In this document: positions 1-64,000 of the stretch, in pieces | Numbering within the stretch: position 1 is the stretch's first letter | Layout of the letters: every line of letters begins with the position of its first letter | Source: Pseudomonadota bacterium | GTDB lineage: Bacteria > Desulfobacterota > Binatia > Binatales > Binataceae | Reading direction: 5' to 3' | NCBI GenBank assembly: GCA_021324885.1 | Contig: JAJPIF010000019.1 | Location: forward strand, 21,630-85,629 | Length of the DNA stretch: 64,000 bases | The notes under the pieces: model-generated | What the model was told of the DNA's origin: nothing | Database searches by the model: none | The model's input: only the letters and a program-made list of their open reading frames with translations | Position numbers and translations under genes: made by a program

Positions 1-1857
1 GCCGCGTTCACCGCCTTGCTCGGTATCTGCGGCGCGCTGCGCGTGCGACTGCATACCGGACGCGGTCAGTTCATCGATACCTCGTTGATGGACGGAGTCG
101 CGTTCTTCACCAACATGCTCTGGCAATGGTCCGAAATGCCGGTGCCGGAGTATAACCATTTCCTCGACCACACAATTCCCTATCCGGTGTGGCTCTATGA
201 ATGCGGCGACGGCCAATGGCTCCATCATATGCGCACCGACAAGGGCGACATGTACGCGCTGGCGCGTGTGCTGGGAATTCCCAAACCCTCGCATACCACC
301 TGGCTCACCGATTCGGAGCGATGGAAGTTCAACGACCAGGTGATCGCCGCATTCAAGACCAGGCCGCGTGACGAATGGATTCCCCTGTTGCGCGCCGCCG
401 ATATCCCGGTCGAAGCCGTGATGCCGGCCGAGAGCGCCTTCGACCGCGAGCAGACCAAAGTCAATGGGATGGTTGCCGTGGTTGACGATCCGGAGCGCGG
501 CAAGGTTACGCAGATCGGAATACCAATCAGATTTTCGAAGACCACGAGCGCAATCAAAGGTCCGGCGCCGTCGCCCGGCCAGCATACCGAGGAGGTGATG
601 CGGCAACTCGGATCCGAATCCGCGCGCCCGCTCAAAACTGCGCTGCGGCGCCTGGGCCGCGACCCCCGCTCTCCGCTCGACGGCATCACGCTGCTCGACT
701 GCGGCGAGTATCTGGCGGGTCCGTTCGGTCCGATGGCGCTGGCGGATCTCGGCGCGCGCGTGATCAAAATTGAACGGCCCAAGGGCGATCGGATGCGCAC
801 CGCGGTGCCGTTTCCGCCCTTCATGGCTTGCCAGCGCGGCAAGCAGGATCTGGCCGTCGATCTGAAAGAGCCCGAAGGCCTGGAGATTTTCTACCGTCTG
901 GTCGAGCGCGCCGACGCGGTCCATCACAACCAGCGCCCCGGCGTCGCCGAACGGCTGAAAATCGATTACGAAACCCTGAGGAAAATCAAACCCGACCTCA
1001 TCTACACGCACAGCGCCGCCTACGGAACGCGCGGCCCGGACGCGATGATGGGCGGATACGATCAACTCTTCGCCGCGATGTGTGGGATGGAATACATGGG
1101 CGGCGGCGATGGGAATCCGCCGATATGGAATCGGCTCGGCACGGTGGACGCCGGCGGCGCCACGCTTTCCGCGATTGCCACCGTGATGGCGATCTATTAT
1201 CGCGACTTGACCGGCGAAGGACAGTTCGTTGACGGGTCATTGCTCAATGCCGGACTGTGGTACAACTCCGACGCCTTTGTAACGGCCAACAAAGAAATAC
1301 GCCGGCGTCCCACGCTGGATCGCAATCAGACCGGAATCAGCGCCGGGTATCGCATGTACGAAACCTCCTCCGGATGGATCTGCGTGGCGGCGCTGTTCGA
1401 GCCGCAGTGGCGCGCGTTCTGTGATGTGGTCGGGCATCCGGAACTCGCATCCAATCCTCGCTACAGCTCGCATTACGGGCGCATAGATTATCGCGACGAG
1501 TTGGCCGCTATTCTGGAGCCGGTCTTTAGAACGCGCACGGCCCAGGAATGGTTCGAGCGGCTGGATCGCGCGGGCGTGCCCTGTGAGGTCTCCAATGAAG
1601 GCTACTGGAGAAAATTCCTCCAGGACGAATGGAGCCTCAAAAGCGAGCGCGTCGTGGAATATTACCAGGGCGATCTGTTTGGCAAATTGCGCCAGTTCGG
1701 CAAAACGATCCGGCTGTCGCAGACGCCGCAATTCATTCAGGGCCCGCCGCCTAGAATCGGCGAGGATACGCGCGCGATCCTGACCGAGTTAGGCTACAGC
1801 CCTCAGGAGCAGGAGACGTTGAAAACCAAAGGCATCGTAGCCTGGCCCGCCGAATGA
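1..1857 (+). CDS. Family III CoA-transferase (CaiB/BaiF-like) with two tandem transferase domains in one frame; 5' end runs off the window
   Basis: Frame 1 is open from nt 1; the track ORF 16..1857 starts at an internal TTG. The first ~200 aa look like the C-terminal part of a CaiB/BaiF fold ending ...GQHTEEVMRQLG. After a linker comes a complete second domain with ITLLDCGEYLAGPFGPMALADLGARVIKIERPKGD and GGYDQLFAAMCG. Confidence 0.8.
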   Translation, partial: AAFTALLGICGALRVRLHTGRGQFIDTSLMDGVAFFTNMLWQWSEMPVPEYNHFLDHTIPYPVWLYECGDGQWLHHMRTDKGDMYALARVLGIPKPSHTTWLTDSERWKFNDQVIAAFKTRPRDEWIPLLRAADIPVEAVMPAESAFDREQTKVNGMVAVVDDPERGKVTQIGIPIRFSKTTSAIKGPAPSPGQHTEEVMRQLGSESARPLKTALRRLGRDPRSPLDGITLLDCGEYLAGPFGPMALADLGARVIKIERPKGDRMRTAVPFPPFMACQRGKQDLAVDLKEPEGLEIFYRLVERADAVHHNQRPGVAERLKIDYETLRKIKPDLIYTHSAAYGTRGPDAMMGGYDQLFAAMCGMEYMGGGDGNPPIWNRLGTVDAGGATLSAIATVMAIYYRDLTGEGQFVDGSLLNAGLWYNSDAFVTANKEIRRRPTLDRNQTGISAGYRMYETSSGWICVAALFEPQWRAFCDVVGHPELASNPRYSSHYGRIDYRDELAAILEPVFRTRTAQEWFERLDRAGVPCEVSNEGYWRKFLQDEWSLKSERVVEYYQGDLFGKLRQFGKTIRLSQTPQFIQGPPPRIGEDTRAILTELGYSPQEQETLKTKGIVAWPAE

Positions 1858-1877
1858 TTTCTTTTTCCCGATCCGGT

Positions 1878-1901
1878 GCGCAGGCACGATTGTTCCTGCG
1901 C
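1878..1901. terminator. Candidate bidirectional hairpin between convergent genes
   Basis: GCGCAGG (1878-1884) and CCTGCGC (1895-1901) form a 7 bp stem with a 10 nt loop. It sits between the stops of the CoA-transferase (+) and the Mo-hydroxylase (-). There is no clear U-tract. Confidence 0.3.
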
Positions 1902-1909
1902 TGAAGTCG

Positions 1910-4162
1910 CTACTTGTTCTTCATCGCCTTGAGCAGACGCGGCGGCGACATCGGCAGTTCCTGCATCCGCACGCCGGTTGCGCGATAGATCGCGTTGGCA
2001 ACTGCGGCCGGCGGCGGGACGATCGATACTTCGCCCACACCGCGAATGCCCAGGGGATTGTCGGGGCTTGGCACCTCGACGACTACCGTTTCGATCAACG
2101 GCAGATCCAGACAAGTCGGCATCCGGTAGTCCAGAAATCCTGTGTTTCTCAGGTTGCCCCTGGTGTCGTACACATATTCCTCGTTGAGCGCCCAGCCCAG
2201 CCCCTGCGCAGTCCCACCTTGCATCTGTCCCTCGACATAGCTGGGATGGATCGCTTTGCCCGCCTCCTGCGCGACCGTGGCGCGCAGGATTTGAACCTTG
2301 CCGGTCTCGGGGTCGACCTCGACGTCCACGCAGCAGCCGGCGAACGTTCCCACGCCGCCCCGCGCACTCACCCCGGCGCGCCCGCTTACGGGGCCGCCGG
2401 TGCGTCCGAACTTGGCGGCCAGTTCTTTGATCGTCATCGGCGGCACGCCATTGTTTTTCGAAATCAGCTTGCCATCGACGAAATCGACGTCTTCGGGCTT
2501 GATTTGCCACAGCCGGGCAGCGCGATCCTTGAGTTGACGCACCGCATCGCGCGCCGCTTCGTACACCGCAGCTCCGGTCGAATGAGTCGTGCGGCTGCCG
2601 CCGGTCATCGCCGTGTAGCCAATCGAATCGGTGTCAGCGACCATGGGCCGGACGTCGCTCGCCTGAAGGCCCAGCACTTCCGCCGCTATCATCGCCATCG
2701 AGGCGCGGCTCCCGCCGATATCGACCGAACCGGTCACGACGCTGGCGGTGCCGTCGTTATGAACATTGACTACCGCCGAGGATTGGCCGCCGGCATGGAA
2801 CCATACCCCGAAAGCCACGCCGCGTCCGCGGTTGCGTCCGTGCAGTTTGGACTTGTAATGATCGCTGTTCTTGAGCGCGCGGCAGGTTTCGATGAAACCG
2901 ATACGTTTGTAGGGCGGACCGAAGGGGCGCGGGCTGCCCGCTTTAACGCCGTTGTTGATGCGAAAATCGATTGGATCCACGCCGCATTTCTCGGCCAGTT
3001 CGTCCAGCACGGTTTCCACCGCGAAAGCCGCGTTGGTCGCGCCCGGAGCGCGATAGGCCGCGGTCTTCGGCTTGTTGACCAACACGTCGTAGCCGTCAAT
3101 CAGGAAATTGGGAACTTCGTAGCAGCTAATCGCGGTCATACAACCAGCGCCCACCGGCGAACCCGGAAACGCGCCGGCTTCATACGCCAGCCACACCTGC
3201 GCTGCGGTCAGCTTGCCGTCTTTGCTGGCGCCGATTTTGACTTTAATCGACGAGCCTGAAGTCGGTCCGGTGGCGCGCAGGACCTCGGAGCGGCTCATCA
3301 CGAACTTCACCGGATGGCCGGTTTTCTTCGACAGCAGCAGCGCCAGCGGTTCCATGTAAATCACCAGCTTGCCGCCGAAGCCGCCGCCGATTTCCGCCGG
3401 CACAACCTTGAGTTCGCCTTCGGGCATCCCGGCCACCAGCGCGGTCAACTGCCGCGCCTCGAACGGCGACTGCGTCGACGTGTAAACGGTCGCATGGCCG
3501 TCGGGATTGTAAACCGCCAGCGCATTGTGCGGTTCGATATACCCCTGATGGACCATCTGCGTTTCAAACTGGCGCTCGACGATGTAGTCCGCCTGCTTGA
3601 AGCCCTCCTCGAGGTTGCCGCCCTTGAACTGGATATGACTGGCGACGTTGGTAGGCTTATCGGGCGATTCCTTGGTGCGGCGCTCCGGATGCAGAATCGG
3701 GGCATCGGGCGCCATCGCTTCGTGCACATTCATGACCGGCGCCAGAACTTCGTACTCGACCTCGATCAAAGAGAGCGCTTCCTCGGCGATATGCGGTGAG
3801 GTCGCGGCCACTGCTGCCACCGGATGGCCGTCATAAAGGACCTTGCCGCGCGCCAGGATGTTGAGCGCGGTATGGCGCAGGTTGGTTGGCACCTCGCCAA
3901 TCGGTTCGGCCTTGTCGGGCAGTTCGGGAAGATCCTCTCCGGTCAGCACCGCCTTGACACCCGGCAACCTCAGCGCCCTGTCCACGTTGATCGATTTGAT
4001 GATCGCGTGAGCATGCGGGCTGCGCAGGATCTTCCCATGCAGCATGTCGGGAAAGGCATAATCCGCTCCGTACTTGGCGCGGCCCGTGACCTTGTCCACG
4101 CCGTCATGGCGCACGGGACGCGTTCCGATAACCCTGAATTCCTGTGTCGCTTCTTCAGCCAT
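1910..4162 (-). CDS. Xanthine dehydrogenase / aldehyde oxidase / CoxL-family molybdopterin-binding large subunit
   Basis: 750 aa. N-terminus FRVIGTRPVRHDGVDKVTGRAKYGADY is typical of Mo-hydroxylase large subunits. Length and the C-terminal GIRGVGEVSIVPPPAAVANAIYRATG also fit. Confidence 0.85.
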   Translation of the reverse strand: MAEEATQEFRVIGTRPVRHDGVDKVTGRAKYGADYAFPDMLHGKILRSPHAHAIIKSINVDRALRLPGVKAVLTGEDLPELPDKAEPIGEVPTNLRHTALNILARGKVLYDGHPVAAVAATSPHIAEEALSLIEVEYEVLAPVMNVHEAMAPDAPILHPERRTKESPDKPTNVASHIQFKGGNLEEGFKQADYIVERQFETQMVHQGYIEPHNALAVYNPDGHATVYTSTQSPFEARQLTALVAGMPEGELKVVPAEIGGGFGGKLVIYMEPLALLLSKKTGHPVKFVMSRSEVLRATGPTSGSSIKVKIGASKDGKLTAAQVWLAYEAGAFPGSPVGAGCMTAISCYEVPNFLIDGYDVLVNKPKTAAYRAPGATNAAFAVETVLDELAEKCGVDPIDFRINNGVKAGSPRPFGPPYKRIGFIETCRALKNSDHYKSKLHGRNRGRGVAFGVWFHAGGQSSAVVNVHNDGTASVVTGSVDIGGSRASMAMIAAEVLGLQASDVRPMVADTDSIGYTAMTGGSRTTHSTGAAVYEAARDAVRQLKDRAARLWQIKPEDVDFVDGKLISKNNGVPPMTIKELAAKFGRTGGPVSGRAGVSARGGVGTFAGCCVDVEVDPETGKVQILRATVAQEAGKAIHPSYVEGQMQGGTAQGLGWALNEEYVYDTRGNLRNTGFLDYRMPTCLDLPLIETVVVEVPSPDNPLGIRGVGEVSIVPPPAAVANAIYRATGVRMQELPMSPPRLLKAMKNK

Positions 4163-4363
4163 GGCTCAGTCTCCTCGGCGCGGCCAAGTTACCACTATCT
4201 CCAGACTGACACCATGAGAAAGTCGCGTCTACTGCGCAGCAGCAAAGTCGCTGCCGCCATTGGCCTGCAGCTGAAAACGGAAACCGCTCGCTCATCGCGG
4301 CGGCACGCAACCACAGCAATGAACGAGCGGAATTGGGTAAAGACAAGCGATCTTTGTCGCGCG

Positions 4364-4657
4364 CTATTTACGATCGATTTCGCTCATGACGTCGAGCGTG
4401 GTGGATTCGATCAAATCGCCCAGCTTGGAGCGCATTTCCGCCATGTGGGGCGTCTTGCCATGAAAATCCAACGCTTCCTTGTCGGCGTAAACCTCGTAAA
4501 ATGCAAACTGGGTCGGATCTTTGAGCGCGCGATGCAGGATGTACTGCTGACAGCCGGGTTCGGTGCGCACTTTCTTGATCATTTCGCGAAATGCCGACTC
4601 CAGTTCCTGCTCGCGTCCCGCCTTGGCCTTCATCCTTGCTATTATAACGATTGCCAT
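4364..4657 (-). CDS. Antibiotic-biosynthesis-monooxygenase (ABM) domain protein
   Basis: Start taken at the internal ATG (MAIVIIARMKAKAGREQELE...), preceded by AGGAGAGG. About 97 aa with a ferredoxin-like ABM pattern (...FYEVYADKEALDFHGKTPHM...). Confidence 0.75.
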   Translation of the reverse strand: MAIVIIARMKAKAGREQELESAFREMIKKVRTEPGCQQYILHRALKDPTQFAFYEVYADKEALDFHGKTPHMAEMRSKLGDLIESTTLDVMSEIDRK

Positions 4658-4814
4658 CAAGTCCTCTCCTGGCTGAATTCCGCCGCCGCCGCGGCGCGCT
4701 AAGCATATGGGGGCGTTTGTATCCGCTGCCTTGCCCTTTTGCAAGCCGCGGATGATTGTTATCGATTACTGATTGGGTCCGGCGCGGCAGCCGGAACAAC
4801 GGAGGGTCCTCGCG

Positions 4815-5954
4815 ATGCTGGGTTTTGATCTGACCGAAGAGCAGCAGCAGCTCAAGGCTTTGGCGCGCAGATTCACAGAGCAGGAAATCATTCCGCGTGC
4901 GCGCAAGTACGACGAGGAAGCGATCTTTCCCCGCGATGTATGCGAAAAGGCGTTTGCCGCGGGCCTCATCAATTTCGCCGTTCCCAAAGAACTGGGCGGC
5001 CCCGGAATGGGCGTGCTTGACGTCTGCCTGATTAGCGAGGAACTCAATTACGGATGCTCGGGCATCGCCAATGCGATCGCCGCGAACGACCTTGCCGTAC
5101 TCCCGCTGCTGATCGCCGGCAGCGAGGAACAAAAGCGCGCGTATCTCGGCGGTCTGATGCGGCAGCTCACCTTTTGCGCCTTTGCCATTACCGAACCGGG
5201 CGCCGGCTCTGACGTTGCCGCGATGGCCACGAGCTACCGCCGCGAGGGCGACGGCTTCGTGATAAGCGGCGTCAAGCACTTCATTTCCAACGGCTCGATG
5301 GCCGATTGGTACACCATGTTCGCCACCTCCGACCGCCGCCTGCGCCATAAGGGGATTTCCTGCTTCGTGCTGCCCGCCGATTTGCCCGGAATCACCAAAA
5401 CCCGCATGCACGGCAAGCTCGGGCAGCGCGCGGCGGATACCGGCGAGATCGTCTTCGACAACGTGCGCGTCCCCGCCAGCGCGCTGGTCGGAAGCGAAGG
5501 GCAGGGCTTCGAGTACGCGATGAAGACGTTCGAGCGCAGCCGTCCACAAATCGGCGCGATCGCCACCGGCGTCGCGCAGCGGGCGCTGGACGAGTGCATC
5601 AAGTACGCCAAACAGCGCAGCGCATTCGGACAGCCGATCGCGAATTTCCAGGCCTTGCAGTTCATGATGGCGGACATGGCGGTGGAGATCGAGGCGATGC
5701 GGCTGCTGACCTGCAAGGCGGCATGGTCGGTGGACCAGGGAAATCCGCGCAATGTGATATCGAGTTACGCCAAGGTCTTCTCCGCCGATGCCTGCATGAA
5801 GATCACCACCGACGCGGTGCAGATCTTCGGCGGTTACGGGTACATGAACGAATACCCGGTCCAGAAGCTGATGCGCGACGCCAAGTTGTTGCAGATTTAT
5901 GAGGGCACCCAGCAGATCCAGCGAGTGGTAATCGCGCGCGAGCTGCTGAAATAA
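4815..5954 (+). CDS. Acyl-CoA dehydrogenase
   Basis: MLGFDLTEEQQQL... start after GGAGGG. ACAD motifs present: FAITEPGAGSDVAAM and YEGTQQIQRVVIAREL at the C-terminus. Confidence 0.9.
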   Translation: MLGFDLTEEQQQLKALARRFTEQEIIPRARKYDEEAIFPRDVCEKAFAAGLINFAVPKELGGPGMGVLDVCLISEELNYGCSGIANAIAANDLAVLPLLIAGSEEQKRAYLGGLMRQLTFCAFAITEPGAGSDVAAMATSYRREGDGFVISGVKHFISNGSMADWYTMFATSDRRLRHKGISCFVLPADLPGITKTRMHGKLGQRAADTGEIVFDNVRVPASALVGSEGQGFEYAMKTFERSRPQIGAIATGVAQRALDECIKYAKQRSAFGQPIANFQALQFMMADMAVEIEAMRLLTCKAAWSVDQGNPRNVISSYAKVFSADACMKITTDAVQIFGGYGYMNEYPVQKLMRDAKLLQIYEGTQQIQRVVIARELLK

Positions 5955-6069
5955 ATCCTCGCCATCTGAACGCCAAAAGAAAGCGCGCCGGCCGCCGGCT
6001 GAACGTCATCAGCCTCGGGCGGCGCCCTTTTTTGCTGCCGCCAGATGTTGCAGGCTCAGCCGATGCAAA

Positions 6070-6543
6070 TCATTCGCGGTTTCCGTAGGGATATTTCCCA
6101 TCCGCGCGCGCCACGTAGGCTTCGATCAGGAATCCGTCAGGGTCCTCGAACAAAAACATGAACCCGGGGGCGTCCTCCTCGAAATTGCCGATAGTGTGCT
6201 CCAGCACCCGCACGCCGCGCGCCTTCAGTTCCGCCATCGTCTTTTCGGGATCGGTGATGCCGACCGTGAGATGGGAAAGGCCCAGCGAATTGGTCCGCGG
6301 CCGTTCCCGCAATGGCGGGCTGGCCGGCCGATCGAAATGGATCAATTCCAGCCGGTAGCCGTCGCGCATCAGCAGCCACACGGTGAAGTCGGCCTCTTCG
6401 AATCCCATGACCTTGGCCGGGCCGCTGCGGTCATAGCGCAGCTTTGCGATTTCCTTGAACCCCAGCACATCGCGATAAAACGGCACCGATTTTTCCGGGT
6501 CTGAAATACCGATCGAAACATGCAGAAACTGAGTAATCGCCAT
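6070..6543 (-). CDS. VOC (glyoxalase/bleomycin resistance/dioxygenase) family protein
   Basis: 157 aa with two beta-alpha-beta-beta-beta modules: FLHVSIGISDPEKSVPFYRDVLGF and LSHLTVGITDPEKTMAELKARG. Confidence 0.8.
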   Translation of the reverse strand: MAITQFLHVSIGISDPEKSVPFYRDVLGFKEIAKLRYDRSGPAKVMGFEEADFTVWLLMRDGYRLELIHFDRPASPPLRERPRTNSLGLSHLTVGITDPEKTMAELKARGVRVLEHTIGNFEEDAPGFMFLFEDPDGFLIEAYVARADGKYPYGNRE

Positions 6544-6830
6544 CGCACTCTCCCTGCTGACCTGCGCGCCCGCTCAGGCTACCACAAAGCGCGCGGACCG
6601 GTGAAAACGCCCGGGCAAGTCGCGACGCCGGCGCGAGGAAGCCCCTTTAGCGATCGCTAACCCGCTTGTCAGCAAAGCGATGCAACTGCCGCTCCCACCC
6701 GCTGCCGGCCGTCCGGAGCTCGCCTGCGGTCGAGCGGTACGCATTGGGCAGCGGAGGTCTTCTGGGCTCGGTAATTCACCCGCGGGGCTGAGCAGATCGC
6801 CGCCATTTCCGGCGAAGTACCTGATTTTGA

Positions 6831-6877
6831 TTCGCGCGCCCGGAGGGATTTGAACCCCCAACCCTCGGATCCGAAGT
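6831..6877. repeat. att site (distal copy): duplicated 3' portion of tRNA-Arg
   Basis: ttcgcgcgcccggagggatttgaacccccaaccctcggatccgaagt is identical to 19941-19987. Confidence 0.85.
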
Positions 6878-6981
6878 TAGGCGAAACCCGTCCGCGATTG
6901 TCCAGAGGCTGCGTAAATCAAAGGTTTTTCAGTTACGGTACGTCCGCCGAAGTCCGCTTTGGAGCCATCGATCCTTACCCG

Positions 6982-7006
6982 TTGGCTGTCAGAATGGCTG
7001 TCAAAG
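6982..7006. repeat. 25 bp repeat, candidate integrase arm-type site (copy 1)
   Basis: ttGGCTGTCAgaatGGCTGTCAaag is identical to 19872-19896. It contains an internal direct GGCTGTCA x2. Confidence 0.45.
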
Positions 7007-7253
7007 CTTGGCCCTATTTTGGCACCGAACTTGGCACCCTATTTGGCACCAAGGTTTTCACGCTCGTGGCCGCGCGGCGCCCTGCCTTGAGTCGATTTAA
7101 CGTGCCAGAGAACGATTGCCTGATCAGTTATCTTGCCCAACGCAGACGCCAGGCCTCGGCGACTTTTGTTACCCTCCTCAGATGTCTCACAAGGTGACAA
7201 GAGTTCTTGCCCCGCAGTGCTGGGGTACGAGTACTGGCAGTCGTTCATGCCGA

Positions 7254-7934
7254 TCAAATTGAAAGCACCAACCGGCTTTGCGACGTACTTCGAAAAAAGA
7301 CTTTGCAGAAATACTCTCCGAAATCGTCGCAGTACTCGAAGATGCCCTTAACGACAAAGTCGCGCCCTCGTTTCGCAGAATCAGCCTCTCTCCTGTCGAA
7401 CCAATTTTCGAAAAGAGCGGCGCTGTCAGATTCGCCCCCAATGTCCTTAAGCCCGGCGACCAGTCTTACTTCGCCGGTTTTCGAGTCTCGCAATCTGGCC
7501 ATGTGGTGGATATCGAAACGTCCAGTGGCACCGCCGGAATGGGACAGATCAACGTTGAATCTCAGCGCCGGAAGGTGCCCACTGTTATGAAAATACAGCA
7601 CAACGCCTGACTTCTTGCTGGCTCCGTCGGCACTTTCGATGAATTGACCAACTAATCCGTCTTTTCGTCCCATGCTGACGTAAGGCCGAGCATTTGCCTG
7701 GAAAAATTGACTATTTTGATTGTCAGATTCGCGAGTAAACTCCGTATAACAGCCCACGGCCAGAAGCGTGAGAAAAAGAATGAAAAGGTTCCACTTAGCT
7801 AGGCATAAGGCCGATTCCTCGAGCCTAAGCCGTGCAATTTCAGGGTGAAGCACTGATAGCGGTTGCGTTTCCTTTCCGCGAGCAGTCTTGCGGCGCTTCC
7901 ACCTCGCCACTGCCGGGGCCCTCCTCGCCGTCAC
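7254..7934 (-). CDS. Hypothetical membrane-anchored protein (element cargo); start uncertain
   Basis: 226-codon ORF starting at GTG 7934; an alternative GTG is at 7853. One hydrophobic helix, WNLFILFLTLLAVGCY, then a ~170 aa domain with no motif I recognise. GC is visibly lower than in the flanks. Confidence 0.55.
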   Translation of the reverse strand: MTARRAPAVARWKRRKTARGKETQPLSVLHPEIARLRLEESALCLAKWNLFILFLTLLAVGCYTEFTRESDNQNSQFFQANARPYVSMGRKDGLVGQFIESADGASKKSGVVLYFHNSGHLPALRFNVDLSHSGGATGRFDIHHMARLRDSKTGEVRLVAGLKDIGGESDSAALFENWFDRREADSAKRGRDFVVKGIFEYCDDFGEYFCKVFFRSTSQSRLVLSI

Positions 7935-8050
7935 TTCACTCCCAATTTCCGCGCCTCGCGCAGCGCCACGCTACGCATCCAGGCGCTAATTCCAAGCCCG
8001 GCCTTACCAGCCGCCTCGACCAGCACGCGCTTTTGCGCGGCCATCACCAA
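7931..8050 (-). pseudogene. Possible ribbon-helix-helix (CopG/MobC-like) remnant
   Basis: Short frame (L/V)MAAQKRVLVEAAGKAGLGISAWMRSVALREARKLGVK* resembles the two helices of an RHH domain. The upstream in-frame IRPSAL could be the beta strand but has no start codon before it. The stop overlaps the GTG of the next ORF (GTGA). Confidence 0.25.
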
Positions 8051-8476
8051 GGCCGATGGCCTGATTCGGTTCGGCCGATTTCCCCGTTTCGACCCGGCGG
8101 TGGTCAGGGCTCGTATCGCAAAAGAGTTATTTGGCCGCGGGCTCGACCGGGACGGGAATCGCGAGCGGAAGCTTCACGCGGCGTGACGATTGAAATCCAC
8201 CCCAGCGCGGGGTAAAAATCCAGGACTAGCCCGTGTGAGCACCCCCTTTCTCATTGGGCTGGCAGAAGGAGCGGGGCCGGCGCCATCAGGTCCCGCTTTC
8301 TTTCCCAAAACCGCGGTAAACGCCCTTCTGCCGCGTCCGGATTCGCCGGACGATGATTTACCCGTCCGCCGCTCGAAAAGCCCAAGCCCGCCAGCGTGGC
8401 TAAGCCGCGCGCACACTTTGACGAATGCCCCTGAGCGGGAAACATCAGCGTAAGTCCATGCCGCCGCCGGCCCCGG

Positions 8477-10597
8477 CTACCGCAAAATCCCAGTCGGAAA
8501 TCCCGCCCGGCTCATGCGCCCGAAGTCGCCAGCGCGGATGGCGTTCTTTACATGCTCTACGACCTGCTCGCCCAGTTCGCGGCCGTTGCTGCCCGACACA
8601 TGAAGCGTCGGCGAAAAGTGGATATCGCCGCCGCGGTTGTTCGTAGTTGAATTGCTGTACGAGGCGCGGATCCCGGCACCCATGCTGCTTACTGCCGACA
8701 TATCCGAACGCGGGATTACGTACTCGCCGGCATGAACCAGCGCTAAGCCGGTCTGTGTAACCGGGCCGCCCTCGGCGAAGCCGAAGATGCCGCCGATCAG
8801 GCCGGCTATGCTTCCGATGCCGCTGGCTATCCCTCCGAGCCCGCCGCCGCCGCTTCCGCCGCCCAGCAATCCGCCCAATGCACCAAAGACCGTGCTAAAG
8901 ATCGACGAGATCGTCGGCGTCAGGTCTTGCCAAACCCTCTCGAACAGGGACTGGATCTGACTCTGCGGGAACAGCGCCTGGAATAACTCATTGTAGCTCT
9001 TGGTCAGTAGCGTGTCAGTGAACCGCTCGGCCATCCGGACGCCTACTTCTTCGAGCGCTCGGCCGGGACCACCGCCGCGCCCGCGACCCCGAGGTGTCAT
9101 CGCGGCTTCGATTACGCTCATCGTCCCGCCTGCCGCTTCGCTCGACATGCGGGAAATCATTTCGTCATGCTGGCGCTGCTCTTCGGCCAGGAACTGCGTG
9201 AACGCATGTAAATTCTTGTTGTAATTTTCGCTGGCCAGTCGCGCCTGCTCGCTGAAATACTGCGTCCAGGCGTGGAGCCGGCGGTTGAAGGCCTGCGCTT
9301 GCTGATTGTCAAAGGCCTGCTGCTGGCGCGCGAATTCGTTGGCCGCTTGCTGCTCTTCGACCAGGGCGCGGCGGTATTCGATCGACTGCTGGCCGAACAG
9401 CTCTTTGGCCTTTTCGACCACGCTCATCATGATGCCGACCTTCACGACGGCGTTGTTCTGAGCCTCAGCCAGCTCGAGTTGCTGCTCTTCTACGAAAGCG
9501 CGGAATTGCTCTTCCGCCGCCTTGTGCGCAGCCGCGGCGCCGCCAGTTTTGGTGACATTGACTTGGTCGCCCGGGCCCCCGACGACGCTGCTGCTGAAGT
9601 TGACCAGCTTGTTGATATCTTCAAGCTGCTTGCGCGCATCGTCGCCTGCCTTGCGCCATAAGTCGGGGCTGAACGGGTGCATTACGACCGTGCCGGCGAT
9701 TTTCAGCCCTTCGATGTACTCAGTGAGATATCCGTTGAGCTTGATCAGCGCCGGCGTTATTTCGGTCGCGACCGTGCGCCACAAGCTCTCGCCCGAGATT
9801 TTCAAGGCTTCCCACGAGCGATGGAGCCGGTCGGCGTCTTCCGCCTGCTCGGTCGTCAGCGGATTTAAGTCGCTGTACGCTTTTTCAAGCTCGAGGATTC
9901 CCTCGCCCCCCTCGCGCATCACCGGCAGGAGTTGCGTTCCCATGCGCGAGCCGAGAAGAGTTGCGGCTTCACCCAACTTTTCGGTCGAATCGCGCGTCTG
10001 CGCCATCGCATCCGCCACGCGCAAAAAGACTTCGTGAGGATTCAGACCCTTCAGCTCATCGATGCTGATCCCGAACGCAGCAAACGCCGCCTGCGCCTGC
10101 TTGCCGCCCTGCTCGGCCTGAACCATTTTTTCGGAAAGCATGGTCATGGAGCGGGCAAGTGCGTCCATCGGAACGTCGGCCAGGCGTGAGACGCCCGCCA
10201 GCGCATTCATCTGCTCGACTGTGATTCCCGTGCGCTCGCTCAGGTGAAGGAGTTGGACCTCGAGCTCATTCGCGCCGGCGGCGCCCTCGATCAGCCGGTG
10301 GCCGAGATCGATCGCGGCGCCGACCAGGAAAACATCGGCGAGCCCCTCAAGCGTGGTCTTAACTGACTCTGCGGCCTCGTTGATTTCCGCGAAGGCGCCT
10401 TTTGATTCATCGGCTGACACCTGCATGGAGCGCGTCAGCTTGGTTATCGAGGCCTGGCCACCGCGCGCCATGCCCTCGAGCGCGCGCTGGGTTTCGGCTG
10501 CGGACTGAGCCGCAATCCGCGCGCTCTCGTTCATCTTACTGACAAAGTCTGAGATCTCGGCCCGGATCACAGCTTGTAATTGAGCATCACTCGGCAT
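8477..10597 (-). CDS. Phage tail tape-measure protein
   Basis: 706 aa, alpha-helical and Ala/Gln-rich. TMP core-like stretch GITVEQMNALAGVSRLADVPMDALARSMTMLSEKM...FAAFGISIDELKGLNPHEVFLRVADAM...LGSRMGTQLLPVM, plus a Gly-rich segment GGGSGGGGLGGIASGIGSIAGLIGGIFG. Confidence 0.8.
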   Translation of the reverse strand: MPSDAQLQAVIRAEISDFVSKMNESARIAAQSAAETQRALEGMARGGQASITKLTRSMQVSADESKGAFAEINEAAESVKTTLEGLADVFLVGAAIDLGHRLIEGAAGANELEVQLLHLSERTGITVEQMNALAGVSRLADVPMDALARSMTMLSEKMVQAEQGGKQAQAAFAAFGISIDELKGLNPHEVFLRVADAMAQTRDSTEKLGEAATLLGSRMGTQLLPVMREGGEGILELEKAYSDLNPLTTEQAEDADRLHRSWEALKISGESLWRTVATEITPALIKLNGYLTEYIEGLKIAGTVVMHPFSPDLWRKAGDDARKQLEDINKLVNFSSSVVGGPGDQVNVTKTGGAAAAHKAAEEQFRAFVEEQQLELAEAQNNAVVKVGIMMSVVEKAKELFGQQSIEYRRALVEEQQAANEFARQQQAFDNQQAQAFNRRLHAWTQYFSEQARLASENYNKNLHAFTQFLAEEQRQHDEMISRMSSEAAGGTMSVIEAAMTPRGRGRGGGPGRALEEVGVRMAERFTDTLLTKSYNELFQALFPQSQIQSLFERVWQDLTPTISSIFSTVFGALGGLLGGGSGGGGLGGIASGIGSIAGLIGGIFGFAEGGPVTQTGLALVHAGEYVIPRSDMSAVSSMGAGIRASYSNSTTNNRGGDIHFSPTLHVSGSNGRELGEQVVEHVKNAIRAGDFGRMSRAGFPTGILR

Positions 10598-10642
10598 TGT
10601 ATTTTGGCCTCAACTATCTATGTAAGTTATCAACGCGGTTAC

Positions 10643-11005
10643 TCAGTTCAGCAATTCCGGTTTTGCAGCCATAGACCCGGTCACGTCGACCCTATAGTTC
10701 GCAAGAGCATAAATCGCGTCGTGAAGGTCGAAGAGGCCAGCGTGTTCCCGCAAGATGTCGGGATCCAAACCGGGATAATTCGGTCTCAGGAAAGCGGCGA
10801 CTATCCACACCTCGCAATCAAATTGAGCCTCGACGTCTCCCCTTAAAACAGCTTCATCCAGCAACGGGTGTACGAGAGCGAGGACAGGGGTAGCGTGCTC
10901 GATTGTTTCATCGCTGGATGCAAGCTGGAATTCCTGGCCGGCGATCACGACGCGAGGGCCTGCGAGCAGCGGATCGCGGATTTTCCCGCTGTACCAATTC
11001 GCCAT
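10643..11005 (-). CDS. Hypothetical protein; possible tail assembly chaperone by position
   Basis: 120 aa, immediately upstream of the tape-measure gene. Its start overlaps the previous stop (TAATG). No diagnostic motif. Confidence 0.5.
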   Translation of the reverse strand: MANWYSGKIRDPLLAGPRVVIAGQEFQLASSDETIEHATPVLALVHPLLDEAVLRGDVEAQFDCEVWIVAAFLRPNYPGLDPDILREHAGLFDLHDAIYALANYRVDVTGSMAAKPELLN

Positions 11006-11325
11006 TACTCATTTTCCTCGCTGTGACTATCCAGGTCGAATCGACTGAGTTTTTCCCGCAACTCGGCGATGATGCGATCGCAGTACACGCCCACGCTGTG
11101 ATGGGTTTTCGCCCTCGCCGCCATCTGTTCGGCGACATACCGGATGGCCGGCGCTGTGCGGTCGAACACTTGGGCGATCTGAGCGTCGGATATGCCGATG
11201 GCGCGCAGGGCATAGGCCGCAACCGCCTGGCGAAAATGCTCGCGCTCCACACCCTGCAGCTCCCTCATGCCCAGCACTTCGCGAACGATCGGGCGTAGAT
11301 ATTTCGTGTCGATTTTCATTGACAT
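11005..11325 (-). CDS. Hypothetical helix-turn-helix protein (DnaA domain IV-like)
   Basis: 106 aa. HFRQAVAAYALRAIGISDAQIAQVFDRTAPAIRYVAEQM resembles the DnaA C-terminal HTH pattern. Confidence 0.5.
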   Translation of the reverse strand: MSMKIDTKYLRPIVREVLGMRELQGVEREHFRQAVAAYALRAIGISDAQIAQVFDRTAPAIRYVAEQMAARAKTHHSVGVYCDRIIAELREKLSRFDLDSHSEENE

Positions 11326-11331
11326 GTAGGA

Positions 11332-11739
11332 TTACTCGGCGATCCAGATACAAGCGCCCTGGAAGGCCGGCTCGTCGCAAATGGCAATGTGATTTAACCG
11401 GGCCTCGAGGACTTCGTGTGTCCGGCCACGTATATTGCGATCGAGGAGGTCGATTCCGACGCTTAACCCCAACGCTTTGCGCCGCAGCAAGGCAAGGACC
11501 GGCTCGTCGGCGCCGATATCGGCGAAAATTGTCAGGTGATCCGGGCTGCAATTCAGCCCCAGGGTTAGGTTCTCAGTCGACGCGATAACTGGGCCGTCAT
11601 GCTCGATTCGCAGATCCACTGGATCGCCAGCTTCTAGGCTGGCATCGAAGGCGCCGGGGCGAATGAGCATTCGCTGATATCGTTCCTTGCCGATACGCAA
11701 ATTACTCGACATCTGGTTAAAGCGGACTGCGATTCCCAC
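11332..11739 (-). CDS. HK97-family phage prohead protease (N-terminus uncertain)
   Basis: VGIAVRFNQ...IRPGAFDASL...VDLRIEHDGPVIAST...LGLSVGI...LNHIAICDEPAFQGA matches the prohead protease pattern. The upstream ~100 codons of track ORF 11332..12033 look out of frame. Start placed at GTG 11739; the next ATG is at 11712. Confidence 0.6.
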   Translation of the reverse strand: MGIAVRFNQMSSNLRIGKERYQRMLIRPGAFDASLEAGDPVDLRIEHDGPVIASTENLTLGLNCSPDHLTIFADIGADEPVLALLRRKALGLSVGIDLLDRNIRGRTHEVLEARLNHIAICDEPAFQGACIWIAE

Positions 11740-12046
11740 GGCGTGTACCCCGTCGGCCGCGTGGAGGTGCGGTTCTTGCCGGCGGCGCCGACTGTGTAGA
11801 TGCCGGCGCAAGTAGGTGGGATGGCGCCTCAATCTCGCCGGGGTCGCCGCCGGTCCAGACGAAGCGATTCTTCTCGGCATTCCAGACCCATCCGGCCGGC
11901 GGCGAGCCGTCATATTCGTCATATTCGTCGTATTGCTCAGCCGCCGCTTGGACAGGGTAGTACCAGGGGACGAGCTCGCCGAGCAGGTTGGCGGCATAGG
12001 ACCGCTCGCGCGGGGCCAGGTGGCTGAGGTCAATCGTTTGTCGCAT
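11717..12046 (-). CDS. Hypothetical protein
   Basis: ATG 12046 is preceded by AAAGGAG. The first ~80 aa look protein-like (acidic EQYDEYDEYD). The last ~30 aa are Arg/Pro-rich and overlap the protease start region. Confidence 0.5.
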   Translation of the reverse strand: MRQTIDLSHLAPRERSYAANLLGELVPWYYPVQAAAEQYDEYDEYDGSPPAGWVWNAEKNRFVWTGGDPGEIEAPSHLLAPASTQSAPPARTAPPRGRRGTRRGNRSPL

Positions 12047-12161
12047 TCGCGTCTCCTTTCTTTGCTCGCTTTTTTTCGAGTTTGCGCGCTCGCTTCTCTG
12101 CCGCCCGGGCGGCCCGCTCGCGTTCGCGCTGATGCTTTAGGAACGAGTTACTCTTTCTCAT
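12030..12161 (-). CDS. Possible small basic protein (43 aa)
   Basis: MRKSNSFLKHQRERERAARAAEKRARKLEKKRAKKGDANATND. Its ATG overlaps the upstream stop as ATGA. It is below the ORF-track size cut-off. Confidence 0.3.
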   Translation of the reverse strand: MRKSNSFLKHQRERERAARAAEKRARKLEKKRAKKGDANATND

Positions 12162-12352
12162 CGGGTCACCTCCGCGGCTCGCGCTGCTACGGCTAAGCGC
12201 TCGGAGCAGAGCCGCAGCAACTTAACCTGCAGTTGCTGGAATTCGGCTGCGGATAGTTCGGCTGGCTTGCTGTTGAGAACGTCCTGGATAAACTCGCTGC
12301 ACCATCGATCGGCGATGCGGCGCGCTAAGCTGTCGAGGTTATGCGGGCTCAT
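12158..12352 (-). CDS. Hypothetical protein
   Basis: 64 aa with ATGA overlaps at both ends, which suggests translational coupling. Confidence 0.5.
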   Translation of the reverse strand: MSPHNLDSLARRIADRWCSEFIQDVLNSKPAELSAAEFQQLQVKLLRLCSERLAVAARAAEVTR

Positions 12353-12861
12353 AATTCGACAATCTCCGGCTCAAAATCGGCTGGCGTCAGCCGGCGTGAC
12401 TCTGCTGGCGATAACAGTTCGTGGCGGCGCAGGTAGCTCGCTTGCGACTCGAAGCGTGGCGGATCGTCGGGGTCTGAGTCCGCCCAGTGCGCAGGGACGC
12501 CGTAATCGAACGCTGGGACATACGCGAACCGTTCCCAAGCCGGCACGCCGCGGCCGCCAACACGCTTGCGCGGCTGGGCAAACTGCGGCCGTTCGGCGGC
12601 GGCAGGGAAAAGCCACGCGAAGAGGTCCGCTTGCGGTGCGCAGAATCGCCACCATAGGCGCGGCCGGCGTCCTGGATGCAACCGGCTGTAATAGGCGAGC
12701 ACGTCAGGCATCACGGCGAGGGCGATCGCGCGCATCTCATCGTCGGATCGGAACATGACCTCGAACGGTTCGTCTTCGGTCTCCTCGACGAACCAGCGCC
12801 AGAGCTCTTCGCTCGTGACCTCGGGCCGGCTGGCGCGGACTGGACGCGGTTTGCGTGGCAT
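12349..12861 (-). CDS. Hypothetical phage-element protein
   Basis: 170 aa. Starts 3 nt after the terS stop and ends in an ATGA overlap. No motif recognised. Confidence 0.6.
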   Translation of the reverse strand: MPRKPRPVRASRPEVTSEELWRWFVEETEDEPFEVMFRSDDEMRAIALAVMPDVLAYYSRLHPGRRPRLWWRFCAPQADLFAWLFPAAAERPQFAQPRKRVGGRGVPAWERFAYVPAFDYGVPAHWADSDPDDPPRFESQASYLRRHELLSPAESRRLTPADFEPEIVEL

Positions 12862-12864
12862 GGC

Positions 12865-13212
12865 TTATTTCCTCTCGCTCACTGGCGAATCGAGATTCAA
12901 CTCGCGCATCGCGCGCTGGTAGATGCGGGCGCAGGCTGCCTGAACGGTCAAGGCGGGATGGGGTCGCGTCACCCCATGTTTGTCTGTGAAGTATGGGCCC
13001 TCGCGCTCGACGGTCTGGCGCGCCTGCTCGCTACGATCGAGAGCTTCGAGCGCGGTCTGTAAATGCGCGAGGTGATGCACTTCGAGAACGTAGGCCCTGG
13101 CGATCTCGCGCCACAGGCGCCTTGACTTGTCGCTCAGGTGGCGCGGCGGGGCCGGGATCGTCGGCCGGCGAAGCGGGCGGAATGGAATGGCGTTGCTCTT
13201 GGTCATGGTCAT
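12865..13212 (-). CDS. Phage terminase small subunit, P27-family-like
   Basis: 115 aa. PPRHLSDKSRRLWREIARAYVLEVHHLAHLQTALEALDRSEQARQTVEREGPYFTDKHGVTRPHPALTV...MRELNLD follows the P27 TerS pattern. Confidence 0.65.
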   Translation of the reverse strand: MTMTKSNAIPFRPLRRPTIPAPPRHLSDKSRRLWREIARAYVLEVHHLAHLQTALEALDRSEQARQTVEREGPYFTDKHGVTRPHPALTVQAACARIYQRAMRELNLDSPVSERK

Positions 13213-13294
13213 TTAAGCTGAAATTCGTTCTCGTTCATGTTTTTGTGATTGCAGGCGCGGTCGCAGCCGCGCCGCGTCAGAGATTTGCACCCCC

Positions 13295-13567
13295 CTACCC
13301 CCGACCGTCTTTGAGTTCGGCGATGCGAGCGAAAAAAGCTTCGCTGGCGCGGCGCAGGTAGCGATCGAGCAAAGTCTCAAGCAGGGACCGTTCAGCGACG
13401 TCGCAGATCTGAGTAATCTCGGGAAGCGAACCGAACTTTTGCACCATGGCGCTGCGCACGGTACTCATCACTTCGGCGACGTCGTTATTCAGCTTGGCTT
13501 CGGTCTGACTGCTCAACCATTGCTCGATGCTTTTCAGCCCTTCCTGGATGAATTGTCTTGAATCCAT
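13295..13567 (-). CDS. Hypothetical protein
   Basis: Start at the internal ATG (MDSRQFIQEGL...), preceded by AGGAGA. 90 aa, helical. Confidence 0.55.
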   Translation of the reverse strand: MDSRQFIQEGLKSIEQWLSSQTEAKLNNDVAEVMSTVRSAMVQKFGSLPEITQICDVAERSLLETLLDRYLRRASEAFFARIAELKDGRG

Positions 13568-13578
13568 TTTCGGATCTC

Positions 13579-14244
13579 CTACGCGGATCCCCTCGCAGGT
13601 CGCGAGAATAACCATTCGGTCGGCTCGGCGAGCTCGGGCACTTCCGCGAGCATTGCTTCAAATTTCCGTTGCCTCTCTTCGCCATCGGCGATGAGCGCAA
13701 TCACGGTGTCTAAGGCGCGATCGAGCGCGACCAAGGCGGCGAGGCGCGCGCGAACTGATGGCGCATTGGTCGTCGTGTGGAATTCTTTGGTCAGGCTCAA
13801 CGCATTGTATTTCCCGGTAAATCGCTGGCTGGTCTCGAGCGATTTGCTGGTTAACTCGCGCAGCTCACGGATCCTTTCGCGATAACCTGAGATTTCCGCG
13901 GCAACCTGATTACGCAGGCGCGTCTCCAGCAGCGCTATTCGGTTGTCGGCACGCATGGAGCAGTCGAGGACGTCGCTATCGGCTTTCATCCGCCGATCGC
14001 GAGCGGCTTCGAATTGGCGTTCCGCTTCAATGGCTGCCTGGCGCGCGTCTTCTGCTGCCTGGCGCAAACCGGGCAGCTCCTTCATGGCCGCGGCGCGGAT
14101 CTCGGCGATCTCGTCGATAATCTTCTGGCGCTGCTGAGTTTCGAGCTTTTCGTTTTCGGTGATCAGCTTGCGGCCGAGGCTCGTCTGTTTGAACCAGTCG
14201 GGGAAATTTCGGACCTGCTGCTCTCGTTCTAACTGAGTATCCAT
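13579..14244 (-). CDS. Hypothetical coiled-coil protein
   Basis: 221 aa with AAAGGAGAA upstream. Long heptad-like Glu/Arg/Ala-rich helices. Confidence 0.6.
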   Translation of the reverse strand: MDTQLEREQQVRNFPDWFKQTSLGRKLITENEKLETQQRQKIIDEIAEIRAAAMKELPGLRQAAEDARQAAIEAERQFEAARDRRMKADSDVLDCSMRADNRIALLETRLRNQVAAEISGYRERIRELRELTSKSLETSQRFTGKYNALSLTKEFHTTTNAPSVRARLAALVALDRALDTVIALIADGEERQRKFEAMLAEVPELAEPTEWLFSRPARGSA

Positions 14245-14275
14245 TGTTTTCTCCTTTGCTGTTTGAATGTTTTGC

Positions 14276-14750
14276 TCAATGCCAGACCGCGCCGAACGTA
14301 GTATCCAAAGCGCCCGGCGTATACTGAGTCGGATCGCTGTTGACGCTGTTGCAGATCAGCACGCCATTTTTGACGTACAGACCAGGACGAAAATCGAATA
14401 CCCAGTCGTTTGCCGGATTGGACTGGCATTGCTGCGCCGGTGCGATCTGATTGCTGGTCGGCGGCGCGGCAGCCTGGTCGTAAATCTGGATTATACTGCG
14501 CCGATCCGGTGCAGTGTCCCCAGGCGAACATTAGCGATGCTTGCGCCGCGTCCGGGAAGGCTTGGCAGTTCCCCAGTTGGCTAGACGTCTCGCTGGTCAG
14601 ATCGCTCTTGGTCGCGGGACCGCCGGCTACGCTCGGCGTAGGCACCGGGTAGGGCGTTGGCGTCGGCGTGGTGGCGAAGGCTTGTGCGGCGGCGAGCGTC
14701 ACCCAAACCGCGGCGACGATAATGAGACGCGTGCAATTCGATGATTTCAT
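14276..14750 (-). pseudogene. Secreted protein gene interrupted by a frameshift
   Basis: N-terminus MKSSNCTRLIIVAAVWVTLAAAQAFA is signal-peptide-like and is followed by a Thr/Pro linker in one frame. A plausible C-terminus, ...SIIQIYDQAAAPPTSNQIAPAQQCQSNPANDWVFDFRPGLYVKNGVLICNSVNSDPTQYTPGALDTTFGAVWH*, lies in another frame. The switch is near the C4/G4 run at 14518-14521. Confidence 0.5.
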
Positions 14751-14953
14751 TCCGCTTCCCTCCACCTCTGAATCATTCGGTCTATTTCTTCGCGCTCTTG
14801 GGCGCGGCGTGCCTCTTCACGCCGGCGCTCCGCTTCGATCCGATCGGCTGCCTTTTGACATGTCGTGCAGCGCTGGAATCGGTTCGCGCCGGCCCACCAC
14901 GGCGATGTCCCGGCGCAGTCAACGCAGCGCCAGATTTTTGCTGGGCTTCTCAT
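14747..14953 (-). CDS. Small zinc-ribbon protein
   Basis: MRSPAKIWRCVDCAGTSPWWAGANRFQRCTTCQKAADRIEAERRREE... has CxxC...CxxC. ATGA overlaps with the replicase stop and with the next start. Confidence 0.5.
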   Translation of the reverse strand: MRSPAKIWRCVDCAGTSPWWAGANRFQRCTTCQKAADRIEAERRREEARRAQEREEIDRMIQRWREAE

Positions 14954-17355
14954 GCAACCCATCCATCGGCGGCGGCGACGCGGTCGATCTCGGCCTTTTC
15001 GCTGTCGCGGCCTGCATATCGCAGCGCGGCAAGAAAGCGATCCCCAACTTCCGCATCCGCCGGCGCGCCGGGCTTGACCGGCCGCATCGGGCCGCGGAAG
15101 ATGCCGCGCTGATGAACGCTGAGAAAGCTCGAGCCAGGGAACATGGCTGCAACACAATCGATCGTGGCGGCCAGGTCGCCAGGATTCCGGCCACCCTGTT
15201 CAAGGTGCAGTGCTGTTTGGGACTGCCGCTGGCCGGAATTAGGCCTTATTTTTACTGGGTTTTCTTGCGCTGCCGGGATTCCGGCCGATACCCCGTTGTC
15301 TGTATATGAGTGAACATACCGGCCGGAATCCGCTATCTCTGAAGCCCTTGGGGCAGAAGGACTTTTTGAATCGGATTCCGGCCGCCCTTGGGGCAGAAGG
15401 CCGGCCGGAATCGGGTCGTCGCTCCCCCTACTCTCGCAGCCATTTTCATTTCTGAAATAGTGTGCCGAGAGTATAGAATATATATAGTGCGGATCCGCTT
15501 TCGTTCCTTTCCCGCGCACAATCCAGTCACGGCCTATGCCGGCGTCGATAATCGCTCTTGCCCGGTTGCGCCCGACGCCGTTATTCACAAGGATTTCGAC
15601 TGCGGTAGTCCGCTTGGGAACCGGCAAAGCAGCCTTGAGCGCAGCGACAGCCTCTCGCTCTTTCTCCCGGCGCAACTCGATGGCAGTGCCCTTCGCCTGC
15701 TCGTGCTCCAGCTCTACATCTGCGGTCACGTCGGCTACGGTCCACTCGCCCTCGTCGGGCAAACGAACCTCAAGGATGAAGGGATCGGGCTCTTCAGCAA
15801 GGCGGAATTTTGAGGGCACGAACGCCAGCCGGTAGGACGGGCGGCGCTTACGCCGTTTTGAGCGGCTCGCCCATTCTGCTTCACCTGCCGGGGGCAGGCA
15901 ATCGATCCACGATTCCTTTTTCGCGTCGAGCGGAAGGTCGGTCGCGTCCCGGACCTCATACACGATATCGACGCGATCCCCGATGACTCCGGAGCCGCGG
16001 AGCACCTGGCCGTCTTTGCGCGTGTTCGCTAAGGCGAGAATGCCCGGACCCTTGCGCCCGGTGTCGAGTAGGCTGGCGATCGCCTTTCCGTTGTCGCCGC
16101 CTTCGCCGTCCTTGACCGTCTCCATGGCTGACGAGAGCGAGTCCAGCGCCACCAGCTCGTACTTGCTGAATGGAAACGTCGCCCACGCCTTTGCATCGGT
16201 CAGTGGGGGCACCTCATCGCGCTTCATGACATCGAGATTAGTTAGGTCGCCCGCTCCCCATGCTTTGAGCCGGCGCTTTAGTTCGGCGGGCGGGTTGTCG
16301 CGATCGAGTAATAAGACCTTACCCGGCTCGAGCTTTTCGCCCAGAAAAAAACCGCCGGTCGCCTTCGCTACGACGAGAGCAAGCAGGAAATGGGTTTTAC
16401 ACAGGCCGCGCGGACTGACTATTACTGTGACGGCCTGGCGCACGATCAGATTACGGACTATCCAGTCAGCTTCCTGCGATTCAGCGGCGATGAAGTCTTT
16501 GGCGGTGCGGGCTTTCGACCAGACGTCGCCAGCGCTCTGGGTCTTACGCTCTTCGGGCTCGGGATAGACTGTGTAAGCGCGATCGACTTTATCGGCTGCC
16601 TTATCGGCGGGGAAAGCGGGCTTACATTTAGCGGCCGCCTCCAGTACCAGCTTGCGCGCCATATCCACTGGAATACCGGCGCCGCGGAGTTTGCACGCGA
16701 ATTTGAAAAGCTGCTCGTCTCGCTGGCCCTCCGGGACGCCCGCCAGCACGGCGGCACTGTCGATCGAACCGCCAGCACCCGTTGTCGCGTTGCGGGAATT
16801 CTGTAGCAGGGCCACGAGGCTCGCGGGGAGTGGCGCGACCTCGATCTCGGCTGGGCTGTAGCCCACCTCGAAGCGGTATTCACCGAGGAGGTGATTCGAC
16901 GGAGGTGCCAGGACATAACCGCCGAGCGACTTGATATCGACGCCCGGTCCCAGCTTGTTATTACCGCTCGAAATTTCGCCCGGGCTTCGAAACCAAACAT
17001 GCAGTCCGCCGCTCGGCGTGAGTGTGCGGACGGTGTCAGGAAGAGGATGGGGCAAACTGGCTACCAGCGCCGCCCATGTTTCATCGCCTCCATGCCGCGG
17101 GTCGATATCGACAACAGCTAGTCCGGAGGGTCCGCAGGATATTGCGATGTTTGCCGGCTCGCGCCACCAGCCCTCGATCTGTGCGCGATTGATCGTCGCC
17201 TCGAGGTGGCCATTGCGCGGGATGGGATGCTTGCCGGGCGAGCCGCAGTCGGACTTGCGGCAGGTGCACTTGCCGTCGTCGATCCAGTGGGTGGGAAAAA
17301 CGTGAAAACCGTGCTCGGCGTACCAGAGGGCCGCCGCTTTTTGCTTCGGGCTCAT
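14950..17355 (-). CDS. Bifunctional primase-polymerase (Prim-Pol) / helicase-type replicase
   Basis: 801 aa. N-terminus AALWYAEHGFHVFP...NIAISCGPSGLAVVDIDPRHGG...GGLHVWF...GYVLAPPS is Prim-Pol-like. The central region has a RepA/AAA-like P-loop (IVSPRGLCKTHFLLALV...LLLDRDN). Confidence 0.85.
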   Translation of the reverse strand: MSPKQKAAALWYAEHGFHVFPTHWIDDGKCTCRKSDCGSPGKHPIPRNGHLEATINRAQIEGWWREPANIAISCGPSGLAVVDIDPRHGGDETWAALVASLPHPLPDTVRTLTPSGGLHVWFRSPGEISSGNNKLGPGVDIKSLGGYVLAPPSNHLLGEYRFEVGYSPAEIEVAPLPASLVALLQNSRNATTGAGGSIDSAAVLAGVPEGQRDEQLFKFACKLRGAGIPVDMARKLVLEAAAKCKPAFPADKAADKVDRAYTVYPEPEERKTQSAGDVWSKARTAKDFIAAESQEADWIVRNLIVRQAVTVIVSPRGLCKTHFLLALVVAKATGGFFLGEKLEPGKVLLLDRDNPPAELKRRLKAWGAGDLTNLDVMKRDEVPPLTDAKAWATFPFSKYELVALDSLSSAMETVKDGEGGDNGKAIASLLDTGRKGPGILALANTRKDGQVLRGSGVIGDRVDIVYEVRDATDLPLDAKKESWIDCLPPAGEAEWASRSKRRKRRPSYRLAFVPSKFRLAEEPDPFILEVRLPDEGEWTVADVTADVELEHEQAKGTAIELRREKEREAVAALKAALPVPKRTTAVEILVNNGVGRNRARAIIDAGIGRDWIVRGKGTKADPHYIYSILSAHYFRNENGCESRGSDDPIPAGLLPQGRPESDSKSPSAPRASEIADSGRYVHSYTDNGVSAGIPAAQENPVKIRPNSGQRQSQTALHLEQGGRNPGDLAATIDCVAAMFPGSSFLSVHQRGIFRGPMRPVKPGAPADAEVGDRFLAALRYAGRDSEKAEIDRVAAADGWVA
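15184..15490. other. Candidate origin of replication (iterons plus AT-rich tract) embedded in the replicase gene
   Basis: Six copies of GGCCGGAAT/ATTCCGGCC in alternating orientation, at 15184, 15231, 15278, 15321, 15375 and 15403. Two copies of CCCTTGGGGCAGAAGG, at 15345 and 15385. AT-rich gagtatagaatatatatagtg at ~15459-15489. The repeats are read in different codon phases. Confidence 0.45.
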
Positions 17356-17666
17356 CGCGGCTCTCTTTGCAGATCAGACCTTGGAGCGTGATAAACCCAC
17401 AGACCGCATCGTGCGCAGAAGACGCTACTGTGGGGCCCGCGGCGCTCGATGCGCCCATTCAGTGAGCCGCAAGCGCTGACGCCGGAAAAGAGCGGAAGTT
17501 GACCGCCGCTCATTCGGCCGCCTCGCGCCCAGACTGTCTCAAGTCGGGCCAGGCGCCGCCGCAAGTCTCGAATCTCGCGAGCCAGCAGGGCAATACTTTG
17601 CCGATTTAATTCAATGCGTGTTTTCTGCTCGCGCCGCCGCCTCACCGCATCCACCGCGCGTTTCAT
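17352..17666 (-). CDS. Hypothetical protein
   Basis: 104 aa, basic coiled N-terminus. ATGA overlap with the replicase start. Confidence 0.5.
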   Translation of the reverse strand: MKRAVDAVRRRREQKTRIELNRQSIALLAREIRDLRRRLARLETVWARGGRMSGGQLPLFSGVSACGSLNGRIERRGPHSSVFCARCGLWVYHAPRSDLQREPR

Positions 17667-17673
17667 CGGGCGC

Positions 17674-17874
17674 CTATTCCGCGCGCTGCTCCGCGGTCGC
17701 GAGTTGCTGTAAGCGTGTCAGTTCGGTCGCGGGTATGCGTATATTACCGCCGATTTTCACGGCTTTGATCTCGCCTTGGTTAATCAGGAGGTAGACCGTA
17801 GAGCGCGAGGCATCGATCAGCTTGGCGAATCTTGCCGGCTTCAAAAGCGCCGGCGTGACATCCACTTCAGCCAT
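17674..17874 (-). CDS. Excisionase-family HTH DNA-binding protein
   Basis: 66 aa. FAKLIDASRSTVYLLINQGEIKAVKIGGNIRIP matches the MerR-like excisionase HTH pattern. Confidence 0.75.
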   Translation of the reverse strand: MAEVDVTPALLKPARFAKLIDASRSTVYLLINQGEIKAVKIGGNIRIPATELTRLQQLATAEQRAE

Positions 17875-17901
17875 TTTCCATCCATCCCTGTCCGACGTTT
17901 A

Positions 17902-17930
17902 TTGACAATCGCGTATCAGTCGGCTATTTA
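17902..17930 (+). promoter_or_regulatory. Candidate sigma70-like promoter for the zinc-ribbon/integrase operon
   Basis: TTGACA (17902-17907), 17 nt spacer, TATTTA (17925-17930), about 90 nt upstream of ATG 18021. Confidence 0.35.
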
Positions 17931-18020
17931 CATATGAACGTACCGGACGAGCGCGGACGCGGTCAAGGCAAATGAAGACGCTCAATTCAATATGGACGTA
18001 ATTTAAATGGTAGGACGGAA

Positions 18021-18704
18021 ATGACACGACCCAAGGACATTGAAGAGCAGGAAATTGGCTGGCGGGTCTTCGAACACGTCGCGGAAATGGGCCCGGAACA
18101 GCAGCTCGCGTGGCTGCTTGAATTCCTTCAGCTATCATCCGACAACCTTTGGGAGCGCTGGCCGGATTTGCGCATCGAAGCTGGCGCCTTCGCCTTTGGG
18201 CAGCCGCAGACCAGGCCGATCGATATCTCTCGCGATGATCTGATCGGTCTCGTGCGGCAGGTCAGCGAAGGCGTGCGGACGCTGGCCAGCGGCCGAGAAT
18301 GGCGGCTCGAAATTCCGGCGATCACCAAGGTTTATTTACCGCGTGTTGTCAAAGGGCGGCGCGGTAAACTGCAATTTTCAGGTTGGGACAGCCAACGCGC
18401 GGTATCGGATTTCCGAACTGCATTTCTGGCTTGGGTCGACGATCTGATTTCCGATCGAGTCGCGGGCGCACGGCTGCGCGCGTGCGCCAGACCGGGATGC
18501 GGCCGGCTCTTCGTCAAGAAGAAGCGCGGTATCTATTGTAGCCAACGGTGCAGCCAGGCCGAGCGCAACAAGCGCTATTACCGATCACTCGCGAAGAAAG
18601 ACCGCCAAGCTTCCCGTCACGATCGCTACGTCGCGGAAGTCAAACGGATCAGTCCGGCCGCCGCGAAACTCGTGCGCCGGCGTACCAAGGAGAACGTGGA
18701 ATGA
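18021..18704 (+). CDS. Protein with C-terminal CGNR/FCS-like zinc ribbon; putative element regulator
   Basis: 227 aa. C-terminus ACARPGCGRLFVKKKRGIYCSQRCSQAERNKRYY is a C-x4-C ... C-x3-C ribbon followed by a basic tail. The stop overlaps the integrase ATG (ATGA). Confidence 0.65.
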   Translation: MTRPKDIEEQEIGWRVFEHVAEMGPEQQLAWLLEFLQLSSDNLWERWPDLRIEAGAFAFGQPQTRPIDISRDDLIGLVRQVSEGVRTLASGREWRLEIPAITKVYLPRVVKGRRGKLQFSGWDSQRAVSDFRTAFLAWVDDLISDRVAGARLRACARPGCGRLFVKKKRGIYCSQRCSQAERNKRYYRSLAKKDRQASRHDRYVAEVKRISPAAAKLVRRRTKENVE

Positions 18705-19849
18705 AACAGAGCAAGCGCCGTGGGCGAGGCGAGGGTGCTATTTTCCGCCGAAAAGATGGGCGGTGGGCAGCCAGCGTCAATCTTGGCTGGAAAGCCGGAA
18801 AACGCTGGCGAAAAAGCTTCTACGGCGCCACTCGCAAAGAAGTGGCGGACGCGCTGGCGAAGGCATTGCGCGATCGCCAGCAAGGCCTGCCCCTCGCAAA
18901 TGAAAAGCAGACGGTTAGCGCATTTCTGGCACACTGGCTTGAACACACGGTTAAGCCGAGCGTGCGGCCCCGCACGCATCAAAGCTACGAACTCCTTGCC
19001 CGCCTCCACGTTCTGCCCGAGCTGGGTAATAAGCCGCTTGCTCAACTCGCGCCAGAGCATGTGGAGTCGCTGCTCGCGCGCAAGCTCGCCTCCGGGCTTG
19101 CGGCCCAGACGGTTCGGCACATCAGGACCGTCTTAAAAAAAGCTCTCGGACAAGCAGTGAAACGCGGCCATCTCGCCCGAAACGTCGCCGCCATGGTTGA
19201 TCCGCCGCGGCTACAGCGGCGCCAACAGGGTCAGGTACTGGATGCGGAACAGACACGCATGCTGCTGGCCGCTGCTGAATCAGGGCGCCTGTGGGCGCTT
19301 TTGGTCATTGCTGTTTCGCTCGGGCTTCGGCGTGGCGAAATACTCGGGCTGCGCTGGCTAGACCTCGACCTCGACAAGTCGCGGATCGCAATCGGTCAGG
19401 CGATTCAGCGCTACTCCGGTATTGGCCTCAAGGCGGCCGAGCCCAAGACAGGACGGTCACGCCGCGTCCTGAATCTACCGCAAGCCTGCGCCCGCGCCTT
19501 GCGCGCCTGGAGGGCCCGCCAGGCCGAAGAGCGTCTGGCCGCTGGGCCTGAATGGCGGGACAGCGGGCTCGTCTTTACGACGCCTTTCGGCACGCCGATC
19601 GATCCACGAAACCTGCACCGCCAATTTAAAGCCTTGCTCATGGCAGCCGGATTACCGCAAGCGGTCCGATTTCACGATCTCCGGCATGGGTGCGCTTCAT
19701 ACCTGCTCAGCCAAGGCGTGCCGCTCAAAACCATTTCCGATCTGCTCGGCCACAGTTCGATCACGGTAACCTCCGACATTTACGCGCACATCGCGCCGCA
19801 AATGCTTCAGGAAGCAGCCGCCAAAATGGATGCGCTCCTTGATGGCTAA
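18701..19849 (+). CDS. Tyrosine-type site-specific integrase
   Basis: Start MKQSKRRGRGEGAIFRRKDGRW. SAM-like N-domain. Catalytic region ...GLRRGEILGLRW... HDLRHGCASYLLSQGVPLKTISDLLGHSSITVTSDIYAHI. Confidence 0.9.
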   Translation: MKQSKRRGRGEGAIFRRKDGRWAASVNLGWKAGKRWRKSFYGATRKEVADALAKALRDRQQGLPLANEKQTVSAFLAHWLEHTVKPSVRPRTHQSYELLARLHVLPELGNKPLAQLAPEHVESLLARKLASGLAAQTVRHIRTVLKKALGQAVKRGHLARNVAAMVDPPRLQRRQQGQVLDAEQTRMLLAAAESGRLWALLVIAVSLGLRRGEILGLRWLDLDLDKSRIAIGQAIQRYSGIGLKAAEPKTGRSRRVLNLPQACARALRAWRARQAEERLAAGPEWRDSGLVFTTPFGTPIDPRNLHRQFKALLMAAGLPQAVRFHDLRHGCASYLLSQGVPLKTISDLLGHSSITVTSDIYAHIAPQMLQEAAAKMDALLDG

Positions 19850-19871
19850 GTGTCCGACATCGTCCAGCCGT

Positions 19872-19896
19872 TTGGCTGTCAGAATGGCTGTCAAAG
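19872..19896. repeat. 25 bp repeat, candidate integrase arm-type site (copy 2)
   Basis: Identical to 6982-7006. Lies between the integrase stop and the att core. Confidence 0.45.
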
Positions 19897-19940
19897 AGGT
19901 GTCGGCGGATGGCTTCAATTGGGAAAAGTGCTTGATTTCA

Positions 19941-19987
19941 TTCGCGCGCCCGGAGGGATTTGAACCCCCAACCCTCGGATCCGAAGT
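19941..19987. repeat. att site (tRNA-proximal copy)
   Basis: Identical to 6831-6877. Covers the 3' 43 nt of tRNA-Arg plus 4 nt. Confidence 0.85.
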
Positions 19988-20018
19988 CCGATGCTCTGTC
20001 CAGTTGAGCTACGGGCGC
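19945..20018 (-). tRNA. tRNA-Arg (anticodon TCG)
   Basis: Reverse complement GCGCCCGTAGCTCAACTGGACAGAGCATCGGACTTCGGATCCGAGGGTTGGGGGTTCAAATCCCTCCGGGCGCG folds as a cloverleaf. Acceptor GCGCCCG/CGGGCGC, anticodon stem TCGGA/TCCGA with loop CTTCGGA, T-arm GGGGG TTCAAAT CCCTC. Confidence 0.9.
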
Positions 20019-20266
20019 CCATCGGAAAAGTATCGGAATCAGCGCGAGGTTGGAAGCTGGCGCCACGTCCCACGCGCCGCCTTACGCGGCTGACTATGCG
20101 CCGGGACTGCTTAAACGCTTTGACCGTCGCCGCACAAATTCATCGCTCCGAGGCTTTGCCGGTCGGCCGAGGCGAATACCTCGTCAAACGCTTCGTTCAG
20201 CAATCAAACGTCCCGCGGGCCGGGCGCGCGCTCAGCGCGATCCAACTCTCTGGCCAGTCGCGCGAG

Positions 20267-20530
20267 TTATTTGGACTTGTGCGTATTCGCGAACTCAGCG
20301 GCAGCACGCATTTCCTTGATCGCGTCCCGCAGCAGTTGCTCGGCACGGTCGCGATGGCCGCCGAACTCGGCTTTAGTAGGGGCTTCCGCCGCGCCCAATT
20401 GATTGATGGCCTGGATTGTGAGCTCGCGCGCCTTCATCAAGCGCGGATGATTTTCAAACGGTCCTTGCGCCAATGCCACCGCGCCAAACGCCAGCAGACC
20501 GGCCGTCAAGACGATTAGGTATTTTTTCAC
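20267..20530 (-). CDS. Small secreted helical protein (hypothetical)
   Basis: GTG start gives (M)KKYLIVLTAGLLAFGAVALAQGP..., which looks like a signal peptide. 87 aa. Confidence 0.55.
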   Translation of the reverse strand: MKKYLIVLTAGLLAFGAVALAQGPFENHPRLMKARELTIQAINQLGAAEAPTKAEFGGHRDRAEQLLRDAIKEMRAAAEFANTHKSK

Positions 20531-20873
20531 GTTCCCACCACCTGTTTGGTTTAACCCCCTCCCCGCAACCGGTTCAGCCGCGGACTCGCAGGAGTTAATA
20601 TGCGAAATATACACAAAACGCAATATCTTGGCGAAGCTTTTGCGGCGATCAGTTAAGATTTGGCGATTTCGGTCGTCATAATAGACCTGAGCGTGCTAGT
20701 CGCTGATTTGGCCGGGATCAATCACGATATTGTCTCGCAAAGTCGGGAGCGGAGATAGTATTTTATCTGATTTGTCGGGCGGAGCGTGATGCTGCCGGCC
20801 TCTGGATCAATGAAAACAGACAGACTAAAAGATTAAACTGCTGGTTATAAAACGGATCGCCAACGGAGTTTTC

Positions 20874-22049
20874 ATGGACGCCAAAAGCGCCGCACGCGCG
20901 CGGCTTGAAGCCGTGCAGCCGGATCTGGTCGAACTGAGCCATCGTATTCACGCCCATCCGGAGGTCGGATGGCAGGAGGAGAAGGCGTCGGCGTGGGTGG
21001 CGGACGCGCTGGCCGAGGCGGGCCTGAGCGTGCAACGCGCAGTGTGCGATCTGCCCACCGCGCTGATCGCGCGGGCCGGCTCGGGTCCGTTGCACATCGC
21101 CTTCTGCGCGGAATACGACTGCTTGCCCGGCATCGGCCATGCCTGCGGACATAATATCATCGCTGCCATCGGCGTGGGCGCGGCGATTGCCGCCGCCGCG
21201 GTTGCCGACGAGGTCGGCCTTACCGTGACTCTGCTCGGCACGCCGGCCGAAGAGGTCGGTGATGCCGCCGGTAAGGTTGTGATGCTGGAGCGGGGCGCCT
21301 TTGACGGCGTGCACGCGGCCATGATGGTGCATCCGGGGCCAATCGACGTAGCGATGCCGCCGATGATCGCGGCGAGCGCTTTCGACGTCTCCTATACCGG
21401 CAAAGAAGCGCATGCCTCCGCCTTTCCCGAACTTGGCATCAACGCGGCCGACGCGCTGGTGGTCGCGCAGACGGCAATCGGACTGTTGCGCCAGCACATC
21501 CGTCATACCGACCGTATCCATGGAATCGTGACCAACGGCGGCGCCGCTCCCAACGTGATTCCCGCTCATACTTCGGCGCGCTACATCGTCCGATCCACGA
21601 AGGCTCAGCACCTGCAAAGCTTGCTGAAGCGGGTCCATTCATGCTTCGAGGCCGGCGCACTTGCCACCGGCTGCACGATCGAAATTGCCGGCGGCGTCAA
21701 AGGCTATGCCGAGATGGCGCATGACAGGGAACTGGCGGCGGCCTACCAGCGCAACGCCGAGGCGCTGGGCCGGCAGTTTCGCGCGCCCGCCGACGAGCGG
21801 TTGAGCGCGGTTTCCGCCGCCGGTTCGACCGACATGGGCAACGTCTCGCAGGTGTTGCCGGCGATCCATCCAATTATCGGCATCAACTCGCTTCCCGCCG
21901 TAAACCATCAGCCGGAGTTCGCGGCCCATTGCGCGACCGCAGAGGCCGACCGCGCGATCTTCGATGGCGCGCTGGCGATGGCGTGGACGGCGATCGACGC
22001 CGCCACGCAACCGGCCTTGCGCGAGCGTCTGCTTTCGGCAAAACGCTGA
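20874..22049 (+). CDS. M20-family amidohydrolase/peptidase
   Basis: LSHRIHAHPEVGWQEEKAS... and AEYDCLPGIGHACGHNII are M20D amidohydrolase signatures. Confidence 0.85.
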   Translation: MDAKSAARARLEAVQPDLVELSHRIHAHPEVGWQEEKASAWVADALAEAGLSVQRAVCDLPTALIARAGSGPLHIAFCAEYDCLPGIGHACGHNIIAAIGVGAAIAAAAVADEVGLTVTLLGTPAEEVGDAAGKVVMLERGAFDGVHAAMMVHPGPIDVAMPPMIAASAFDVSYTGKEAHASAFPELGINAADALVVAQTAIGLLRQHIRHTDRIHGIVTNGGAAPNVIPAHTSARYIVRSTKAQHLQSLLKRVHSCFEAGALATGCTIEIAGGVKGYAEMAHDRELAAAYQRNAEALGRQFRAPADERLSAVSAAGSTDMGNVSQVLPAIHPIIGINSLPAVNHQPEFAAHCATAEADRAIFDGALAMAWTAIDAATQPALRERLLSAKR

Positions 22050-22060
22050 GGCCCCGCGCC

Positions 22061-22774
22061 TCAGCGCACGGCCTTTCCAACCGTGACCCGCCGCCGCGCT
22101 GGTTTTTGCTTGCGCGCCAGCCACGGCGCCGCGGCCAGCCCGAACATGAATCCGCCGATGTGCGCCCACCAGGCGACGCCGCCCGCCATATTCGCAAACG
22201 CGTGGCTTTGCAGCGCCGACAGAAGCTGCCATCCGAACCATAACAGCAGGTAAACCACCGCCGGCACCTCGACCAGTTCGATGATGAAGAAAAACGGCAG
22301 CAGGGTCAGGATTCGCGCGCGCGGGTAGAGGATGAAGTAGGCGCCGAGCACCGCCGCGATGGCGCCGCTGGCTCCGATTACCGGCACGCGCGCCGTCGGA
22401 TCGATGAAAACCATGGCGAGGCCCGCGGCGACTCCTGCGGCCAGATAAAAGTAGAGATAATTGCGATGGCCCAGGCGCATCTCCACCGCCGGGCCGAAGA
22501 TGAAGAGAAAGAGCATGTTGCCCGCCAAATGAAGCACTCCGGCGTGAATGAACATCGCGGTCAGCAGCGTGAGCAGGGCTTGGAGCGCCGCCGGCGGTGA
22601 AGTTGACCCGATTGCCGCCACCCTGGCCGGAATCATTCCGTAGCGCGCAATCAGCGTGTCCGCCCCCGCTCCCAGCGAGGCTTCATAAATGAAGACGGCG
22701 ACGTTGGCCGCAATCAGCATCAGGTTGATCGGGCATAACCGGGGCGCACCCGCATTGTCTCGCAGCGGAATCAT
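22061..22774 (-). CDS. Rhomboid-family intramembrane serine protease
   Basis: Multi-TM protein with HAGVLHLAGNMLFL, GASGAIAAVLGAYF (catalytic Ser) and AHIGGFMFG (catalytic His). Confidence 0.85.
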   Translation of the reverse strand: MIPLRDNAGAPRLCPINLMLIAANVAVFIYEASLGAGADTLIARYGMIPARVAAIGSTSPPAALQALLTLLTAMFIHAGVLHLAGNMLFLFIFGPAVEMRLGHRNYLYFYLAAGVAAGLAMVFIDPTARVPVIGASGAIAAVLGAYFILYPRARILTLLPFFFIIELVEVPAVVYLLLWFGWQLLSALQSHAFANMAGGVAWWAHIGGFMFGLAAAPWLARKQKPARRRVTVGKAVR

Positions 22775-22992
22775 CGCGGGAAAAAGTTATCCATAGCAGG
22801 GTGCGGAAAACCGCGTGCGGTGGCAATGGCGCGGGGCGGCATCCTTGAACAGACCCCGCGGCGCGAATCTAATACCTTGAGCAGGAGGCGGACTTGTGCG
22901 AAAAGTTCTGAACCAGGGGATCGCTCAAGGGCGGTCCGCTTCCTCGAAAAGGCTTATCGAATTGGCAGGCTTGACCAGGGAGGAATCAACCA

Positions 22993-23715
22993 ATGGACGT
23001 GGTTAAACAGGAAATTCAAATCGCCAACGGCAGCCACAAGATGCCCTGTCATTTGGCCAAACCGGCCAGCGGCGGACCCTATCCGGGCGTGATCGTAATC
23101 ATGGAAGCGTTCGGGCTGAACAACAATATTCGTAATATCACGGACCGTTTTGCGGCTGAAGGCTTTGTCGCACTGGCGCCCGACATCTATTTCCGCCAGC
23201 CCAACAATGTGGTCGGCTACGACGATCTGCCCAATGCGATGCGCCTGATGCAAAGCGTCAAGGACGACGAAGTCACGGGCGACATCCAGGCGTCGGTGAA
23301 TTATCTCAGGTCGCTCAAAGAGGTGAAGCCGAAATTCGGCATCACCGGCTTCTGCATGGGCGGCAAAATCGCATTCCTGACTGCCTGCCGCGTGCCCGAT
23401 ATCGGCGCGAGCGTTCCGTTTTACGGCGGCGGGATGGTAACGCCGGGACCCAGCGGCAAGGCGCCGATCGATTACGTTGACGGACTGCGCGCACCGGTGC
23501 TGGCTTTCTTCGGCGGCAAGGACGCGTTCATCCCGATGGACCAGGTGGAAAAGTTCAAGTCCGCCCTGCAAAAGGCCGGCAAGCAGGCCGAAGTCATCGT
23601 GTACGAGGACGCCGACCACGGCTTCATGTGCGAGGAGCGCCCTGTGTACCATCCGGCGCACGCCAAGGAAGCCTGGGAAAAGACGGTCGCGTTTTTCAAA
23701 AAGCACCTGGCCTGA
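22993..23715 (+). CDS. Dienelactone hydrolase family protein
   Basis: PGVIVIMEAFGLNNNIRNITDRFAAEGFVALAPDIY, GITGFCMGG nucleophile elbow, and C-terminal YEDADHGF. Confidence 0.85.
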   Translation: MDVVKQEIQIANGSHKMPCHLAKPASGGPYPGVIVIMEAFGLNNNIRNITDRFAAEGFVALAPDIYFRQPNNVVGYDDLPNAMRLMQSVKDDEVTGDIQASVNYLRSLKEVKPKFGITGFCMGGKIAFLTACRVPDIGASVPFYGGGMVTPGPSGKAPIDYVDGLRAPVLAFFGGKDAFIPMDQVEKFKSALQKAGKQAEVIVYEDADHGFMCEERPVYHPAHAKEAWEKTVAFFKKHLA

Positions 23716-23937
23716 TTTCCGGGCCGCGTCAAAATTACATCAGCCACGCGAGCCGGCGGCATGCGCCCTCTCGGATGGCTGATCTGGTCCCGGCTGCCTT
23801 CCCCAAAACGGGAAATTGGTCGGCGGGCGAAGAAGCCTACCGGCAGGCCGCCGGTTGTGCTCCCGGCTGAGAGGCGCGTAAGGCGTGAGAAAACCCGGCT
23901 TTTATCGCGGCCTCGCCTCGCCGTGAGGAGTCGATAC

Positions 23938-25275
23938 TCACTGCATAATCTGAGCGAGACCGCTGGGCGAGGTGACTACCGCCATGTTGCGGTATTGGAT
24001 CGGCACCTGGTATTCAAAAGTCGGCGATTCGCTGATTGCGGTGCTGGCGTGAGTATTTTGAAAGTCGATTCCCATGGTGGAGATCGAGGTTCCGTAAATC
24101 ATCGTACGCTGACCGCGATAGTTCAGCGGCGGAAAGCCGTTCCATAGCAGCTTCCACAGCTTGCCGCTGCGGTCGTAGCTTTCGTTCATCACGTTCATCC
24201 AGGTGTCCGCGTCAACATAGTAGATGCGATGGGAAAAGCAGTAGGCGCCGTTGCTGGGCAGCCACGTCAGATCGAGCACGTAGAAATTGCGCAACATCCA
24301 GTGCGCCGCGCCGCTGCCGGCCCTGGGCCAGCCGGGAAAATCATCCCAATGCCCGTCGTTGACCATGCCAATCCAGTTGGCCATTCTGTAGCCTTTGCGC
24401 GGATCGGGATCGGGAACGATTTGCAGCAGTTTTTTCTCGCCCAGAAAAGCGACATGATAATTGCTCGGTAGCCATGAATTGTCGTCCTGCACATAATCGG
24501 TGCCCAGGATTGGCGCGCAGTGGGCCGCACTGGAAAGGCGCAGCGAGCGGCGCAGCGACGGAAGAAAAACATAGACCTCCTGCAATCTGGTCGGATCGTC
24601 CGTTTGCAGCGTCATCTCGGTAGTGTATTTCGACTGTTCCGGATACACCACGGTAAAGCGCGTGGTGTACAAAATCCCTTTGGCAAAGCTGAACCCCGGA
24701 GCAAATCCCGGATAGCTTATATGCGAGGTCCGGTACCAGCCCGCGTCCACACGCTGCGTGCTGCGGTTGCCGAACCGATCCACCAGCATCCCGTCGGACC
24801 AGAAGTGAACGGCCCAAGGCAGAAACTTCGCCCAGGTGTTGTATAGGATTTTGACGCCCAGGTTGGGCTCGGTGGGATTGGGAAAAGGCAGTCCGGCCAC
24901 ATATCCGCTCCAGCTGAAACCGCCGTTGGGCAATGGCACCAGGCGGGTCTGATTGGCGAACTTTTCGGTATCCTCCACGAACTTTTGCGGAAGCGGATAA
25001 TGCACCGTCGGCTCGACCACGATCGCGAACTCCGACCCGGGCCCGACGTGGGCAGCGTATTCGCCGCTGTACGCCGCCTGCATCCACACCGGCATGAAGC
25101 GGCGGTACTGTCTCCAGTTACTTAACGTGATGCGGGTGCCGGGAGGAATGGTGGCTTGCGAGTCCGCGTCCACAAGCTGGTTGAAGTTTTGCGCGCCGAA
25201 ATCCATCGCGGGCGCGGTCCCCAGCCAAACCAGGATGGCCAAGCCGATCGCCAAAACAGTGCTCGCGCGTTTCAT
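23938..25275 (-). CDS. DUF1329 domain protein (secreted, LolA-like fold family)
   Basis: Signal peptide, then IPPGTRITLSNWRQYRRFMPVWMQAAYSG...VVEPT, typical of DUF1329. Paralog at 38476-39918. Confidence 0.8.
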   Translation of the reverse strand: MKRASTVLAIGLAILVWLGTAPAMDFGAQNFNQLVDADSQATIPPGTRITLSNWRQYRRFMPVWMQAAYSGEYAAHVGPGSEFAIVVEPTVHYPLPQKFVEDTEKFANQTRLVPLPNGGFSWSGYVAGLPFPNPTEPNLGVKILYNTWAKFLPWAVHFWSDGMLVDRFGNRSTQRVDAGWYRTSHISYPGFAPGFSFAKGILYTTRFTVVYPEQSKYTTEMTLQTDDPTRLQEVYVFLPSLRRSLRLSSAAHCAPILGTDYVQDDNSWLPSNYHVAFLGEKKLLQIVPDPDPRKGYRMANWIGMVNDGHWDDFPGWPRAGSGAAHWMLRNFYVLDLTWLPSNGAYCFSHRIYYVDADTWMNVMNESYDRSGKLWKLLWNGFPPLNYRGQRTMIYGTSISTMGIDFQNTHASTAISESPTFEYQVPIQYRNMAVVTSPSGLAQIMQ

Positions 25276-25308
25276 GTCTTCGCTCCTTTCCGTGCGCGGC
25301 CGGTGTTA

Positions 25309-26598
25309 TCACGAATTCAACTCTTCGGCGCACGCGACCGGGTCGGGCCGGCCCGAGGGCGCAAGCGCGCGGGCGCCGATGCGCTGTTCGAACGAATCAG
25401 ACAAGCCGAGTTCTTTGGCGGTTTCTCTGAGCGCCGGAATGACTTCCTCCGCCAGAAGCCGCATGCTGGTCAGGCGCGCCTGGCGTCCAATCGGGCCGTC
25501 ATTCTGACACAAGCCCAGAACGCCGGGTCGGATAATCCGCAGCAGCCGGCGCAGCCGCGGTATGATCGTAGCGGGCGTCCCGACCATCAGCATTTCGCTC
25601 TTGCGCGCGCGGTCGTAATCCTGAGTGTGATACTTGCGGATTTCCTCTTCCACATCGAAGTGTTCGGGAATGGGCACGTTGCGCACCAAACTGGTGGTCG
25701 CCTGCGCCATCCGGCGGTTGACTTCCTTGGAGTTGTAGCCGGGCGGAAACATCCATTCGGGACGTCCGTAGTTCATCCAGTTGCCGCCGAACATGTCCAT
25801 CCGTCCCAGTTCCTCGGCCTTTTCTTCGGTCTCGGCGACGAAGACCTTTTGCTGGTAGCCGAAGCATTCGGGACCGGCCTGATAGCCTTCCTCGGCCGCG
25901 GTCTGCGCGTACAGGTTCCACATACCTATAGTCGACTCCAGTCCGGTGGACAGCGCGATGTATGGATAGCGATTGCGCGCCGCGAATATCACTGACTCAG
26001 GACTGAATATTCCCGGAATCCAGATTTGCGGATGCGGTTTTTGCACCGGCAGCACCCATGGACAGACAAAGCGGTAATGGAAATGTTTGCCTTCGAAACG
26101 AAACGGACCGGGTTGGGTCCATGCCTTGATAATCAGTTCATGCGCCTCGTTGAGCATCTCGCGGTTGTAGGCGGGATTGGCGCTGTTGAAGATGGTCTCG
26201 CAGCCGGTGCCTCTGATCCATCCTGAGACCAGCCGTCCGCCCGAGATCATATCGATCATGGCCAGTTCCTCGGCCAGACGCAGCGGATTGCCGACCACCG
26301 GCAGCGGATTGCCGACCAGCACGATTTTGGCCTTTTTGGTGACCCTGGCCAGAACCGACGCCTCGACGTTCATCACCGAGACCATGCAGAAAGGGGTCCC
26401 GTGATGCTCATTGAGCGCAAGGGCATCGAATCCGAGTTCCTCGGCATATACTTTTTCGTCGATATATTCATTAAGCAGCCGCGCGCCGTGGTTGGCGTCG
26501 AAATATGTATTGGACAAGCCGAAGAAACTGCGCCGCCGCACTACTTCGTCTTCGGGAATTCCGATGTACGGACGTTCGGAGAAGTACATTATCATCAT
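25309..26598 (-). CDS. LLM-class (luciferase-like) flavin-dependent oxidoreductase
   Basis: YAEELGFDALALNEHHGTPFCM... plus long TIM-barrel LLM features. 429 aa. Confidence 0.85.
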   Translation of the reverse strand: MMIMYFSERPYIGIPEDEVVRRRSFFGLSNTYFDANHGARLLNEYIDEKVYAEELGFDALALNEHHGTPFCMVSVMNVEASVLARVTKKAKIVLVGNPLPVVGNPLRLAEELAMIDMISGGRLVSGWIRGTGCETIFNSANPAYNREMLNEAHELIIKAWTQPGPFRFEGKHFHYRFVCPWVLPVQKPHPQIWIPGIFSPESVIFAARNRYPYIALSTGLESTIGMWNLYAQTAAEEGYQAGPECFGYQQKVFVAETEEKAEELGRMDMFGGNWMNYGRPEWMFPPGYNSKEVNRRMAQATTSLVRNVPIPEHFDVEEEIRKYHTQDYDRARKSEMLMVGTPATIIPRLRRLLRIIRPGVLGLCQNDGPIGRQARLTSMRLLAEEVIPALRETAKELGLSDSFEQRIGARALAPSGRPDPVACAEELNS

Positions 26599-26621
26599 GA
26601 TGAGCTTGCTCCCTTTGCCGA

Positions 26622-27434
26622 TCAGGCCAGAAATTCGCGCAGGTACTTTACGAATTCATCAGTTGATTCGATTTCCGGCCGATGACCGGCGCGCGCGATA
26701 ACCTTCAGCCGGGAGCCCGGGATTGCCTTGTTATATTCGCGCCCCGCGCTGAGCGGCACGACCGCGTCTTCGGCTCCCCACACTAGCGCCGCCGGCAGAC
26801 CCTTGAGTCCTTCAAGGTGGTGCGGCAGGCTCGGATTGTACATGTACGGTTTCCACGCCAGCCGCGCAGTCTCGATGCGCGCCTCCTCCCATTTTTCCAA
26901 CTGCTCAAGCGGCTCGAGGTGAGCGAACAGGCGGGAGAATTCGGGCGTGTCCCCCGGGTCGCGCACGCTGGTGCGCAGATAGGCGTTCACCGTCACGTTA
27001 TAAAGGTCGAAAATCTCACCCTGCGGCGGGCGGATTCCAACCGGCGCCACCAGCACCATCCGGCGGAACTGGGCGGGGTTTTGTATGGCCATCTCCGCCG
27101 CAATCCAGCCTCCCAGCGAAAACCCGATCACATCAATGGGAGCGAGCGCCTGCTCGCGCAGCAGCCGGCCGTAAAATGACGCCAGATCGTGGATTGAGCC
27201 AATCCAATCCAGACGCGGAGTGTGGCCGAATCCGGGATGCATCGGGATGAGCAGGGTGCGCTCACGCGCCAGTTCCGATTGCCATCGCAGCCATCCCGGA
27301 TAACCCAGTTCCTCATGCAGAACCATCAACGGTTCGCCCGAGCCGCCCTTGATCAAAGTGAGTTCGATGCCGGCGATCGGGATGCGATCCTCGGAGCATT
27401 GGTTGAGTTCCGCGGTGTTCGACGTGTGCGCCAT
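26622..27434 (-). CDS. Alpha/beta hydrolase (C-C bond / meta-cleavage-product hydrolase-like)
   Basis: Start MAHTSNTAEL. GFSLGGWIAAEMA nucleophile elbow. C-terminal ARAGHRPEIES. Paralog of 32642-33430. Confidence 0.8.
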   Translation of the reverse strand: MAHTSNTAELNQCSEDRIPIAGIELTLIKGGSGEPLMVLHEELGYPGWLRWQSELARERTLLIPMHPGFGHTPRLDWIGSIHDLASFYGRLLREQALAPIDVIGFSLGGWIAAEMAIQNPAQFRRMVLVAPVGIRPPQGEIFDLYNVTVNAYLRTSVRDPGDTPEFSRLFAHLEPLEQLEKWEEARIETARLAWKPYMYNPSLPHHLEGLKGLPAALVWGAEDAVVPLSAGREYNKAIPGSRLKVIARAGHRPEIESTDEFVKYLREFLA

Positions 27435-27448
27435 CGCCGCTCCCCATA

Positions 27449-28555
27449 TCAGCCCAGTTGATAAAGCCGTGCTGCGGTTTCGAATACCATCTTCCTGACC
27501 TCGGCCGAGGGAACGCCGGCAAAATCGCGGGCGATGACCTCGCGCGAATGGGGCCAGGTCGAATCCGAATGGGGGAAGTCGGAGGCCCACATCAGGTTAT
27601 CAGCGCCGATCGCGTCGCGGGTGCGCACGCCGATCACGTCGTCCTGGAAGGTGGCGCGGATCTGTCGGCGGAAATAAAATCCGGGGGGATGGGGAATCGC
27701 CCCGTGCGGCTCCAGGTATCGATATTTCTCATAAGCATGATCCAGCCGCTGGATGAAGTGCGCGACCCAGCCGATATCGTTTTCCACCGATACGATTTGC
27801 AGCTTTGGAAAACGCTCCAGCACCCCGCTCAGGATCAGCTCCGACAAGGTGCGCTGGATGGCGTGATGAAGCAGCGGATAGTAGCGCATCACGGTGGTCT
27901 TCCAGTTGCTGCTGCGGCGTTCGGTGAGAATATGAAAGCTCAGCGGCATCCCGAGCTCCTGCGCTGCCGCCCAGAAGACGTCATAGGACGGATCGCCGTA
28001 GGGACGCTCAGCCGGGGCGTCGCCCCATACCATCGCGCCGCGCAAACCCTTCCTTGCCGCCGCCGCCATTTCGGTTGCCGCCCGCCTGGGCTCGTCAAGG
28101 GAGATCATGGCGATGCCGGCCAGCCGGCGAGGGCTGTGCGAACAGTACTCGGCAAGCCAATCGTTGTAGGCGGCAAAGCTGGCCGCGCGCAACTCGGCGT
28201 CTTCGAGTTGAAACAGCGTCATCGCCAGGCTCGGATACAGCACTTCGCCGGCCACGCCGTCGCGCTCCTGATCCGCGATGCGCAGCGTTGGGTCCCACGC
28301 GCTCGGTCTTACCCCGGCATAGCCGCGGATCATGCGATCGGGAAATTCACTGGGATCGAAGCCGGCCACTGCGAAACCCGACACCGGAAAGGGCACCAGT
28401 CCTTCGGCCACAAACACGTCTGATTCGCGTCCGTGAAAATCCTGGCGCACGACTTTGGGAGCGCGCTCGCGCAGATGAGCCGGCACGCGCGAGGTCCACA
28501 GGTCGGCCGGTTCTATAATATGTGAGTCGGCGGAGACGATGGTCTCTTGTGTCAT
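27449..28555 (-). CDS. Amidohydrolase-2 (PF04909, ACMSD/LigW-like) family protein
   Basis: IVSADSHIIEPADLW... and C-terminal NLMWASDFPHSDSTWPHS are typical of the family. Confidence 0.85.
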   Translation of the reverse strand: MTQETIVSADSHIIEPADLWTSRVPAHLRERAPKVVRQDFHGRESDVFVAEGLVPFPVSGFAVAGFDPSEFPDRMIRGYAGVRPSAWDPTLRIADQERDGVAGEVLYPSLAMTLFQLEDAELRAASFAAYNDWLAEYCSHSPRRLAGIAMISLDEPRRAATEMAAAARKGLRGAMVWGDAPAERPYGDPSYDVFWAAAQELGMPLSFHILTERRSSNWKTTVMRYYPLLHHAIQRTLSELILSGVLERFPKLQIVSVENDIGWVAHFIQRLDHAYEKYRYLEPHGAIPHPPGFYFRRQIRATFQDDVIGVRTRDAIGADNLMWASDFPHSDSTWPHSREVIARDFAGVPSAEVRKMVFETAARLYQLG

Positions 28556-28604
28556 TGCAATTCTCCTTGCTGATTTGCCGCCAAGGGCTCGGCCAAATCT
28601 ATTT

Positions 28605-28619
28605 TTGAGAACTCCTCAA
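28605..28619. promoter_or_regulatory. Palindromic operator candidate 1 (TTGAG-N5-CTCAA)
   Basis: TTGAGAACTCCTCAA, in the divergent region between the amidohydrolase operon and the TetR gene. Confidence 0.45.
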
Positions 28620-28633
28620 GACCACCAGCGGCG

Positions 28634-28648
28634 TTGAGAATTACTCAA
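28634..28648. promoter_or_regulatory. Palindromic operator candidate 2
   Basis: TTGAGAATTACTCAA, 29 bp from copy 1. Confidence 0.45.
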
Positions 28649-28823
28649 GATGGATCCGGATGTCAAGAGGTGGGACGTCAGAGAAGAAAAGTGAGCGGGC
28701 AAAACCGGCGGACACTCCATCCCGACCGGCTGCCTTGCGCTTCCCGCGCTCTCTGCGTTGTTTTTCCGCTTGCGGCTTCTCTCTCCTTGTCCGCTCGCGT
28801 ACAATAGGCGCTCCAAGGAGGTC

Positions 28824-28838
28824 TTGAGGATTGCTCAA
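28824..28838. promoter_or_regulatory. Palindromic operator candidate 3 (overlaps the TetR RBS/start)
   Basis: TTGAGGATTGCTCAA, directly after AAGGAGG (28815-28821) and spanning the TTG start at 28831. Confidence 0.45.
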
Positions 28839-29571
28839 AACGGTGGAGGACAGTAAAACGCGGCGCCATCCCGGCTACCGCGCCGCCGATCGGCGGCGCG
28901 CCGCAATTATCGAAGCGCTTCGCCGCTCGATGCTGGACAAGGGATTTGCCGGAACCTCGCTGACCGAGCTGGCGAAGCGGGCAGGCATGTCGGTCAGCCA
29001 TTTCCTCTATTATTTCCCGGACAAGGAAACGGTGCTGGTCGACCTGGCGAAGTCGATTACCGACGAGACGCTGGCATTCATGGGGAGCCTGACCGCCAAA
29101 GCCCCGCAGGATCAATGCCGCGAACTGGTTGGTTTCTTCTTCGGCCATGTGCCCTCCAGCTACCGCAATCTGGTGCTGCAAACCATGGGAGTGGCAACCC
29201 ACGACCGTCAACTGCTTGCCCGCCAGCGCCATCAGGCCAGCAAATTCAGGGCCTTCCTTCGACAGCTTTTTCGCAAGTCACCGGGCCGGCCCGGCATTAC
29301 GGTTGACGACGCCGCCGCGATCGCGGCGGCGGTCTGGATCGGCCTGTACGTCAATTCCTGTTTCGATCCGGGTTTGACGATGCAGCGGGCGGCGCGGCTG
29401 ATGCTGGCCTCGATGTTATGGCTGGGCGGGTTGCAGGACGAGATTGCGATCAACGGGGTGAGTAAAAGCCGGGCCGGGGCGCGGCAAACCCAAAAGCCGC
29501 GCGCAGGCGCAAAACGCCCCGTCCTAAAACGTAAAAAAGCCGCCGCTTTCGCCAGTCCGCGTTCAGGTTGA
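28831..29571 (+). CDS. TetR/AcrR-family transcriptional regulator
   Basis: N-terminal HTH GFAGTSLTELAKRAGMSVSHFLYYFPDKETVL. TTG start 9 nt after AAGGAGG; a GTG alternative is at 28843. Confidence 0.85.
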   Translation: MLKTVEDSKTRRHPGYRAADRRRAAIIEALRRSMLDKGFAGTSLTELAKRAGMSVSHFLYYFPDKETVLVDLAKSITDETLAFMGSLTAKAPQDQCRELVGFFFGHVPSSYRNLVLQTMGVATHDRQLLARQRHQASKFRAFLRQLFRKSPGRPGITVDDAAAIAAAVWIGLYVNSCFDPGLTMQRAARLMLASMLWLGGLQDEIAINGVSKSRAGARQTQKPRAGAKRPVLKRKKAAAFASPRSG

Positions 29572-29615
29572 TTGCTGCCGGGGTTGGCGGAGCGGTGTTT
29601 TATCCGGAGGGGGTC

Positions 29616-30494
29616 ATGAAAATCGGACTGCAGCTTGCGCAAAACGCAGCTCCCGCGGACATCGGATACGTCGCGCGCCGGGTCGAGGAGTCGGGTTACT
29701 CATCGTTGTGGGTCAGCGACCATCTGCTGCTCCCCGCCGCCGGCTCGCCCCTGCCGCCGCTGGAAATCATGGAACCGGTCGTGATGCTGGCGTATGTGGC
29801 CGCGATAACAGACAGGATCAAATTGGGCACCAGCGTTTTGGTTTTGCCCTATCGCAATCCGGTGCATCTGGCCAAGGAGCTGGCGACGCTTTCGATCTTG
29901 TGCGGCGGCCGCTTGATCGCTGGCGTGGGCAGCGGATGGCTGGAGGCGGAATTTCGCGCTTTGGGTGCGCCGTTCCGGAGCCGCAGCGCGTTTACCGACG
30001 AAGCGATCCGTCTGATGCGCGCGCTCTGGGCCAATGAGGAGGCGCGCTTTGAGGGCCGCTTCTATTCGTTTTCGGGGATGCGCTTTGGACCGCGCCCGCC
30101 CGGCGGCCATATCCCAATCTGGGTCGGCGGCCAGAGCCGGCGCGCGATGAAACGCGCAATCGAACTGGGCGACGGCTACCATGGATCGCGCATGACCCCG
30201 GATCGGTTGGCGGTGCGAATCAAATGGCTGCGCGAGATCGCGGCGGCCACCGGGCGCAGCCTGGACCATTTTGCCGTTACCCATCGCGTTTACATTGGAT
30301 TTGCCGACCGATGGACTGAGGCGGGCGGCTACTTCGAAGGTGTTCTGGCGCCGCCCGCGCAAATCGCCGATTATCTCAACCGCTTCGCCGAGATTGGAGT
30401 CGAGGAGATGGTGGTTGTGCCGCTGGGTGAATCGCCGCGGCTGGATAGCTTCCTTGACCGTTTCGAGCGGGAAGTTCGTCCCCATCTATGCTGA
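29616..30494 (+). CDS. LLM-class F420-dependent oxidoreductase
   Basis: MKIGLQL... after GGAGGGGG. GYSSLWVSDHL, GSGWLEAEF and IPIWVGG motifs. Confidence 0.85.
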   Translation: MKIGLQLAQNAAPADIGYVARRVEESGYSSLWVSDHLLLPAAGSPLPPLEIMEPVVMLAYVAAITDRIKLGTSVLVLPYRNPVHLAKELATLSILCGGRLIAGVGSGWLEAEFRALGAPFRSRSAFTDEAIRLMRALWANEEARFEGRFYSFSGMRFGPRPPGGHIPIWVGGQSRRAMKRAIELGDGYHGSRMTPDRLAVRIKWLREIAAATGRSLDHFAVTHRVYIGFADRWTEAGGYFEGVLAPPAQIADYLNRFAEIGVEEMVVVPLGESPRLDSFLDRFEREVRPHLC

Positions 30495-30664
30495 TCGACC
30501 TGCTGCGCGCAGGCGAAGGTTGATGGCTGTGGAGCTGATAGTGTTGGTATGCGGCGTTGCGGTCAAGGTCGGACCGGCAATTGCGGTGAAAAACTCTTGA
30601 CCTTTTGCGGATCGTTTTGCATAAAGCTGGTTTTGAGTATCACTCAAAAAAAAGAGGCTTGACG

Positions 30665-31543
30665 ATGACCCAACAGGAACGGGAGTTTTTGCGCGACTTC
30701 GAAGCATTCCTGGCCAGCCCGCCGGCCGCGATTGAGGCGGTGCGGGCGCAGATTGACGCCTTCACCGATCGCCTCGACGCAATTGCACCCGGCGCGCCGC
30801 ACCTGGCTGATTACCGGGCCAATTTGCGGCTGCGCGAGGGGTTGGGCGCGGACCTCGCGGTGCCGGCGGGACCGGGGCCGCATCCCGTGTTGCTGTACCT
30901 GCATGGCGGCGGATGGGTTGCGGGCAGCCCCAAAAGCCATCGCCGGCTGGTCCAGCGTTTTGCCGAGGCGGGATACTTAACGCTCAGCGTTGACTATCGC
31001 CTCGCCCCCGAGCATCCCTTTCCCGCCGGCTACGACGATTGCGTGTTCGCGGCGCGATGGATTCGGGAAAACGCCGCCAAATGGAATGGCGCCGCGGATC
31101 GCGTCGCCATCGGCGGCGACTCGGCGGGAGCCAATCTGGCCGCGGCCGCGGCGGCGCTATCGGGAGAAGTCTTTCGCACCGCCTTGCTGATCTATGGAAT
31201 TTTCGACTTCGCCGGCGCGGTCAGGCGCGGCGCCATGGGAATTGAAGGCGTCGCCCAGGCTTATCTTGCCGCCGGCTATCCGGCCTTGCTGGCCGATCCG
31301 CGCGTCAGTCCGATCGCCGGCGTGACCGCGAAATTTCCCCCAACCTTCCTGATCGTCGGGAACAAAGACGCCCTTGTGCCGGAGTCGCTGGCGATGGCGC
31401 AGGCGCTCAAAACCGCCGGCGTCCCCCACGAACTGCGCGTCGTGCCCGATATGATCCACGGCTTCATCCAGTTCGACATGCTGGAGGAATGCCGCCAAAG
31501 CCTTGCCGCGATGTTCGCGTTTATGGACGCGCGGCTGCGGTAG
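30665..31543 (+). CDS. Alpha/beta hydrolase, esterase/lipase (HSL-like, Abhydrolase_3)
   Basis: LYLHGGGWVAGS oxyanion motif, GGDSAGANLA nucleophile elbow, and C-terminal DMIHGF. Confidence 0.85.
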   Translation: MTQQEREFLRDFEAFLASPPAAIEAVRAQIDAFTDRLDAIAPGAPHLADYRANLRLREGLGADLAVPAGPGPHPVLLYLHGGGWVAGSPKSHRRLVQRFAEAGYLTLSVDYRLAPEHPFPAGYDDCVFAARWIRENAAKWNGAADRVAIGGDSAGANLAAAAAALSGEVFRTALLIYGIFDFAGAVRRGAMGIEGVAQAYLAAGYPALLADPRVSPIAGVTAKFPPTFLIVGNKDALVPESLAMAQALKTAGVPHELRVVPDMIHGFIQFDMLEECRQSLAAMFAFMDARLR

Positions 31544-31735
31544 TTCGCGGCCGGCTCGTGCGGATCGCGCCGACGCCTTCAGGTTAGCACGCGGCGGAGC
31601 CCTGAAGCCGCGGTGCGCGCGCGCATTATCGCCGTCTCGACCGGCCGTTGCCACCCCGTTGTCGCCGTCGCGATTTGACATTGCGGACGCCGCCGACGAC
31701 CATCGCGATAAAGATTCCAGCGGGGTGAACTCGCG

Positions 31736-32566
31736 ATGATTGTCGAAACTCACTGCCACATTGTGGCGCCCGACCAGCGTAAATATCCGCGGCGCATCGC
31801 GCGGGGATTCCTTGGCGGATGGGTGCGGGACATGGCTGTGGAAGATCTTATCGCGCACCTGAGCAAGGCCGGCATCGATCGCGCCGTGCTGGTGCAGGCT
31901 TACGGAGCCTACGGCGGCGACAACAGTTATGTCGCGGACAGCGTCGCGCGCCATCCCGATCTGTTTGCGGGCGTCTTTGCGATCGATCCGACCCAAAGCG
32001 CTGCATCCGAGCAGGTGGCTTATTGGGCGCGCGAGCGCGGCCTGCACGGGGCGCGCTTGATCACGTTGACGCAGCCCGAACTGCCGCTGGACGATCCGCG
32101 GGTGATGGCGGTACTGGAACAAGTCGCGGTGCTGGAGATTCCGTTGTGTCTGCTGACGCAATTGCGCCAGTTGCCGTTGGCGGCGGCGATCCTGGAACGC
32201 TACCCGAAAATGAAAGTCGCGCTGGAGCACATGGCGACGCCGGACCTCAGAGACGGTCCGCCATACAGCAAGGCTCAGCCGCTGTTCGACCTTGCCCGTT
32301 TTCCGAATTGCTATGTCAAGTTCTCGACCGTAAGTATCGACGCCGCGATGGCCGGGCAAAGCACTTCGGCGGAGTTCTTCGGGCGCCTGGTGGACAGCTT
32401 CGGCGCCAACCGTCTGATCTGGGGCTCCAATTTTCCCGCAACTTACGATCGGACTCTGAAAGAACAGCTTGAACTGGCGCGCGCGCAACTTGCTTTTCTC
32501 TCATCCGAAGATCAGCGCTGGATCTTCGGCGAGTCAGCACTAACGCTTTGGCCGTCGCTGCGATGA
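31736..32566 (+). CDS. Amidohydrolase-2 (PF04909) family protein
   Basis: MIVETHCHIV... and LIWGSNFPATY are typical metal-dependent hydrolase signatures. Confidence 0.8.
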   Translation: MIVETHCHIVAPDQRKYPRRIARGFLGGWVRDMAVEDLIAHLSKAGIDRAVLVQAYGAYGGDNSYVADSVARHPDLFAGVFAIDPTQSAASEQVAYWARERGLHGARLITLTQPELPLDDPRVMAVLEQVAVLEIPLCLLTQLRQLPLAAAILERYPKMKVALEHMATPDLRDGPPYSKAQPLFDLARFPNCYVKFSTVSIDAAMAGQSTSAEFFGRLVDSFGANRLIWGSNFPATYDRTLKEQLELARAQLAFLSSEDQRWIFGESALTLWPSLR

Positions 32567-32641
32567 ACAGAAATCCAGCGTGTGGACTGCGTTCAAGACT
32601 CCTGATATCCAAACAGCAAGCCAGGCTAAGGAGCACCATCG

Positions 32642-33430
32642 ATGGCATCGGAATGGCGAACGGAAAAGATTCCCGTGGCGGGAACGGAGCTGACCTTCAT
32701 CAGGGGCGGCAGCGGACGGCCGCTGCTGGTGCTCCACGAAGAGCTGGGTCATCCCGGATGGCTGCGATGGCACTCTGAGCTGGCGCGCGACCGTGAAATC
32801 CTCATTCCGATTCAGCCCGGTTTTGCCGGTACTCCTCGCGTCGACTGGATCGCCAATATCCGCGATTTGGCGGGATTTTACGGCCGCGTCGCGCGCGAGA
32901 TGAAGCTGACGCCCGTCGATGTGATCGGTTTTTCCACCGGCGGATGGATCGCGGCTGAGATGGCAGCGCAGAATTTCCAGCAGTTCCGCCGGATGGTGCT
33001 GGTGGCGCCTGTGGGAATCCGTCCGCCTTCGGGCGAGATCATGGATATTTTCACGGTGACCGCACGAGCTTATCTCGCGGCTACCGTGCTGGACCAGAAC
33101 AACACGCCCGAGTTCGCCAGGCTTTATGGCGGAGAGCGCACGCCCGAGCAGTTCGAAGCCTTTGAGGACGCGCGTGCGGAAATCGCGCGCCTGGCGTGGG
33201 AGCCTTATTTCTTCAGCCCCAGCCTGCCCCATCTGCTCGAAGGTGTAGCCGGACTGCCGACGCTTATCATCTGGGGCAGACAGGACCCGGTGGTCCCGCT
33301 CAGCGCGGGTGAAGTGTACAACAAATCAATTGCGGGATCGAAACTGGCTGTGCTTGACCGCTGTGGCCATCGCCCGGAGATCGAGAAGACCGACGAGTTC
33401 ATAAAGCTGCTGCGCGATTTCCTCGCCTGA
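32642..33430 (+). CDS. Alpha/beta hydrolase (C-C hydrolase-like), paralog of 26622-27434
   Basis: GFSTGGWIAAEMA and DRCGHRPEIEK. Collinear similarity to the other copy over the whole length, judged by eye. Confidence 0.85.
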   Translation: MASEWRTEKIPVAGTELTFIRGGSGRPLLVLHEELGHPGWLRWHSELARDREILIPIQPGFAGTPRVDWIANIRDLAGFYGRVAREMKLTPVDVIGFSTGGWIAAEMAAQNFQQFRRMVLVAPVGIRPPSGEIMDIFTVTARAYLAATVLDQNNTPEFARLYGGERTPEQFEAFEDARAEIARLAWEPYFFSPSLPHLLEGVAGLPTLIIWGRQDPVVPLSAGEVYNKSIAGSKLAVLDRCGHRPEIEKTDEFIKLLRDFLA

Positions 33431-33508
33431 TTGGGATGTTGCGGCCGCCCCCTCCCGTGCTATTGCTCCAGTGGGGAGCAAGATTACGGCGCAAATGGGG
33501 AGAATATC

Positions 33509-33712
33509 ATGGCGCGATGCATCATGGTTTTCAGGCGGGGCGGCCGCTACCATCGAATCCCTGAAACTGAAATCGAGGATTGGGAAGAGGTGGTGGACGC
33601 GATCGACGGCGAACCCGAGCTGATCGAACGGCTCTCAGGATGGGAGCCGTACACGCATGCGTTCCGCCTGCCGGACGCCTCGGTTTATCTGGTCGCACTG
33701 GGGGAGGAATAG
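33509..33712 (+). CDS. Small hypothetical protein
   Basis: 67 aa starting at the internal ATG after GGGGAGAA. Acidic. No motif recognised. Confidence 0.4.
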   Translation: MARCIMVFRRGGRYHRIPETEIEDWEEVVDAIDGEPELIERLSGWEPYTHAFRLPDASVYLVALGEE

Positions 33713-33812
33713 GCAGCCTTATTCGTCGAATCATCGGCGCCTCTTCGGCCGTGTTCTGGCCGCCATCGATCACCCTCGTCGCGCCGGAGACCCATTTGGA
33801 TTCGTCGCTGGC

Positions 33813-34024
33813 TTAAAGCAGGGCGATCGCCGCAACGTCCTCAGGAGCGGTGCGATGGAAGATCAGGCGTTTCGTATCCCGGCACTCGCGCGCAGCCTCT
33901 GCGCCGGCGCGCTGGTTGCGATGACCACGGTTGCGTCCACGGCGGTCAAGCGGCCGGCGATTCCACGTCCGATGTCGCTGGCGGCTCGGCTTATAATCGC
34001 AATTTTTCCCTCCGCGCGGTCCAT
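33813..34024 (-). pseudogene. Truncated, frameshifted SDR remnant
   Basis: MDRAEGKIAIISRAASDIGRGIAGRLTAVDATVVIA... is a degraded TGxxxGxG Rossmann start that stops after 53 codons. An SDR-like continuation (...AEAARE...DV...) lies in another frame and ends at 33813. Confidence 0.35.
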
Positions 34025-34199
34025 GGCGATGCTCTCCGAGGCCTGCGGTTATCATTTCAGGAGCGTATCGTCGAGCGTTGATTTTGGCCCCGCGTAATCC
34101 GAAAATCGCCTTTCGCTTGCTGCGCCAAAGCGCCGCCAGATTTGAGTTGAAAGGAAATATCCGCGAGCGGAGAACAGGCTTAATAAAGGAGAACAGCCC

Positions 34200-34985
34200 A
34201 TGCCAGGAGGACTTACCAACCCGCACGTCAAGTTTGAAAATTACAAGGATCGCTATCGCAACATACGTCTGGAGCGCAAGGACGGAGTCCTCGTCGTCAC
34301 GCTGCACAGCAACGGCGGTCCGTTCAAGTTCAGCGCCGAGTTCCATACCGACTCCTGCGACGCCTTTGCCAATATCGCGGCGGATTTCGAGAATCGGTGC
34401 GTGATCATCACGGGCAGCGGCGAAAGCTTCTGCGACGGTCTGGATTTCAACGCCGATATTACCGATCCCAACGTGCTGGCCCGAATCCAATGGGAAGGGC
34501 GCAAGATGCTGCTCAACCTGATGGATATCGAAGTGCCGGTGATCGGCGCTGTCAATGGTCCCGCCCTGATTCACGCCGAGATGGGCGTGATGCATGACAT
34601 CGTGATCTGCACCGAGGACACGGTTTTTCAGGATCTGCCGCATTTCCCCAGCGGTACGGTGCCCGGTGACGGTGTCCACGTCATCTGGCAGCACATCCTG
34701 GGACCGACGCGGGGACGGTACTTTTTGCTGACCGGTCAGAAGATTGCGGCGCAGGAAGCCAAGGAGGTCGGCATCGTCAACGAGGTGGTGCCGCGGGCCA
34801 AGCTGATGGATCGCGCGTGGGAACTGGCGCGGATGATCACGCAGAATACCAACCTGGTCGCGCGCTATTCGCGGCTGGTGCTGACCCGCAATTATCGCAA
34901 GCTGCTGGAAGCGGAGACCGGCTACGGTCTCGCGCTGGAGTTGTTCGCCGCCAATGCAAGGATCAAGGAGATGATGCCGTCATAA
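34200..34985 (+). CDS. Enoyl-CoA hydratase/isomerase (crotonase) family protein
   Basis: VLVVTLHSNGGP...VIITGSGESFCDGLDF...PVIGAVNGPAL is a crotonase-fold signature. AAAGGAGAA RBS. Confidence 0.85.
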   Translation: MPGGLTNPHVKFENYKDRYRNIRLERKDGVLVVTLHSNGGPFKFSAEFHTDSCDAFANIAADFENRCVIITGSGESFCDGLDFNADITDPNVLARIQWEGRKMLLNLMDIEVPVIGAVNGPALIHAEMGVMHDIVICTEDTVFQDLPHFPSGTVPGDGVHVIWQHILGPTRGRYFLLTGQKIAAQEAKEVGIVNEVVPRAKLMDRAWELARMITQNTNLVARYSRLVLTRNYRKLLEAETGYGLALELFAANARIKEMMPS

Positions 34986-35083
34986 AGGCAGCCGGAGACA
35001 GGAATCAGGCGCGCGGCGGGAAAAATCCGCGCCGCGCGCCATGGTGGCGATGGGCCGGTTGGCCCATCGCCACCCCGCCCGGT

Positions 35084-36391
35084 TCAGAAGCCTGGTTGAA
35101 TCCACGGCTTGTTGGCGAGGTTGTTCTGCACGCTCTGGATGTATGAGAGCGCGCCGGCGTCATACCAGGCGCCGCTGAACCAATCGCCGATACAGCCCCA
35201 CAGACGCGCCGATCCGGTCGCGCTAGTGTAGTTGGGATATCCGGGGCTGGGTGTCTGCGATGCCAGGTACGTGATGCTCCCATCCATACAAGCCCGTTGA
35301 TAGGCCAGCTTGTAGTCCGCGGCAAAAGCCGTGCTGTTGTGCGACAGGCAGAGCGGATCGTTTACGAAGGCGATGTTGCCACCGTTGTTGGCGACCGGAG
35401 CGCAGGTGCCAGTAAAGTCAGAGGACTTTATCTGCAGGATGCCGAGGCTGACTCCATTGCCGATATCGCCGATATCGCCCTGGTTCCAGTTGGATTCCGT
35501 AATCGCAATGGCGCGAGTGACATTCGGATCAAAGCCCCATTTAAACGAGGCCCATTGCAGAATTTCATCGGTGGTTCCCGTGTAGTTGCCGGTCACTTTG
35601 GTCAACAGGCTGTTGCCATGGGCGTCAAGGAAACTGAGGCTCGCGACCTGGGCCAGTTGCGCAGCGGTTGGTATCGTATGGTTGGCCGCGCCATTTCCGG
35701 GGCGCGGCTCAAAAGCAGGATTCATCGAAACCTCGCTGGCCGCGGCCGCATCCGACAAGGGATAGGCCGGTGTGACGGGAGTGGGAGTGGGGGCGACGAC
35801 GGGCGGCGGCGCCACCGGGGGGACGGGCGCGGCTGCCGCGCCGTTGAGCACGTTGACCGAGATTGCGGAAGAAGCGGCAGGGGCCCCGGTATAGCCATAG
35901 CCGGTGATCGTCAGCGTATGGCGTCCGTTGGCGACGGTGGCTGAATTCCAGGCATTGGCATGTATCAGCGAAGTCACCGGCCAAATCGTGGCGATGAGGG
36001 TGCCGTCAACGAAAAGGTCCGCCAAGGCCAGATCCAGGCTGGTTAAACTAACGATCCCGACCACTCCCGAAACCGTTGCACCATTGGCCGGCGATGAAAT
36101 TGCCACCGTCGCCGCAGCGGCTTGCCCGGCGAATCCCAAAAGCATCGCCAGCAGCAGCGCGACCGCGGCCGCCACGGAGCAAATCGCGTCCCATCGCCGA
36201 AGCCGGCAACGGGTTTTGAGGCCCTGAGCGCCCTCGGCACCGTACCAGCCGTTGGCGGCTTCGCAATAATCCGATGCGAACAGCGCTCGTAACCTGCTGA
36301 CCTGGGGGGAAAGCGAAACATCGACTCTCTTCATAGCCCATTTCTCGTTTGCTGAACGAGCCACGAGCACGAAGAGACGATCAGGAGCCAC
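35084..36391 (-). CDS. Secreted/anchored protein with an Ig-like domain and a lytic transglycosylase (SLT-like) domain; start uncertain
   Basis: TM/signal-anchor AVALLLAMLLGFAGQAAA, an Ig-like repeat, a Pro-rich linker, then AIAITESNWNQ...GVSLGILQI (catalytic Glu-Ser and GLMQ-like motifs). An alternative ATG is at 36334. Confidence 0.7.
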   Translation of the reverse strand: MAPDRLFVLVARSANEKWAMKRVDVSLSPQVSRLRALFASDYCEAANGWYGAEGAQGLKTRCRLRRWDAICSVAAAVALLLAMLLGFAGQAAAATVAISSPANGATVSGVVGIVSLTSLDLALADLFVDGTLIATIWPVTSLIHANAWNSATVANGRHTLTITGYGYTGAPAASSAISVNVLNGAAAAPVPPVAPPPVVAPTPTPVTPAYPLSDAAAASEVSMNPAFEPRPGNGAANHTIPTAAQLAQVASLSFLDAHGNSLLTKVTGNYTGTTDEILQWASFKWGFDPNVTRAIAITESNWNQGDIGDIGNGVSLGILQIKSSDFTGTCAPVANNGGNIAFVNDPLCLSHNSTAFAADYKLAYQRACMDGSITYLASQTPSPGYPNYTSATGSARLWGCIGDWFSGAWYDAGALSYIQSVQNNLANKPWIQPGF

Positions 36392-37248
36392 CCTTGACCG
36401 TGTCCGCTGTGCCCGGGCACATCAGGTGAAGCCCGATGCAGGCGCGGCAACGCCTGCACGGGAACGTCAGTTTGACCGGAGACCTATACGGGTCCGACCT
36501 GCAGAACTCGACGCACGGGACTGTCACGTGCAGATGCCACTGCAGAGGCCTTTCCTTTCCGTTTGAGTTTCCAAAAACCGTATCCTGCCGGTGCGGCGGT
36601 CACGCGTCGGCGCGAGGGTAATGCAATCACAATAAAGCATCAGCGCCTGACCGGAAAAAAACACGCGCCCAATGAGCTTAACCTCCGCAATCCTTCTTCG
36701 TTTCACCACACCACCCAACACGAGCAGGGCGGCGATTCTCCAAACCGCAACAGGTGGGTTCAAGCGCGAATCTTTGGATTCCCCCTGGCGCTGCTATTGC
36801 CTTCGCCAGCGGGCAGGGTTCAGCATGCAGAAATGCCTGGGCTATTGCAAGAGGGACAAGATCGACTTTTGTGAATTGATGCCGAATATTACGCGCACGA
36901 AGAGGCCATGTCCCACGTCTCCTCTGCCAGGCATACGTAGATTGAATAGTTTCTGTTGCGTTTCGCGAGCGCGCTGCAGGGCGGAAAATCGCTTGCCTGA
37001 ACGCTGGCGAGGAGCTGGATTCGTTACTGAAAGCGACGGTTTGGCGAAAATCGACGCGGTCTGTGAAAAAACCGCATGTATACTTTTTATAAGATAATCG
37101 CGCCAAGCGGCGGCCGTGCGCGAAAGTGACAACTATACCTGATAGTCATTGAAAAATAGAAAGAAATGCAAAAATGGACTGCTCGTATGCTGCCTGGAAT
37201 GATTCCTGCCGCCGACCGCCTTGCATCCGCTCGCTGCTCAGCACCGCG

Positions 37249-38352
37249 TCATTCCAATCCATAAAGCCGCGCCGCATTACCACCTACTATCCTGCGTTTT
37301 TCACCTTCGGGCACACCAGCGAGGGTTTCTTCGATATACTTGCGCGAATGCGGCCAGGTGGTGTCAGTATGCGGGTAATCGGAGGACCACATCAGGTTGT
37401 CCACACCGATCAGATCGCGCAGCCGGATACCGGCTTTGTCTTCAATGAAGGTAGCGTAGACCTGGCGATGGAAATAGTAACTGGGCGGCATCGGCAGTTC
37501 CAGCCGCGACCAGAAGCGATGGCGTTGATAGATGCGGTCGGCGCGCTCGAGGAAATAAGGTATCCAGCCGATGTTGCCTTCCACCGAGACGATTGTGAGT
37601 TGGGGAAACAGTTCGCCGATCCCGCCGAACAGCAGCCGCGCCAGCGCTTCCATGTTGCCGATGGAGTTGATCAGGATCTGACCCGGCATCAGGCCGCGCA
37701 CATTCTGCTGGGTATGGAACACCTGGCCCCTGGTATCGCCGACCGCAAGATGGAGATGGACGGGCAGTGCAAGATCCTGAGCGGCTGCCCACAAAGGATC
37801 GAACACCTCGCTGCTGAGCGGCCCCGCCTTGGGGAAGCTCGAAACCAGCAATCCACGCATGCCCAGCTTCGCGATGCGCTGGGCTTCACGGACGCCCGCT
37901 TCGACATTGTCGGTGGGAATGAGTCCGATTCCGATCAAGCGGCGCGGATTGGTCTGGCAGAACTCCGCCAAAAAGTCGTTGTATGCCTTCATGCACGCAA
38001 GCTGCAGTTCGAAGTCCTCGACCATGAAGGCCCAGAACGCGTTGGGGAAAATCACTGCCGCATCGACGCCGTCGGTGTCCATGTCCTTCAGCCGCTCGTA
38101 CGGATCGAAGGCGCCGGCGCGGATGGTCTGGTAGGTTTCGCCCTCCAGCTTGTAGTCCTCGAATTTCTTCCCGGCGGCGGCGTTCATCCCCATCTTCATC
38201 ACCACCTTGCCTTCGAGCATCCAGACGTCGCCGCCATCGACGTTGACCACCCGTGGAGCGCGATGCCGCAGCGCGGCCGGAACGCGTTTTTCCCAGGTGT
38301 CCTTGGGTTCCTGCACATGGTCGTCAGCCGAGATAATTCGATATGCGTTCAT
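37249..38352 (-). CDS. Amidohydrolase-2 (PF04909) family protein
   Basis: IISADDHVQEPKDTW... and NLMWSSDYPHTDTTWPHS. Paralog of 27449-28555. Confidence 0.85.
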   Translation of the reverse strand: MNAYRIISADDHVQEPKDTWEKRVPAALRHRAPRVVNVDGGDVWMLEGKVVMKMGMNAAAGKKFEDYKLEGETYQTIRAGAFDPYERLKDMDTDGVDAAVIFPNAFWAFMVEDFELQLACMKAYNDFLAEFCQTNPRRLIGIGLIPTDNVEAGVREAQRIAKLGMRGLLVSSFPKAGPLSSEVFDPLWAAAQDLALPVHLHLAVGDTRGQVFHTQQNVRGLMPGQILINSIGNMEALARLLFGGIGELFPQLTIVSVEGNIGWIPYFLERADRIYQRHRFWSRLELPMPPSYYFHRQVYATFIEDKAGIRLRDLIGVDNLMWSSDYPHTDTTWPHSRKYIEETLAGVPEGEKRRIVGGNAARLYGLE

Positions 38353-38475
38353 CGAGGCCTCCCGTAGTGCGATTTGCCCGTCCGCGGCCGACCGTCAACC
38401 GAATTGTATTGGGCCAAATTGAAAAAGCCAGAGCCGGGTCCCCCGCATTTTTGTTGGCGGGGAACCCGGCGAACC

Positions 38476-39918
38476 TTACCTCATAATCTGACCCAATGAG
38501 CCGGGAAACGCCCAGGTCGCCGCATCCTGCAGATCCGCGGGAGCGTTTTTGTCGAGCGTGTAATTGGTTTCCACCACCGCGGTCGCATGCGAGTTTTGCA
38601 GGTCCAGCATGGTGGATGTGTTATTGTTGGTGATCGCCTTTTCCCCTTCGCCGATGTCCATCGGGTAAGTGAACAACCATTCCGTTTTCCACAGCTTGTG
38701 GCCGGCATCGTACAGGTCGAAGTAGTAATTGTCCCAGGTCTCCCTGTCAATGTACACGATGCGGACGCCATAGCAGTAGTTGGTACCCAGTTCGGGGAGC
38801 GGATAAAGCGCCACTATATATGTGTCGCGCAGCTCCCATTTGCCGTCCTGAGGCGTGGGCCATCCTGGCACGCTGCTCTTGATGAGGAAGGTTTCATTCT
38901 TTTCGCGCGCCACCGGATCCTCGTGCAACAAACCGAGAATTTTGTATTCGCCCAGCAGTTCGATGCGGAAAAGCCCGGGACTCGTTACGGAGATGCCGGC
39001 TCCGTCGTCACCGGTATAATCGGTGCCCAGCAGCGGCGCGCATCGGGCCGCGCTCGACAGTCTCAACGAACGGCGCAGCGAGGGAAGAAACACGTACAAC
39101 TCGGGCACGACCGTGGGGTCGTCATGCAGCATTTCGAGTTCAGTCGTGTATTTGGATTGTTCGGGTGCAAGAATGAAAAAGCGGGAATTAAGTGAGTACC
39201 CGTTGGCGTATGGCATATTGACCGGATAATTGTCATCGCTCAGATGCGAAAGGCGCCAATAGGTCGTCTGGCTCAACTGGTAAAAGAGATTCTGGAAACG
39301 GTCGACCAAATTGGTATGGGAATGAAAACTCTGCACGAATGGGTACCAGCGGTACCAGTTGTTGTAGATGATCTTGTAGGCGAGGTCGGGCTCGGTGGGA
39401 TTCGGAAACGGCATGCCGGCTACATACCCGGCCGGCGCCTTGCCTCCGCCGGGGATATCCTTCAGGCGGACCTGGCCGCTGTATTTTTCGCTGTCGCTTA
39501 CCACTTTTTTCGGCAATGGAATGTGGATCGTTGGTCCGACCTCGATTGCAAAGCCGGGGTCGCTGCCCATATGAAACAGGTAGCGGCCGGAGAACAGGGC
39601 CTGTACGCCGATGGGAAGGAATTTGCGGTATTGAGTCCAGTTGTCGCGCGTGATCCGGGTGCCGGGCGGGATGGATTGCGATGATGACGCCGACGCCATC
39701 GCCTTGTAGGCCGCGGGATCGAAGTTAATCTGGGCGGCCGCACTGCCTGCTGCCAGCCAGGCCATGAGTACCGCGAAAGCTCCTGTAACCAGAGGCACCA
39801 CAGAGGGTCGGTGTTGTTCAGGCAGACCTACGCTTGCAGGGTATTGGGGCGATTCATTCCGCGCGCCCGCCAGCGCTGTTATCCCACGCATGGGCATGAT
39901 GTTTCCTCCGCGGGACAA
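38476..39918 (-). CDS. DUF1329 domain protein
   Basis: Signal peptide, then IPPGTRITRDNWTQYRKFLPIGVQALFSG. Paralog of 23938-25275. Exact start uncertain. Confidence 0.8.
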   Translation of the reverse strand: MSRGGNIMPMRGITALAGARNESPQYPASVGLPEQHRPSVVPLVTGAFAVLMAWLAAGSAAAQINFDPAAYKAMASASSSQSIPPGTRITRDNWTQYRKFLPIGVQALFSGRYLFHMGSDPGFAIEVGPTIHIPLPKKVVSDSEKYSGQVRLKDIPGGGKAPAGYVAGMPFPNPTEPDLAYKIIYNNWYRWYPFVQSFHSHTNLVDRFQNLFYQLSQTTYWRLSHLSDDNYPVNMPYANGYSLNSRFFILAPEQSKYTTELEMLHDDPTVVPELYVFLPSLRRSLRLSSAARCAPLLGTDYTGDDGAGISVTSPGLFRIELLGEYKILGLLHEDPVAREKNETFLIKSSVPGWPTPQDGKWELRDTYIVALYPLPELGTNYCYGVRIVYIDRETWDNYYFDLYDAGHKLWKTEWLFTYPMDIGEGEKAITNNNTSTMLDLQNSHATAVVETNYTLDKNAPADLQDAATWAFPGSLGQIMR

Positions 39919-40074
39919 ATTATTGTCCCGCCATATAATTTAGCGTCTTTACCCTATATAGCCAGGAGCTCTCGCGCAATTACTGGCGGAGACGGAGGCT
40001 GGCGTGGTAAAGGGGCCTTAAAGCGGCCCGAGCGTTGCGCGCGCCGAGTCTCCAGTATAACAATCCTGCGCCAG

Positions 40075-41250
40075 ATGAAGTTGTCGGTTTTATGCATTAC
40101 TGATTTTCCGGCGCCCCAGGTTGCCGCGATGCTCGCGCAGTTGCGTGCGATTGCGGACGAGATCGTGCTCGCAATCGATTCGCGCCTGGGCGAAGCGGAG
40201 GCGGCGAAATACGCCGCCGCTGCCGACCGTCTGTTTCGTTATGAGTATTGTGGCGCGATGGAGCGGGCGCTGGCCTGGGCGCATGCCCAATGCCGCGGCG
40301 ACTGGATCCTGCGCCTGGACGGCGACGAGGTGGCAAGCCCGGCGCTGATCTCAGCCATCCCGGAACTCATCGCGCGCGGACGCGTCCTGCAATATCACGT
40401 TCCCAGGCGTTGGCTGTTCCCGGACGCCGGCCACTGGCTTGATGAGCTGCCGTGGTGCCCCGATTATCAAGTCCGCCTGGTTCGCAATGACGAAACTTTA
40501 TGGTTTCAGGGGCTGACTCACAGCGGCGCCACCTTGACGATGCCCGCCCGTTATCTTGAAGCGCCGATGTATCATCTCAATCTGCTCATGCTGACGCGGG
40601 AGGAGCGGGAACGGAAAATGGAAGAGGTCTACGAACCGCATTCCGAGGGCATACTCGCCCCGGGTGGCGGATCCGTCAATCGCTTCTATTTTCCCGAGCG
40701 CTTTGCCCGGATGGCTCCGAGCGCGGTCCCGCCCCAGGACCGCGCGGCGATCGAGAAGGTGCTTTTTGCGGTTGAGGTGCCGCAGTCGCGATGCGGTCCA
40801 ATCCCATTGGCGACACAGGCGGAAATCGATCGATGGTGGAATGCGCGCACGCCTTCACCCGATGCGTATCGCGCCTTGCTCGAGCCGCTGGAGCGCGACC
40901 ATCGAATGACCGTGGGCGAGGGCCGCCTAATCCATCTGAGGATTACCAATCTGGGCAATGAGGTCTGGCCGTGGGGGTACTCACAACTTCCGGAGATCCG
41001 CGTTTCCTACCATTGGCTTTATCCCGATGGCGCGCCGCTGGTGGCCGATGGTTTGCGCAGCGCCTTCCCGTGTACGGTGCGGCCGGGCGAGCGCGTCATC
41101 GTTGCGGTCGGCGTGATAGCGCCGGAAGTCGCGGGCGAGTTCGTGCTCGAGTACGACCTTGTTCACGAACATGTGCGCTGGTTCAATTGCCCGCTCAGGG
41201 TCAATATGCGGGTGATGCCGAAAAGCGCCTGCGAGCCGGACGGCCTCTGA
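40075..41250 (+). CDS. Glycosyltransferase family 2-like protein with C-terminal Ig-like domain
   Basis: Start MKLSVLCITDFPA.... RLDGDEV (DxD-like). The C-terminal beta-rich segment RITNLGNEVWPW...EFVLEYDLV is Ig-like. Confidence 0.6.
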   Translation: MKLSVLCITDFPAPQVAAMLAQLRAIADEIVLAIDSRLGEAEAAKYAAAADRLFRYEYCGAMERALAWAHAQCRGDWILRLDGDEVASPALISAIPELIARGRVLQYHVPRRWLFPDAGHWLDELPWCPDYQVRLVRNDETLWFQGLTHSGATLTMPARYLEAPMYHLNLLMLTREERERKMEEVYEPHSEGILAPGGGSVNRFYFPERFARMAPSAVPPQDRAAIEKVLFAVEVPQSRCGPIPLATQAEIDRWWNARTPSPDAYRALLEPLERDHRMTVGEGRLIHLRITNLGNEVWPWGYSQLPEIRVSYHWLYPDGAPLVADGLRSAFPCTVRPGERVIVAVGVIAPEVAGEFVLEYDLVHEHVRWFNCPLRVNMRVMPKSACEPDGL

Positions 41251-41283
41251 GCGCGTTGCGGCGCCGCGGCTGCCTCCTGGTGG

Positions 41284-42039
41284 TCAGATTTTTAATGGAT
41301 ACCCGCCGCCAATGGTCAGCGTCTCCCCGGTGATAAAGCTGGCTTCGCTGGAACAGAAGAACAGCACCGCTCCAACCAGATCCGCCATCCGGCCCTGACG
41401 TTTGATCAATTGAAGCCGGTTGATGAATTCATCGAGCAAGGCCGGCGGCAGATCGGCCATCGCGCTGGGTGAATCCACGGGTCCGGGCGCGATGCCGTAA
41501 ACGCGGATTTGGTCGGCGGCGAACTCCCTGGCCAGCGCCACCACCAGGCCGCGGACCGCCAGCTTGGAAATGCCGTAGGGCGTGGTGGGATCGAAGCCCG
41601 CGATCGATGATTGGTTGATGATCACGCCGCCGCCCCGCGCGCGCATCGAGGGCCGGCAGGCGGCCGAGCAGTTGACGATTCCGATCACATTGACGTCGAG
41701 CATCAGGCGCCATTTGGCGCGCGACAGCTCGGTCGGCTTGCCGGCGAATTCCATCAGGTGCTTGGCGGCGTTGTTGATCAGGATATCGATGCCGCCAAAG
41801 CGTGCGACGGCCTGCGCCACTGCCGCATCGACCGAATTTTCGTCAGCCACATCACAGTGCACGGCCATCGCCCGCGCGCCGCTTTCGGCAATACTGACCG
41901 CCACACTTTGCGCGGCCGGCAGATCGATTTCCGCCAGCACCACCGCCGCGCCCTCGGCGGCGAGCGCCCGCGCGTAGGTTTCGCCGATTCCACGTCCGCC
42001 GCCGGTGATAAACGCCACTTTGTCTTTGAATCGCATCAT
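41284..42039 (-). CDS. SDR-family oxidoreductase
   Basis: VAFITGGGRGIGETYA (TGxxxGxG), NNAA, and YGISKLAV (YxxxK). Confidence 0.85.
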   Translation of the reverse strand: MMRFKDKVAFITGGGRGIGETYARALAAEGAAVVLAEIDLPAAQSVAVSIAESGARAMAVHCDVADENSVDAAVAQAVARFGGIDILINNAAKHLMEFAGKPTELSRAKWRLMLDVNVIGIVNCSAACRPSMRARGGGVIINQSSIAGFDPTTPYGISKLAVRGLVVALAREFAADQIRVYGIAPGPVDSPSAMADLPPALLDEFINRLQLIKRQGRMADLVGAVLFFCSSEASFITGETLTIGGGYPLKI

Positions 42040-42325
42040 CAGCCTCTTGTTTCCGCTTCGCGGGGCTACAGCCAACGCCAGGTTCGAGCACAATCAGTGA
42101 AAACAAACTTTTCCCCCTCGCCCTGACCATCGACACGGTCAGGGCGAAGACGTTTTTGCAATTTCATCCATAAACGCCCGGTCCGCAAGCGATCGTACCG
42201 CCGTTCACCGCCGGTACCCGCCGTTGCTCTTGCGCGTCGCTGCGCAAGCACTAACATTCGGGTCAGCGCAGGAGTTGCCCGGCTGTCTTGATTGCAACCG
42301 GACAAGCGCAAAGCGAGGATACGAC

Positions 42326-43504
42326 GTGGATTTCAAATACCCGCCCGAAGCGGAAGAATTTCGCAAGGAAATACGCGCCTGGCTGGAAGTAAACGCCCCC
42401 AAGCATAAGCATCCGCCCTACGACACGATAACCGTGGCCAATGACGCCGAGTGGGAAGAACGCCGCGCGTGGTATCGCAAGCTGCATTCGGGCGGATGGA
42501 TCGGTATCGCGTGGCCGCGCGAATACGGCGGACGCGACGCCGACGTGATGCAGGCGGTTGTGTTCCACGAAGAGCTGGCGCGCTTCAATGCTCATCTTCC
42601 TTATATCGGTGCGGGCGTGGCGCTGGCCGGCCCGACGCTCATCCAATGGGGCACCGAGGAGCAGAAGAAACGCTTCATTCCCAAGATTCTTTCCGGCGAG
42701 GAGACCTGGTGCCAGGGCTACTCGGAACCCAACGCCGGCTCCGATCTGACCTCGCTGCGCACGATGGCGATCGAAGAGGGCGATTATTTCGTCGTCAACG
42801 GCTCCAAAATCTGGACCTCGCAGGCCCATCGCGCGGACTGGATGTTCCTACTGTGCCGCACCGACCCCAAACAGCCGGGCAGCCGCGGCCTGTCCTATAT
42901 CCTGGTCGATATGAAGACGCCCGGCATCACGACGCGCCCGATGGTTGAGATCAACGGTCAGATCAGTTTCAACCAGGTGTTTTTCGAAAACGTAAGAGTG
43001 CCCAAGGAAAATCTTGTGGGCAGGAAAAACGACGGTTGGCGCGTGGCAACGACGACGCTTGCGTTCGAGCGCAATTTCGGCGGACGTCAGTATCCCAACC
43101 TGGTCAGGGACCTGGCGCGGATGGCGCAGCAGATCCAAATCAACGGCCGTCCGGCATGGGAAAGCAGCGCGGTGCGCCAGCAGATCGCGGCCTTTGCCTG
43201 CGAGGCCGAAGCGATCAAGTACAATGCCTTTCGCGGCATCACGCGCCGACTAAAGCGCCAGCCGCCCGGACCCGAAAGTTCGATTCTCAAGCTGGCCGGC
43301 ACCGAACTGAATCTGCGGATCCAGATGTTCGCGATGGAACTGCTGGGGCCGTATGCGCAACTGGATCGCGGCGAAGCGTTCGCGGTGGACGGCGGCAAAT
43401 GGCTGGAGCGGGCGATCACGGCGCGCGGCGGCACCATCGCCGGCGGCAGCAATCAGATCCAGCACAACATTATCGGCGAACGCGTTCTGAAACTGCCCAG
43501 ATGA
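42326..43504 (+). CDS. Acyl-CoA dehydrogenase family protein
   Basis: GTG start after GAGGA. WCQGYSEPNAGSDL and IAGGSNQIQHNIIGERVL, typical of FadE-type ACADs. Confidence 0.85.
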   Translation: MDFKYPPEAEEFRKEIRAWLEVNAPKHKHPPYDTITVANDAEWEERRAWYRKLHSGGWIGIAWPREYGGRDADVMQAVVFHEELARFNAHLPYIGAGVALAGPTLIQWGTEEQKKRFIPKILSGEETWCQGYSEPNAGSDLTSLRTMAIEEGDYFVVNGSKIWTSQAHRADWMFLLCRTDPKQPGSRGLSYILVDMKTPGITTRPMVEINGQISFNQVFFENVRVPKENLVGRKNDGWRVATTTLAFERNFGGRQYPNLVRDLARMAQQIQINGRPAWESSAVRQQIAAFACEAEAIKYNAFRGITRRLKRQPPGPESSILKLAGTELNLRIQMFAMELLGPYAQLDRGEAFAVDGGKWLERAITARGGTIAGGSNQIQHNIIGERVLKLPR

Positions 43505-43605
43505 GAAACTGAGAAAAGAGAAACGAGAAAAGAGAGATCAGTTCGCAGTGAGGCGGATTTCCACTCCGAGTCTGCCCTCTTTTCCTCTGCTAAATTGGAG
43601 TTGCC

Positions 43606-44493
43606 ATGTCGGAGCTGACATCAAAACCCTACAAACTGGTCGATGCGTTCCTCCAGGTGCCGCCTTTGGCCGGAAAGAAGCTGGTGCGGCAAATCGATCC
43701 GAACATCGAAAAATGGTTCAAGCCCGGCGAGCAGGTCAGGCACGGATTCACCGTTGACGACCTGGTGCGTGACATGGACGCGGCCGGCGTCGAGAAGGGC
43801 GTGCTGACCGCGGGGGTGATGCGGCTGCCGCCCAGCCCCTACTCGGTCGGCCAGAATATCAGCGATGAGACTTACGAAAAGGTCTGCGTGCGGGTCGCTG
43901 AAATGGTGCGGCAATATCCCGGAAAATTTCATACCTGCTTCGGCCTGGATCCGACCGGGATGATGCGGGCGGTGCGATGGCTTGAGCGCGCGGTAAAAGA
44001 CTACGGATTCCGCTCGGCGTGGATCATGCCCTCGCTGGTCGGATTGCCGCCCAACCACGCCTGCTACTTCCCGATCTATGCCAAATGCGTGGAACTGGGG
44101 CTGCCGATCAAGATCAACGTCGGCGTGCCGGGACCGCTGCGCCCGGGACTGCATCAGCATCCGATGGCGCTGGACGAGGTGCTGCTGGCGTTTCCCGAAC
44201 TGACGGTCGTCGGATGCCATCTGGGGCATCCCTGGATCAACGAGATGGTCGCGCTGCTTCAGAAACATCGCAATTTCTACCTGATCACGTCGGCGTGGGC
44301 GCCCAAATATATTCCGGCCGAGTTGTGGAATCTGGCCAACAAACGAGGACCCGACCGTCTGATGTGGGCCAGCGACCATCCGCTGGTGTCATTGGAGCGC
44401 TGCGCCCGCGAAGGCTGGGAAGTGCCGTTAAGCGACGACGCGCGCCGCGGCTACCTGCGCGACAATGTGCTGAAGGTATTTCGTTTTGATTGA
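43606..44493 (+). CDS. Amidohydrolase-2 (PF04909) family protein
   Basis: VVGCHLGHPW and LMWASDHP signatures. 295 aa. Confidence 0.85.
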   Translation: MSELTSKPYKLVDAFLQVPPLAGKKLVRQIDPNIEKWFKPGEQVRHGFTVDDLVRDMDAAGVEKGVLTAGVMRLPPSPYSVGQNISDETYEKVCVRVAEMVRQYPGKFHTCFGLDPTGMMRAVRWLERAVKDYGFRSAWIMPSLVGLPPNHACYFPIYAKCVELGLPIKINVGVPGPLRPGLHQHPMALDEVLLAFPELTVVGCHLGHPWINEMVALLQKHRNFYLITSAWAPKYIPAELWNLANKRGPDRLMWASDHPLVSLERCAREGWEVPLSDDARRGYLRDNVLKVFRFD

Positions 44494-44597
44494 AAAAGAA
44501 CCGGCGATTTTCGTCAGCGGCCCCGCGCCCGGCCAGCGGACCGCGGGGCCCCGCGCCGCTGAACGTCGCAGCGCGTGGGTCCGGGCGCGCCGAATCG

Positions 44598-45590
44598 CTA
44601 CGCGAATTGCGGCATCACCTCCGATGCGAAAGTGTTCAGCATCTCGCGCGAGGAGAAATAAAAGGAGAAGTAACTCAGGTCCAGTTCCTCGCAGCGCGAT
44701 CGGATCTCGTCTCTGACCTCGGTCGGCGTGCCGGATACGTAGGTCAGCGCCGCCCGGGTGGTTTCGATATCTGTCCCGGCGTCGGCTGCGCTGGCCGCCA
44801 GCATCTGATCGGCCTGGCTCTTGTCGCGTGACATCAACATGTAGGAAAGCGTGGAGACTTCCAGCTTGGAGGGGTCGCGTCCGGCCGCGCGGGCGGACTC
44901 ATAGAAGAGATCGACGCGCTCGCGAAACTGTTTTTTCGTGAAGGTCACGCTGCGATGCAGATCGCTGGTGCCGTCGGGATTGGGCGGGACCAGACTGAGA
45001 ATGTCGGCATAGCGGCCGGCGAGCTGGATTACTTTGCGCCCGCCGCCGCCGATCATGATTGGCGGATGCGGCTTCTGCGTGGGTTGCGGATAGTTGTATG
45101 CCTTGTCGATGGCGAAATCCGTCCCGTGGTAGGTTGGCTCCGGGTCCGTCCACATCACCTTGAGCAGCTTGATGGCGTCTTCCAGTTGGCGCAGACGGTC
45201 GGCATTGGGTGGGAAGGGCAGGTTATAAGCGGCGTACTCGGAACGCTGCCATCCCGAGCCCAGACCGACGATCAAACGTCCTTCGCTGATGTGATCCAGC
45301 GTCGCCGTCATTTTTCCCAGCACCGCCGGATTGCGGAAGCCAATCGGGGTGACCGCGGTCAGCAGTTTGACGCGTTTGGTAATCGCGGCGACGGCGGCCA
45401 GCGAAGTGTAGCATTCGAGGTTGGGCGTGGTCGCCTTCTGCCCGACCGAGCCGCCTTGCGTCACCGCCATGTAGAAATGATCGCCAAAGGACACCGAGTA
45501 AAATCCCATCTCTTCGGCGAGCAGGGCGTGCTCGCGCGTTTTGCGAAAATTCCAACTGGGCAAATAGAGATTGAACTTGATTTGCTTCAT
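44598..45590 (-). CDS. LLM-class flavin-dependent oxidoreductase
   Basis: Start MKQIKFNLYLP. AEEMGFYSVSFGDHF, GLGSGWQRSEY and PPIMIGGGG. Confidence 0.85.
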   Translation of the reverse strand: MKQIKFNLYLPSWNFRKTREHALLAEEMGFYSVSFGDHFYMAVTQGGSVGQKATTPNLECYTSLAAVAAITKRVKLLTAVTPIGFRNPAVLGKMTATLDHISEGRLIVGLGSGWQRSEYAAYNLPFPPNADRLRQLEDAIKLLKVMWTDPEPTYHGTDFAIDKAYNYPQPTQKPHPPIMIGGGGRKVIQLAGRYADILSLVPPNPDGTSDLHRSVTFTKKQFRERVDLFYESARAAGRDPSKLEVSTLSYMLMSRDKSQADQMLAASAADAGTDIETTRAALTYVSGTPTEVRDEIRSRCEELDLSYFSFYFSSREMLNTFASEVMPQFA

Positions 45591-45686
45591 TGCGCTTCTC
45601 CGCACGCCCTCACTTTCATGCCAGATGCGGGGGTGCCTGCCCCACCAGCCGTCGCGCTCGACCGAGTCTGAAGGGTCACCCGATGC

Positions 45687-46478
45687 CTAGCCCATCGCGT
45701 CGGCGCTGGCGCTGACCATTTCCACGGCGGCTTTGCGATCGGGGGTGCACATGTAGGGCAGCGCGGCGCGATTGTGCGCGCCCGCGACCCAGGTCGGTCC
45801 GTTTTCCAGGTTCTCCAGTCCTTCCTGCGCCACGGCGTCCGGTTCCATCACCGGGTTCCCCGTACCTTCCAGTTTGATACCCATGCGCGCCATTGCGGGC
45901 GTATTGGTTGTTCCGGCAATGAGCATCAGCACGTTGATTCCGAAGGGGCGCAGTTCCCACCACAACGATTCGGTAAGCATCTGCTCGTAGGCTTTGCTGG
46001 CCGTGTATACCGCCATCCGAGAGCCGCCGGCGAAACCCGCCATCGAACCGACGACTATGATCCCGCCGCGCCGCCGTACGCGCATTTTGCCGGCCAGATC
46101 ATGCAACAGCGTGGTTGGTCCGATGACGTTGACGCCGATCAGCCGCATCAGTTCGGGCATTGGGCGATCCAGGAACGGCACCATTTTGCTTTCCGCCCCG
46201 GCGTTGTAAACGACCATCCCGATTTCCAGGCCGGCGGTCAGCTCGGCCACGCGCGGCGCCAGGTCCGGAGCGCTCAGATCGACCGACGCCGCCCGGACTG
46301 TGACCGGCGTCGTCTGGCGGATCTGCTGCGCCACTTCTTCGAGTGGTTGCGGTTTGCGCGCGAGCAGGAAGACGTTGACGCCGCTGCTGGCGATTTTGCG
46401 CGCGAAGCTGGCGCCGATTCCCTCCGAACCTCCGGCGATCAGCGCCCAGGGACCGTACTTTTCAACGAACATCGGCAA
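45687..46478 (-). CDS. SDR-family oxidoreductase
   Basis: ALIAGGSEGIGASFA Rossmann motif, NAGA, and YTASKAYE (YxxxK). Confidence 0.85.
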   Translation of the reverse strand: MPMFVEKYGPWALIAGGSEGIGASFARKIASSGVNVFLLARKPQPLEEVAQQIRQTTPVTVRAASVDLSAPDLAPRVAELTAGLEIGMVVYNAGAESKMVPFLDRPMPELMRLIGVNVIGPTTLLHDLAGKMRVRRRGGIIVVGSMAGFAGGSRMAVYTASKAYEQMLTESLWWELRPFGINVLMLIAGTTNTPAMARMGIKLEGTGNPVMEPDAVAQEGLENLENGPTWVAGAHNRAALPYMCTPDRKAAVEMVSASADAMG

Positions 46479-46491
46479 ACTCCTCGCCCGG

Positions 46492-47244
46492 TTAGTCGCG
46501 CCATCCGCGTTCGAGCTTTTCCATCACCTCGCGCCGGGCCTGTTCTTCGGTGCGTCCCGGCCACGCCATCATGGCGACCTCGGCGAAGAAATGTTCCTGG
46601 GTTTCGCTGAAGCAGCGCAGATCGGGCAGGAAGCTTTCATGCCATTCCTCGGACCCGATCGCCGCCTGGGCCGATTCGTAATCGTTAAACAGGATTTGTT
46701 CGACGCCGTCCCAGCGCGGGTCGCCCCATCCGCCGTAGCTCATGTAAACGGGATCGACCACCGGGCAGATCTGGTAATGGACGAGGCCGGGAATTGTTCT
46801 GGCGATGGGCGCGTGGACGTTGAACCAGTAATCGCGGAACTGGTCGAGCCTCAATTCCAACGAGCGGCGCAGCAGGAAAGTCGCCGAGATCATGCCCGAG
46901 CGGCGCGGTGCCTCCACGATGATGTGATCGTTGGTCGAAACAGTGCATTTGCGGCCCGGATGCATGAAGTTGTCCTCGTCGCGCAAAAAGGCTTTGCTGC
47001 GCTCCATGTCCTCTTCGGTGCCGACCAGAGCGCCGGTGCTCCAGATTTCGGAAAGGCCGTCGAAGATCGAGTCGCCGCCCAGCGAATGCAACCGATGGTT
47101 CTGAATATAGCGAGGCAGGTTGGGCATGGGACCGGCATGGTAGGGCCGCCCGCCCTGCAGCGGGTGAATCTCCAGGTAATGGCGATGGAAAGTGCGGAGG
47201 TCGACGGAGGGTTTGCGCGCGAACAGGAAATAGATGTGGATCAT
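46492..47244 (-). CDS. EthD-domain protein (two EthD-like halves)
   Basis: Start MIHIYFLFARKPSVDLRTFHRHYLEIHPL.... The second half, ATFLLRRSLELRLDQFRDYWFNVHAPI..., repeats the EthD pattern. Confidence 0.65.
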   Translation of the reverse strand: MIHIYFLFARKPSVDLRTFHRHYLEIHPLQGGRPYHAGPMPNLPRYIQNHRLHSLGGDSIFDGLSEIWSTGALVGTEEDMERSKAFLRDEDNFMHPGRKCTVSTNDHIIVEAPRRSGMISATFLLRRSLELRLDQFRDYWFNVHAPIARTIPGLVHYQICPVVDPVYMSYGGWGDPRWDGVEQILFNDYESAQAAIGSEEWHESFLPDLRCFSETQEHFFAEVAMMAWPGRTEEQARREVMEKLERGWRD

Positions 47245-47621
47245 GCTCCGGTCCTTTTCGCCATTACGCGACCATAGGGATTGAGCCTTAATGTGGTCCA
47301 GGCGCCGGCGCAATTCAAGTTGCACCACGGGACTTGGACCCGGTGAAGCAATGAGGCACAAAACGAAGGGCCGGGATTGCTCCCGGCCCTTCTGCCGCCT
47401 CCGCCTCCGCCCCACACCCAAATTGTCAGCGATGACTTTGCTCGTCCACCGCGCCAGCCCGGTCCCCGGAAAGAAGTACCGACCTCAACACCACACCCGC
47501 CCGCCGCATCAAACAACCCTTACCGCATCCTCACCAATGATCGGATTTTGCCGCCTCCGCCGTGTTCAGCCGTCCCGAGCCCGATTCCTCCTCCGCGCTG
47601 TACTTTCGCCGACAATTGTGC

Positions 47622-50372
47622 TCATGAACAGCCGCTGGTGGTGCCGCAGTTCATGCATTTGTAACAGGTGCCGTTGCGCACCATGATGCATCCGCAATCC
47701 GGACATGGCGGCGCGTCTTGCTGATTAAGAAACGCCTGGCGCATCTCGGCGTCCTTGCCGCCTTCCACCACCGTCAGTCCGTTGTGGGCGGCCTCGACCG
47801 CTTTCGCCTCGCCGCCTTCTTCCATCACCACGCCGACTTCGCGCCTGGCCTGTTCGTCGAGGAACTTCGAGGCCATCCAGCGGAACAGGTAATCGACGAT
47901 CGACTTGGCATATGGAATCTGGGGGTTCTTGGTAAACCCCGAGGGTTCAAACCGCATATGCGCGAATTTGTCAACCAGAAATTGCAGCGGCACGCCGTAC
48001 TGCAAGGCGTAGGAAATCGCCGTCGCGAAGGAGTCCATCAAGCCCGAGATGGTCGAGCCCTGTTTGGACATGTTCACGAAAATCTCGCCCGGCTTGCCGT
48101 CCTCATACATGCCGACCGTGATGTAACCTTCGTGGCCGGCGATGTCGAACTTATGTGTGAGCGACTTCCGCTCATCGGGCAGCTTGCGCCGCACTGGCTG
48201 GCGCTCGGCTGCTTCGACCCGCGCCGGCGCCGCCTGCGCCTTGGCTTTACCGGTATTGAGCGGCTGGATGCGCTTGGAGCCGTCGCGGTAGATTGCCACC
48301 GCCTTCAGCCCCAGCCGCCACGCCATGATGTAGGCTTCCGCGATTTCAGCCGCGGTGGCGGTCGCCGGCATGTTGATGGTCTTGGAGATCGCGCCGGAAA
48401 TGAACGGCTGCACCGCACCCATCATCTTCAGATGGCCCGTGTAATGGATCGAGCGCGTGCCCGAACGAGGGGTAAACGCGCAGTCGAAGACCGGCAGATG
48501 ATGGTCGGCCAGATGCGGCGCGCCTTCGATGGTCTCGTGCTCGTCGATATACTCGACGATTTCCTGGATTTCCCTGGAATCGTAACCGAGCCGCTTGAGC
48601 GCCCGCGGCACCGTCTGATTGACGATCTTGAGCATCCCGCCGCCAACCAGCTTCTTGTACTTGACCAGCGCGATGTCCGGCTCGATACCGGTCGTGTCGC
48701 AATCCATCATGAAGGCGATGGTGCCGGTTGGTGCAATGACCGTTGCCTGCGAGTTGCGATAGCCCGAGGCCTGGCCCGACTTGAGCGCCTCGTCCCACAC
48801 CTCCCGCGCCGCGCGCAGCAGTTCCAGCGGGACGTGCGCGGTTTCCAGCTTGTAGGCGTGGGCGCGATGGCGCTCGATCACTTTGAGCATCGGCTCGCGG
48901 TTGAGCGCGTATCCGGCAAACGGCCCGATCGCCTCGGCGATACGCGAGGATTGCAGGTAGGCTTCGCCGGTCATCAACGCGGTGATGGCGGCGGCATAGC
49001 TGCGGCCCTGGTCCGAATCATAGGGCATCCCGAGCGCCATCAGGGTCGCGCCCAGGTTGGCGTAGCCCAGGCCCAGTTCGCGGAACGCCTTGGCGTTCTG
49101 GGTGATTTCTTCGGTCGGATACGAAGAATTGTCCACCACTATGTCCTGCGCCGTGATCATCACGTCCACCGCGTGGCGGAATCCCTTGACGTCGAAATCG
49201 CCGCGCTCATCGATAAACTTGAGCAGGTTGAGCGAGGCCAGGTTGCAGGCCGAGTTGTCCAGATGCATGTACTCGCTGCAGGGGTTGGATGCGTTGATCC
49301 GCCCGCTGTTGGGGCAGGTGTGCCACAGGTTGATCGTGGTATCGAACTGCATCCCAGGGTCGCCGCAGGCGTGCGTCGCCTCGGCGATCATCCGCAGGAG
49401 GTCGCGCGCGCGGTAGCTTTGCGCCACCTCGCCGCTCTTTACGAAACGGGTCTGCCATTGGCCGTCGTTGATCACGGCCTGCATGAAATCATCGGTCACG
49501 CGGACCGAATTGTTGGCGTTCTGGAAAAAGATCGAACTGTAGGCGGGACCGTCGAGCGAGCCGTCGTAGCCCGCGTCGATCAGCGCCCACGCTTTTTTCT
49601 CTTCCTCCTCCTTGCACTTGATGAACTGTTCGATGTCCGGATGATCCGCGTTGAGTACCACCATCTTGGCTGCGCGCCGGGTCTTGCCGCCTGACTTGAT
49701 CACGCCAGCCGAGGCATCGGCCGCCTTCATGAACGACAGCGGTCCCGAAGCGGTGCCGCCGGCGGAAAGTTTTTCCCTGCACGAGCGCAGGTTGGACAGA
49801 TTGACGCCCGAACCGGAGCCGCCTTTGAAGATCATCCCTTCGTTGCGGTACCAGTTCAGGATCGACTCCATATTGTCATCCACCCGCAGGATGAAGCAGG
49901 CAGAGCATTGCGGCCTGGGCTCGATGCCGACATTAAAGAACACGGGGCTGTTGAAGGCGGCCTTCTGATGCAACAGCAGATGAACCAGTTCGGCATGGAA
50001 GGTGTCGCGTTCTTCGGCGTCGGCGAAATAGGCCTGCTTCTCACCCCATTCGGTGATAGTGTCGACCACGCGCAGGATCAGTTGGCGGACGCTGGTCTCC
50101 CGGCGGGGACTGCCCAGCGGGCCGCGGAAGTACTTCGAGGCGACCACGTTGGCGGCGGTCTGCGACCATTCCCTGGGTATCTCGATGTCGCGCTGCTCGA
50201 AGACCACGCGCCCGTCCTCGCCGGCAATCACGGCCGAGCGGTACTCCCATTCGACCTCGTCCAGAGGGTCAATCCCGGGCCGGGTGAACATCCGCGACAG
50301 CCCTGCGCCCCGCCGCCGCGACATCCCCGGTTCAGTCCTGTCGATTGCCTGCTTATCGGTGTTCTGGGCCAT
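47622..50372 (-). CDS. nrdJ: Class II (adenosylcobalamin-dependent) ribonucleotide reductase
   Basis: ~916 aa from ATG 50372 (GAGGGG upstream). Conserved NrdJ blocks FKGGSGSGVNLSNLR, NPCSEYMHLDNSACNLASLNL and ISKTINMP. C-terminal zinc ribbon CPDCG...CYKCMNCG. Confidence 0.92.
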   Translation of the reverse strand: MAQNTDKQAIDRTEPGMSRRRGAGLSRMFTRPGIDPLDEVEWEYRSAVIAGEDGRVVFEQRDIEIPREWSQTAANVVASKYFRGPLGSPRRETSVRQLILRVVDTITEWGEKQAYFADAEERDTFHAELVHLLLHQKAAFNSPVFFNVGIEPRPQCSACFILRVDDNMESILNWYRNEGMIFKGGSGSGVNLSNLRSCREKLSAGGTASGPLSFMKAADASAGVIKSGGKTRRAAKMVVLNADHPDIEQFIKCKEEEEKKAWALIDAGYDGSLDGPAYSSIFFQNANNSVRVTDDFMQAVINDGQWQTRFVKSGEVAQSYRARDLLRMIAEATHACGDPGMQFDTTINLWHTCPNSGRINASNPCSEYMHLDNSACNLASLNLLKFIDERGDFDVKGFRHAVDVMITAQDIVVDNSSYPTEEITQNAKAFRELGLGYANLGATLMALGMPYDSDQGRSYAAAITALMTGEAYLQSSRIAEAIGPFAGYALNREPMLKVIERHRAHAYKLETAHVPLELLRAAREVWDEALKSGQASGYRNSQATVIAPTGTIAFMMDCDTTGIEPDIALVKYKKLVGGGMLKIVNQTVPRALKRLGYDSREIQEIVEYIDEHETIEGAPHLADHHLPVFDCAFTPRSGTRSIHYTGHLKMMGAVQPFISGAISKTINMPATATAAEIAEAYIMAWRLGLKAVAIYRDGSKRIQPLNTGKAKAQAAPARVEAAERQPVRRKLPDERKSLTHKFDIAGHEGYITVGMYEDGKPGEIFVNMSKQGSTISGLMDSFATAISYALQYGVPLQFLVDKFAHMRFEPSGFTKNPQIPYAKSIVDYLFRWMASKFLDEQARREVGVVMEEGGEAKAVEAAHNGLTVVEGGKDAEMRQAFLNQQDAPPCPDCGCIMVRNGTCYKCMNCGTTSGCS

Positions 50373-50810
50373 TTCAATCCAACCCCTCGTCTGCGCGACG
50401 CCCATCGTAATACGATCCTAGAGATAGTCTGTCAAAGGGAGAAGCCATACTACTAATGGTATTTTCAACAAGCTGTTTATGATTTTCAAGGCGTCTGTTG
50501 ATAACTTTTCGCCCTTTCTTCGTTAGCAAGACATTTTGTCTGAAAATCAAGGGAGCTTTTGCCTGAAGGTCTTTTAACCATTGCAACGAAAGGTCTGTTA
50601 AATCCAAACAAGCGCTCCGTTAGTTGAAAGCTCATGCAATCGAAAACGACGAACTTCCAGTTTAGCTGATTGGAACCGTGCGAGTTTTAAGCATAACCCA
50701 CGCCATGTTGGCTTTCCGCCGGGCAGGGCAATAACCCCAAACCACTTGCCTTCGATTTGCGAATTTGCGATTAGCCGCGGCAAAATGCTAACTTGCTGAC
50801 TCGCACGAAA

Positions 50811-51254
50811 ATGCTCAAAGCGCGAAAACAGCCTGAATTGCTTGGCAAAACGCTATCCGGAGTGCTCGATTCGCTCGATACGCGTGGGCAATTCGCGCTG
50901 TTCCGGCTGGTGCGCATCTGGCCACAAGTGGCCGGCGACGCGATCGCGCGCCATACTGAAGTCGTGTCGCTGAAGTTCCACACCGCGGTGATCAAGGTGT
51001 CCACCGCGATGTGGATCCAGGAACTCAACCTGATGCGCCGCCAGATTCTGGCGCGGCTGATCCAAGCGATGGGCGATGATTCGGTCCGCGACCTGCGTTT
51101 CGTTAAGGGCGCGCTCAGCCGCAAAATCCGCCCGCGTCCGGCGCCGTCCAAGCGCTTCGTCCGCCATTCCATTGCCCTGCCCGAATTGAAGGATCCGTTG
51201 CTGCGTCAGGCCTTCGAGGACCTGATCGAAGCCTGGGGCCGCGCGCCCCGGTAA
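50811..51254 (+). CDS. DUF721 (DciA-like) protein
   Basis: LVRIWPQVAGDAIARHTEVVSLKFHTAVIKVSTAMWIQELNLMRRQILARL matches the DUF721 pattern. Confidence 0.65.
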   Translation: MLKARKQPELLGKTLSGVLDSLDTRGQFALFRLVRIWPQVAGDAIARHTEVVSLKFHTAVIKVSTAMWIQELNLMRRQILARLIQAMGDDSVRDLRFVKGALSRKIRPRPAPSKRFVRHSIALPELKDPLLRQAFEDLIEAWGRAPR

Positions 51255-51372
51255 GCCTCCGCCAGCGCGTTTCGAACCCCGTCCCACAGCACGTCAATCG
51301 AACATCGACCGTCCTAACCTTGTGGTGAGGCGCCGTGACCTGTTCACGCCGCCGCGTGATCCGGGAAGCAGT

Positions 51373-52245
51373 TCAGTTGCCGAATTTGGCGATTAAGTCG
51401 TTGCCGATGCGCTCCAGATCGCGCGTCATTTGATCGTAGTCGTAGCTGAGTTGCGCGCCGGTCATCACCCGGGTGACGCCCATATCTTCGCAGCGTTTGA
51501 TTGCGTCAGGGGTCGGCTCGCATTGGCAGCACAGTTCGATTTCGGCTGGATTGCGACCGATCTTTTTGCACTCGGCCTTCAATTTGTCGAACAGCGGCGC
51601 CACTTCCTGAATGGTCCCGACCGGAATATAGCCGTCGCCGTAGCGCGCGACGCGGCGGATGGCCGGATCCGAGTTGCCGCCGACGAAAATTGGAATGCCG
51701 CCCTTTTGGATCGGCTTGGGAAAGGATTTCAGCGGTCCGAAGTTGAAATGCGTGCCCTTGAAAATCACCGGGTTGTCGCGCCACAACGCGCGCAGCGCCT
51801 GGATCGATTCGTCCGTGCGCCTGCCGCGGACGTGAAAGTCCAGTCCCAGCGCCTCGAATTCCTCTTTCAGCCATCCGCTGCCAATTCCCAGTATCGCGCG
51901 GCCGCCGGACAGCACGTCCAGCGTCGCCATCTCTTTGGCGATGTACAGCGGATGGCGCAGCGGCAGGATGATCACGATCGTGCCGAGGCGGATTTTGGTG
52001 GTCACCGCCGCCACGTAGGTGAGGCACAGCAGCGGCTCAGGCCACGGCATGTCCTCGTCGTCGCCCGGCAGCTTCCCCTCGGCGCGGTACGGATAGCGCG
52101 ACTGGTAGTCGGCCGGAATCGCGACGTGCTCGGGCACCCAGATCGATTCAAATCCGACCCGGTCCGCAGCCTGCGCGTAATGGATGATCGGTTTCGGATC
52201 AAAGGGCGCGGGTGGAAAGAATGCCAATCCGGTTGCGAACTTCAT
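51373..52245 (-). CDS. LLM-class F420-dependent oxidoreductase
   Basis: Start MKFATGLAFFPP after GGGAGG. GFESIWVPEHV, GIGSGWLKEEF and IPIFVGG. Confidence 0.85.
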   Translation of the reverse strand: MKFATGLAFFPPAPFDPKPIIHYAQAADRVGFESIWVPEHVAIPADYQSRYPYRAEGKLPGDDEDMPWPEPLLCLTYVAAVTTKIRLGTIVIILPLRHPLYIAKEMATLDVLSGGRAILGIGSGWLKEEFEALGLDFHVRGRRTDESIQALRALWRDNPVIFKGTHFNFGPLKSFPKPIQKGGIPIFVGGNSDPAIRRVARYGDGYIPVGTIQEVAPLFDKLKAECKKIGRNPAEIELCCQCEPTPDAIKRCEDMGVTRVMTGAQLSYDYDQMTRDLERIGNDLIAKFGN

Positions 52246-52378
52246 GTTGAACCTCCCGCCTGCTTGTGCAGCGCAATGATAACCGCCATCTGCCGCGCGG
52301 TTGATCGCGCCGGTTGCTATCGTCAGGCGCAGAATATAGGAAACAGAAGCGAATTTGTCATCCGGAGGGCCTGGTGTT

Positions 52379-53731
52379 ATGGCAGCGTCAGCCGATGTTT
52401 CGTCCCCGCCGATTCCCGCCATCCTGCGCAAAACCGCCGAGCCGCTGATGGATTTCGGCCTCATCCCGAAAGAACGCTACCTGTCGGCCGAGTTCATGGA
52501 CCTGGAATGGCAGCGGATGTGGCGCCGGGTGTGGCTTTATGCCGGCCCGCTGTCCGATCTGCCCGAAGTCGGCGACTATTTCACCTTCGAGATCGGGCCC
52601 GAATCCGTGCTGCTTGTGCGCAGCGCCGCCGATAAGGTGCAGGCGATGTACAACGTCTGCCAGCATCGCGGGCGCCGCATCCGCCCGGACGGATGCGGTC
52701 ATGCGCGCAGCTTCACCTGCCCGTACCATCGATGGCGCTACGATTTGAAGGGGCGCCTGATCGCCGCCCCGGATGCCGGCTTCGATTTCCCCCAGGGCGA
52801 CCCGGTCGCGTGCGGCATCAGGGTGCCGCAGGTGCGATGTGAAACCTTCGAGGGCCTGGTTTTCGTCAACTTCGATAACGAGGCGCCGTCGCTGGCCGAC
52901 TACCTGACGCGCGAGGTGGCAGAGCATCTGCACAGCTACCGATGGGGCTCCGATTTCCGCATCAATCTGGACTGGACCGTGGCGTGGCCCTGCAACTGGA
53001 AAATCGGCGTCGATTCCTTCAACGAACTCTACCATCTGCAGGGAATCCATCCCGAGCTGATGGACATGAGCGATGACACGCCGGCCGGCTGTCCGGTGGA
53101 TTTTTTCGGCCAACACAGCCGCTTCATCTACCGGGTCGGCGTGCCGGGTCCACGATGGGACGACGCGATGGCGCGCAGCCGCGGCTATCGCGACAGCAAC
53201 CAGATCACCAGGGGTGTGCGCATGATGCTCAAGGCATATGGGCTGGAGCCGCAGCCGGATTGGGAGGGGCACGTCAAGGAGCTGCGTCCGGTTTTGATTC
53301 GCGCGGCTCGTGAGCGGGCAGCGCAGCAGGGCGCTGATATAAGCGGCCTGGTTGATGACCAGCTACTGGATGACTTTCACTACTTTCTATTCCCAAACAT
53401 CACGCTTAACATCAGCGCCCATCATTTCTGGCTGTTCCGCCATCGGCCCCATCCCCGCGATCCGCAGCGGATGCTGTGGGACTTCCAGCAGTTCGTGCGG
53501 GTGCGTCCGGGCCAGGGGACGCCGCCCCGCCCGCCCCATCAGGACTACGTACTCGGCGACGGCCACGAGAGCCGCTTTCCTCATATCGCATTGGCGCAGG
53601 ACGAGGCGCAGGCGGAGGAACTCCAGCGCGGGATGCGTTCGGCGGGGTTCAAGGGCCTTTACCTCGCCCATCAGGAACGCCGCATCCGCTGGTTCCATCG
53701 GGTTTTGGACGACTACGTGTCGCGGCCCTGA
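52379..53731 (+). CDS. Rieske-type aromatic ring-hydroxylating oxygenase, alpha subunit
   Basis: Rieske motif CQHRGRRI...CPYHRWRY. The catalytic domain has NWKIGVDSFNELYHLQGIHP. Confidence 0.85.
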   Translation: MAASADVSSPPIPAILRKTAEPLMDFGLIPKERYLSAEFMDLEWQRMWRRVWLYAGPLSDLPEVGDYFTFEIGPESVLLVRSAADKVQAMYNVCQHRGRRIRPDGCGHARSFTCPYHRWRYDLKGRLIAAPDAGFDFPQGDPVACGIRVPQVRCETFEGLVFVNFDNEAPSLADYLTREVAEHLHSYRWGSDFRINLDWTVAWPCNWKIGVDSFNELYHLQGIHPELMDMSDDTPAGCPVDFFGQHSRFIYRVGVPGPRWDDAMARSRGYRDSNQITRGVRMMLKAYGLEPQPDWEGHVKELRPVLIRAARERAAQQGADISGLVDDQLLDDFHYFLFPNITLNISAHHFWLFRHRPHPRDPQRMLWDFQQFVRVRPGQGTPPRPPHQDYVLGDGHESRFPHIALAQDEAQAEELQRGMRSAGFKGLYLAHQERRIRWFHRVLDDYVSRP

Positions 53732-53800
53732 GGCTTGGCTTGACCGAAACAACGCACAACCGAATTCAGCGGGTGAGGTCGCTTTGCTAAGCTCTGACTG

Positions 53801-55141
53801 ATGAATGAGAACGTTGTCAGCGTTATTGGCGCGGGGCTGGCGGGCAGCGAGGCGGCCTTTCAGCTGGCCCGTCGGGGCGTGCGCGCGCGGCTGTTCGAGA
53901 TGCGCCCGCGGCGGATGACTGAGGCCCATCGCACGCCGCTGTTTGCCGAACTGGTCTGCTCCAATTCCCTGCGCGGCGCGTCGCTGGACACCGCGGTGGG
54001 CGTGCTCAAGGAGGAGATGCGCCGGCTGGGTTCGCTGGTGATGGCCGCGGCGGCGGCTTCAGCCGTACCCGCCGGATCCGCGCTGGCCGTCGATCGCGAC
54101 CTATTCTCCGCCATTATCACGGCCGCGATCGAAGGCGAGCCGCTGATTGAAGTGGTGCGCGAGGAAGTCACCTCGATTCCCCAGGGGCCGGCAATTATCG
54201 CCACCGGACCGCTTACCGGCGCCGCGCTGTCCGAAGCATTGAGCCAACTGATCGGCTCCCGCCACCTGTACTTTTACGACGCGATCGCGCCGATCGTCAC
54301 CGCCGATTCGATCGACATGAGCGTCGCCTTCAGGGCCTCGCGCTACGGCAAGGGCGGCGACGATTACATCAACTGCCCGATGACCGAGGATGAATATGAC
54401 AGGTTTGTCGCGGCCGTGCTCGAGGCCGAGAAGGTCGCGGCCCATCCTTTTGAGCGCGCGATCTACTTCGAGGGCTGCATGCCGATTGAAGAGATGGCGC
54501 GGCGCGGCCCCAAAACCCTGTCTTTCGGCCCGATGCGCCCGGTCGGGCTGGTCGATCCGCGCACCAATCGGCGGCCCGCCGCGGTTGTGCAACTGCGGCA
54601 GGACGATCGCGAGGGTTGCCTTTATAATATGGTCGGCTTTCAAACCAAGATGACCTACCCGGAACAGCGCCGCGTCTTCCGGATGATCCCTGGCCTGCGC
54701 GATGCGCAATTCGTGCGCCTCGGATCGCTGCATCGCAACACCTTCATCGATTCGCCGCGTCTGCTGACGCCCGCGCTGAATTTGCGCGCGCGCCCCGATC
54801 TGTTCATGGCGGGCCAGATGATCGGCGTCGAAGGTTACGTCGAGTCGGCGGCAGCCGGACTCCTGGCGGCAATCAATGCCGTCAGGATGGTGTCCGGCCG
54901 GGAGCCGGTCAGCCCGCCGCGCGAAACCGCGCTGGGCTCGCTGATCGCCTATATAACTGACGCGGGCCGCGCCGAGTTTCAGCCGATGAACGCCAACTTC
55001 GGCCTGATGCCGGAGCTGGGCAATCGCACTCGTGGACACGCCAGGAAGATGGCGCTGGCCGCGCGGGCACTCGGCGCAATCGACACCTGGATTCGCGATC
55101 ATCAGCTCGCAATCCAACCGCCGGTCACCGCCGCGGCTTGA
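53801..55141 (+). CDS. trmFO: Methylenetetrahydrofolate-tRNA-(uracil54-C5)-methyltransferase
   Basis: VSVIGAGLAGSEAAFQLARRGV...LFAELVCSNSLRG...GQMIGVEGYVESAAAG is TrmFO/Gid-like throughout. Confidence 0.9.
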   Translation: MNENVVSVIGAGLAGSEAAFQLARRGVRARLFEMRPRRMTEAHRTPLFAELVCSNSLRGASLDTAVGVLKEEMRRLGSLVMAAAAASAVPAGSALAVDRDLFSAIITAAIEGEPLIEVVREEVTSIPQGPAIIATGPLTGAALSEALSQLIGSRHLYFYDAIAPIVTADSIDMSVAFRASRYGKGGDDYINCPMTEDEYDRFVAAVLEAEKVAAHPFERAIYFEGCMPIEEMARRGPKTLSFGPMRPVGLVDPRTNRRPAAVVQLRQDDREGCLYNMVGFQTKMTYPEQRRVFRMIPGLRDAQFVRLGSLHRNTFIDSPRLLTPALNLRARPDLFMAGQMIGVEGYVESAAAGLLAAINAVRMVSGREPVSPPRETALGSLIAYITDAGRAEFQPMNANFGLMPELGNRTRGHARKMALAARALGAIDTWIRDHQLAIQPPVTAAA

Positions 55142-55157
55142 GCCGGCGCAAGATTCT

Positions 55158-56102
55158 ATGGCTGGGAATGAACGCGCCACTAAAACCGTGGCGGCGCTGG
55201 ATGTTGGATCGAATACGGTGCTGATGCTGGTCGCGGACGTAAGCGGCGCGGCGGTCCGTCCGCTATCCGAAATGCTGAGGATTACGCGGCTGGGGCGCGG
55301 CGTCGATCGCGCCGGGATGCTGGATCCGACTGCGGCCGCATTAACCCTCGATACCATCTGCGAGTTCGTGGACAAGGCCCGCGCTCTGGGCGCGCAAAAA
55401 ATCCTCGCTGCGGGCACGGCCGCGTTGCGCGACGCGCGCAACGGGCCGGAATTTATCGAGCAGGTGCGCCGCCGCAGCGGCGTCGCATTGGAAATCATCT
55501 CCGGCCAGACCGAAGCACAACTGAATTTTCTGGCCGCCGTTCACGGGCTTGGAATCGATCCTGCCGAGCCGATGCTGATCGTGGACATCGGCGGCGGCTC
55601 GACCGAATTGATCCGCTGTGAGGGCGGCGGGCCGCCCGCGATGGTCAGTCTGCAGGTCGGATCAGTGCGTCTGACCGAGCGTTTCATCCGCCACGATCCG
55701 CCCACATCCGAAGAGCAGGCGCGGATCTACGCTGCGGTCAAACAGCAACTCGAGCGACTCGGCTGGAAGGATTTTCGTCCGCGCCGCCTCATTGGCGTGG
55801 CCGGCACGGTCACGACCGTGGCAGCGGTCGCCAGCGGCTGGCATAGCCCGGACCATTCGGCGATTCACGGATACCAGTTGACCAAAAAACAGGTGGCGGA
55901 TACGGCGCGCCTTTTCTTCGGCTTGACGGTGGAGCAGCGCAAACAGCTCCCAGGCATGATCGCGGGCCGTGCCGACGTCATCTGCGCGGGTGGCGCGATT
56001 CTCGATTGCATCGTGGAGTCTTTCAGCGCCGCCACCGTCACCGTGAGCGACCAGGGCGTCCGCTGGGGATTGGTGTACCGCGAACTGCAGGGTGGGACTT
56101 GA
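55158..56102 (+). CDS. Ppx/GppA-family phosphatase
   Basis: VAALDVGSNTVLMLVA, and IVDIGGGSTELI in the second ASKHA phosphate loop. Confidence 0.85.
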   Translation: MAGNERATKTVAALDVGSNTVLMLVADVSGAAVRPLSEMLRITRLGRGVDRAGMLDPTAAALTLDTICEFVDKARALGAQKILAAGTAALRDARNGPEFIEQVRRRSGVALEIISGQTEAQLNFLAAVHGLGIDPAEPMLIVDIGGGSTELIRCEGGGPPAMVSLQVGSVRLTERFIRHDPPTSEEQARIYAAVKQQLERLGWKDFRPRRLIGVAGTVTTVAAVASGWHSPDHSAIHGYQLTKKQVADTARLFFGLTVEQRKQLPGMIAGRADVICAGGAILDCIVESFSAATVTVSDQGVRWGLVYRELQGGT

Positions 56103-56212
56103 GGCGGTGGCGCTCCTGGTCCTGATGCTGGCTTGACCTGCCGGGCCGATCAGACTAGCTACGGTTTTAAAGTAAGAGCATTTCGCGCATCCGCTCGGCG
56201 CTCAGGGGAATC

Positions 56213-56800
56213 GTGATGGCAGACCTCGATGAACAGGCACAGGCGCAAGGGTTTTTGAGTTACAAGGGGCGTTTGCTCAATCATCTGGAGATGGTTTACC
56301 GGCCCGGCGAGCGCCATCTGGTGGCCAAGCTCTTCACCGCCCTGGGCTGCACGGTCAACGATACCGGCCACACCCATATGGGGATCGCGGTGGGCGCCAC
56401 CGACAAGTACGGGCTCAACAACTCCCTGTACGCTTCTGAAGTGACGCCGGAGCAATGGGAGCTGGAATTGCAACTGCAAAAAGCGTTGGAAAACGGCTCG
56501 GCACTGGCTTCAGCCTATGCCGGTTACGAGGAGAAATTCCGCCGCCATCCGCAACTGACCTCCCATTTCGGCATCCGCTATCCCTCCTTCGACGCGCTGG
56601 AGCAGGTTCTCGACCATCTGCAAAATGCGCTTGATCCGGAACTTAAGGGACGGGTTCAGGTCAAAGGGATATTCCGTCCCGGCGATCCCGGCTCTTACAC
56701 CGATTTCATCATGCAGGCCTTCATCAAGACCGATATCGCGGCCAGCGGACTAATCACTTTCGGCCAGCACATCGAGCTGCAGGCGCAGCGTACGGTTTGA
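56213..56800 (+). CDS. Hypothetical protein, possibly VOC-fold
   Basis: 195 aa. LNHLEMVY..., SHFGIRYPSFDALEQVLDHL and GQHIELQ resemble paired VOC modules. This is a weak call. Confidence 0.5.
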   Translation: MMADLDEQAQAQGFLSYKGRLLNHLEMVYRPGERHLVAKLFTALGCTVNDTGHTHMGIAVGATDKYGLNNSLYASEVTPEQWELELQLQKALENGSALASAYAGYEEKFRRHPQLTSHFGIRYPSFDALEQVLDHLQNALDPELKGRVQVKGIFRPGDPGSYTDFIMQAFIKTDIAASGLITFGQHIELQAQRTV

Positions 56801-56811
56801 AGGTGACAGCT

Positions 56812-57813
56812 ATGGCGCACGACTTTACCCTTTGCGTAGGTACCGTCGGCGAGGGCGTCTGGTACAGCTCCGACGGCGGCGAACATTGGCGGCGCAGCCG
56901 GATGAATCTGCCCTTTTACGCCGAACCGGGCGAGATCCAGATTCGCGCGCTGGCCGTATCGCCGCACAACCCCCATCATATTCTGGCCGGCTCCGAAGTG
57001 GGCCTGTATCGCAGCGAAGACAACGGCATGTCGTGGGAGCTGGTGCCTTCGCCGATGGAGGGCAGGCAGATCTGGTCGGTGGCGTGGCATCCCGCCAATC
57101 CGGAGATAATTTTCGCCGGCACCAAACCTCCCGGCATCTACCGTTCCAGGGACGGCGGCCGGAGTTGGGAAAAGCTGCGGGTCGATATCGTCGAAAAATG
57201 CTTCGCCGGCCCACCCAAGGTCACCAACGTTGTGCCCGACCCGCGCAATCCGGACGACGTCTGGGCCAGCGTCGAAATCGACGGTATCTTCCGCAGCCGC
57301 GACGGTGGCGACAGTTGGACCCGGCTGCCGAACCTCGGCGAAAACGTCATCAACCAGGACCTGCACGGTCTCGCGATCAGCCAGAGCCGTCCGGCAAAAT
57401 TGCTGGCGACCACGCCCGACGGCATCTGGATGAGCATCGACGAAGGCCAGAGCTGGTCGTTGCACGGCTTTCCCAGGTTCGCCGAGCGCGACAACATCTC
57501 CTACTGCCGCGGCGTCGCGGTGAAGCCTGGCGACCCTGATACCATCTTCGTCGCCAACGGCGACTTCATTCCTGGCAAGCGCGGCGCGATCCATCGAACT
57601 CAGGACGGCGGTCGAAGCTGGTCGAAACTGCCGCTGCCGGTCGAACCCAATTCGACCATCTACTGGTTCGCGACCAATCCCGCCAATCCGGACATAATCG
57701 CCGCCAACAGCCTGCATGGCTATCTCTATCTCAGCACCGACGGGGGCGATTCATGGGAAAAGCTGCGCCGCGAATTCGGCGAAGTCCGCGCGCTCGCCTG
57801 GATGGCGAATTAA
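56812..57813 (+). CDS. BNR/Asp-box repeat (beta-propeller) protein
   Basis: Repeated SxDxGxxW boxes: SSDGGEHW, SEDNGMSW, SRDGGRSW, SRDGGDSW, SIDEGQSW, TQDGGRSW, STDGGDSW. Confidence 0.75.
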   Translation: MAHDFTLCVGTVGEGVWYSSDGGEHWRRSRMNLPFYAEPGEIQIRALAVSPHNPHHILAGSEVGLYRSEDNGMSWELVPSPMEGRQIWSVAWHPANPEIIFAGTKPPGIYRSRDGGRSWEKLRVDIVEKCFAGPPKVTNVVPDPRNPDDVWASVEIDGIFRSRDGGDSWTRLPNLGENVINQDLHGLAISQSRPAKLLATTPDGIWMSIDEGQSWSLHGFPRFAERDNISYCRGVAVKPGDPDTIFVANGDFIPGKRGAIHRTQDGGRSWSKLPLPVEPNSTIYWFATNPANPDIIAANSLHGYLYLSTDGGDSWEKLRREFGEVRALAWMAN

Positions 57814-57992
57814 GAAAAGCGGAGTGAGGGGAGAGAAGTGAGCAATGAGAGCGGAAATGAGAATTGAGAAAACAGCGAGGAGATGAAGCTGAACTGTAAC
57901 TGTAGGCAGCGGAATCTGGTTTTGCCCGCCTTCCTCTTTCTATTTTCTTATTTCTCTTTTCTCACTGCTCACACCTCTTTCTCACTTCTTCT
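57812..57992. repeat. Long imperfect inverted repeat (purine-rich arm / pyrimidine-rich arm) in the leader of the downstream LLM gene
   Basis: The left arm 57812-57885 (GA-rich, repeated TGAG units) resembles the reverse complement of 57928-57992 (CT-rich). The arms are ~40 nt apart, and the right arm abuts the RBS GACAGGAG. Confidence 0.45.
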
Positions 57993-58008
57993 CTGACAGG
58001 AGATTTGC

Positions 58009-58848
58009 ATGAAATACGGCGTTGTTTATTTTCCGACTGACTATTCGATCCGCACCGACGAGATGGCGCGGGCGGTCGAGGAGCGCGGCTTCGAGTCGCT
58101 GTGGCTGCCCGAGCATACCCATATTCCCTGCTCGCGCCGCTCGCCTTATCCATTGGGAGGTGAGTTGCCGCGCGAATACATGGACGGTTACGAATTGCTG
58201 ACCGGGATGGCGTTTGCCGCCGCGGCGACGAAAAAAATCATTATCGGATCCAGCATCTGCCTGGTGGTGGAGCGTGACCCAATCATTCTGGCCAAGGAGA
58301 TTGCCACGCTGGACAAGCTTTCGGGCGGGCGCGTGCAACTGGGGATCGGCTCGGGATGGAACGCTGAGGAGATGGCCAATCACGGCGTCGAGTTCAAGCA
58401 CAGCCGCAAGGTGATGCGGGAGAAGGTCGCCGCGATGAAGGCGATCTGGACGCAGGAAAAATCCGAGTATCACGGTGATTTCGTCAACTTCGACGCGATC
58501 TGGTGTAATCCCAAGCCGGTCCAGAAGCCTTATCCGCCGATCCTGATGGGCGGCAACGGAACCTTGGCGATCAAATATGCGGCCCGTCAGTGCGACGGAT
58601 GGCTGCCCAGCGCCGTTCTGGTCGATCAACTGAGCGCGTCGGTCGCGATGCTGCGGCGCGAGCTGGAACAGGCGGGCCGCAACCCTAAAACTTTTCCGAT
58701 CACGGCGCTGTTTGCCCCCAACGATCGCAGGCAGCTCGACGCCTACGAGGAAATGGGAATCGAGCGCGCGGTCTTCGCGATGCCTTCCGCGGATCGCGAC
58801 AAAACATTATCGCTGTTGGACCGCCGCGCCAAAACCGCGGGCTTTTAA
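58009..58848 (+). CDS. LLM-class F420-dependent oxidoreductase
   Basis: MKYGVVYFPTDYSI...GFESLWLPEHTHIP...GIGSGWNAEEM...PPILMGG. Confidence 0.85.
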   Translation: MKYGVVYFPTDYSIRTDEMARAVEERGFESLWLPEHTHIPCSRRSPYPLGGELPREYMDGYELLTGMAFAAAATKKIIIGSSICLVVERDPIILAKEIATLDKLSGGRVQLGIGSGWNAEEMANHGVEFKHSRKVMREKVAAMKAIWTQEKSEYHGDFVNFDAIWCNPKPVQKPYPPILMGGNGTLAIKYAARQCDGWLPSAVLVDQLSASVAMLRRELEQAGRNPKTFPITALFAPNDRRQLDAYEEMGIERAVFAMPSADRDKTLSLLDRRAKTAGF

Positions 58849-58973
58849 GGTGTCGAGAGCTTGGCGAATTAGTCGCTGCGGCAGCTCAATATTCCGGTAC
58901 GTCTTGCGATCGGCTGGCGGTATCGACTACAGGTTGCGTGGGTCTGACCACAATCCGAGAGGAGGGCATTTTC

Positions 58974-59525
58974 ATGAGCGACGCGCTTTACGATATCCCG
59001 ATCCGTCGCATCGACGGCTCCGATGCCTCACTGGGTGATTACAAGGGCAAGGTGATGCTGATCGTGAACGTCGCCTCCAAGTGCGGCCTCACTCCGCAGT
59101 ATGCCGATCTGGAAAAGATTTACGAGGAGTACCGCGACCGCGGTCTGGTCGTGCTGGGTTTTCCTGCCAATGAGTTCGCCGGTCAGGAACCGGGCACGAA
59201 CGGCGAGATCCAGCAATTCTGCCAGAGTAAATTCGGCGTCCAGTTCCCGATGTTCGAGAAAATTGTAGTGAAGGGTGAAGGCCAGCATCCGCTCTATCGC
59301 CAACTGATCCAGGAGTATCCGCGGGCCATCGCCAAAGCCCAAAGCGCCTTGCGCAAGACTCTGGATTCCCACGGCCTGGGTCCGAAGAACGACACCGACA
59401 TCATGTGGAATTTCGAAAAATTCCTGGTCAATCGGGAGGGCAAGGTCGTGGCCCGTTTCGCTCCCGATTTCAATCCGCAGGATCCAGAGGTCAAGGGCGC
59501 GATCGAAGCCGAACTGGCCAGATAA
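58974..59525 (+). CDS. Glutathione peroxidase (Cys-type)
   Basis: VMLIVNVASKCGLTPQY, LGFPANEFAGQEPG and WNFEKFLV are canonical GPx blocks. Confidence 0.9.
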   Translation: MSDALYDIPIRRIDGSDASLGDYKGKVMLIVNVASKCGLTPQYADLEKIYEEYRDRGLVVLGFPANEFAGQEPGTNGEIQQFCQSKFGVQFPMFEKIVVKGEGQHPLYRQLIQEYPRAIAKAQSALRKTLDSHGLGPKNDTDIMWNFEKFLVNREGKVVARFAPDFNPQDPEVKGAIEAELAR

Positions 59526-59568
59526 CCACGCGCAAAGACGGGCGCGGCTTGATCGAAATTGAACCACT

Positions 59569-59601
59569 GCGACAGGGCGTGGGAGCGGCCCGCCCTGTCG
59601 C
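59569..59601 (+). terminator. Strong hairpin downstream of the peroxidase gene
   Basis: GCGACAGGGCG (59569-59579) pairs perfectly with CGCCCTGTCGC (59591-59601), with an 11 nt loop. No U-tract. Confidence 0.35.
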
Positions 59602-59752
59602 TGAATTCGCGCCCGGAACCGGGCGCGAGCGGGCTGTGGAAAGTCCTGCGTATTTTACTTCGATCGCAGCGCGGTCCCCTTTACCTTGGCGCAACCGTGG
59701 AGCATCATCTCTTGACGCTTAAACTCAGTCCCGCAGTGGAGAGCGCATCCTT

Positions 59753-60097
59753 ATGGCGAATGAACCCGGCGGCAGCGAGTCGCGCATCGGTCGCGGAACC
59801 AGAGTAGTCGGCAAGCTGACCTTTGGTGCGACGGCCCGGATCGAGGGCGAAGTGGAAGGCGAGATAACCGGCGAAGATTTGGTTTTGTCGGAAACTGCCG
59901 TGGTCAATGCCAGGATCAGCGCGCAAAGTATAACGATCGCCGGCACCGTGAACGGCGACATCACCGCGCGCCAGCGGATTGAACTGCTGGCCACCGCGCG
60001 CGCCCGCGGCACCATTAAAACCCCCAACCTCGTGCTGCACGAGGGCGCGATGTTCGACGGCGATTGCAAGATGCCGCGCGATCGGATGGCGGCCTGA
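59753..60097 (+). CDS. Bactofilin-family cytoskeletal protein
   Basis: 114 aa with a beta-helical repeat pattern: IGRGTRVVGKLTFGATARIEGEVEGEITGEDLVLSETAVVNARISAQSITIAGTVNGDI. Confidence 0.8.
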   Translation: MANEPGGSESRIGRGTRVVGKLTFGATARIEGEVEGEITGEDLVLSETAVVNARISAQSITIAGTVNGDITARQRIELLATARARGTIKTPNLVLHEGAMFDGDCKMPRDRMAA

Positions 60098-60142
60098 GCC
60101 CGCCGCCGGCGCGCTGCGTGGTGCCGGCCTGTTGCGCCGCGA

Positions 60143-60724
60143 TCATACCAGCACCGTGCTGGTGCCGGTTCTGGTGGTATGGCTCAGGATGCGGCCGGTG
60201 GCGTCCAGCACGATGGTTTCGCGCTCGCCGATTTCCGGCTCGAACAGCCATTTCAAGGGTTCCGACTCGACCTGGTAGAGCGATTGCTTGATTGATTTGG
60301 CCACCAGCGTGGCGGGATCGATTACCGCCACGCGCGCGGTCCATCGGGTCTGGCCGCGGCTGCGTACATGCGCGATCAGCAGGGCCTTGAAAATTATCAA
60401 GCCGCCGTCGATCTCGCGAAAACGCCCGAGTTTGACCTCCAGCGTATTGCGCCCGCCCATCGCCGTGACGACTCCGTGCAGAGTCTGCGCTCCGGCCTCA
60501 TAGGTCGCGCTGCGGGAAAACGGGCCTCTGACGTAGCGCAGGCGGATGCTCTGAACCAGTCCCTGTTGATCCAGCGCGGCATCGACCTCGTAGCGATTTT
60601 GCCCAATCTCGCTGGAGTACCGCAGCCCCTTGACCGCGCCCGCGCCGACCTGGATTTTTTCCACCGCGAGCACAGTTGCGCGATCGCGGATCTCGTAGAC
60701 GTATTCGCCCTCGGGAACTATCAC
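60143..60724 (-). CDS. Hypothetical protein
   Basis: GTG 60724 overlaps the DUF72 stop (GTGA). 193 aa with no motif recognised. Confidence 0.55.
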   Translation of the reverse strand: MIVPEGEYVYEIRDRATVLAVEKIQVGAGAVKGLRYSSEIGQNRYEVDAALDQQGLVQSIRLRYVRGPFSRSATYEAGAQTLHGVVTAMGGRNTLEVKLGRFREIDGGLIIFKALLIAHVRSRGQTRWTARVAVIDPATLVAKSIKQSLYQVESEPLKWLFEPEIGERETIVLDATGRILSHTTRTGTSTVLV

Positions 60725-61437
60725 TGCGGCGCGGTTCCCAAACGTTGATCGACCATCGCGCGCAGCTTCAAAGCCAGTCCGGGGGCGGCCGCTGCGTGCT
60801 TTAGATAGACGTAAACGTCGCGTCCCTGCGCCTGCATGCCGGCGATTTGGTCTGCCCATTGTTCCAGATCGGGCTCTTCATAGACCTCCCGGCGCAAACG
60901 CAGATAAATGTAGGGTGCGGTCATGACGGCCGGGGTCGAGAGCTTGTCGCTTTGGGCGATACACAGGGCGCAGACGGCCTCGCCCAGCGCGCTGAAGACG
61001 GCGTCGTCAAACCATGAGGGATCGCGGAACTCGAAGGCCGCGGTCAGGCGGCGGTCAAGGCGGGCGAGGAACTCGCGCAGCAGCGGCACGTCCTTTTTGA
61101 ATCCCGGCGGCAATTGAAAGAGCGTTGGAGCGAGCCGCCCGTTGAGATTGCGCGCAACCGAGACAAAATAATCCAGGTCGTGTTCCGCGTTGCGCAGGCG
61201 CGCTTGATGGGTGATGCGCTGCGAGGCTTTGAGCGCAAAGCGGAAGCCGACCGGCGTCTCGCGCATCCAGCCCTCAAGCATCTGCGGCCGCGGCATTGCC
61301 CTGAAGGTGTAGTTGATCTCCACCGTGGGCATCCGGGCCGCGTAATAGGCCAGCATTTTGTTGGCCGCTATACGCGGAGGATAAAAGCTGCCGATCCACT
61401 CCTTGTAACTGAACCCCGATGTTCCGATCCTGACCAT
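60721..61437 (-). CDS. DUF72 family protein
   Basis: Start MVRIGTSGFSYKEWIGSFYP..., the hallmark DUF72 N-terminus. ...FEFRDPSWF.... Confidence 0.8.
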   Translation of the reverse strand: MVRIGTSGFSYKEWIGSFYPPRIAANKMLAYYAARMPTVEINYTFRAMPRPQMLEGWMRETPVGFRFALKASQRITHQARLRNAEHDLDYFVSVARNLNGRLAPTLFQLPPGFKKDVPLLREFLARLDRRLTAAFEFRDPSWFDDAVFSALGEAVCALCIAQSDKLSTPAVMTAPYIYLRLRREVYEEPDLEQWADQIAGMQAQGRDVYVYLKHAAAAPGLALKLRAMVDQRLGTAPQ

Positions 61438-61707
61438 TGGCAACTGAGCGTAGCGCCTCCAGGCGGGCCGCAACAAGTATGCGGTGCGGCCGCGCCGATT
61501 CGTCGCCTGCCAGGGCCGAAAGTTGCCTGCCTTCTTCGGATCGCCTTGTGTTGATTGGTGAAAAACTACCGGGCCGAAGGCATTTCGTTCGGTCATAGGT
61601 TCGGCTAAGATGACGGACGCCACGCAAAAATAGCCGCTTGCGAACGCTTTGGTTCGTTTTGTATAAAAGCGGCTCAGGTCCGAAACAGTTTGTTGCGGTC
61701 GGTCCAA

Positions 61708-64000
61708 ATGAGAAGTTTTTTTGTAGCCCTGATTCTCCTTGCCGGTTTGATTGGGCTCGCGCCCGTTGCCACCGAGGCTTCGAATCGAACAGCCGGCGAA
61801 AACCTTATAACGATGAATTTCCAGGACGTGGATATTTCGGTGCTCGCGAAATTCATCAGCGATATAACCGGCAAGAACTTCGTGATCGATGAAGGAGTGC
61901 GGGGCAAAATTACGATTATCTCGCCGACCAGGGTTACGCCCGAGCAGGCCTATTCGATTTTCAAATCGGTTTTGCAGATAAAGGGCTTCACCACTGAGCA
62001 GTCAGGGCCGGTTATCCGGATAATTCCCTCGCGCGATGCGCGCTCTTCGGCGGCGCTCACCTATTCGCAGAGCCCGGCTTTGCAGACCAACAACGACGAA
62101 TATGTCACCCGGATGATCAAGTTGCGCAACGCTGACGCCTCCGCCCTGGTCAGCATGGTGCAGCCGCTGATTTCGCGCGACGGTCTGGTGGCGGCATTCC
62201 CCGAGACCAACACGCTGATCATCACCGATGACGCCTGGAACGTGCAGCGTCTGCTGCAGATAATCGGCGCGATCGATGCGGAAAAAATCCAGGAATCGGT
62301 CGAAGTGGTGCCCTTGCGCCTGGCCTATGCCGACGATATGGCGCCCAAGATCGAGCAGATCATGGGCGCGAGCGCCAGTGGCGGCTCCCAACCCCAACCC
62401 GTTCCATTTCGCCCCATGTATGGCGGCGAAGGCGGCGGGCTGAGTTCGCCGTCGCGGCCGGTCAAGGTCATTCCCGACGAACGTACCAATTCGCTGATCG
62501 TGATGGCCGATCCGCTGCAGATGAAAATGATCAAGGCGCTGATCGCGCAGCTCGATATTCACAGTCCCACGGCCAGTTCCCGTGTCCATGTCTATTACCT
62601 CAAGTATGCTCAGGCGCTCGAGATGGTCGCGGTGCTGAGCTCGGTGCTGGGTAACGGCAGCGGTCCCGGAGCGTTATCGCCGCAAACCGGCAAGGGATCT
62701 CTGGGACGCAGCAGCGGGCTGGGATTCGGCGGCCTCGGTACCGGAGGCGTAGGCACGGTCGGCTATGGCGGCGGTGTCAGCTCGATGTCGGGCGGCTCCG
62801 GTTACGGCGGTTCCACTCACAGCGCTAACGGAGCCTCCGGCACGCTGGGCGGAGGTGGTAGCGGATCGGTCACCGCCAAGGGCGGCCCGGGGACGGAATT
62901 TGAGCAGGAGGTAAACGTCGCCGCCGATCCCGCCACCAACTCGCTGGTGGTGAGCGCATCGCCCCAGGACTACAGCACGCTGGAAAAGATTATCTCCCAG
63001 CTCGACGTCCCGCGCCGCCAGGTCTATGTGCAGGCGGTGATCGTCGAAGTCAGCGCGGAGCGGATGCGGCAACTTGGGATCAGTTATCAGGGCTCGACTT
63101 CTCTGGGCGGCAATACCCTGGGCGTCGGCCATTTCGATTACGGCAATCTGGCCAATGCGCTGACCAATCCGCTGGGAGTGACCGGACTGACCTTCGGTCT
63201 CGCCTCGGGGACCATGTGCACGGTCAACACCGCGCTCAGCTCGGTTTCCAGCGCGTTGACCGGAACCACCACTCCGACCAGCACCTCGGTGACGGTGCCA
63301 TGCGATATCGCGTTGATCACCGCATTGGAGACCGATACCCATTCCAACGTCCTGTCGGCGCCCACGCTTTTGACCGCCGACAACGAAGAGGCAACTATCG
63401 TGGTGGGACAGAACATCCCGCTGCTGTCCTCCGCCACCGCGACCGCCGCGCTGACCGGGCAAATCTTTCAGTCCGTTGACCGGCAAAACGTCGGCATAAC
63501 CCTCGACGTGGTGCCGCAGATTACCGAAGGCGGCTACATCAAGCTCGACGTTTACGAGGAAGTCTCGGCGGTTATCGCCAGCACGGTGAACAATCCGCTG
63601 GGTCCCACGACCACCATACGCGCGGCTTCGACCACGGTGCTGGTCCAGAACCATCGCACCACCGTGATCGGGGGATTGCTGTCCGACGAGGTCGACATAA
63701 CCAAGCAGGGCGTGCCCTACCTGTCGAACATCCCGGTGCTGGGGAATTTCTTCACCAATCGCAACCGCAATGGGCAGAAGACCGATCTATTGGTTTTTCT
63801 GACGCCGCACGTGATTCTCAATCGCGAGGACTTGCGCGAGCTGTCGCTGGATGAGCGCCAGCACTTTCTGCAAAGCCTGGGCCGCAAGGAGATCCATGAT
63901 ATGCCGCTGCAGCAGGTGCGGGAAATCTTCAAGCCCAGCTTCGGGATGACGGTGCCGCCCGGCGCGGAGTTTGGCTCGCCCAATCCCCAGCCGGACAACA
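61708..64000 (+). CDS. gspD: Type II secretion system secretin (3' end runs off the window)
   Basis: Not in the ORF track because there is no stop in the window. MRSFFVALILLAGLIGLAPVA signal. N0 domain ITMNFQDVDISVLAKFISDITGKNFVIDEGVRGKITIISPTRVTPEQAYSIFKSVLQIKGF. Secretin domain ...VIGGLLSDEVDITKQGVPYLSNIPVLGNFF...LLVFLTPHVI. Confidence 0.85.
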   Translation, partial: MRSFFVALILLAGLIGLAPVATEASNRTAGENLITMNFQDVDISVLAKFISDITGKNFVIDEGVRGKITIISPTRVTPEQAYSIFKSVLQIKGFTTEQSGPVIRIIPSRDARSSAALTYSQSPALQTNNDEYVTRMIKLRNADASALVSMVQPLISRDGLVAAFPETNTLIITDDAWNVQRLLQIIGAIDAEKIQESVEVVPLRLAYADDMAPKIEQIMGASASGGSQPQPVPFRPMYGGEGGGLSSPSRPVKVIPDERTNSLIVMADPLQMKMIKALIAQLDIHSPTASSRVHVYYLKYAQALEMVAVLSSVLGNGSGPGALSPQTGKGSLGRSSGLGFGGLGTGGVGTVGYGGGVSSMSGGSGYGGSTHSANGASGTLGGGGSGSVTAKGGPGTEFEQEVNVAADPATNSLVVSASPQDYSTLEKIISQLDVPRRQVYVQAVIVEVSAERMRQLGISYQGSTSLGGNTLGVGHFDYGNLANALTNPLGVTGLTFGLASGTMCTVNTALSSVSSALTGTTTPTSTSVTVPCDIALITALETDTHSNVLSAPTLLTADNEEATIVVGQNIPLLSSATATAALTGQIFQSVDRQNVGITLDVVPQITEGGYIKLDVYEEVSAVIASTVNNPLGPTTTIRAASTTVLVQNHRTTVIGGLLSDEVDITKQGVPYLSNIPVLGNFFTNRNRNGQKTDLLVFLTPHVILNREDLRELSLDERQHFLQSLGRKEIHDMPLQQVREIFKPSFGMTVPPGAEFGSPNPQPDN

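Follow-up and report, generated by a model that had tools for sequence, protein, structure and literature searches.

A 13.1-kb island in a tRNA-Arg gene with its own small terminase and tape measure, probably a PICI-like phage satellite

Bounds and gene content of the island

Positions 6830-19987 of the window, i.e. of the whole stretch of 64,000 nucleotides analysed, form a 13.1-kb mobile island that resides in a tRNA-Arg gene and is bounded by a perfect 48-bp direct repeat corresponding to the 3' part of this gene (Table 1). The first-pass annotation had placed the feature at 8477-17874; the string of genes it described is real, with every listed ORF from 17874 down to 8477 on the minus strand, but the feature is larger, reaching to the repeats and comprising in addition two accessory ORFs at the distal end and the genes for an integrase and a zf-CGNR protein. 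The intact att repeats and the tyrosine integrase demonstrate site-specific insertion into tRNA-Arg. The remaining 40 kb of the window, inspected for tRNA genes, base composition and large ORFs, contain no further tRNA gene, exact-pattern scans of metagenome contigs revealed neither an attP junction nor an empty attB site, and no close relatives of the whole island were found.

The integrase ORF is open from 18548 and likely starts at the ATG at 18701, where an ATGA overlap on the plus strand (18701-18704) couples it to the zf-CGNR gene. The product of the latter, divergently transcribed and coupled to the integrase gene, is a candidate regulator. The gene for the excisionase-like HTH_17 protein heads the long minus-strand operon. 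Pfam matches of the replicase include Prim-Pol (E 8e-38) and AAA_25 (E 9e-15), and a homologue with 65-67% identity is encoded in a sibling island (L002). With the xis-like HTH protein and the PrimPol-AAA_25 replicase the island thus has a self-contained set for excision and replication.

The gene overlaps reported previously for the operon were all borne out by ORF coordinates and translations: five ATGA overlaps connect 17352..17666 with 14950..17355, 14950 with the ATG at 14953, 14747 with the ATG at 14750, 12349..12861 with 12158..12352, and 12158 with 12030..12161, and one TAATG overlap connects 11005..11325 with 10643..11005. Replicase and tape measure aside, the largest unassigned ORF has at most 233 aa. 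Downstream of the tape measure gene lie ~540 nt without a convincing gene. The 226-aa accessory ORF has a GC3 of 0.56, below that of the rest of the operon, and no sequence match in Pfam, PHROG, NCBIfam or the PDB.

Table 1. Features of the island in window coordinates
Feature	Position	Strand	Basis
attL, distal repeat copy	6830..6877		48/48 match to 19940-19987
Accessory ORF, 226 aa, GTG start	7254..7934	-	ORF; one predicted membrane-spanning helix
Small ORF, at least 39 aa, tentative	7931..8050	-	ribbon-helix-helix look, by eye from sequence
Tape measure protein (TMP), 706 aa, intact	8477..10597	-	PHROG TMP families
120-aa TMP-linked protein	10643..11005	-	homologue in L001; AF2 model
106-aa ORF, no assigned function	11005..11325	-	self-match only among the 150 best listed; TAATG with next gene
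S78 prohead-protease-like domain, ~155 aa if TTG 11799 is the start	11332..11799	-	Pfam, PHROG 80
109-aa ORF	11717..12046	-	GC3 and translations; P0148 in protein collection
43-aa basic ORF	12030..12161	-	ATGA overlap; no family match (Pfam, PHROG)
64-aa ORF	12158..12352	-	ATGA overlap; self-match only among the 150 best listed
170-aa conserved TerS partner	12349..12861	-	large family; AF2 model
Small terminase TerS, P27/Terminase_4, 115 aa	12865..13212	-	Pfam, PHROG 83
106-aa ORF (90 aa from later start), no assigned function	13295..13615	-	ORF; Pfam and PHROG scans
221-aa ORF, coiled-coil look	13579..14244	-	no family or PDB match
173-aa ORF, N-terminal signal-like segment and Thr/Pro-rich stretch	14229..14750	-	Pfam, PHROG, NCBIfam scans
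68-aa Cys-rich ORF, possibly zinc ribbon	14747..14953	-	ORF inspection and Pfam scan
Replicase, 801 aa: PrimPol, PriCT, AAA_25 helicase-like ATPase	14950..17355	-	Pfam, PHROG
104-aa ORF, no assigned function	17352..17666	-	ORF; Pfam and PHROG scans
Excisionase/AlpA-like HTH_17 protein	17674..17874	-	Pfam HTH_17 E 1.4e-9; PHROG 66
227-aa protein, C-terminal CGNR zinc finger	18021..18704	+	Pfam zf-CGNR E 4e-5, just below cut-off
Tyrosine integrase	18701..19849	+	Pfam Phage_integrase E 8e-29; PHROG 1 E 2e-75
attR (19940-19987) within tRNA-Arg(tcg) (19944-20018)	19940..20018	-	ARAGORN; repeat

The late module

The late module consists of TerS, a 170-aa partner, an S78 protease-like gene, a TMP-linked 120-aa gene and an intact TMP gene. 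The assignment of TerS as P27-like was confirmed by Pfam Terminase_4 (E 6e-8, above the cut-off) and PHROG 83 (E 2.5e-9); NCBIfam sm_term_P27 gives E 8e-8, yet stays below the family cut-off. The earlier view that TerS, protease and TMP are the only recognisable phage functions missed the 170-aa TerS partner, a full-length member of a family with ~1000 cluster representatives (full-length matches at E<=1e-3) and the motifs HPGxRP..WW and FESQAxYLxRHGLL (alignment A1). Its AF2 model is confident (pLDDT 92.5), and a search with this model gave no counterpart in the PDB or BFVD. Searches of 50,697 phage genomes and of 72,556 plasmids gave no member of the family, which occurs in chromosomal islands (see below); there the protein is the best lineage marker.

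The 706-aa protein is indeed a tape measure, matching seven PHROG TMP families (E 8e-19 to 1e-5; among them 9570, 9483, 2276, 8462 and 8125) and annotated TMPs of Synechococcus phage S-CBS1, with no match in Pfam or NCBIfam. Its C-terminal region reads as Gly-rich and hydrophobic, and the protein is of the siphovirus type. Its distant homologues are ordinary siphophage TMPs in normal tail modules, followed by distal tail genes that are absent from the island, as are all other tail genes. The closest relative, the 711-aa protein P0002 (73-75% identity over the full length), belongs to a different element (L001), in which the gene context is scrambled (RecT, exonucleases, a protease ahead of portal) and which may in turn be a prophage in decay. 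Directly upstream of this TMP gene L001 also encodes the only homologue of the 120-aa protein (48-52% identity). The AF2 model of the 120-aa protein (pLDDT 84) comprises a beta-hairpin and four helices without a significant PDB match; by its position it is a putative tail assembly chaperone.

The HK97-type protease proposed before is partly upheld: the Peptidase_S78 match exceeds the Pfam cut-off (E 3e-6, 27.8 bits versus 21; profile positions 16-152 of 165), PHROG 80 is matched with E 2e-6, and the His (IEHDG) and Ser (GLSVG) motifs line up with those of the L001 protease, but the match is weak, NCBIfam proheadase_HK97 reaching 20.9 bits where its cut-off demands 59, and the gene start is ambiguous. 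The frame is open up to 12033, coding begins near 11800 according to GC3 frame analysis, and both GC3 and translations show a frame switch near this position, which could be a frameshift and as such a sign of decay. The 109-aa ORF, whose first ~80 codons are coding-like, runs with its 3' end into the beginning of the protease gene. It may be a gene in its own right or, if the protease gene is frameshifted, the 5' part of that gene.

Missing virion genes and related islands

As stated in the first-pass annotation, TerL, portal and major capsid protein (MCP) are missing, no island ORF matching any of them in Pfam, PHROG or NCBIfam. We also scanned the minus strand from 10640 to 14960 against Pfam in three frames with stops masked, and only Terminase_4 and Peptidase_S78 matched, i.e. 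there are no cryptic TerL, portal or MCP fragments in this region. Fold searches with the 170-aa protein, the one sizeable unassigned product encoded after TerS, likewise uncovered none, its fold matching nothing, and the relatives include no full-length prophage version.

A homologue of the 170-aa protein comes after a small TerS in seven further loci (L008, L010, L011, L019, L026, L027 and L028), the TerS of L019 being 39% identical to that of the island; in L025 a 103-aa ORF without Pfam annotation occupies the TerS position. In the relatives examined TerL never follows the TerS/170-aa pair, and TerL and portal were not found in the sister islands examined. The pair is found again in several phyla, in small islands with tRNA sequence at their ends; five of these islands, of 8.9, 9.2, 9.3, 15.8 and 16.5 kb, lie between tRNA-derived direct repeats. 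The payload after the pair is either a capsid gene (MCP in L008, L010, L011, L018 and L027) or a TMP (with protease in L019 and L028). Both ends of L019, a 15.8-kb island of a proteobacterial chromosome, are defined, whereas the far end of L028 lies off its contig, so that L028 may be a larger element. The sibling island L002, whose replicase is 65% identical, carries TerS and TerL without the 170-aa gene, which fits the idea that the 170-aa protein may be used where TerL is borrowed. The recurrence of the TerS/170-aa pair without TerL in several phyla indicates that being streamlined to lack TerL characterises the family and does not result from random decay.

A decaying prophage, in which several deletions took TerL, portal, MCP, connectors, tail tube and distal tail genes while the survivors are being lost, is therefore unlikely. 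TerS, protease and TMP do stand in canonical siphophage order minus blocks, and the frameshift that may affect the beginning of the protease gene, the weak match of the protease, the scrambled context of the closest TMP relative and the gene-poor stretch after the TMP would suit such a history. However, fragments of the missing genes are absent in every frame scanned, the interval from TerS to the protease is taken up by translationally coupled small ORFs and a complete member of a large, conserved family, the TerL-less layout recurs in bounded islands of 9-16.5 kb, and the att repeats are perfect, with int, xis, replicase and TMP all intact.

We regard it as highly improbable that the island is a non-phage integrative mobilisable element in which the resemblance of 'TerS', 'protease' and 'TMP' to phage proteins is due to chance or co-option and their roles are unrelated. 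TerS and protease scores are modest and below NCBIfam cut-offs, and PrimPol-AAA_25 replicases occur in many kinds of elements, but three independent virion or packaging homologues are found in phage order, the TMP combines its seven PHROG family matches with a typical C-terminal region, and sister islands have unmistakable HK97 capsid genes.

Comparison with known satellites and proposed mechanism

Taken together, the island is probably an integrated PICI-like phage satellite that is likely still mobile; its lineage, not described before, is marked by a P27 TerS and a 170-aa partner without TerL. The helper-dependent satellite proposed initially is thus supported by the intact att repeats, the recurrence of the TerL-less pair and the negative tests for decay.

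Like PICIs, including SaPIs and Gram-negative PICIs, the island is in the range of ~10-15 kb, is inserted site-specifically by a tyrosine integrase, has int and regulator genes transcribed away from an AlpA/xis-like gene, possesses a primase-replicase as well as its own TerS in a late operon, and lacks TerL, portal and lysis genes, necessitating a helper; a serine protease occurs occasionally in PICIs (PMC10085698). It differs in its TMP, which the SatelliteFinder PICI model lists as a 'forbidden' tail component (PMC10085698), its lack of a recognised capsid-morphogenesis gene, its PrimPol-AAA_25 replicase, the pairing of TerS with an uncharacterised 170-aa protein, and the hosts of its relatives, which are uncultured Acidobacteriota and Proteobacteria instead of Firmicutes or Enterobacteria. 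With cf-PICIs it shares the int/regulator/primase left arm and, from their HK97-type head module, protease and TerS. However, it has none of the genes that define them, namely TerL, portal, MCP, head-tail adaptor and connector, and HNH (PMC10085698), and it is the MCP-bearing sister islands L008, L011 and L018 that resemble cf-PICIs most.

All Vibrio PLEs encode a tmp and a tail assembly chaperone and form chimeric tails that are ~10 nm shorter, and putative tmp genes exist in PLE-like elements and some cf-PICIs (PMC12987554, Nature 2026). The island resembles V. cholerae PLEs in having its own TMP beside a small gene in chaperone position, PLEs taking the other tail parts from the helper; chimeric tails were demonstrated experimentally in PLEs alone (PMC12987554). 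There is no detectable sequence relationship, PLEs are Vibrio-specific with a different replication module, their helper ICP1 is a myovirus, and they also encode a baseplate hub, whereas the island has a siphovirus-type TMP and yielded no hub gene. Mycolicibacterium EPIPs (~11 kb) encode a TMP as well and show altered tail lengths (PMC12822802, preprint). Like the island they combine TerS and TMP without genes for a tail tube or lysis, and their tails differ in length from those of the helper. They have a serine integrase, MCP, scaffold, head-tail adaptor and stopper, whereas the island encodes a tyrosine integrase, PrimPol replicase and protease and is devoid of capsid and connector genes.

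We propose that the island would excise and replicate once a helper siphovirus is induced or infects the cell, and that TerS with its 170-aa partner would steer the helper TerL to the island's own packaging site, so that island DNA enters helper-built heads. By analogy with Vibrio PLEs, the island TMP and the putative chaperone may replace the helper TMP in otherwise helper-built tails. Tail length usually follows a rule of ~0.15 nm per TMP residue, which predicts ~105 nm for the chimeric tails. The island might gain resistance to whatever is directed at the helper TMP, entry into cells that exclude it, or a tail pool set aside for the satellite. The protease, having no cognate capsid gene, might process helper head proteins or TMP.

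Alternatively, the island could be an integrative element for defence or interference that protects its host without forming virions of its own, the TMP, and perhaps protease and TerS, poisoning tail or head assembly of infecting phages. Satellites often interfere with their helpers, tail-assembly interference is a known theme in PICIs and other islands (PMC11364771; PLE11 Rta, PMC12987554), and the distal accessory ORFs have no assigned function. Nevertheless, we consider a defence role quite unlikely, as in the sole tested system the satellite TMP is part of the virion and needed for transduction (PMC12987554), TerS, its partner and the replicase serve packaging and not defence, and sister islands have a full HK97-type capsid gene instead of the TMP, which points to virion building.

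The notion that a TMP carried by a satellite would be new biology is outdated: satellite-borne TMPs were first reported for other satellites in 2025-2026, in Vibrio PLEs, EPIPs and some cf-PICIs (PMC12987554, PMC12822802). With TMP-carrying satellites already known, what is new here is a probable satellite lineage.

The island and its gene content

The island is bounded by a perfect 48-bp direct repeat, the second copy of which is the 3' part of the tRNA-Arg(tcg) gene, the sole tRNA gene in the window, and its G+C content (~0.60) is the same as that of its surroundings. The stretch from 8477 to 17874, which the first-pass annotation had singled out as a satellite-like operon, is real, but is only a part of this larger, sharply bounded element of 13.1 kb. 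A tyrosine integrase gene adjoins the tRNA (Phage_integrase in Pfam, E 8e-29; PHROG 1, E 2e-75) and is translationally coupled, through an ATGA overlap at 18701-18704, to the upstream gene for a 227-aa protein carrying a C-terminal CGNR zinc finger. The latter gene is divergent from the xis operon and may encode the (master) regulator of the island. Searching metagenome contigs for exact patterns revealed neither the excised circle (attP) nor the empty site (attB).

Opposite to the direction of the integrase runs a long minus-strand operon that encodes, in this order, an HTH_17 excisionase-like protein, a 104-aa ORF, an 801-aa replicase with Prim-Pol, PriCT_1 and AAA_25 domains (Pfam), unassigned ORFs of 68, 173, 221 and 106 aa, a 115-aa P27-type small terminase (TerS), the 170-aa ORF, ORFs of 64 and 43 aa, a 109-aa ORF overlapping an S78 protease-like gene, ORFs of 106 and 120 aa, and the 706-aa tape measure protein (TMP). 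ORF coordinates, translations and profile searches confirmed the operon and the gene set noticed in the first pass, and all ATGA and TAATG overlaps listed there can be derived from the coordinates and translations. The assignments of the replicase, the integrase and the excisionase-like protein are solid. TerS scores above the Pfam cut-off (Terminase_4) and matches PHROG 83, but lies below the NCBIfam cut-off. A search of PDB sequences with the 221-aa ORF returned nothing.

The S78 prohead protease is the weakest functional assignment of the island, with 27.8 bits in Pfam (cut-off 21) and 20.9 bits in NCBIfam (cut-off 59). Its His and Ser motifs align with those of another S78 protein, and no meaningful match was found among PDB sequences. 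GC3 and three-frame translation indicate that the coding signal changes near 11800 from the frame of the 109-aa ORF to that of the protease, reflecting either a TTG start at 11799, giving a 155-aa protein whose gene shares ~80 nt with a distinct small gene, or a single gene broken in two by a frameshift; a slippery heptamer is not evident at this frame switch.

Coordinates of features of the island and of its comparison loci
Sequence	Feature	Position	Strand
Window	Island	6830-19987	
Window	attL	6830-6877	
Window	Distal end	7254-8476	
Window	226-aa ORF	7254-7934	-
Window	Tentative small ORF	7931-8050	
Window	TMP	8477-10597	-
Window	120-aa gene	10643-11005	-
Window	S78 protease-like frame	11332-12033	-
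Window	109-aa ORF	11717-12046	-
Window	170-aa ORF	12349-12861	-
Window	TerS	12865-13212	-
Window	221-aa ORF	13579-14244	-
Window	227-aa CGNR protein	18021-18704	+
Window	Tyrosine integrase	18701-19849	
Window	attR	19940-19987	
Window	tRNA-Arg(tcg)	19944-20018	-
L001	Element with closest TMP relative	1-10061	
L002	Element with TerS and TerL	1253-9638	
L009	721-aa protein gene	11842-14007	
L010	Nine tandem 108-nt units	1530-2501	
L019	58-nt direct repeat, two copies	17111-17168 and 18486-18543	
L020	Three ~300-aa protein genes	10616-13576	

A TerS partner in the place of TerL

Searches of every island ORF against Pfam, PHROG and NCBIfam identified no TerL, portal, major capsid protein (MCP), adaptor or connector, and a Pfam scan of the minus strand from 10640 to 14960, translated in three frames with stops masked, recovered only Terminase_4 and Peptidase_S78. 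Replicase and TMP set aside, the largest unassigned ORF has at most 233 aa, which is too short to hide a complete TerL, portal or HK97-fold capsid protein. Both approaches thus bear out the absence of TerL, portal and capsid genes described in the first pass, and neither uncovered the cryptic versions of these genes whose possible presence had been raised there.

The place where TerL would be expected is occupied by the 170-aa ORF, the sole sizeable unassigned ORF at this position. With a concatenated query of eight small ORFs, exhaustive HMMER searching of 1.84 billion cluster representatives gave ~1000 proteins at E<=1e-3, 352 of them at E<=1e-10. Of the 150 matches listed, all but the query's own proteins and a single homologue of the 120-aa ORF correspond to the 170-aa ORF, which they cover in most cases almost from end to end; these homologues are mostly 160-230 aa long, and their alignment displays the conserved motifs HPGxRPxxWW, EPRxRxGGxG and DPPxFESQAxYLxRHGLL. 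The AlphaFold2 model of the 170-aa protein is confident (pLDDT 92.5), and its fold has no match in the PDB or the BFVD viral library. By tblastn the family is absent from 50,697 phage genomes and 72,556 plasmids. We also considered the 170-aa ORF as a piece of TerL and rejected this reading: the ORF belongs at full length to a large family, its confident fold matches nothing in the two structure libraries, and it lacks any invariant His, Cys or Asp hinting at a nuclease.

In the relatives inspected, the 170-aa homologue comes after a gene for a small TerS or an ORF of TerS size, which its start often overlaps, and in none of them is it followed by TerL. Several of these loci carry a capsid-type payload. 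A 9.3-kb island in Terriglobia (L011), bounded by 48-bp tRNA-Glu repeats, encodes TerS, the homologue, an S78 protease, an HK97 capsid protein, two ORFs and an integrase, and a gammaproteobacterial island of 9.2 kb with tRNA-Glu repeats (L008) has the order integrase, AAA_25, TerS, homologue, 128-aa ORF and capsid. The same payload type is found in an 8.9-kb island at tRNA-Arg(cct) in Acidobacteriota (L010) and in an alphaproteobacterial MAG (L018), where the MCP was assigned by a PDB sequence search; pairwise BLASTP between payload proteins of different islands was mostly too insensitive. Of two metagenome contigs that are not bounded, one (L027) has TerS, the homologue, two small ORFs and an HK97 capsid gene and the other (L026) AAA_25, TerS, the homologue and small ORFs. 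Just outside the left att site of L010 lies an 883-aa ORF, a repeat protein of the host, in which we observed nine tandem 108-nt units with 60-70% identity to the reference copy.

Other loci carry a tape measure gene instead. On a complete proteobacterial chromosome (L019) a 15.8-kb island between 47-bp tRNA-Lys repeats encodes an integrase (29% identical to that of the window island), AAA_25, TerS (39% identical), the homologue, two ORFs, an S78 protease and a 581-aa TMP with a C-terminal tail lysozyme domain (PHROG 9570, E 1e-48). Like the window island it has no TerL, portal or capsid gene, and it is a second, independently bounded example of the same architecture in another phylum. L019 also contains an internal 58-nt direct repeat (98% identical) whose copies lie on either side of a 379-aa ORF lacking Pfam matches; this may be a nested insertion. 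An IMG/VR contig (L028), which starts at tRNA-Arg(cct) and whose far end is off the contig, has the order integrase, DnaB, TerS, homologue, three ORFs, protease-like protein, 119-aa ORF and a 940-aa TMP, the latter with a weaker match (E 2e-6).

In three further loci no payload was recognised. A 16.5-kb island at tRNA-Asn of a gammaproteobacterial chromosome (L020) has three consecutive ~300-aa proteins after the TerS/170-aa pair, with no Pfam and essentially no PHROG match; a Stellaceae MAG (L016) has no ORF of at least 220 aa for 9 kb around the pair; and an Acidobacteriota MAG (L009) has a large downstream gene whose 721-aa product shows no TMP similarity and no PDB sequence match and may represent a third kind of payload.

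The replicase closest to that of the window island (65% identical) is encoded in L002, a sibling island with the order int, 288-aa ORF, xis, PrimPol, TerS (Terminase_4), 66-aa ORF and full TerL. It contains neither a 170-aa gene nor any virion gene besides TerS and TerL, a pattern consistent with division of labour, the 170-aa protein occurring where TerL has to be borrowed. In the few examples encountered, TerL and the 170-aa family appear to exclude each other. No close relative of the complete island emerged; exact-sequence cluster look-ups returned only one to three members per protein.

Taken together, five features argue for a helper-dependent satellite and against a prophage that lost genes by random deletion: the perfect att repeats; the intact integration, excision and replication genes; an own TerS without TerL; the tight translational coupling of the genes; and the recurrence of the same TerS/170-aa core in small bounded islands of several phyla. 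They support the satellite reading advanced in the first pass; we consider it probable that the island is a PICI-like satellite of an undescribed lineage, and unlikely that it is a decaying prophage.

The tape measure protein and its linked gene

Seven PHROG tape-measure families match the island TMP (E down to 8e-19, residues 26-305 and 545-619), as do annotated TMPs of cultured phages, and no match was obtained in Pfam or NCBIfam. Its C-terminus contains the usual Gly-rich hydrophobic region, read from the sequence as GGLLGGGSGGGG...HAGEYVIP. Two distant homologues, P0006 and P0011, reside in ordinary siphophage modules composed of capsid, cement, head-tail joining and major tail genes, small ORFs, TMP and distal tail genes. 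On the basis of these matches, the C-terminal region and the context of the homologues, the island protein is a genuine siphovirus-type TMP. A TMP-based scan of viral contigs yielded only a distant match, and no helper phage or packaged form of the island came to light.

The single close relative of the TMP, P0002, is 73-75% identical over the full length and is encoded in a different element (L001), with a copy of the 120-aa gene (48-52% identical) directly upstream. As both genes recur together in the window island and L001, we conclude that they travel between elements as a pair that is kept intact. L001 has the order 185-aa ORF, 121-aa TMP-linked gene, TMP, RecT, two exonucleases, S78 protease, small membrane protein, portal and tRNA-Ser. 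This order is non-canonical in that the protease precedes the portal and recombination genes lie between tail and head genes, and the contig is cut at its left end; the element represents a scrambled prophage or else a different type of satellite. The AF2 model of the 120-aa protein is usable (pLDDT 84), but a Foldseek search of the PDB gave no significant match and no chaperone fold, and BLASTP detected no similarity to the equivalent ORF of L028. Thus, linked to a TMP in two elements, the 120-aa protein is a possible tail assembly chaperone by position only.

Downstream of the TMP no ORF has the size of the distal tail (Dit/Tal) genes, in contrast to L005 and L006. Instead, the TMP is followed by ~540 nt devoid of any convincing gene, a small, tentatively called ORF with a ribbon-helix-helix look on sequence inspection, the unrelated 226-aa ORF and attL. 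The 226-aa protein is predicted to be membrane-anchored, its gene has a lower GC3 (0.56), and searches for a family or for PDB sequences gave no match. These distal ORFs may be accessory or defence cargo. That the island as a whole serves interference or defence, with the TMP acting as a poison subunit, is improbable.

On the satellite reading, the island would excise and replicate upon helper induction, and its TerS, probably together with the 170-aa partner, would recruit the helper TerL to the island's packaging site. Helper heads would then be filled with island DNA, and the island TMP would take the place of that of the helper in tails whose other parts come from the helper; the linked 120-aa protein may act as a chaperone. 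Tail length follows a rule of ~0.15 nm per TMP residue, by which the 706-residue TMP would specify a tail of ~105 nm.

Relation to known satellites

With PICIs as modelled in SatelliteFinder (PMC10085698) the island shares the integrase, the primase-replicase and an own small terminase, and its HTH_17 excisionase-like protein is located at the AlpA/regulator position by the replication module. By gene content the island has four of the five PICI core components if the regulator-like HTH (a Pfam HTH_17 match) is counted as a putative regulator alongside integrase, primase and TerS. A PICI capsid-morphogenesis gene had no match on any island ORF, the S78 protease match being the only, weak one. 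The model forbids tail and holin components, so that the island, with a TMP inside its att bounds, would be expected to be rejected. Of the 11 cf-PICI components (PMC10085698) six are missing, i.e. TerL, portal, MCP, adaptor, connector and HNH. That the island is an unrelated, non-phage mobilisable element is very improbable.

EPIPs, 11-kb Mycolicibacterium satellites with altered tail lengths, encode TerS, capsid, scaffold, adaptor, stopper, a serine integrase and a TMP (PMC12822802); of these, only TerS and TMP are shared by the island, which has a tyrosine instead of a serine integrase and in which no MCP, adaptor or stopper was found. The P4-like proteins Psu, Delta, Sid, Epsilon and alpha primase had no Pfam or PHROG match on any island ORF. 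Every Vibrio PLE carries genes for a TMP and a tail assembly chaperone, and in some PLEs there is a baseplate hub gene as well (Mathur, Boyd and colleagues; PMC12987554). In PLE11 virions the PLE TMP and hub replace those of ICP1 and tails are ~10 nm shorter, deletion of tmp in PLE1, PLE4 and PLE11 lowers transduction by 96-99.9%, and putative tmp genes also occur in PLE-like elements and some cf-PICIs (PMC12987554). The island resembles PLEs in having a TMP with a small gene, the 120-aa gene, upstream, but that gene product has no chaperone fold match. PLEs are defined by their core genes and by dependence on ICP1 in Vibrio cholerae; the relatives of the island come from unrelated phyla, and its TMP is of siphovirus type. 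The island has no defining gene set in common with PLE, EPIP or P4 and belongs to none of the named satellite families; in its presumed mode of action it would be a PICI that adds a PLE-like tail trick.

The first-pass annotation had regarded a satellite-encoded TMP as new biology, since no satellite family was known to carry one, a view overtaken in 2025-2026 by the Vibrio PLEs (PMC12987554) and the EPIPs (PMC12822802). Novelty remains in three respects: the lineage as such, found in phyla that have no characterised satellite; the TerS partner, which is conserved and structurally novel; and the apparent alternation between capsid and tape-measure payloads. Tentatively, these findings can be read jointly: the TerS/170-aa pair might mark a large satellite lineage, so far undescribed, among bacteria of soil and sediment (Acidobacteriota, Alpha-, Gamma- and Deltaproteobacteria). 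The 170-aa protein would represent a new type of factor that redirects packaging by enabling the satellite TerS to use the helper TerL. Each member would have its own version of a single virion component, the capsid protein in some and the tape measure in others, and TMP replacement would be a recurrent strategy in siphovirus systems, not a peculiarity of PLEs.

The conserved, structurally novel TerS partner is a candidate factor for hijacking the helper's large terminase, and the TerS/170-aa pair could be a new marker for finding elements that satellite finders with forbidden tail genes would miss or reject. If the reading is true, the islands would provide independent, siphovirus-type cases of satellite TMPs soon after the first experimental proof in Vibrio PLEs, and, if they are satellites, helper-parasite biology would reach phyla without any characterised satellite.

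Follow-up and report, generated by a model that had tools for sequence, protein, structure and literature searches.

The locus examined here raises the question of why a short DNA word should recur, in alternating orientation, within the coding sequence of a replicase. The window, i.e., the whole stretch of DNA analyzed, is 64 kb (64,000 nucleotides) long, and the organism that carries the island in question is known from metagenomes only. A first-pass annotation, made from the letters of the sequence, regarded the repeats as iterons inside the replicase ORF and the region as a probable origin of replication. Arrays in related elements, co-variation between repeat and protein, and constraint at the DNA level all support this interpretation. 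With a probability of roughly 75%, the six repeats serve as iterons of the replication origin of the island, bound by its own replicase and embedded in a translated linker of that same protein.

Results

The replicase gene is located in a 13.1-kb island at a tRNA-Arg gene. The two ends are marked by a 48-bp direct repeat of the 3' half of the tRNA-Arg, forming the left att site (6830-6877) and the right att site (19940-19987), the latter inside the tRNA-Arg itself (19944-20018, minus strand). A tyrosine integrase (18548-19849, plus strand; Phage_integrase, E = 8e-29) is adjacent to the island end, an AlpA/excisionase-type HTH_17 protein is encoded upstream of the replicase (17674-17874, minus strand; Pfam assignment on the same gene in L002 and L003), and the packaging gene of the island codes for a small terminase subunit, TerS (12865-13212, minus strand; Terminase_4/phrog_83). 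A partial prohead protease and a tape-measure-like protein are also encoded, while neither capsid, portal nor TerL was detected among the island ORFs scanned with Pfam and PHROGs, several small ORFs being without assignment. The size (~10-15 kb), att repeats and terminal integrase are those of phage satellites and phage-inducible chromosomal islands, as is the combination of a replication module of its own with packaging genes that do not make up a full virion set. The read depth of the island equals that of its flanks in four metagenome runs, which corresponds to a single copy and gives no sign of replication in those samples. An integrative island of this kind must replicate after excision, and this provides the context for considering an origin.

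The replicase ORF (14950-17355, minus strand) codes for 801 residues, which comprise Prim-Pol, PriCT_1, AAA_25 and a C-terminal winged-helix-like domain, followed by a long repeat-bearing tail. The Prim-Pol domain (residues 9-177) and the AAA_25 helicase-type ATPase (287-448) are recognized by Pfam with E-values of 8e-38 and 9e-15, PriCT_1 is a weak match, and these three are the only Pfam domains found. The protein matches PHROG primase families, and its TGA stop codon overlaps the ATG of the next ORF. The winged-helix assignment of the C-terminal domain (residues ~552-629; 15469-15702, minus strand) is predicted from its AF2 topology, a helix-turn-helix with a β-hairpin (wing) modeled at pLDDT >90 and located just upstream of the array. 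The top Foldseek matches of this domain are all winged-helix proteins (PadR, MarR, MecI, RecQ1-WH, TFIIIC-WH), at levels which are not significant (best E = 0.26); no sequence match was found in the PDB, nor any significant fold or sequence match to the structures of P4 alpha or SaPI Rep. The predicted recognition helix begins at R596 (codon 15568-15570), which occupies the alignment position found to co-vary with the repeats, as described below. Most of residues 640-768, a stretch that takes in the part encoded by the repeats, has a pLDDT <50 and is predicted to be disordered. The rest of the tail (residues 725-801; 14950-15183, minus strand) includes a low-confidence predicted helix at ~769-796 and is unusually long compared to relatives.

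Six exact copies of the 9-mer GGCCGGAAT or its complement span positions 15184-15411, beginning at 15184 (-), 15231 (+), 15278 (-), 15321 (+), 15375 (-) and 15403 (+). The strict alternation recorded in the first-pass annotation is thus confirmed, copy by copy. The six are packed within 228 bp inside the replicase ORF, where they correspond to residues 649-724, and copies of the same orientation lie 82-97 bp apart. Numbered in gene orientation, iteron 1 (15403-15411; ATTCCGGCC on the coding strand) is equivalent to the second copy of the array that is canonical for the family. Iteron 2 (15375-15383; GGCCGGAAT on the coding strand) is 28 bp from iteron 1, and iteron 3 (15321-15329) is 54 bp from iteron 2, both of which are canonical spacings. 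Iteron 4 (15278-15286) is found at a non-canonical 43 bp from iteron 3, a feature common to the closest relative, L001 (42 bp), and iterons 5 (15231-15239) and 6 (15184-15192) follow at 47 bp each.

The 9-mer occurs 10 times in the window versus 1.27 expected, a count reached in none of 100 shuffles, and the array is the sole cluster of at least four copies within 350 nt in the whole 64 kb. The four further copies (22625, 44311, 52111 and 55444) are scattered singles in unrelated contexts. A genome-wide REP-type repeat, which the annotation had itself named as the competing identity of the motif, was therefore rejected. The 16-mer CCCTTGGGGCAGAAGG, reported earlier as present twice, has exactly two copies, at 15345 and 15385, versus 0.03 expected. 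Copy A (15385-15400; CCTTCTGCCCCAAGGG on the coding strand) fills the 19-bp spacer of iterons 1 and 2 and holds a mini-palindrome, CCTT-N7-AAGG; a degenerate form of this copy is kept in L001, L006 and L008. Copy B (15345-15360) lies in the spacer that separates iteron 2 from iteron 3.

Directly preceding the array in gene orientation is an AT-rich tract (15455-15489; 65-71% AT), a candidate unwinding site, which encodes HYIYSIL at the end of the winged-helix domain. Its positions 15455-15485 form the most AT-rich 31-mer of the ORF (71% AT) and adjoin the array, in agreement with the AT-rich patch noted earlier beside the repeats; as an unwinding element, however, it is weakly distinctive, being short and matched in AT content by ~60 places in the window. 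Across the family, AT content peaks at 54% about 10 nt before the first repeat versus a baseline of 35-40%, and no long unwinding element is conserved. A second AT-rich patch (15235-15268) lies between iterons 5 and 4.

The same DNA is translated into different peptides along the array. The word ATTCCGGCC yields IPA, (D)SG(R) and (N)SG(Q), and GGCCGGAAT yields (R)PE(S), AGI and GRN, with copies in all three frames, and the 16-mer is read as LLPQG and PSAPRA. The codon-phase argument made initially thus holds for both words. Comparison of the window with L001 gives differences per codon position of 0.27/0.35/0.35 in the tail versus roughly 0.2/0.15/0.55 in the domains, and this lack of a third-position excess in the tail bears out conservation at the DNA level. 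The constraint on the repeats acts on the DNA and not on the protein, because the copies occur in three frames, codon-position bias is absent and the region is predicted to be disordered. Apparent protein conservation among relatives in this region is a by-product of DNA conservation. The reading frame through the array region is nevertheless open in 62 of 71 loci.

The annotation had proposed that homologous replicase genes be inspected for element-specific repeats at the same position, and such repeats are indeed widespread. A locus-specific array of 9-11-mers in alternating orientation is present in 69 of 76 usable related loci, whose proteins share 33-67% identity. The canonical geometry consists of 55/28/55 bp spacings (a period of ~83 bp) and starts 10-100 nt past the conserved C-terminal domain; it is encountered in only 5 of 1020 control windows (0.5%). 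More than 12 different motifs are used across the loci. In L001 (67% identity), the layout is kept while every copy of GGCCGGAAT is changed to GGCAGGAAT, or, in the 11-mer form, CGGCCGGAATC of the window is represented by CGGCAGGAATC. The array of the window itself departs from the canonical geometry, its version of the first canonical copy being degenerate and its later copies standing 43-47 bp apart. Throughout the family, the array follows the module of AAA_25 and C-terminal domain, whichever primase is fused N-terminally. The hosts belong to uncultured soil phyla, including Acidobacteriota, Methylomirabilota/Rokubacteria and Eremiobacterota. Searches by tblastn against PLSDB and INPHARED gave no match, the family thus being without relatives among the sequenced plasmids and phages collected there; in IMG/VR the matches were limited to the L001 element, present as one copy, and a distant locus, and a single-protein scan of GTDB genomes found nothing.

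The repeat sequence also co-varies with the protein, Arg or Lys at a single residue going with G at a single repeat base, and Gln with A. An AC-type motif occupies the aligned repeat position in all 18 loci whose counterpart of R596 is of the Gln class. Among the 49 loci of the Arg/Lys class, 33 have GGC and 6 have CGC, the other 10 having G/C-rich triplets which look like register shifts of the same motif; AAC appears in none of them. TAC accompanies Ala in 2 loci, and GTG accompanies His in 1 locus. On a quick neighbor-joining tree of the remainder of the protein (~150 columns), no fewer than 13 independent switches of residue class and no fewer than 14 switches of base must be assumed, with examples in L056 and L093 within a Gln clade, in L074 versus L054, and in L073 and L040 versus L039. 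For repeat position 4 (C, A or G after GGC), a second specificity residue was sought by eye, and no clear pattern emerged. The co-variation, as read from aligned sequences, argues for binding of the repeats by the replicase domain, and not for origin function as such.

Discussion

The array resembles the origins of SaPI Rep, P4 alpha and lambda O in the way it would work, but not in family membership. The P4/SaPI-type architecture suggested in the first-pass annotation thus stands as a likeness in working, whereas the replicase is homologous to neither P4 alpha nor SaPI Rep. In the SaPIs, the initiator is a helicase, sometimes fused to a primase, whose C-terminal winged helix recognizes short island-specific iterons at the gene's own 3' end; these iterons face opposite directions, with AT-rich DNA adjoining (PMC9371898). 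The SaPIs are, moreover, integrative islands of the phage-satellite type, as is the present element. Yet SaPI Rep is an AAA+ helicase of the MCM-like clade, while the replicase described here combines an AAA_25 RecA-type ATPase with Prim-Pol and has no detectable sequence relationship to it. The iterons also differ: those of SaPIs measure 5-6 bp and are placed past the stop codon on either side of a central AT region, whereas those of the island measure 9-11 bp and are placed inside the ORF at a fixed 55/28-bp spacing.

P4 alpha unites primase, helicase and a C-terminal winged-helix origin-binding domain, which acts on short repeats in both orientations (PMC4234260). It does so with a DnaG/Toprim primase and an SF3 helicase, neither of which is found by Pfam in the replicase, placing the latter outside the P4 alpha family. 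Apart from its ori, P4 carries a further iteron region, crr. This second region is needed by P4, whereas a search of the island and of the available flanks of its relatives revealed no second array, only 4 stray copies occurring in 186 kb.

In lambda, the origin lies within gene O and consists of iterons ITN1-4 and an AT-rich tract, and in N15 replication initiates within repA (PMC3349717, PMC2847241). Both resemble the arrangement proposed here in having the origin inside the coding sequence of the initiator, although neither lambda O nor N15 RepA shows sequence similarity to the replicase. The lambda iterons fall in a linker-coding part of gene O. Lambda O is, however, an initiator only, the helicase being recruited from the host, and the lambda iterons are palindromes of 19 bp arranged in direct array.

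ORF904 of pRN1 contains an archaeo-eukaryotic Prim-Pol domain, a PriCT-type helical domain, a helicase and a C-terminal winged helix, and the origin follows immediately 3' of the gene's conserved portion (PMC4234260). This protein, together with that of Bordetella phage BIP-1, thus shares with the replicase a Prim-Pol helicase and, as predicted for the latter, a winged helix and a 3' origin. Its helicase, by contrast, is of the SF3 type, and its origin is a single ~100-nt stem-loop past the stop codon with no iterons, as opposed to multiple identical repeats inside the ORF; neither the SF3 helicase nor the single stem-loop that define the ORF904-type class is found here. In RSF1010, the iteron binder RepC, the helicase RepA and the primase RepB' act on an origin with iterons and hairpin-forming inverted repeats (PMC4234260). 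The same three activities are thereby represented, AAA_25 being the family type to which RepA-like hexameric helicases belong, yet RSF1010 distributes them among three separate proteins and uses direct 20-bp iterons, in contrast to one fused protein and alternating repeats. The island does share two features of self-loading primase-helicase origins, namely a repeat cluster in the initiator gene, and element-specific repeats matched to the binding domain.

Several other explanations for the array were weighed. The first, which has a low probability, is that pairing matters and not a sequence read by a protein, the array forming a folded nucleic acid, either hairpins or a cruciform in single-stranded DNA (of the pRN1 type or the RSF1010 ssiA/ssiB type) or an mRNA fold. 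Neighboring copies are always inverted, the array as single-stranded DNA folds into three hairpins (z = -4.3), and both arms have changed together between the window and L001 such that pairing is kept; in pRN1 and phage BIP-1, moreover, a stem-loop origin lies 3' of the Prim-Pol helicase gene (PMC4234260). However, all 4-6 copies within a locus are identical, which pairing alone does not need, and their sequence changes in step with a residue of the protein. Folding of the 46-nt spacers does not surpass that of shuffles (mean z of -0.34/-0.40 versus -0.17 for controls). Although some loci have a spacer palindrome, GAAACCCGC-N7-GCGGGTTC, a conserved hairpin in these spacers, including the CCTT-N7-AAGG of the 16-mer, was rejected, as 110 spacers did no better than shuffles or gene-internal controls. 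A known RNA family was likewise rejected, since Rfam 15 has no match at gathering or E <= 1 thresholds on 15050-15600, and none at the arrays of 15 related loci. Folding is in part compatible with iterons, as bound iterons could also extrude.

[quoted passage not shown] Co-variation indicates only which protein binds, and crr of P4 provides a precedent for an iteron region apart from the ori. Against this, the search of the island and of the relatives' flanks yielded no second array, no conserved cis feature other than the array is tied to the helicase module, and the position and AT-rich neighbor of the array match those of known origins (PMC9371898).

A site for packaging (pac/cos) or recombination, recognized by the small terminase, the integrase or an excisionase, is very unlikely. 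The island does encode TerS, an integrase and an AlpA-like protein, and the sites of terminases and the arm sites of integrases are often short repeats; but the array always follows the helicase C-terminal domain and co-varies with it, and is 4.5-8 kb from the att sites and 2 kb from TerS. Finally, repetition of a peptide motif, or recurrence by chance in GC-rich DNA, devoid of cis function, would fit an ORF with a conserved frame but has a negligible likelihood in view of the three reading frames, the substitution pattern, the predicted disorder, the shuffles and the geometry common to 69 of 76 relatives.

If the array is the replication origin, its action may be envisaged as follows. The Prim-Pol/AAA_25 primase-helicase of the island would bind the repeats sequence-specifically by its C-terminal winged-helix-like domain, with Arg596, at the start of the recognition helix, reading the G of GGC in each repeat. 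The alternating sites at fixed spacing may then direct assembly of the helicase on the DNA, presumably as hexamers, possibly two facing each other. Adjacent AT-rich DNA would open, the candidates being 15455-15489 and/or 15235-15268, and the Prim-Pol domain would prime synthesis before a host polymerase takes over. The array DNA would thereby act as a site in cis while also providing filler coding sequence for a disordered, unconstrained linker.

The placement of an origin in a translated disordered linker, between the binding domain and a short acidic C-terminal tail, may even be a selected design, although this is a tentative and rather doubtful proposal. Transcription and translation of the replicase through the origin could favor loading of the nascent protein in cis, activate the origin transcriptionally, or do both, and the 55/28-bp lattice, with up to six sites, would position the six winged-helix domains of one hexamer or of two head-to-head hexamers. 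Such a design would constitute a self-contained replicon module, in which one gene equals initiator, helicase, primase and origin, and whose specificity would be re-programmable by a simple code of Arg/Gln to G/A.

Conclusions

For a whole family of integrative elements from uncultured soil phyla, the present analysis pinpoints the likely origin together with its reader. A single ORF would contain the primase, the helicase, the origin binder and the origin, and is accompanied by dozens of natural specificity variants and a residue-to-base rule. The array is a clean example of a cis-acting DNA constraint hidden in a coding region. The module offers a testable system for origin recognition by self-loading helicases and for the divergence of incompatibility groups, and it is a candidate minimal replicon for bacteria which are currently without genetic tools.

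The repeat array in the replicase gene

The replicase ORF (14950..17355, - strand) codes for an 801-aa protein in which Prim-Pol spans residues 9-177 and AAA_25 residues 287-448, with a weak match to PriCT_1 as well. Within the ORF lie six copies of GGCCGGAAT or its complement, at 15184(-), 15231(+), 15278(-), 15321(+), 15375(-) and 15403(+). The window contains 10 copies of this 9-mer versus 1.27 expected, a number reached by none of the shuffles, and a k-mer scan marks the array as the sole 9-mer cluster with at least four copies in 350 nt across the 64 kb. The six strictly alternating repeats and the duplicated 16-mer described in the first-pass annotation were confirmed, the 16-mer occurring exactly twice in the window. 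The other four copies of the 9-mer are single and isolated in unrelated surroundings, which rules out a genome-wide REP-type repeat. At 15316-15329 a near-copy in opposite orientation, ATACCGGCC, comes before the third iteron and overlaps it, whereby TACCGGCCGGAAT becomes nearly palindromic; CCGGCCGG, at 15319 and 15401, is itself a palindrome.

The neighboring AT-rich patch (71% AT) is, as had been claimed, the top 31-mer of the ORF for AT content, but about 60 sites in the window are equally AT-rich. A sigma-70-like match within the patch (CTGAAA-16 nt-TAGAAT, 15452-15479, +), antisense to the replicase and directed into the coding region of the predicted winged helix, was given no weight.

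Conservation of the array among related loci

Homologous replicases were gathered from metagenomes and MAGs at 105 related loci, of which 76 were usable and distinct for the array count; the source groups include Acidobacteriota, Terriglobia, Rokubacteria/Methylomirabilota, Eremiobacteraceae and others. The conserved part of the protein stops at about residue 629 (…ADPHYIYSIL), where some homologues terminate and others continue into variable tails. An array of a locus-specific 9-11-mer begins 10-100 nt past the conserved C-terminal domain in 69 of the 76 loci; of 1020 control windows taken at these loci, 5 gave a positive result in the same test. The copies alternate in orientation with spacings of ~55, 28 and 55 bp (period ~83 bp), four copies extending over ~148 bp and six over ~232 bp. 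The motifs differ among loci (among them GGCGGAAAT, GGCCGAAAT, CAACCGAAAT, GGCAGAAAT, GGCGCAAAT, GTGCGAAAT, GTACGAAAT, TGACAAAAGGTCG, GCCGCACGGTT, CGGCGACGA), and element-specific repeats are thus present at the equivalent position, a check which the annotation had proposed. L001, the closest relative (67% protein identity), has the same inverted-repeat layout as the window, yet its copies are all GGCAGGAAT/ATTCCTGCC, versus GGCCGGAAT/ATTCCGGCC in the window. Members of the window's subfamily retain a 55/28/54 core; the window's own array has a degenerate first copy and further copies later on, at 43-47 bp. No second repeat array was found in the island or the flanks of relatives, and PLSDB and INPHARED yielded no relatives of the replicase.

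Many of the 46-nt spacers (e.g. in loci L098, L056 and L054) contain a semi-conserved palindrome resembling GAAACCCGC-N7-GCGGGTTCCAGA. The 16-mer of the window (CCTT-N7-AAGG; 15345-15360 and 15385-15400) occupies the equivalent place, and CTTGGGGCAGAAGG is also present in locus L022, where it points the other way. Folding of these palindromes has no statistical support; they may represent the site of a second protein.

The C-terminal domain as probable reader of the repeats

For the segment encoded upstream of the array, AF2 predicts a confident helix-turn-helix and beta-hairpin. The top Foldseek matches are all winged-helix proteins (PadR, MarR, MecI, RecQ1-WH, TFIIIC-WH), none of them significant (best E 0.26), and the domain has no sequence match in the PDB. 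The residue opening the third helix, R596 at the start of the predicted recognition helix in the window, co-varies with the repeat sequence across loci. At the position in question, all 18 Gln-class loci align with a motif of the AC type. Among the 49 Arg/Lys-class loci, 33 have GGC, six CGC and none AAC, the remaining 10 having G/C-rich triplets which are apparent register shifts of the same motif; the two Ala loci have TAC and the single His locus GTG. Arginine-to-guanine and glutamine-to-adenine are classical contacts. An NJ tree built from the remainder of the protein requires at least 13 switches of residue class and at least 14 of the base, with the tip states staying matched, and nearest neighbors of unlike residue class always differ in motif.

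These data support the view that the replicase binds the repeats, as duplex sites, through its own C-terminal domain, the co-variation being the strongest evidence. Inverted repeats may also form hairpins or cruciforms, and the array folded as single-stranded DNA gives three hairpins (z = -4.3); pairing alone, however, explains neither the identity of the copies within each locus nor their co-variation with a protein residue, the array spacers show no excess folding, and the repeat region matches no Rfam family.

The array as a translated linker

The single 9-mer is translated in all three frames, as IPA, (D)SG(R), (N)SG(Q), (R)PE(S), AGI and GRN, which bears out the earlier statement that conservation lies in the DNA rather than in the protein. 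When the window is compared with L001, the three domains have 0.17-0.30 substitutions at first, 0.10-0.20 at second and 0.52-0.59 at third codon positions, versus 0.27, 0.35 and 0.35 in the tail; nothing in this comparison points to selection at the protein level on the tail, whose third positions are better conserved than those of the gene body. The AF2 pLDDT is below 50 across most of residues 640-768. The repeats were accurately placed inside the ORF, and the replicase frame is open through the fourth copy in 62/71 loci, compared with 9/142 for the two other forward frames and 29/213 for the reverse frames. The frame is kept open across the array all the same, so that translation runs through it as a tolerant linker.

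The replicase stop lies a median of 76 nt past the array, often in an NTGA overlap with the start of the next gene. As a rule the C-terminus is acidic and its last residue hydrophobic (DDDEVRL, DDEEVRL, DREEF, VEEEL; last ~10 codons at L056 1263-1292, L068 5188-5217 and L001 5982-6011), with at least two D/E among the last seven residues in 43 of 61 family members. Tails of this kind resemble those of T7 gp4 and SSB, which are likewise acidic. The replicase of the window differs in its 77-residue extension, which ends in AADGWVA. Its stop overlaps the ATG of an uncalled zinc-ribbon ORF as GCATGA (14747-14953, -; 68 aa, MRSPAKIWRCVDCAG…FQRCTTCQ…). This small ORF codes for two CxxC pairs and a helix rich in Glu and Arg; gene calls are also empty across this stretch in the identical contigs L002 and L003. 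In the closest relatives, L001 (6018-6461), L008 (3452-3682) and L006 (1218-1406), the replicase is directly followed by a TubC_N-like gene (…ARGIRL…VVEPASRLT…), of which tblastn finds no homologue in the window (best E = 1.2).

The replicase island

Direct repeats of 48 bp delimit the island (6830-19987, 13.1 kb), one at 6830-6877 and the other, within tRNA-Arg, at 19940-19987; tRNA genes also adjoin the related loci L009, L062, L068, L085 and L093. The island codes for an integrase, an AlpA-type HTH protein, a small terminase, a tape-measure-like protein (706 aa) and a prohead protease fragment (112 aa, covering only positions 37-152 of the model). Between the AlpA-like gene and the integrase is the gene for a CGNR zinc-finger protein (18021-18704, +; 227 aa), a possible regulator of the island; this gene overlaps the longest integrase ORF at its 3' end. 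One related element has an Rfam int-alpA RNA (RF02996) match (L098 1993-2062, +; 38.2 bits); the window has none. Since the integrase, small terminase and other such genes are present and the scanned ORFs yielded no capsid, portal or large terminase, the island is phage-satellite-type in appearance, being either a satellite which retains some virion-related genes or a decayed prophage. Its read depth equals that of the flanks in four metagenomes, and it is therefore quiescent there.

A putative origin and its place among known systems

The feature described in the first-pass annotation is real and its interpretation correct, the origin function being putative. After excision of the island the replicase would be made, and its predicted winged-helix domains would recognize the iterons, with their alternating orientations, towards the 3' end of the replicase gene, with a specificity supported by the residue-base co-variation. 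By analogy with known systems, the helicase would then assemble at the iterons, the nearby AT-rich DNA would open, and Prim-Pol would prime for extension by a host polymerase.

Origin activity of the array is likewise proposed from such systems. The replicase and array would work in a manner similar to SaPI Rep/ori, in which a winged-helix C-terminal domain reads island-specific iterons of opposite orientations at the rep 3' end, together with AT-rich DNA (PMC9371898), and to P4 alpha, a primase-helicase whose winged helix binds repeats (PMC4234260). In lambda O and N15 RepA the origin lies within the initiator gene, as proposed here (PMC3349717, PMC2847241). pRN1 ORF904 likewise has a Prim-Pol domain and a helicase, together with the winged helix predicted and the 3' origin proposed for the replicase, yet its helicase is of the SF3 type and its stem-loop lacks iterons (PMC4234260). 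Judged by domain content, the replicase belongs to none of these protein families.

The literature searched seems to contain no description of the family, its conserved 83-bp lattice, the placement of the lattice in a linker that is translated and disordered, or the residue-base rule. The array accompanies the module of AAA_25 and C-terminal domain whatever the N-terminal module, be it Prim-Pol/PriCT_1, a DnaG-type zinc ribbon, DUF3854 or none detectable (e.g. loci L093, L054, L062, L008, L045, L059 and L039). This indicates swapping of primases around a constant helicase-origin unit.
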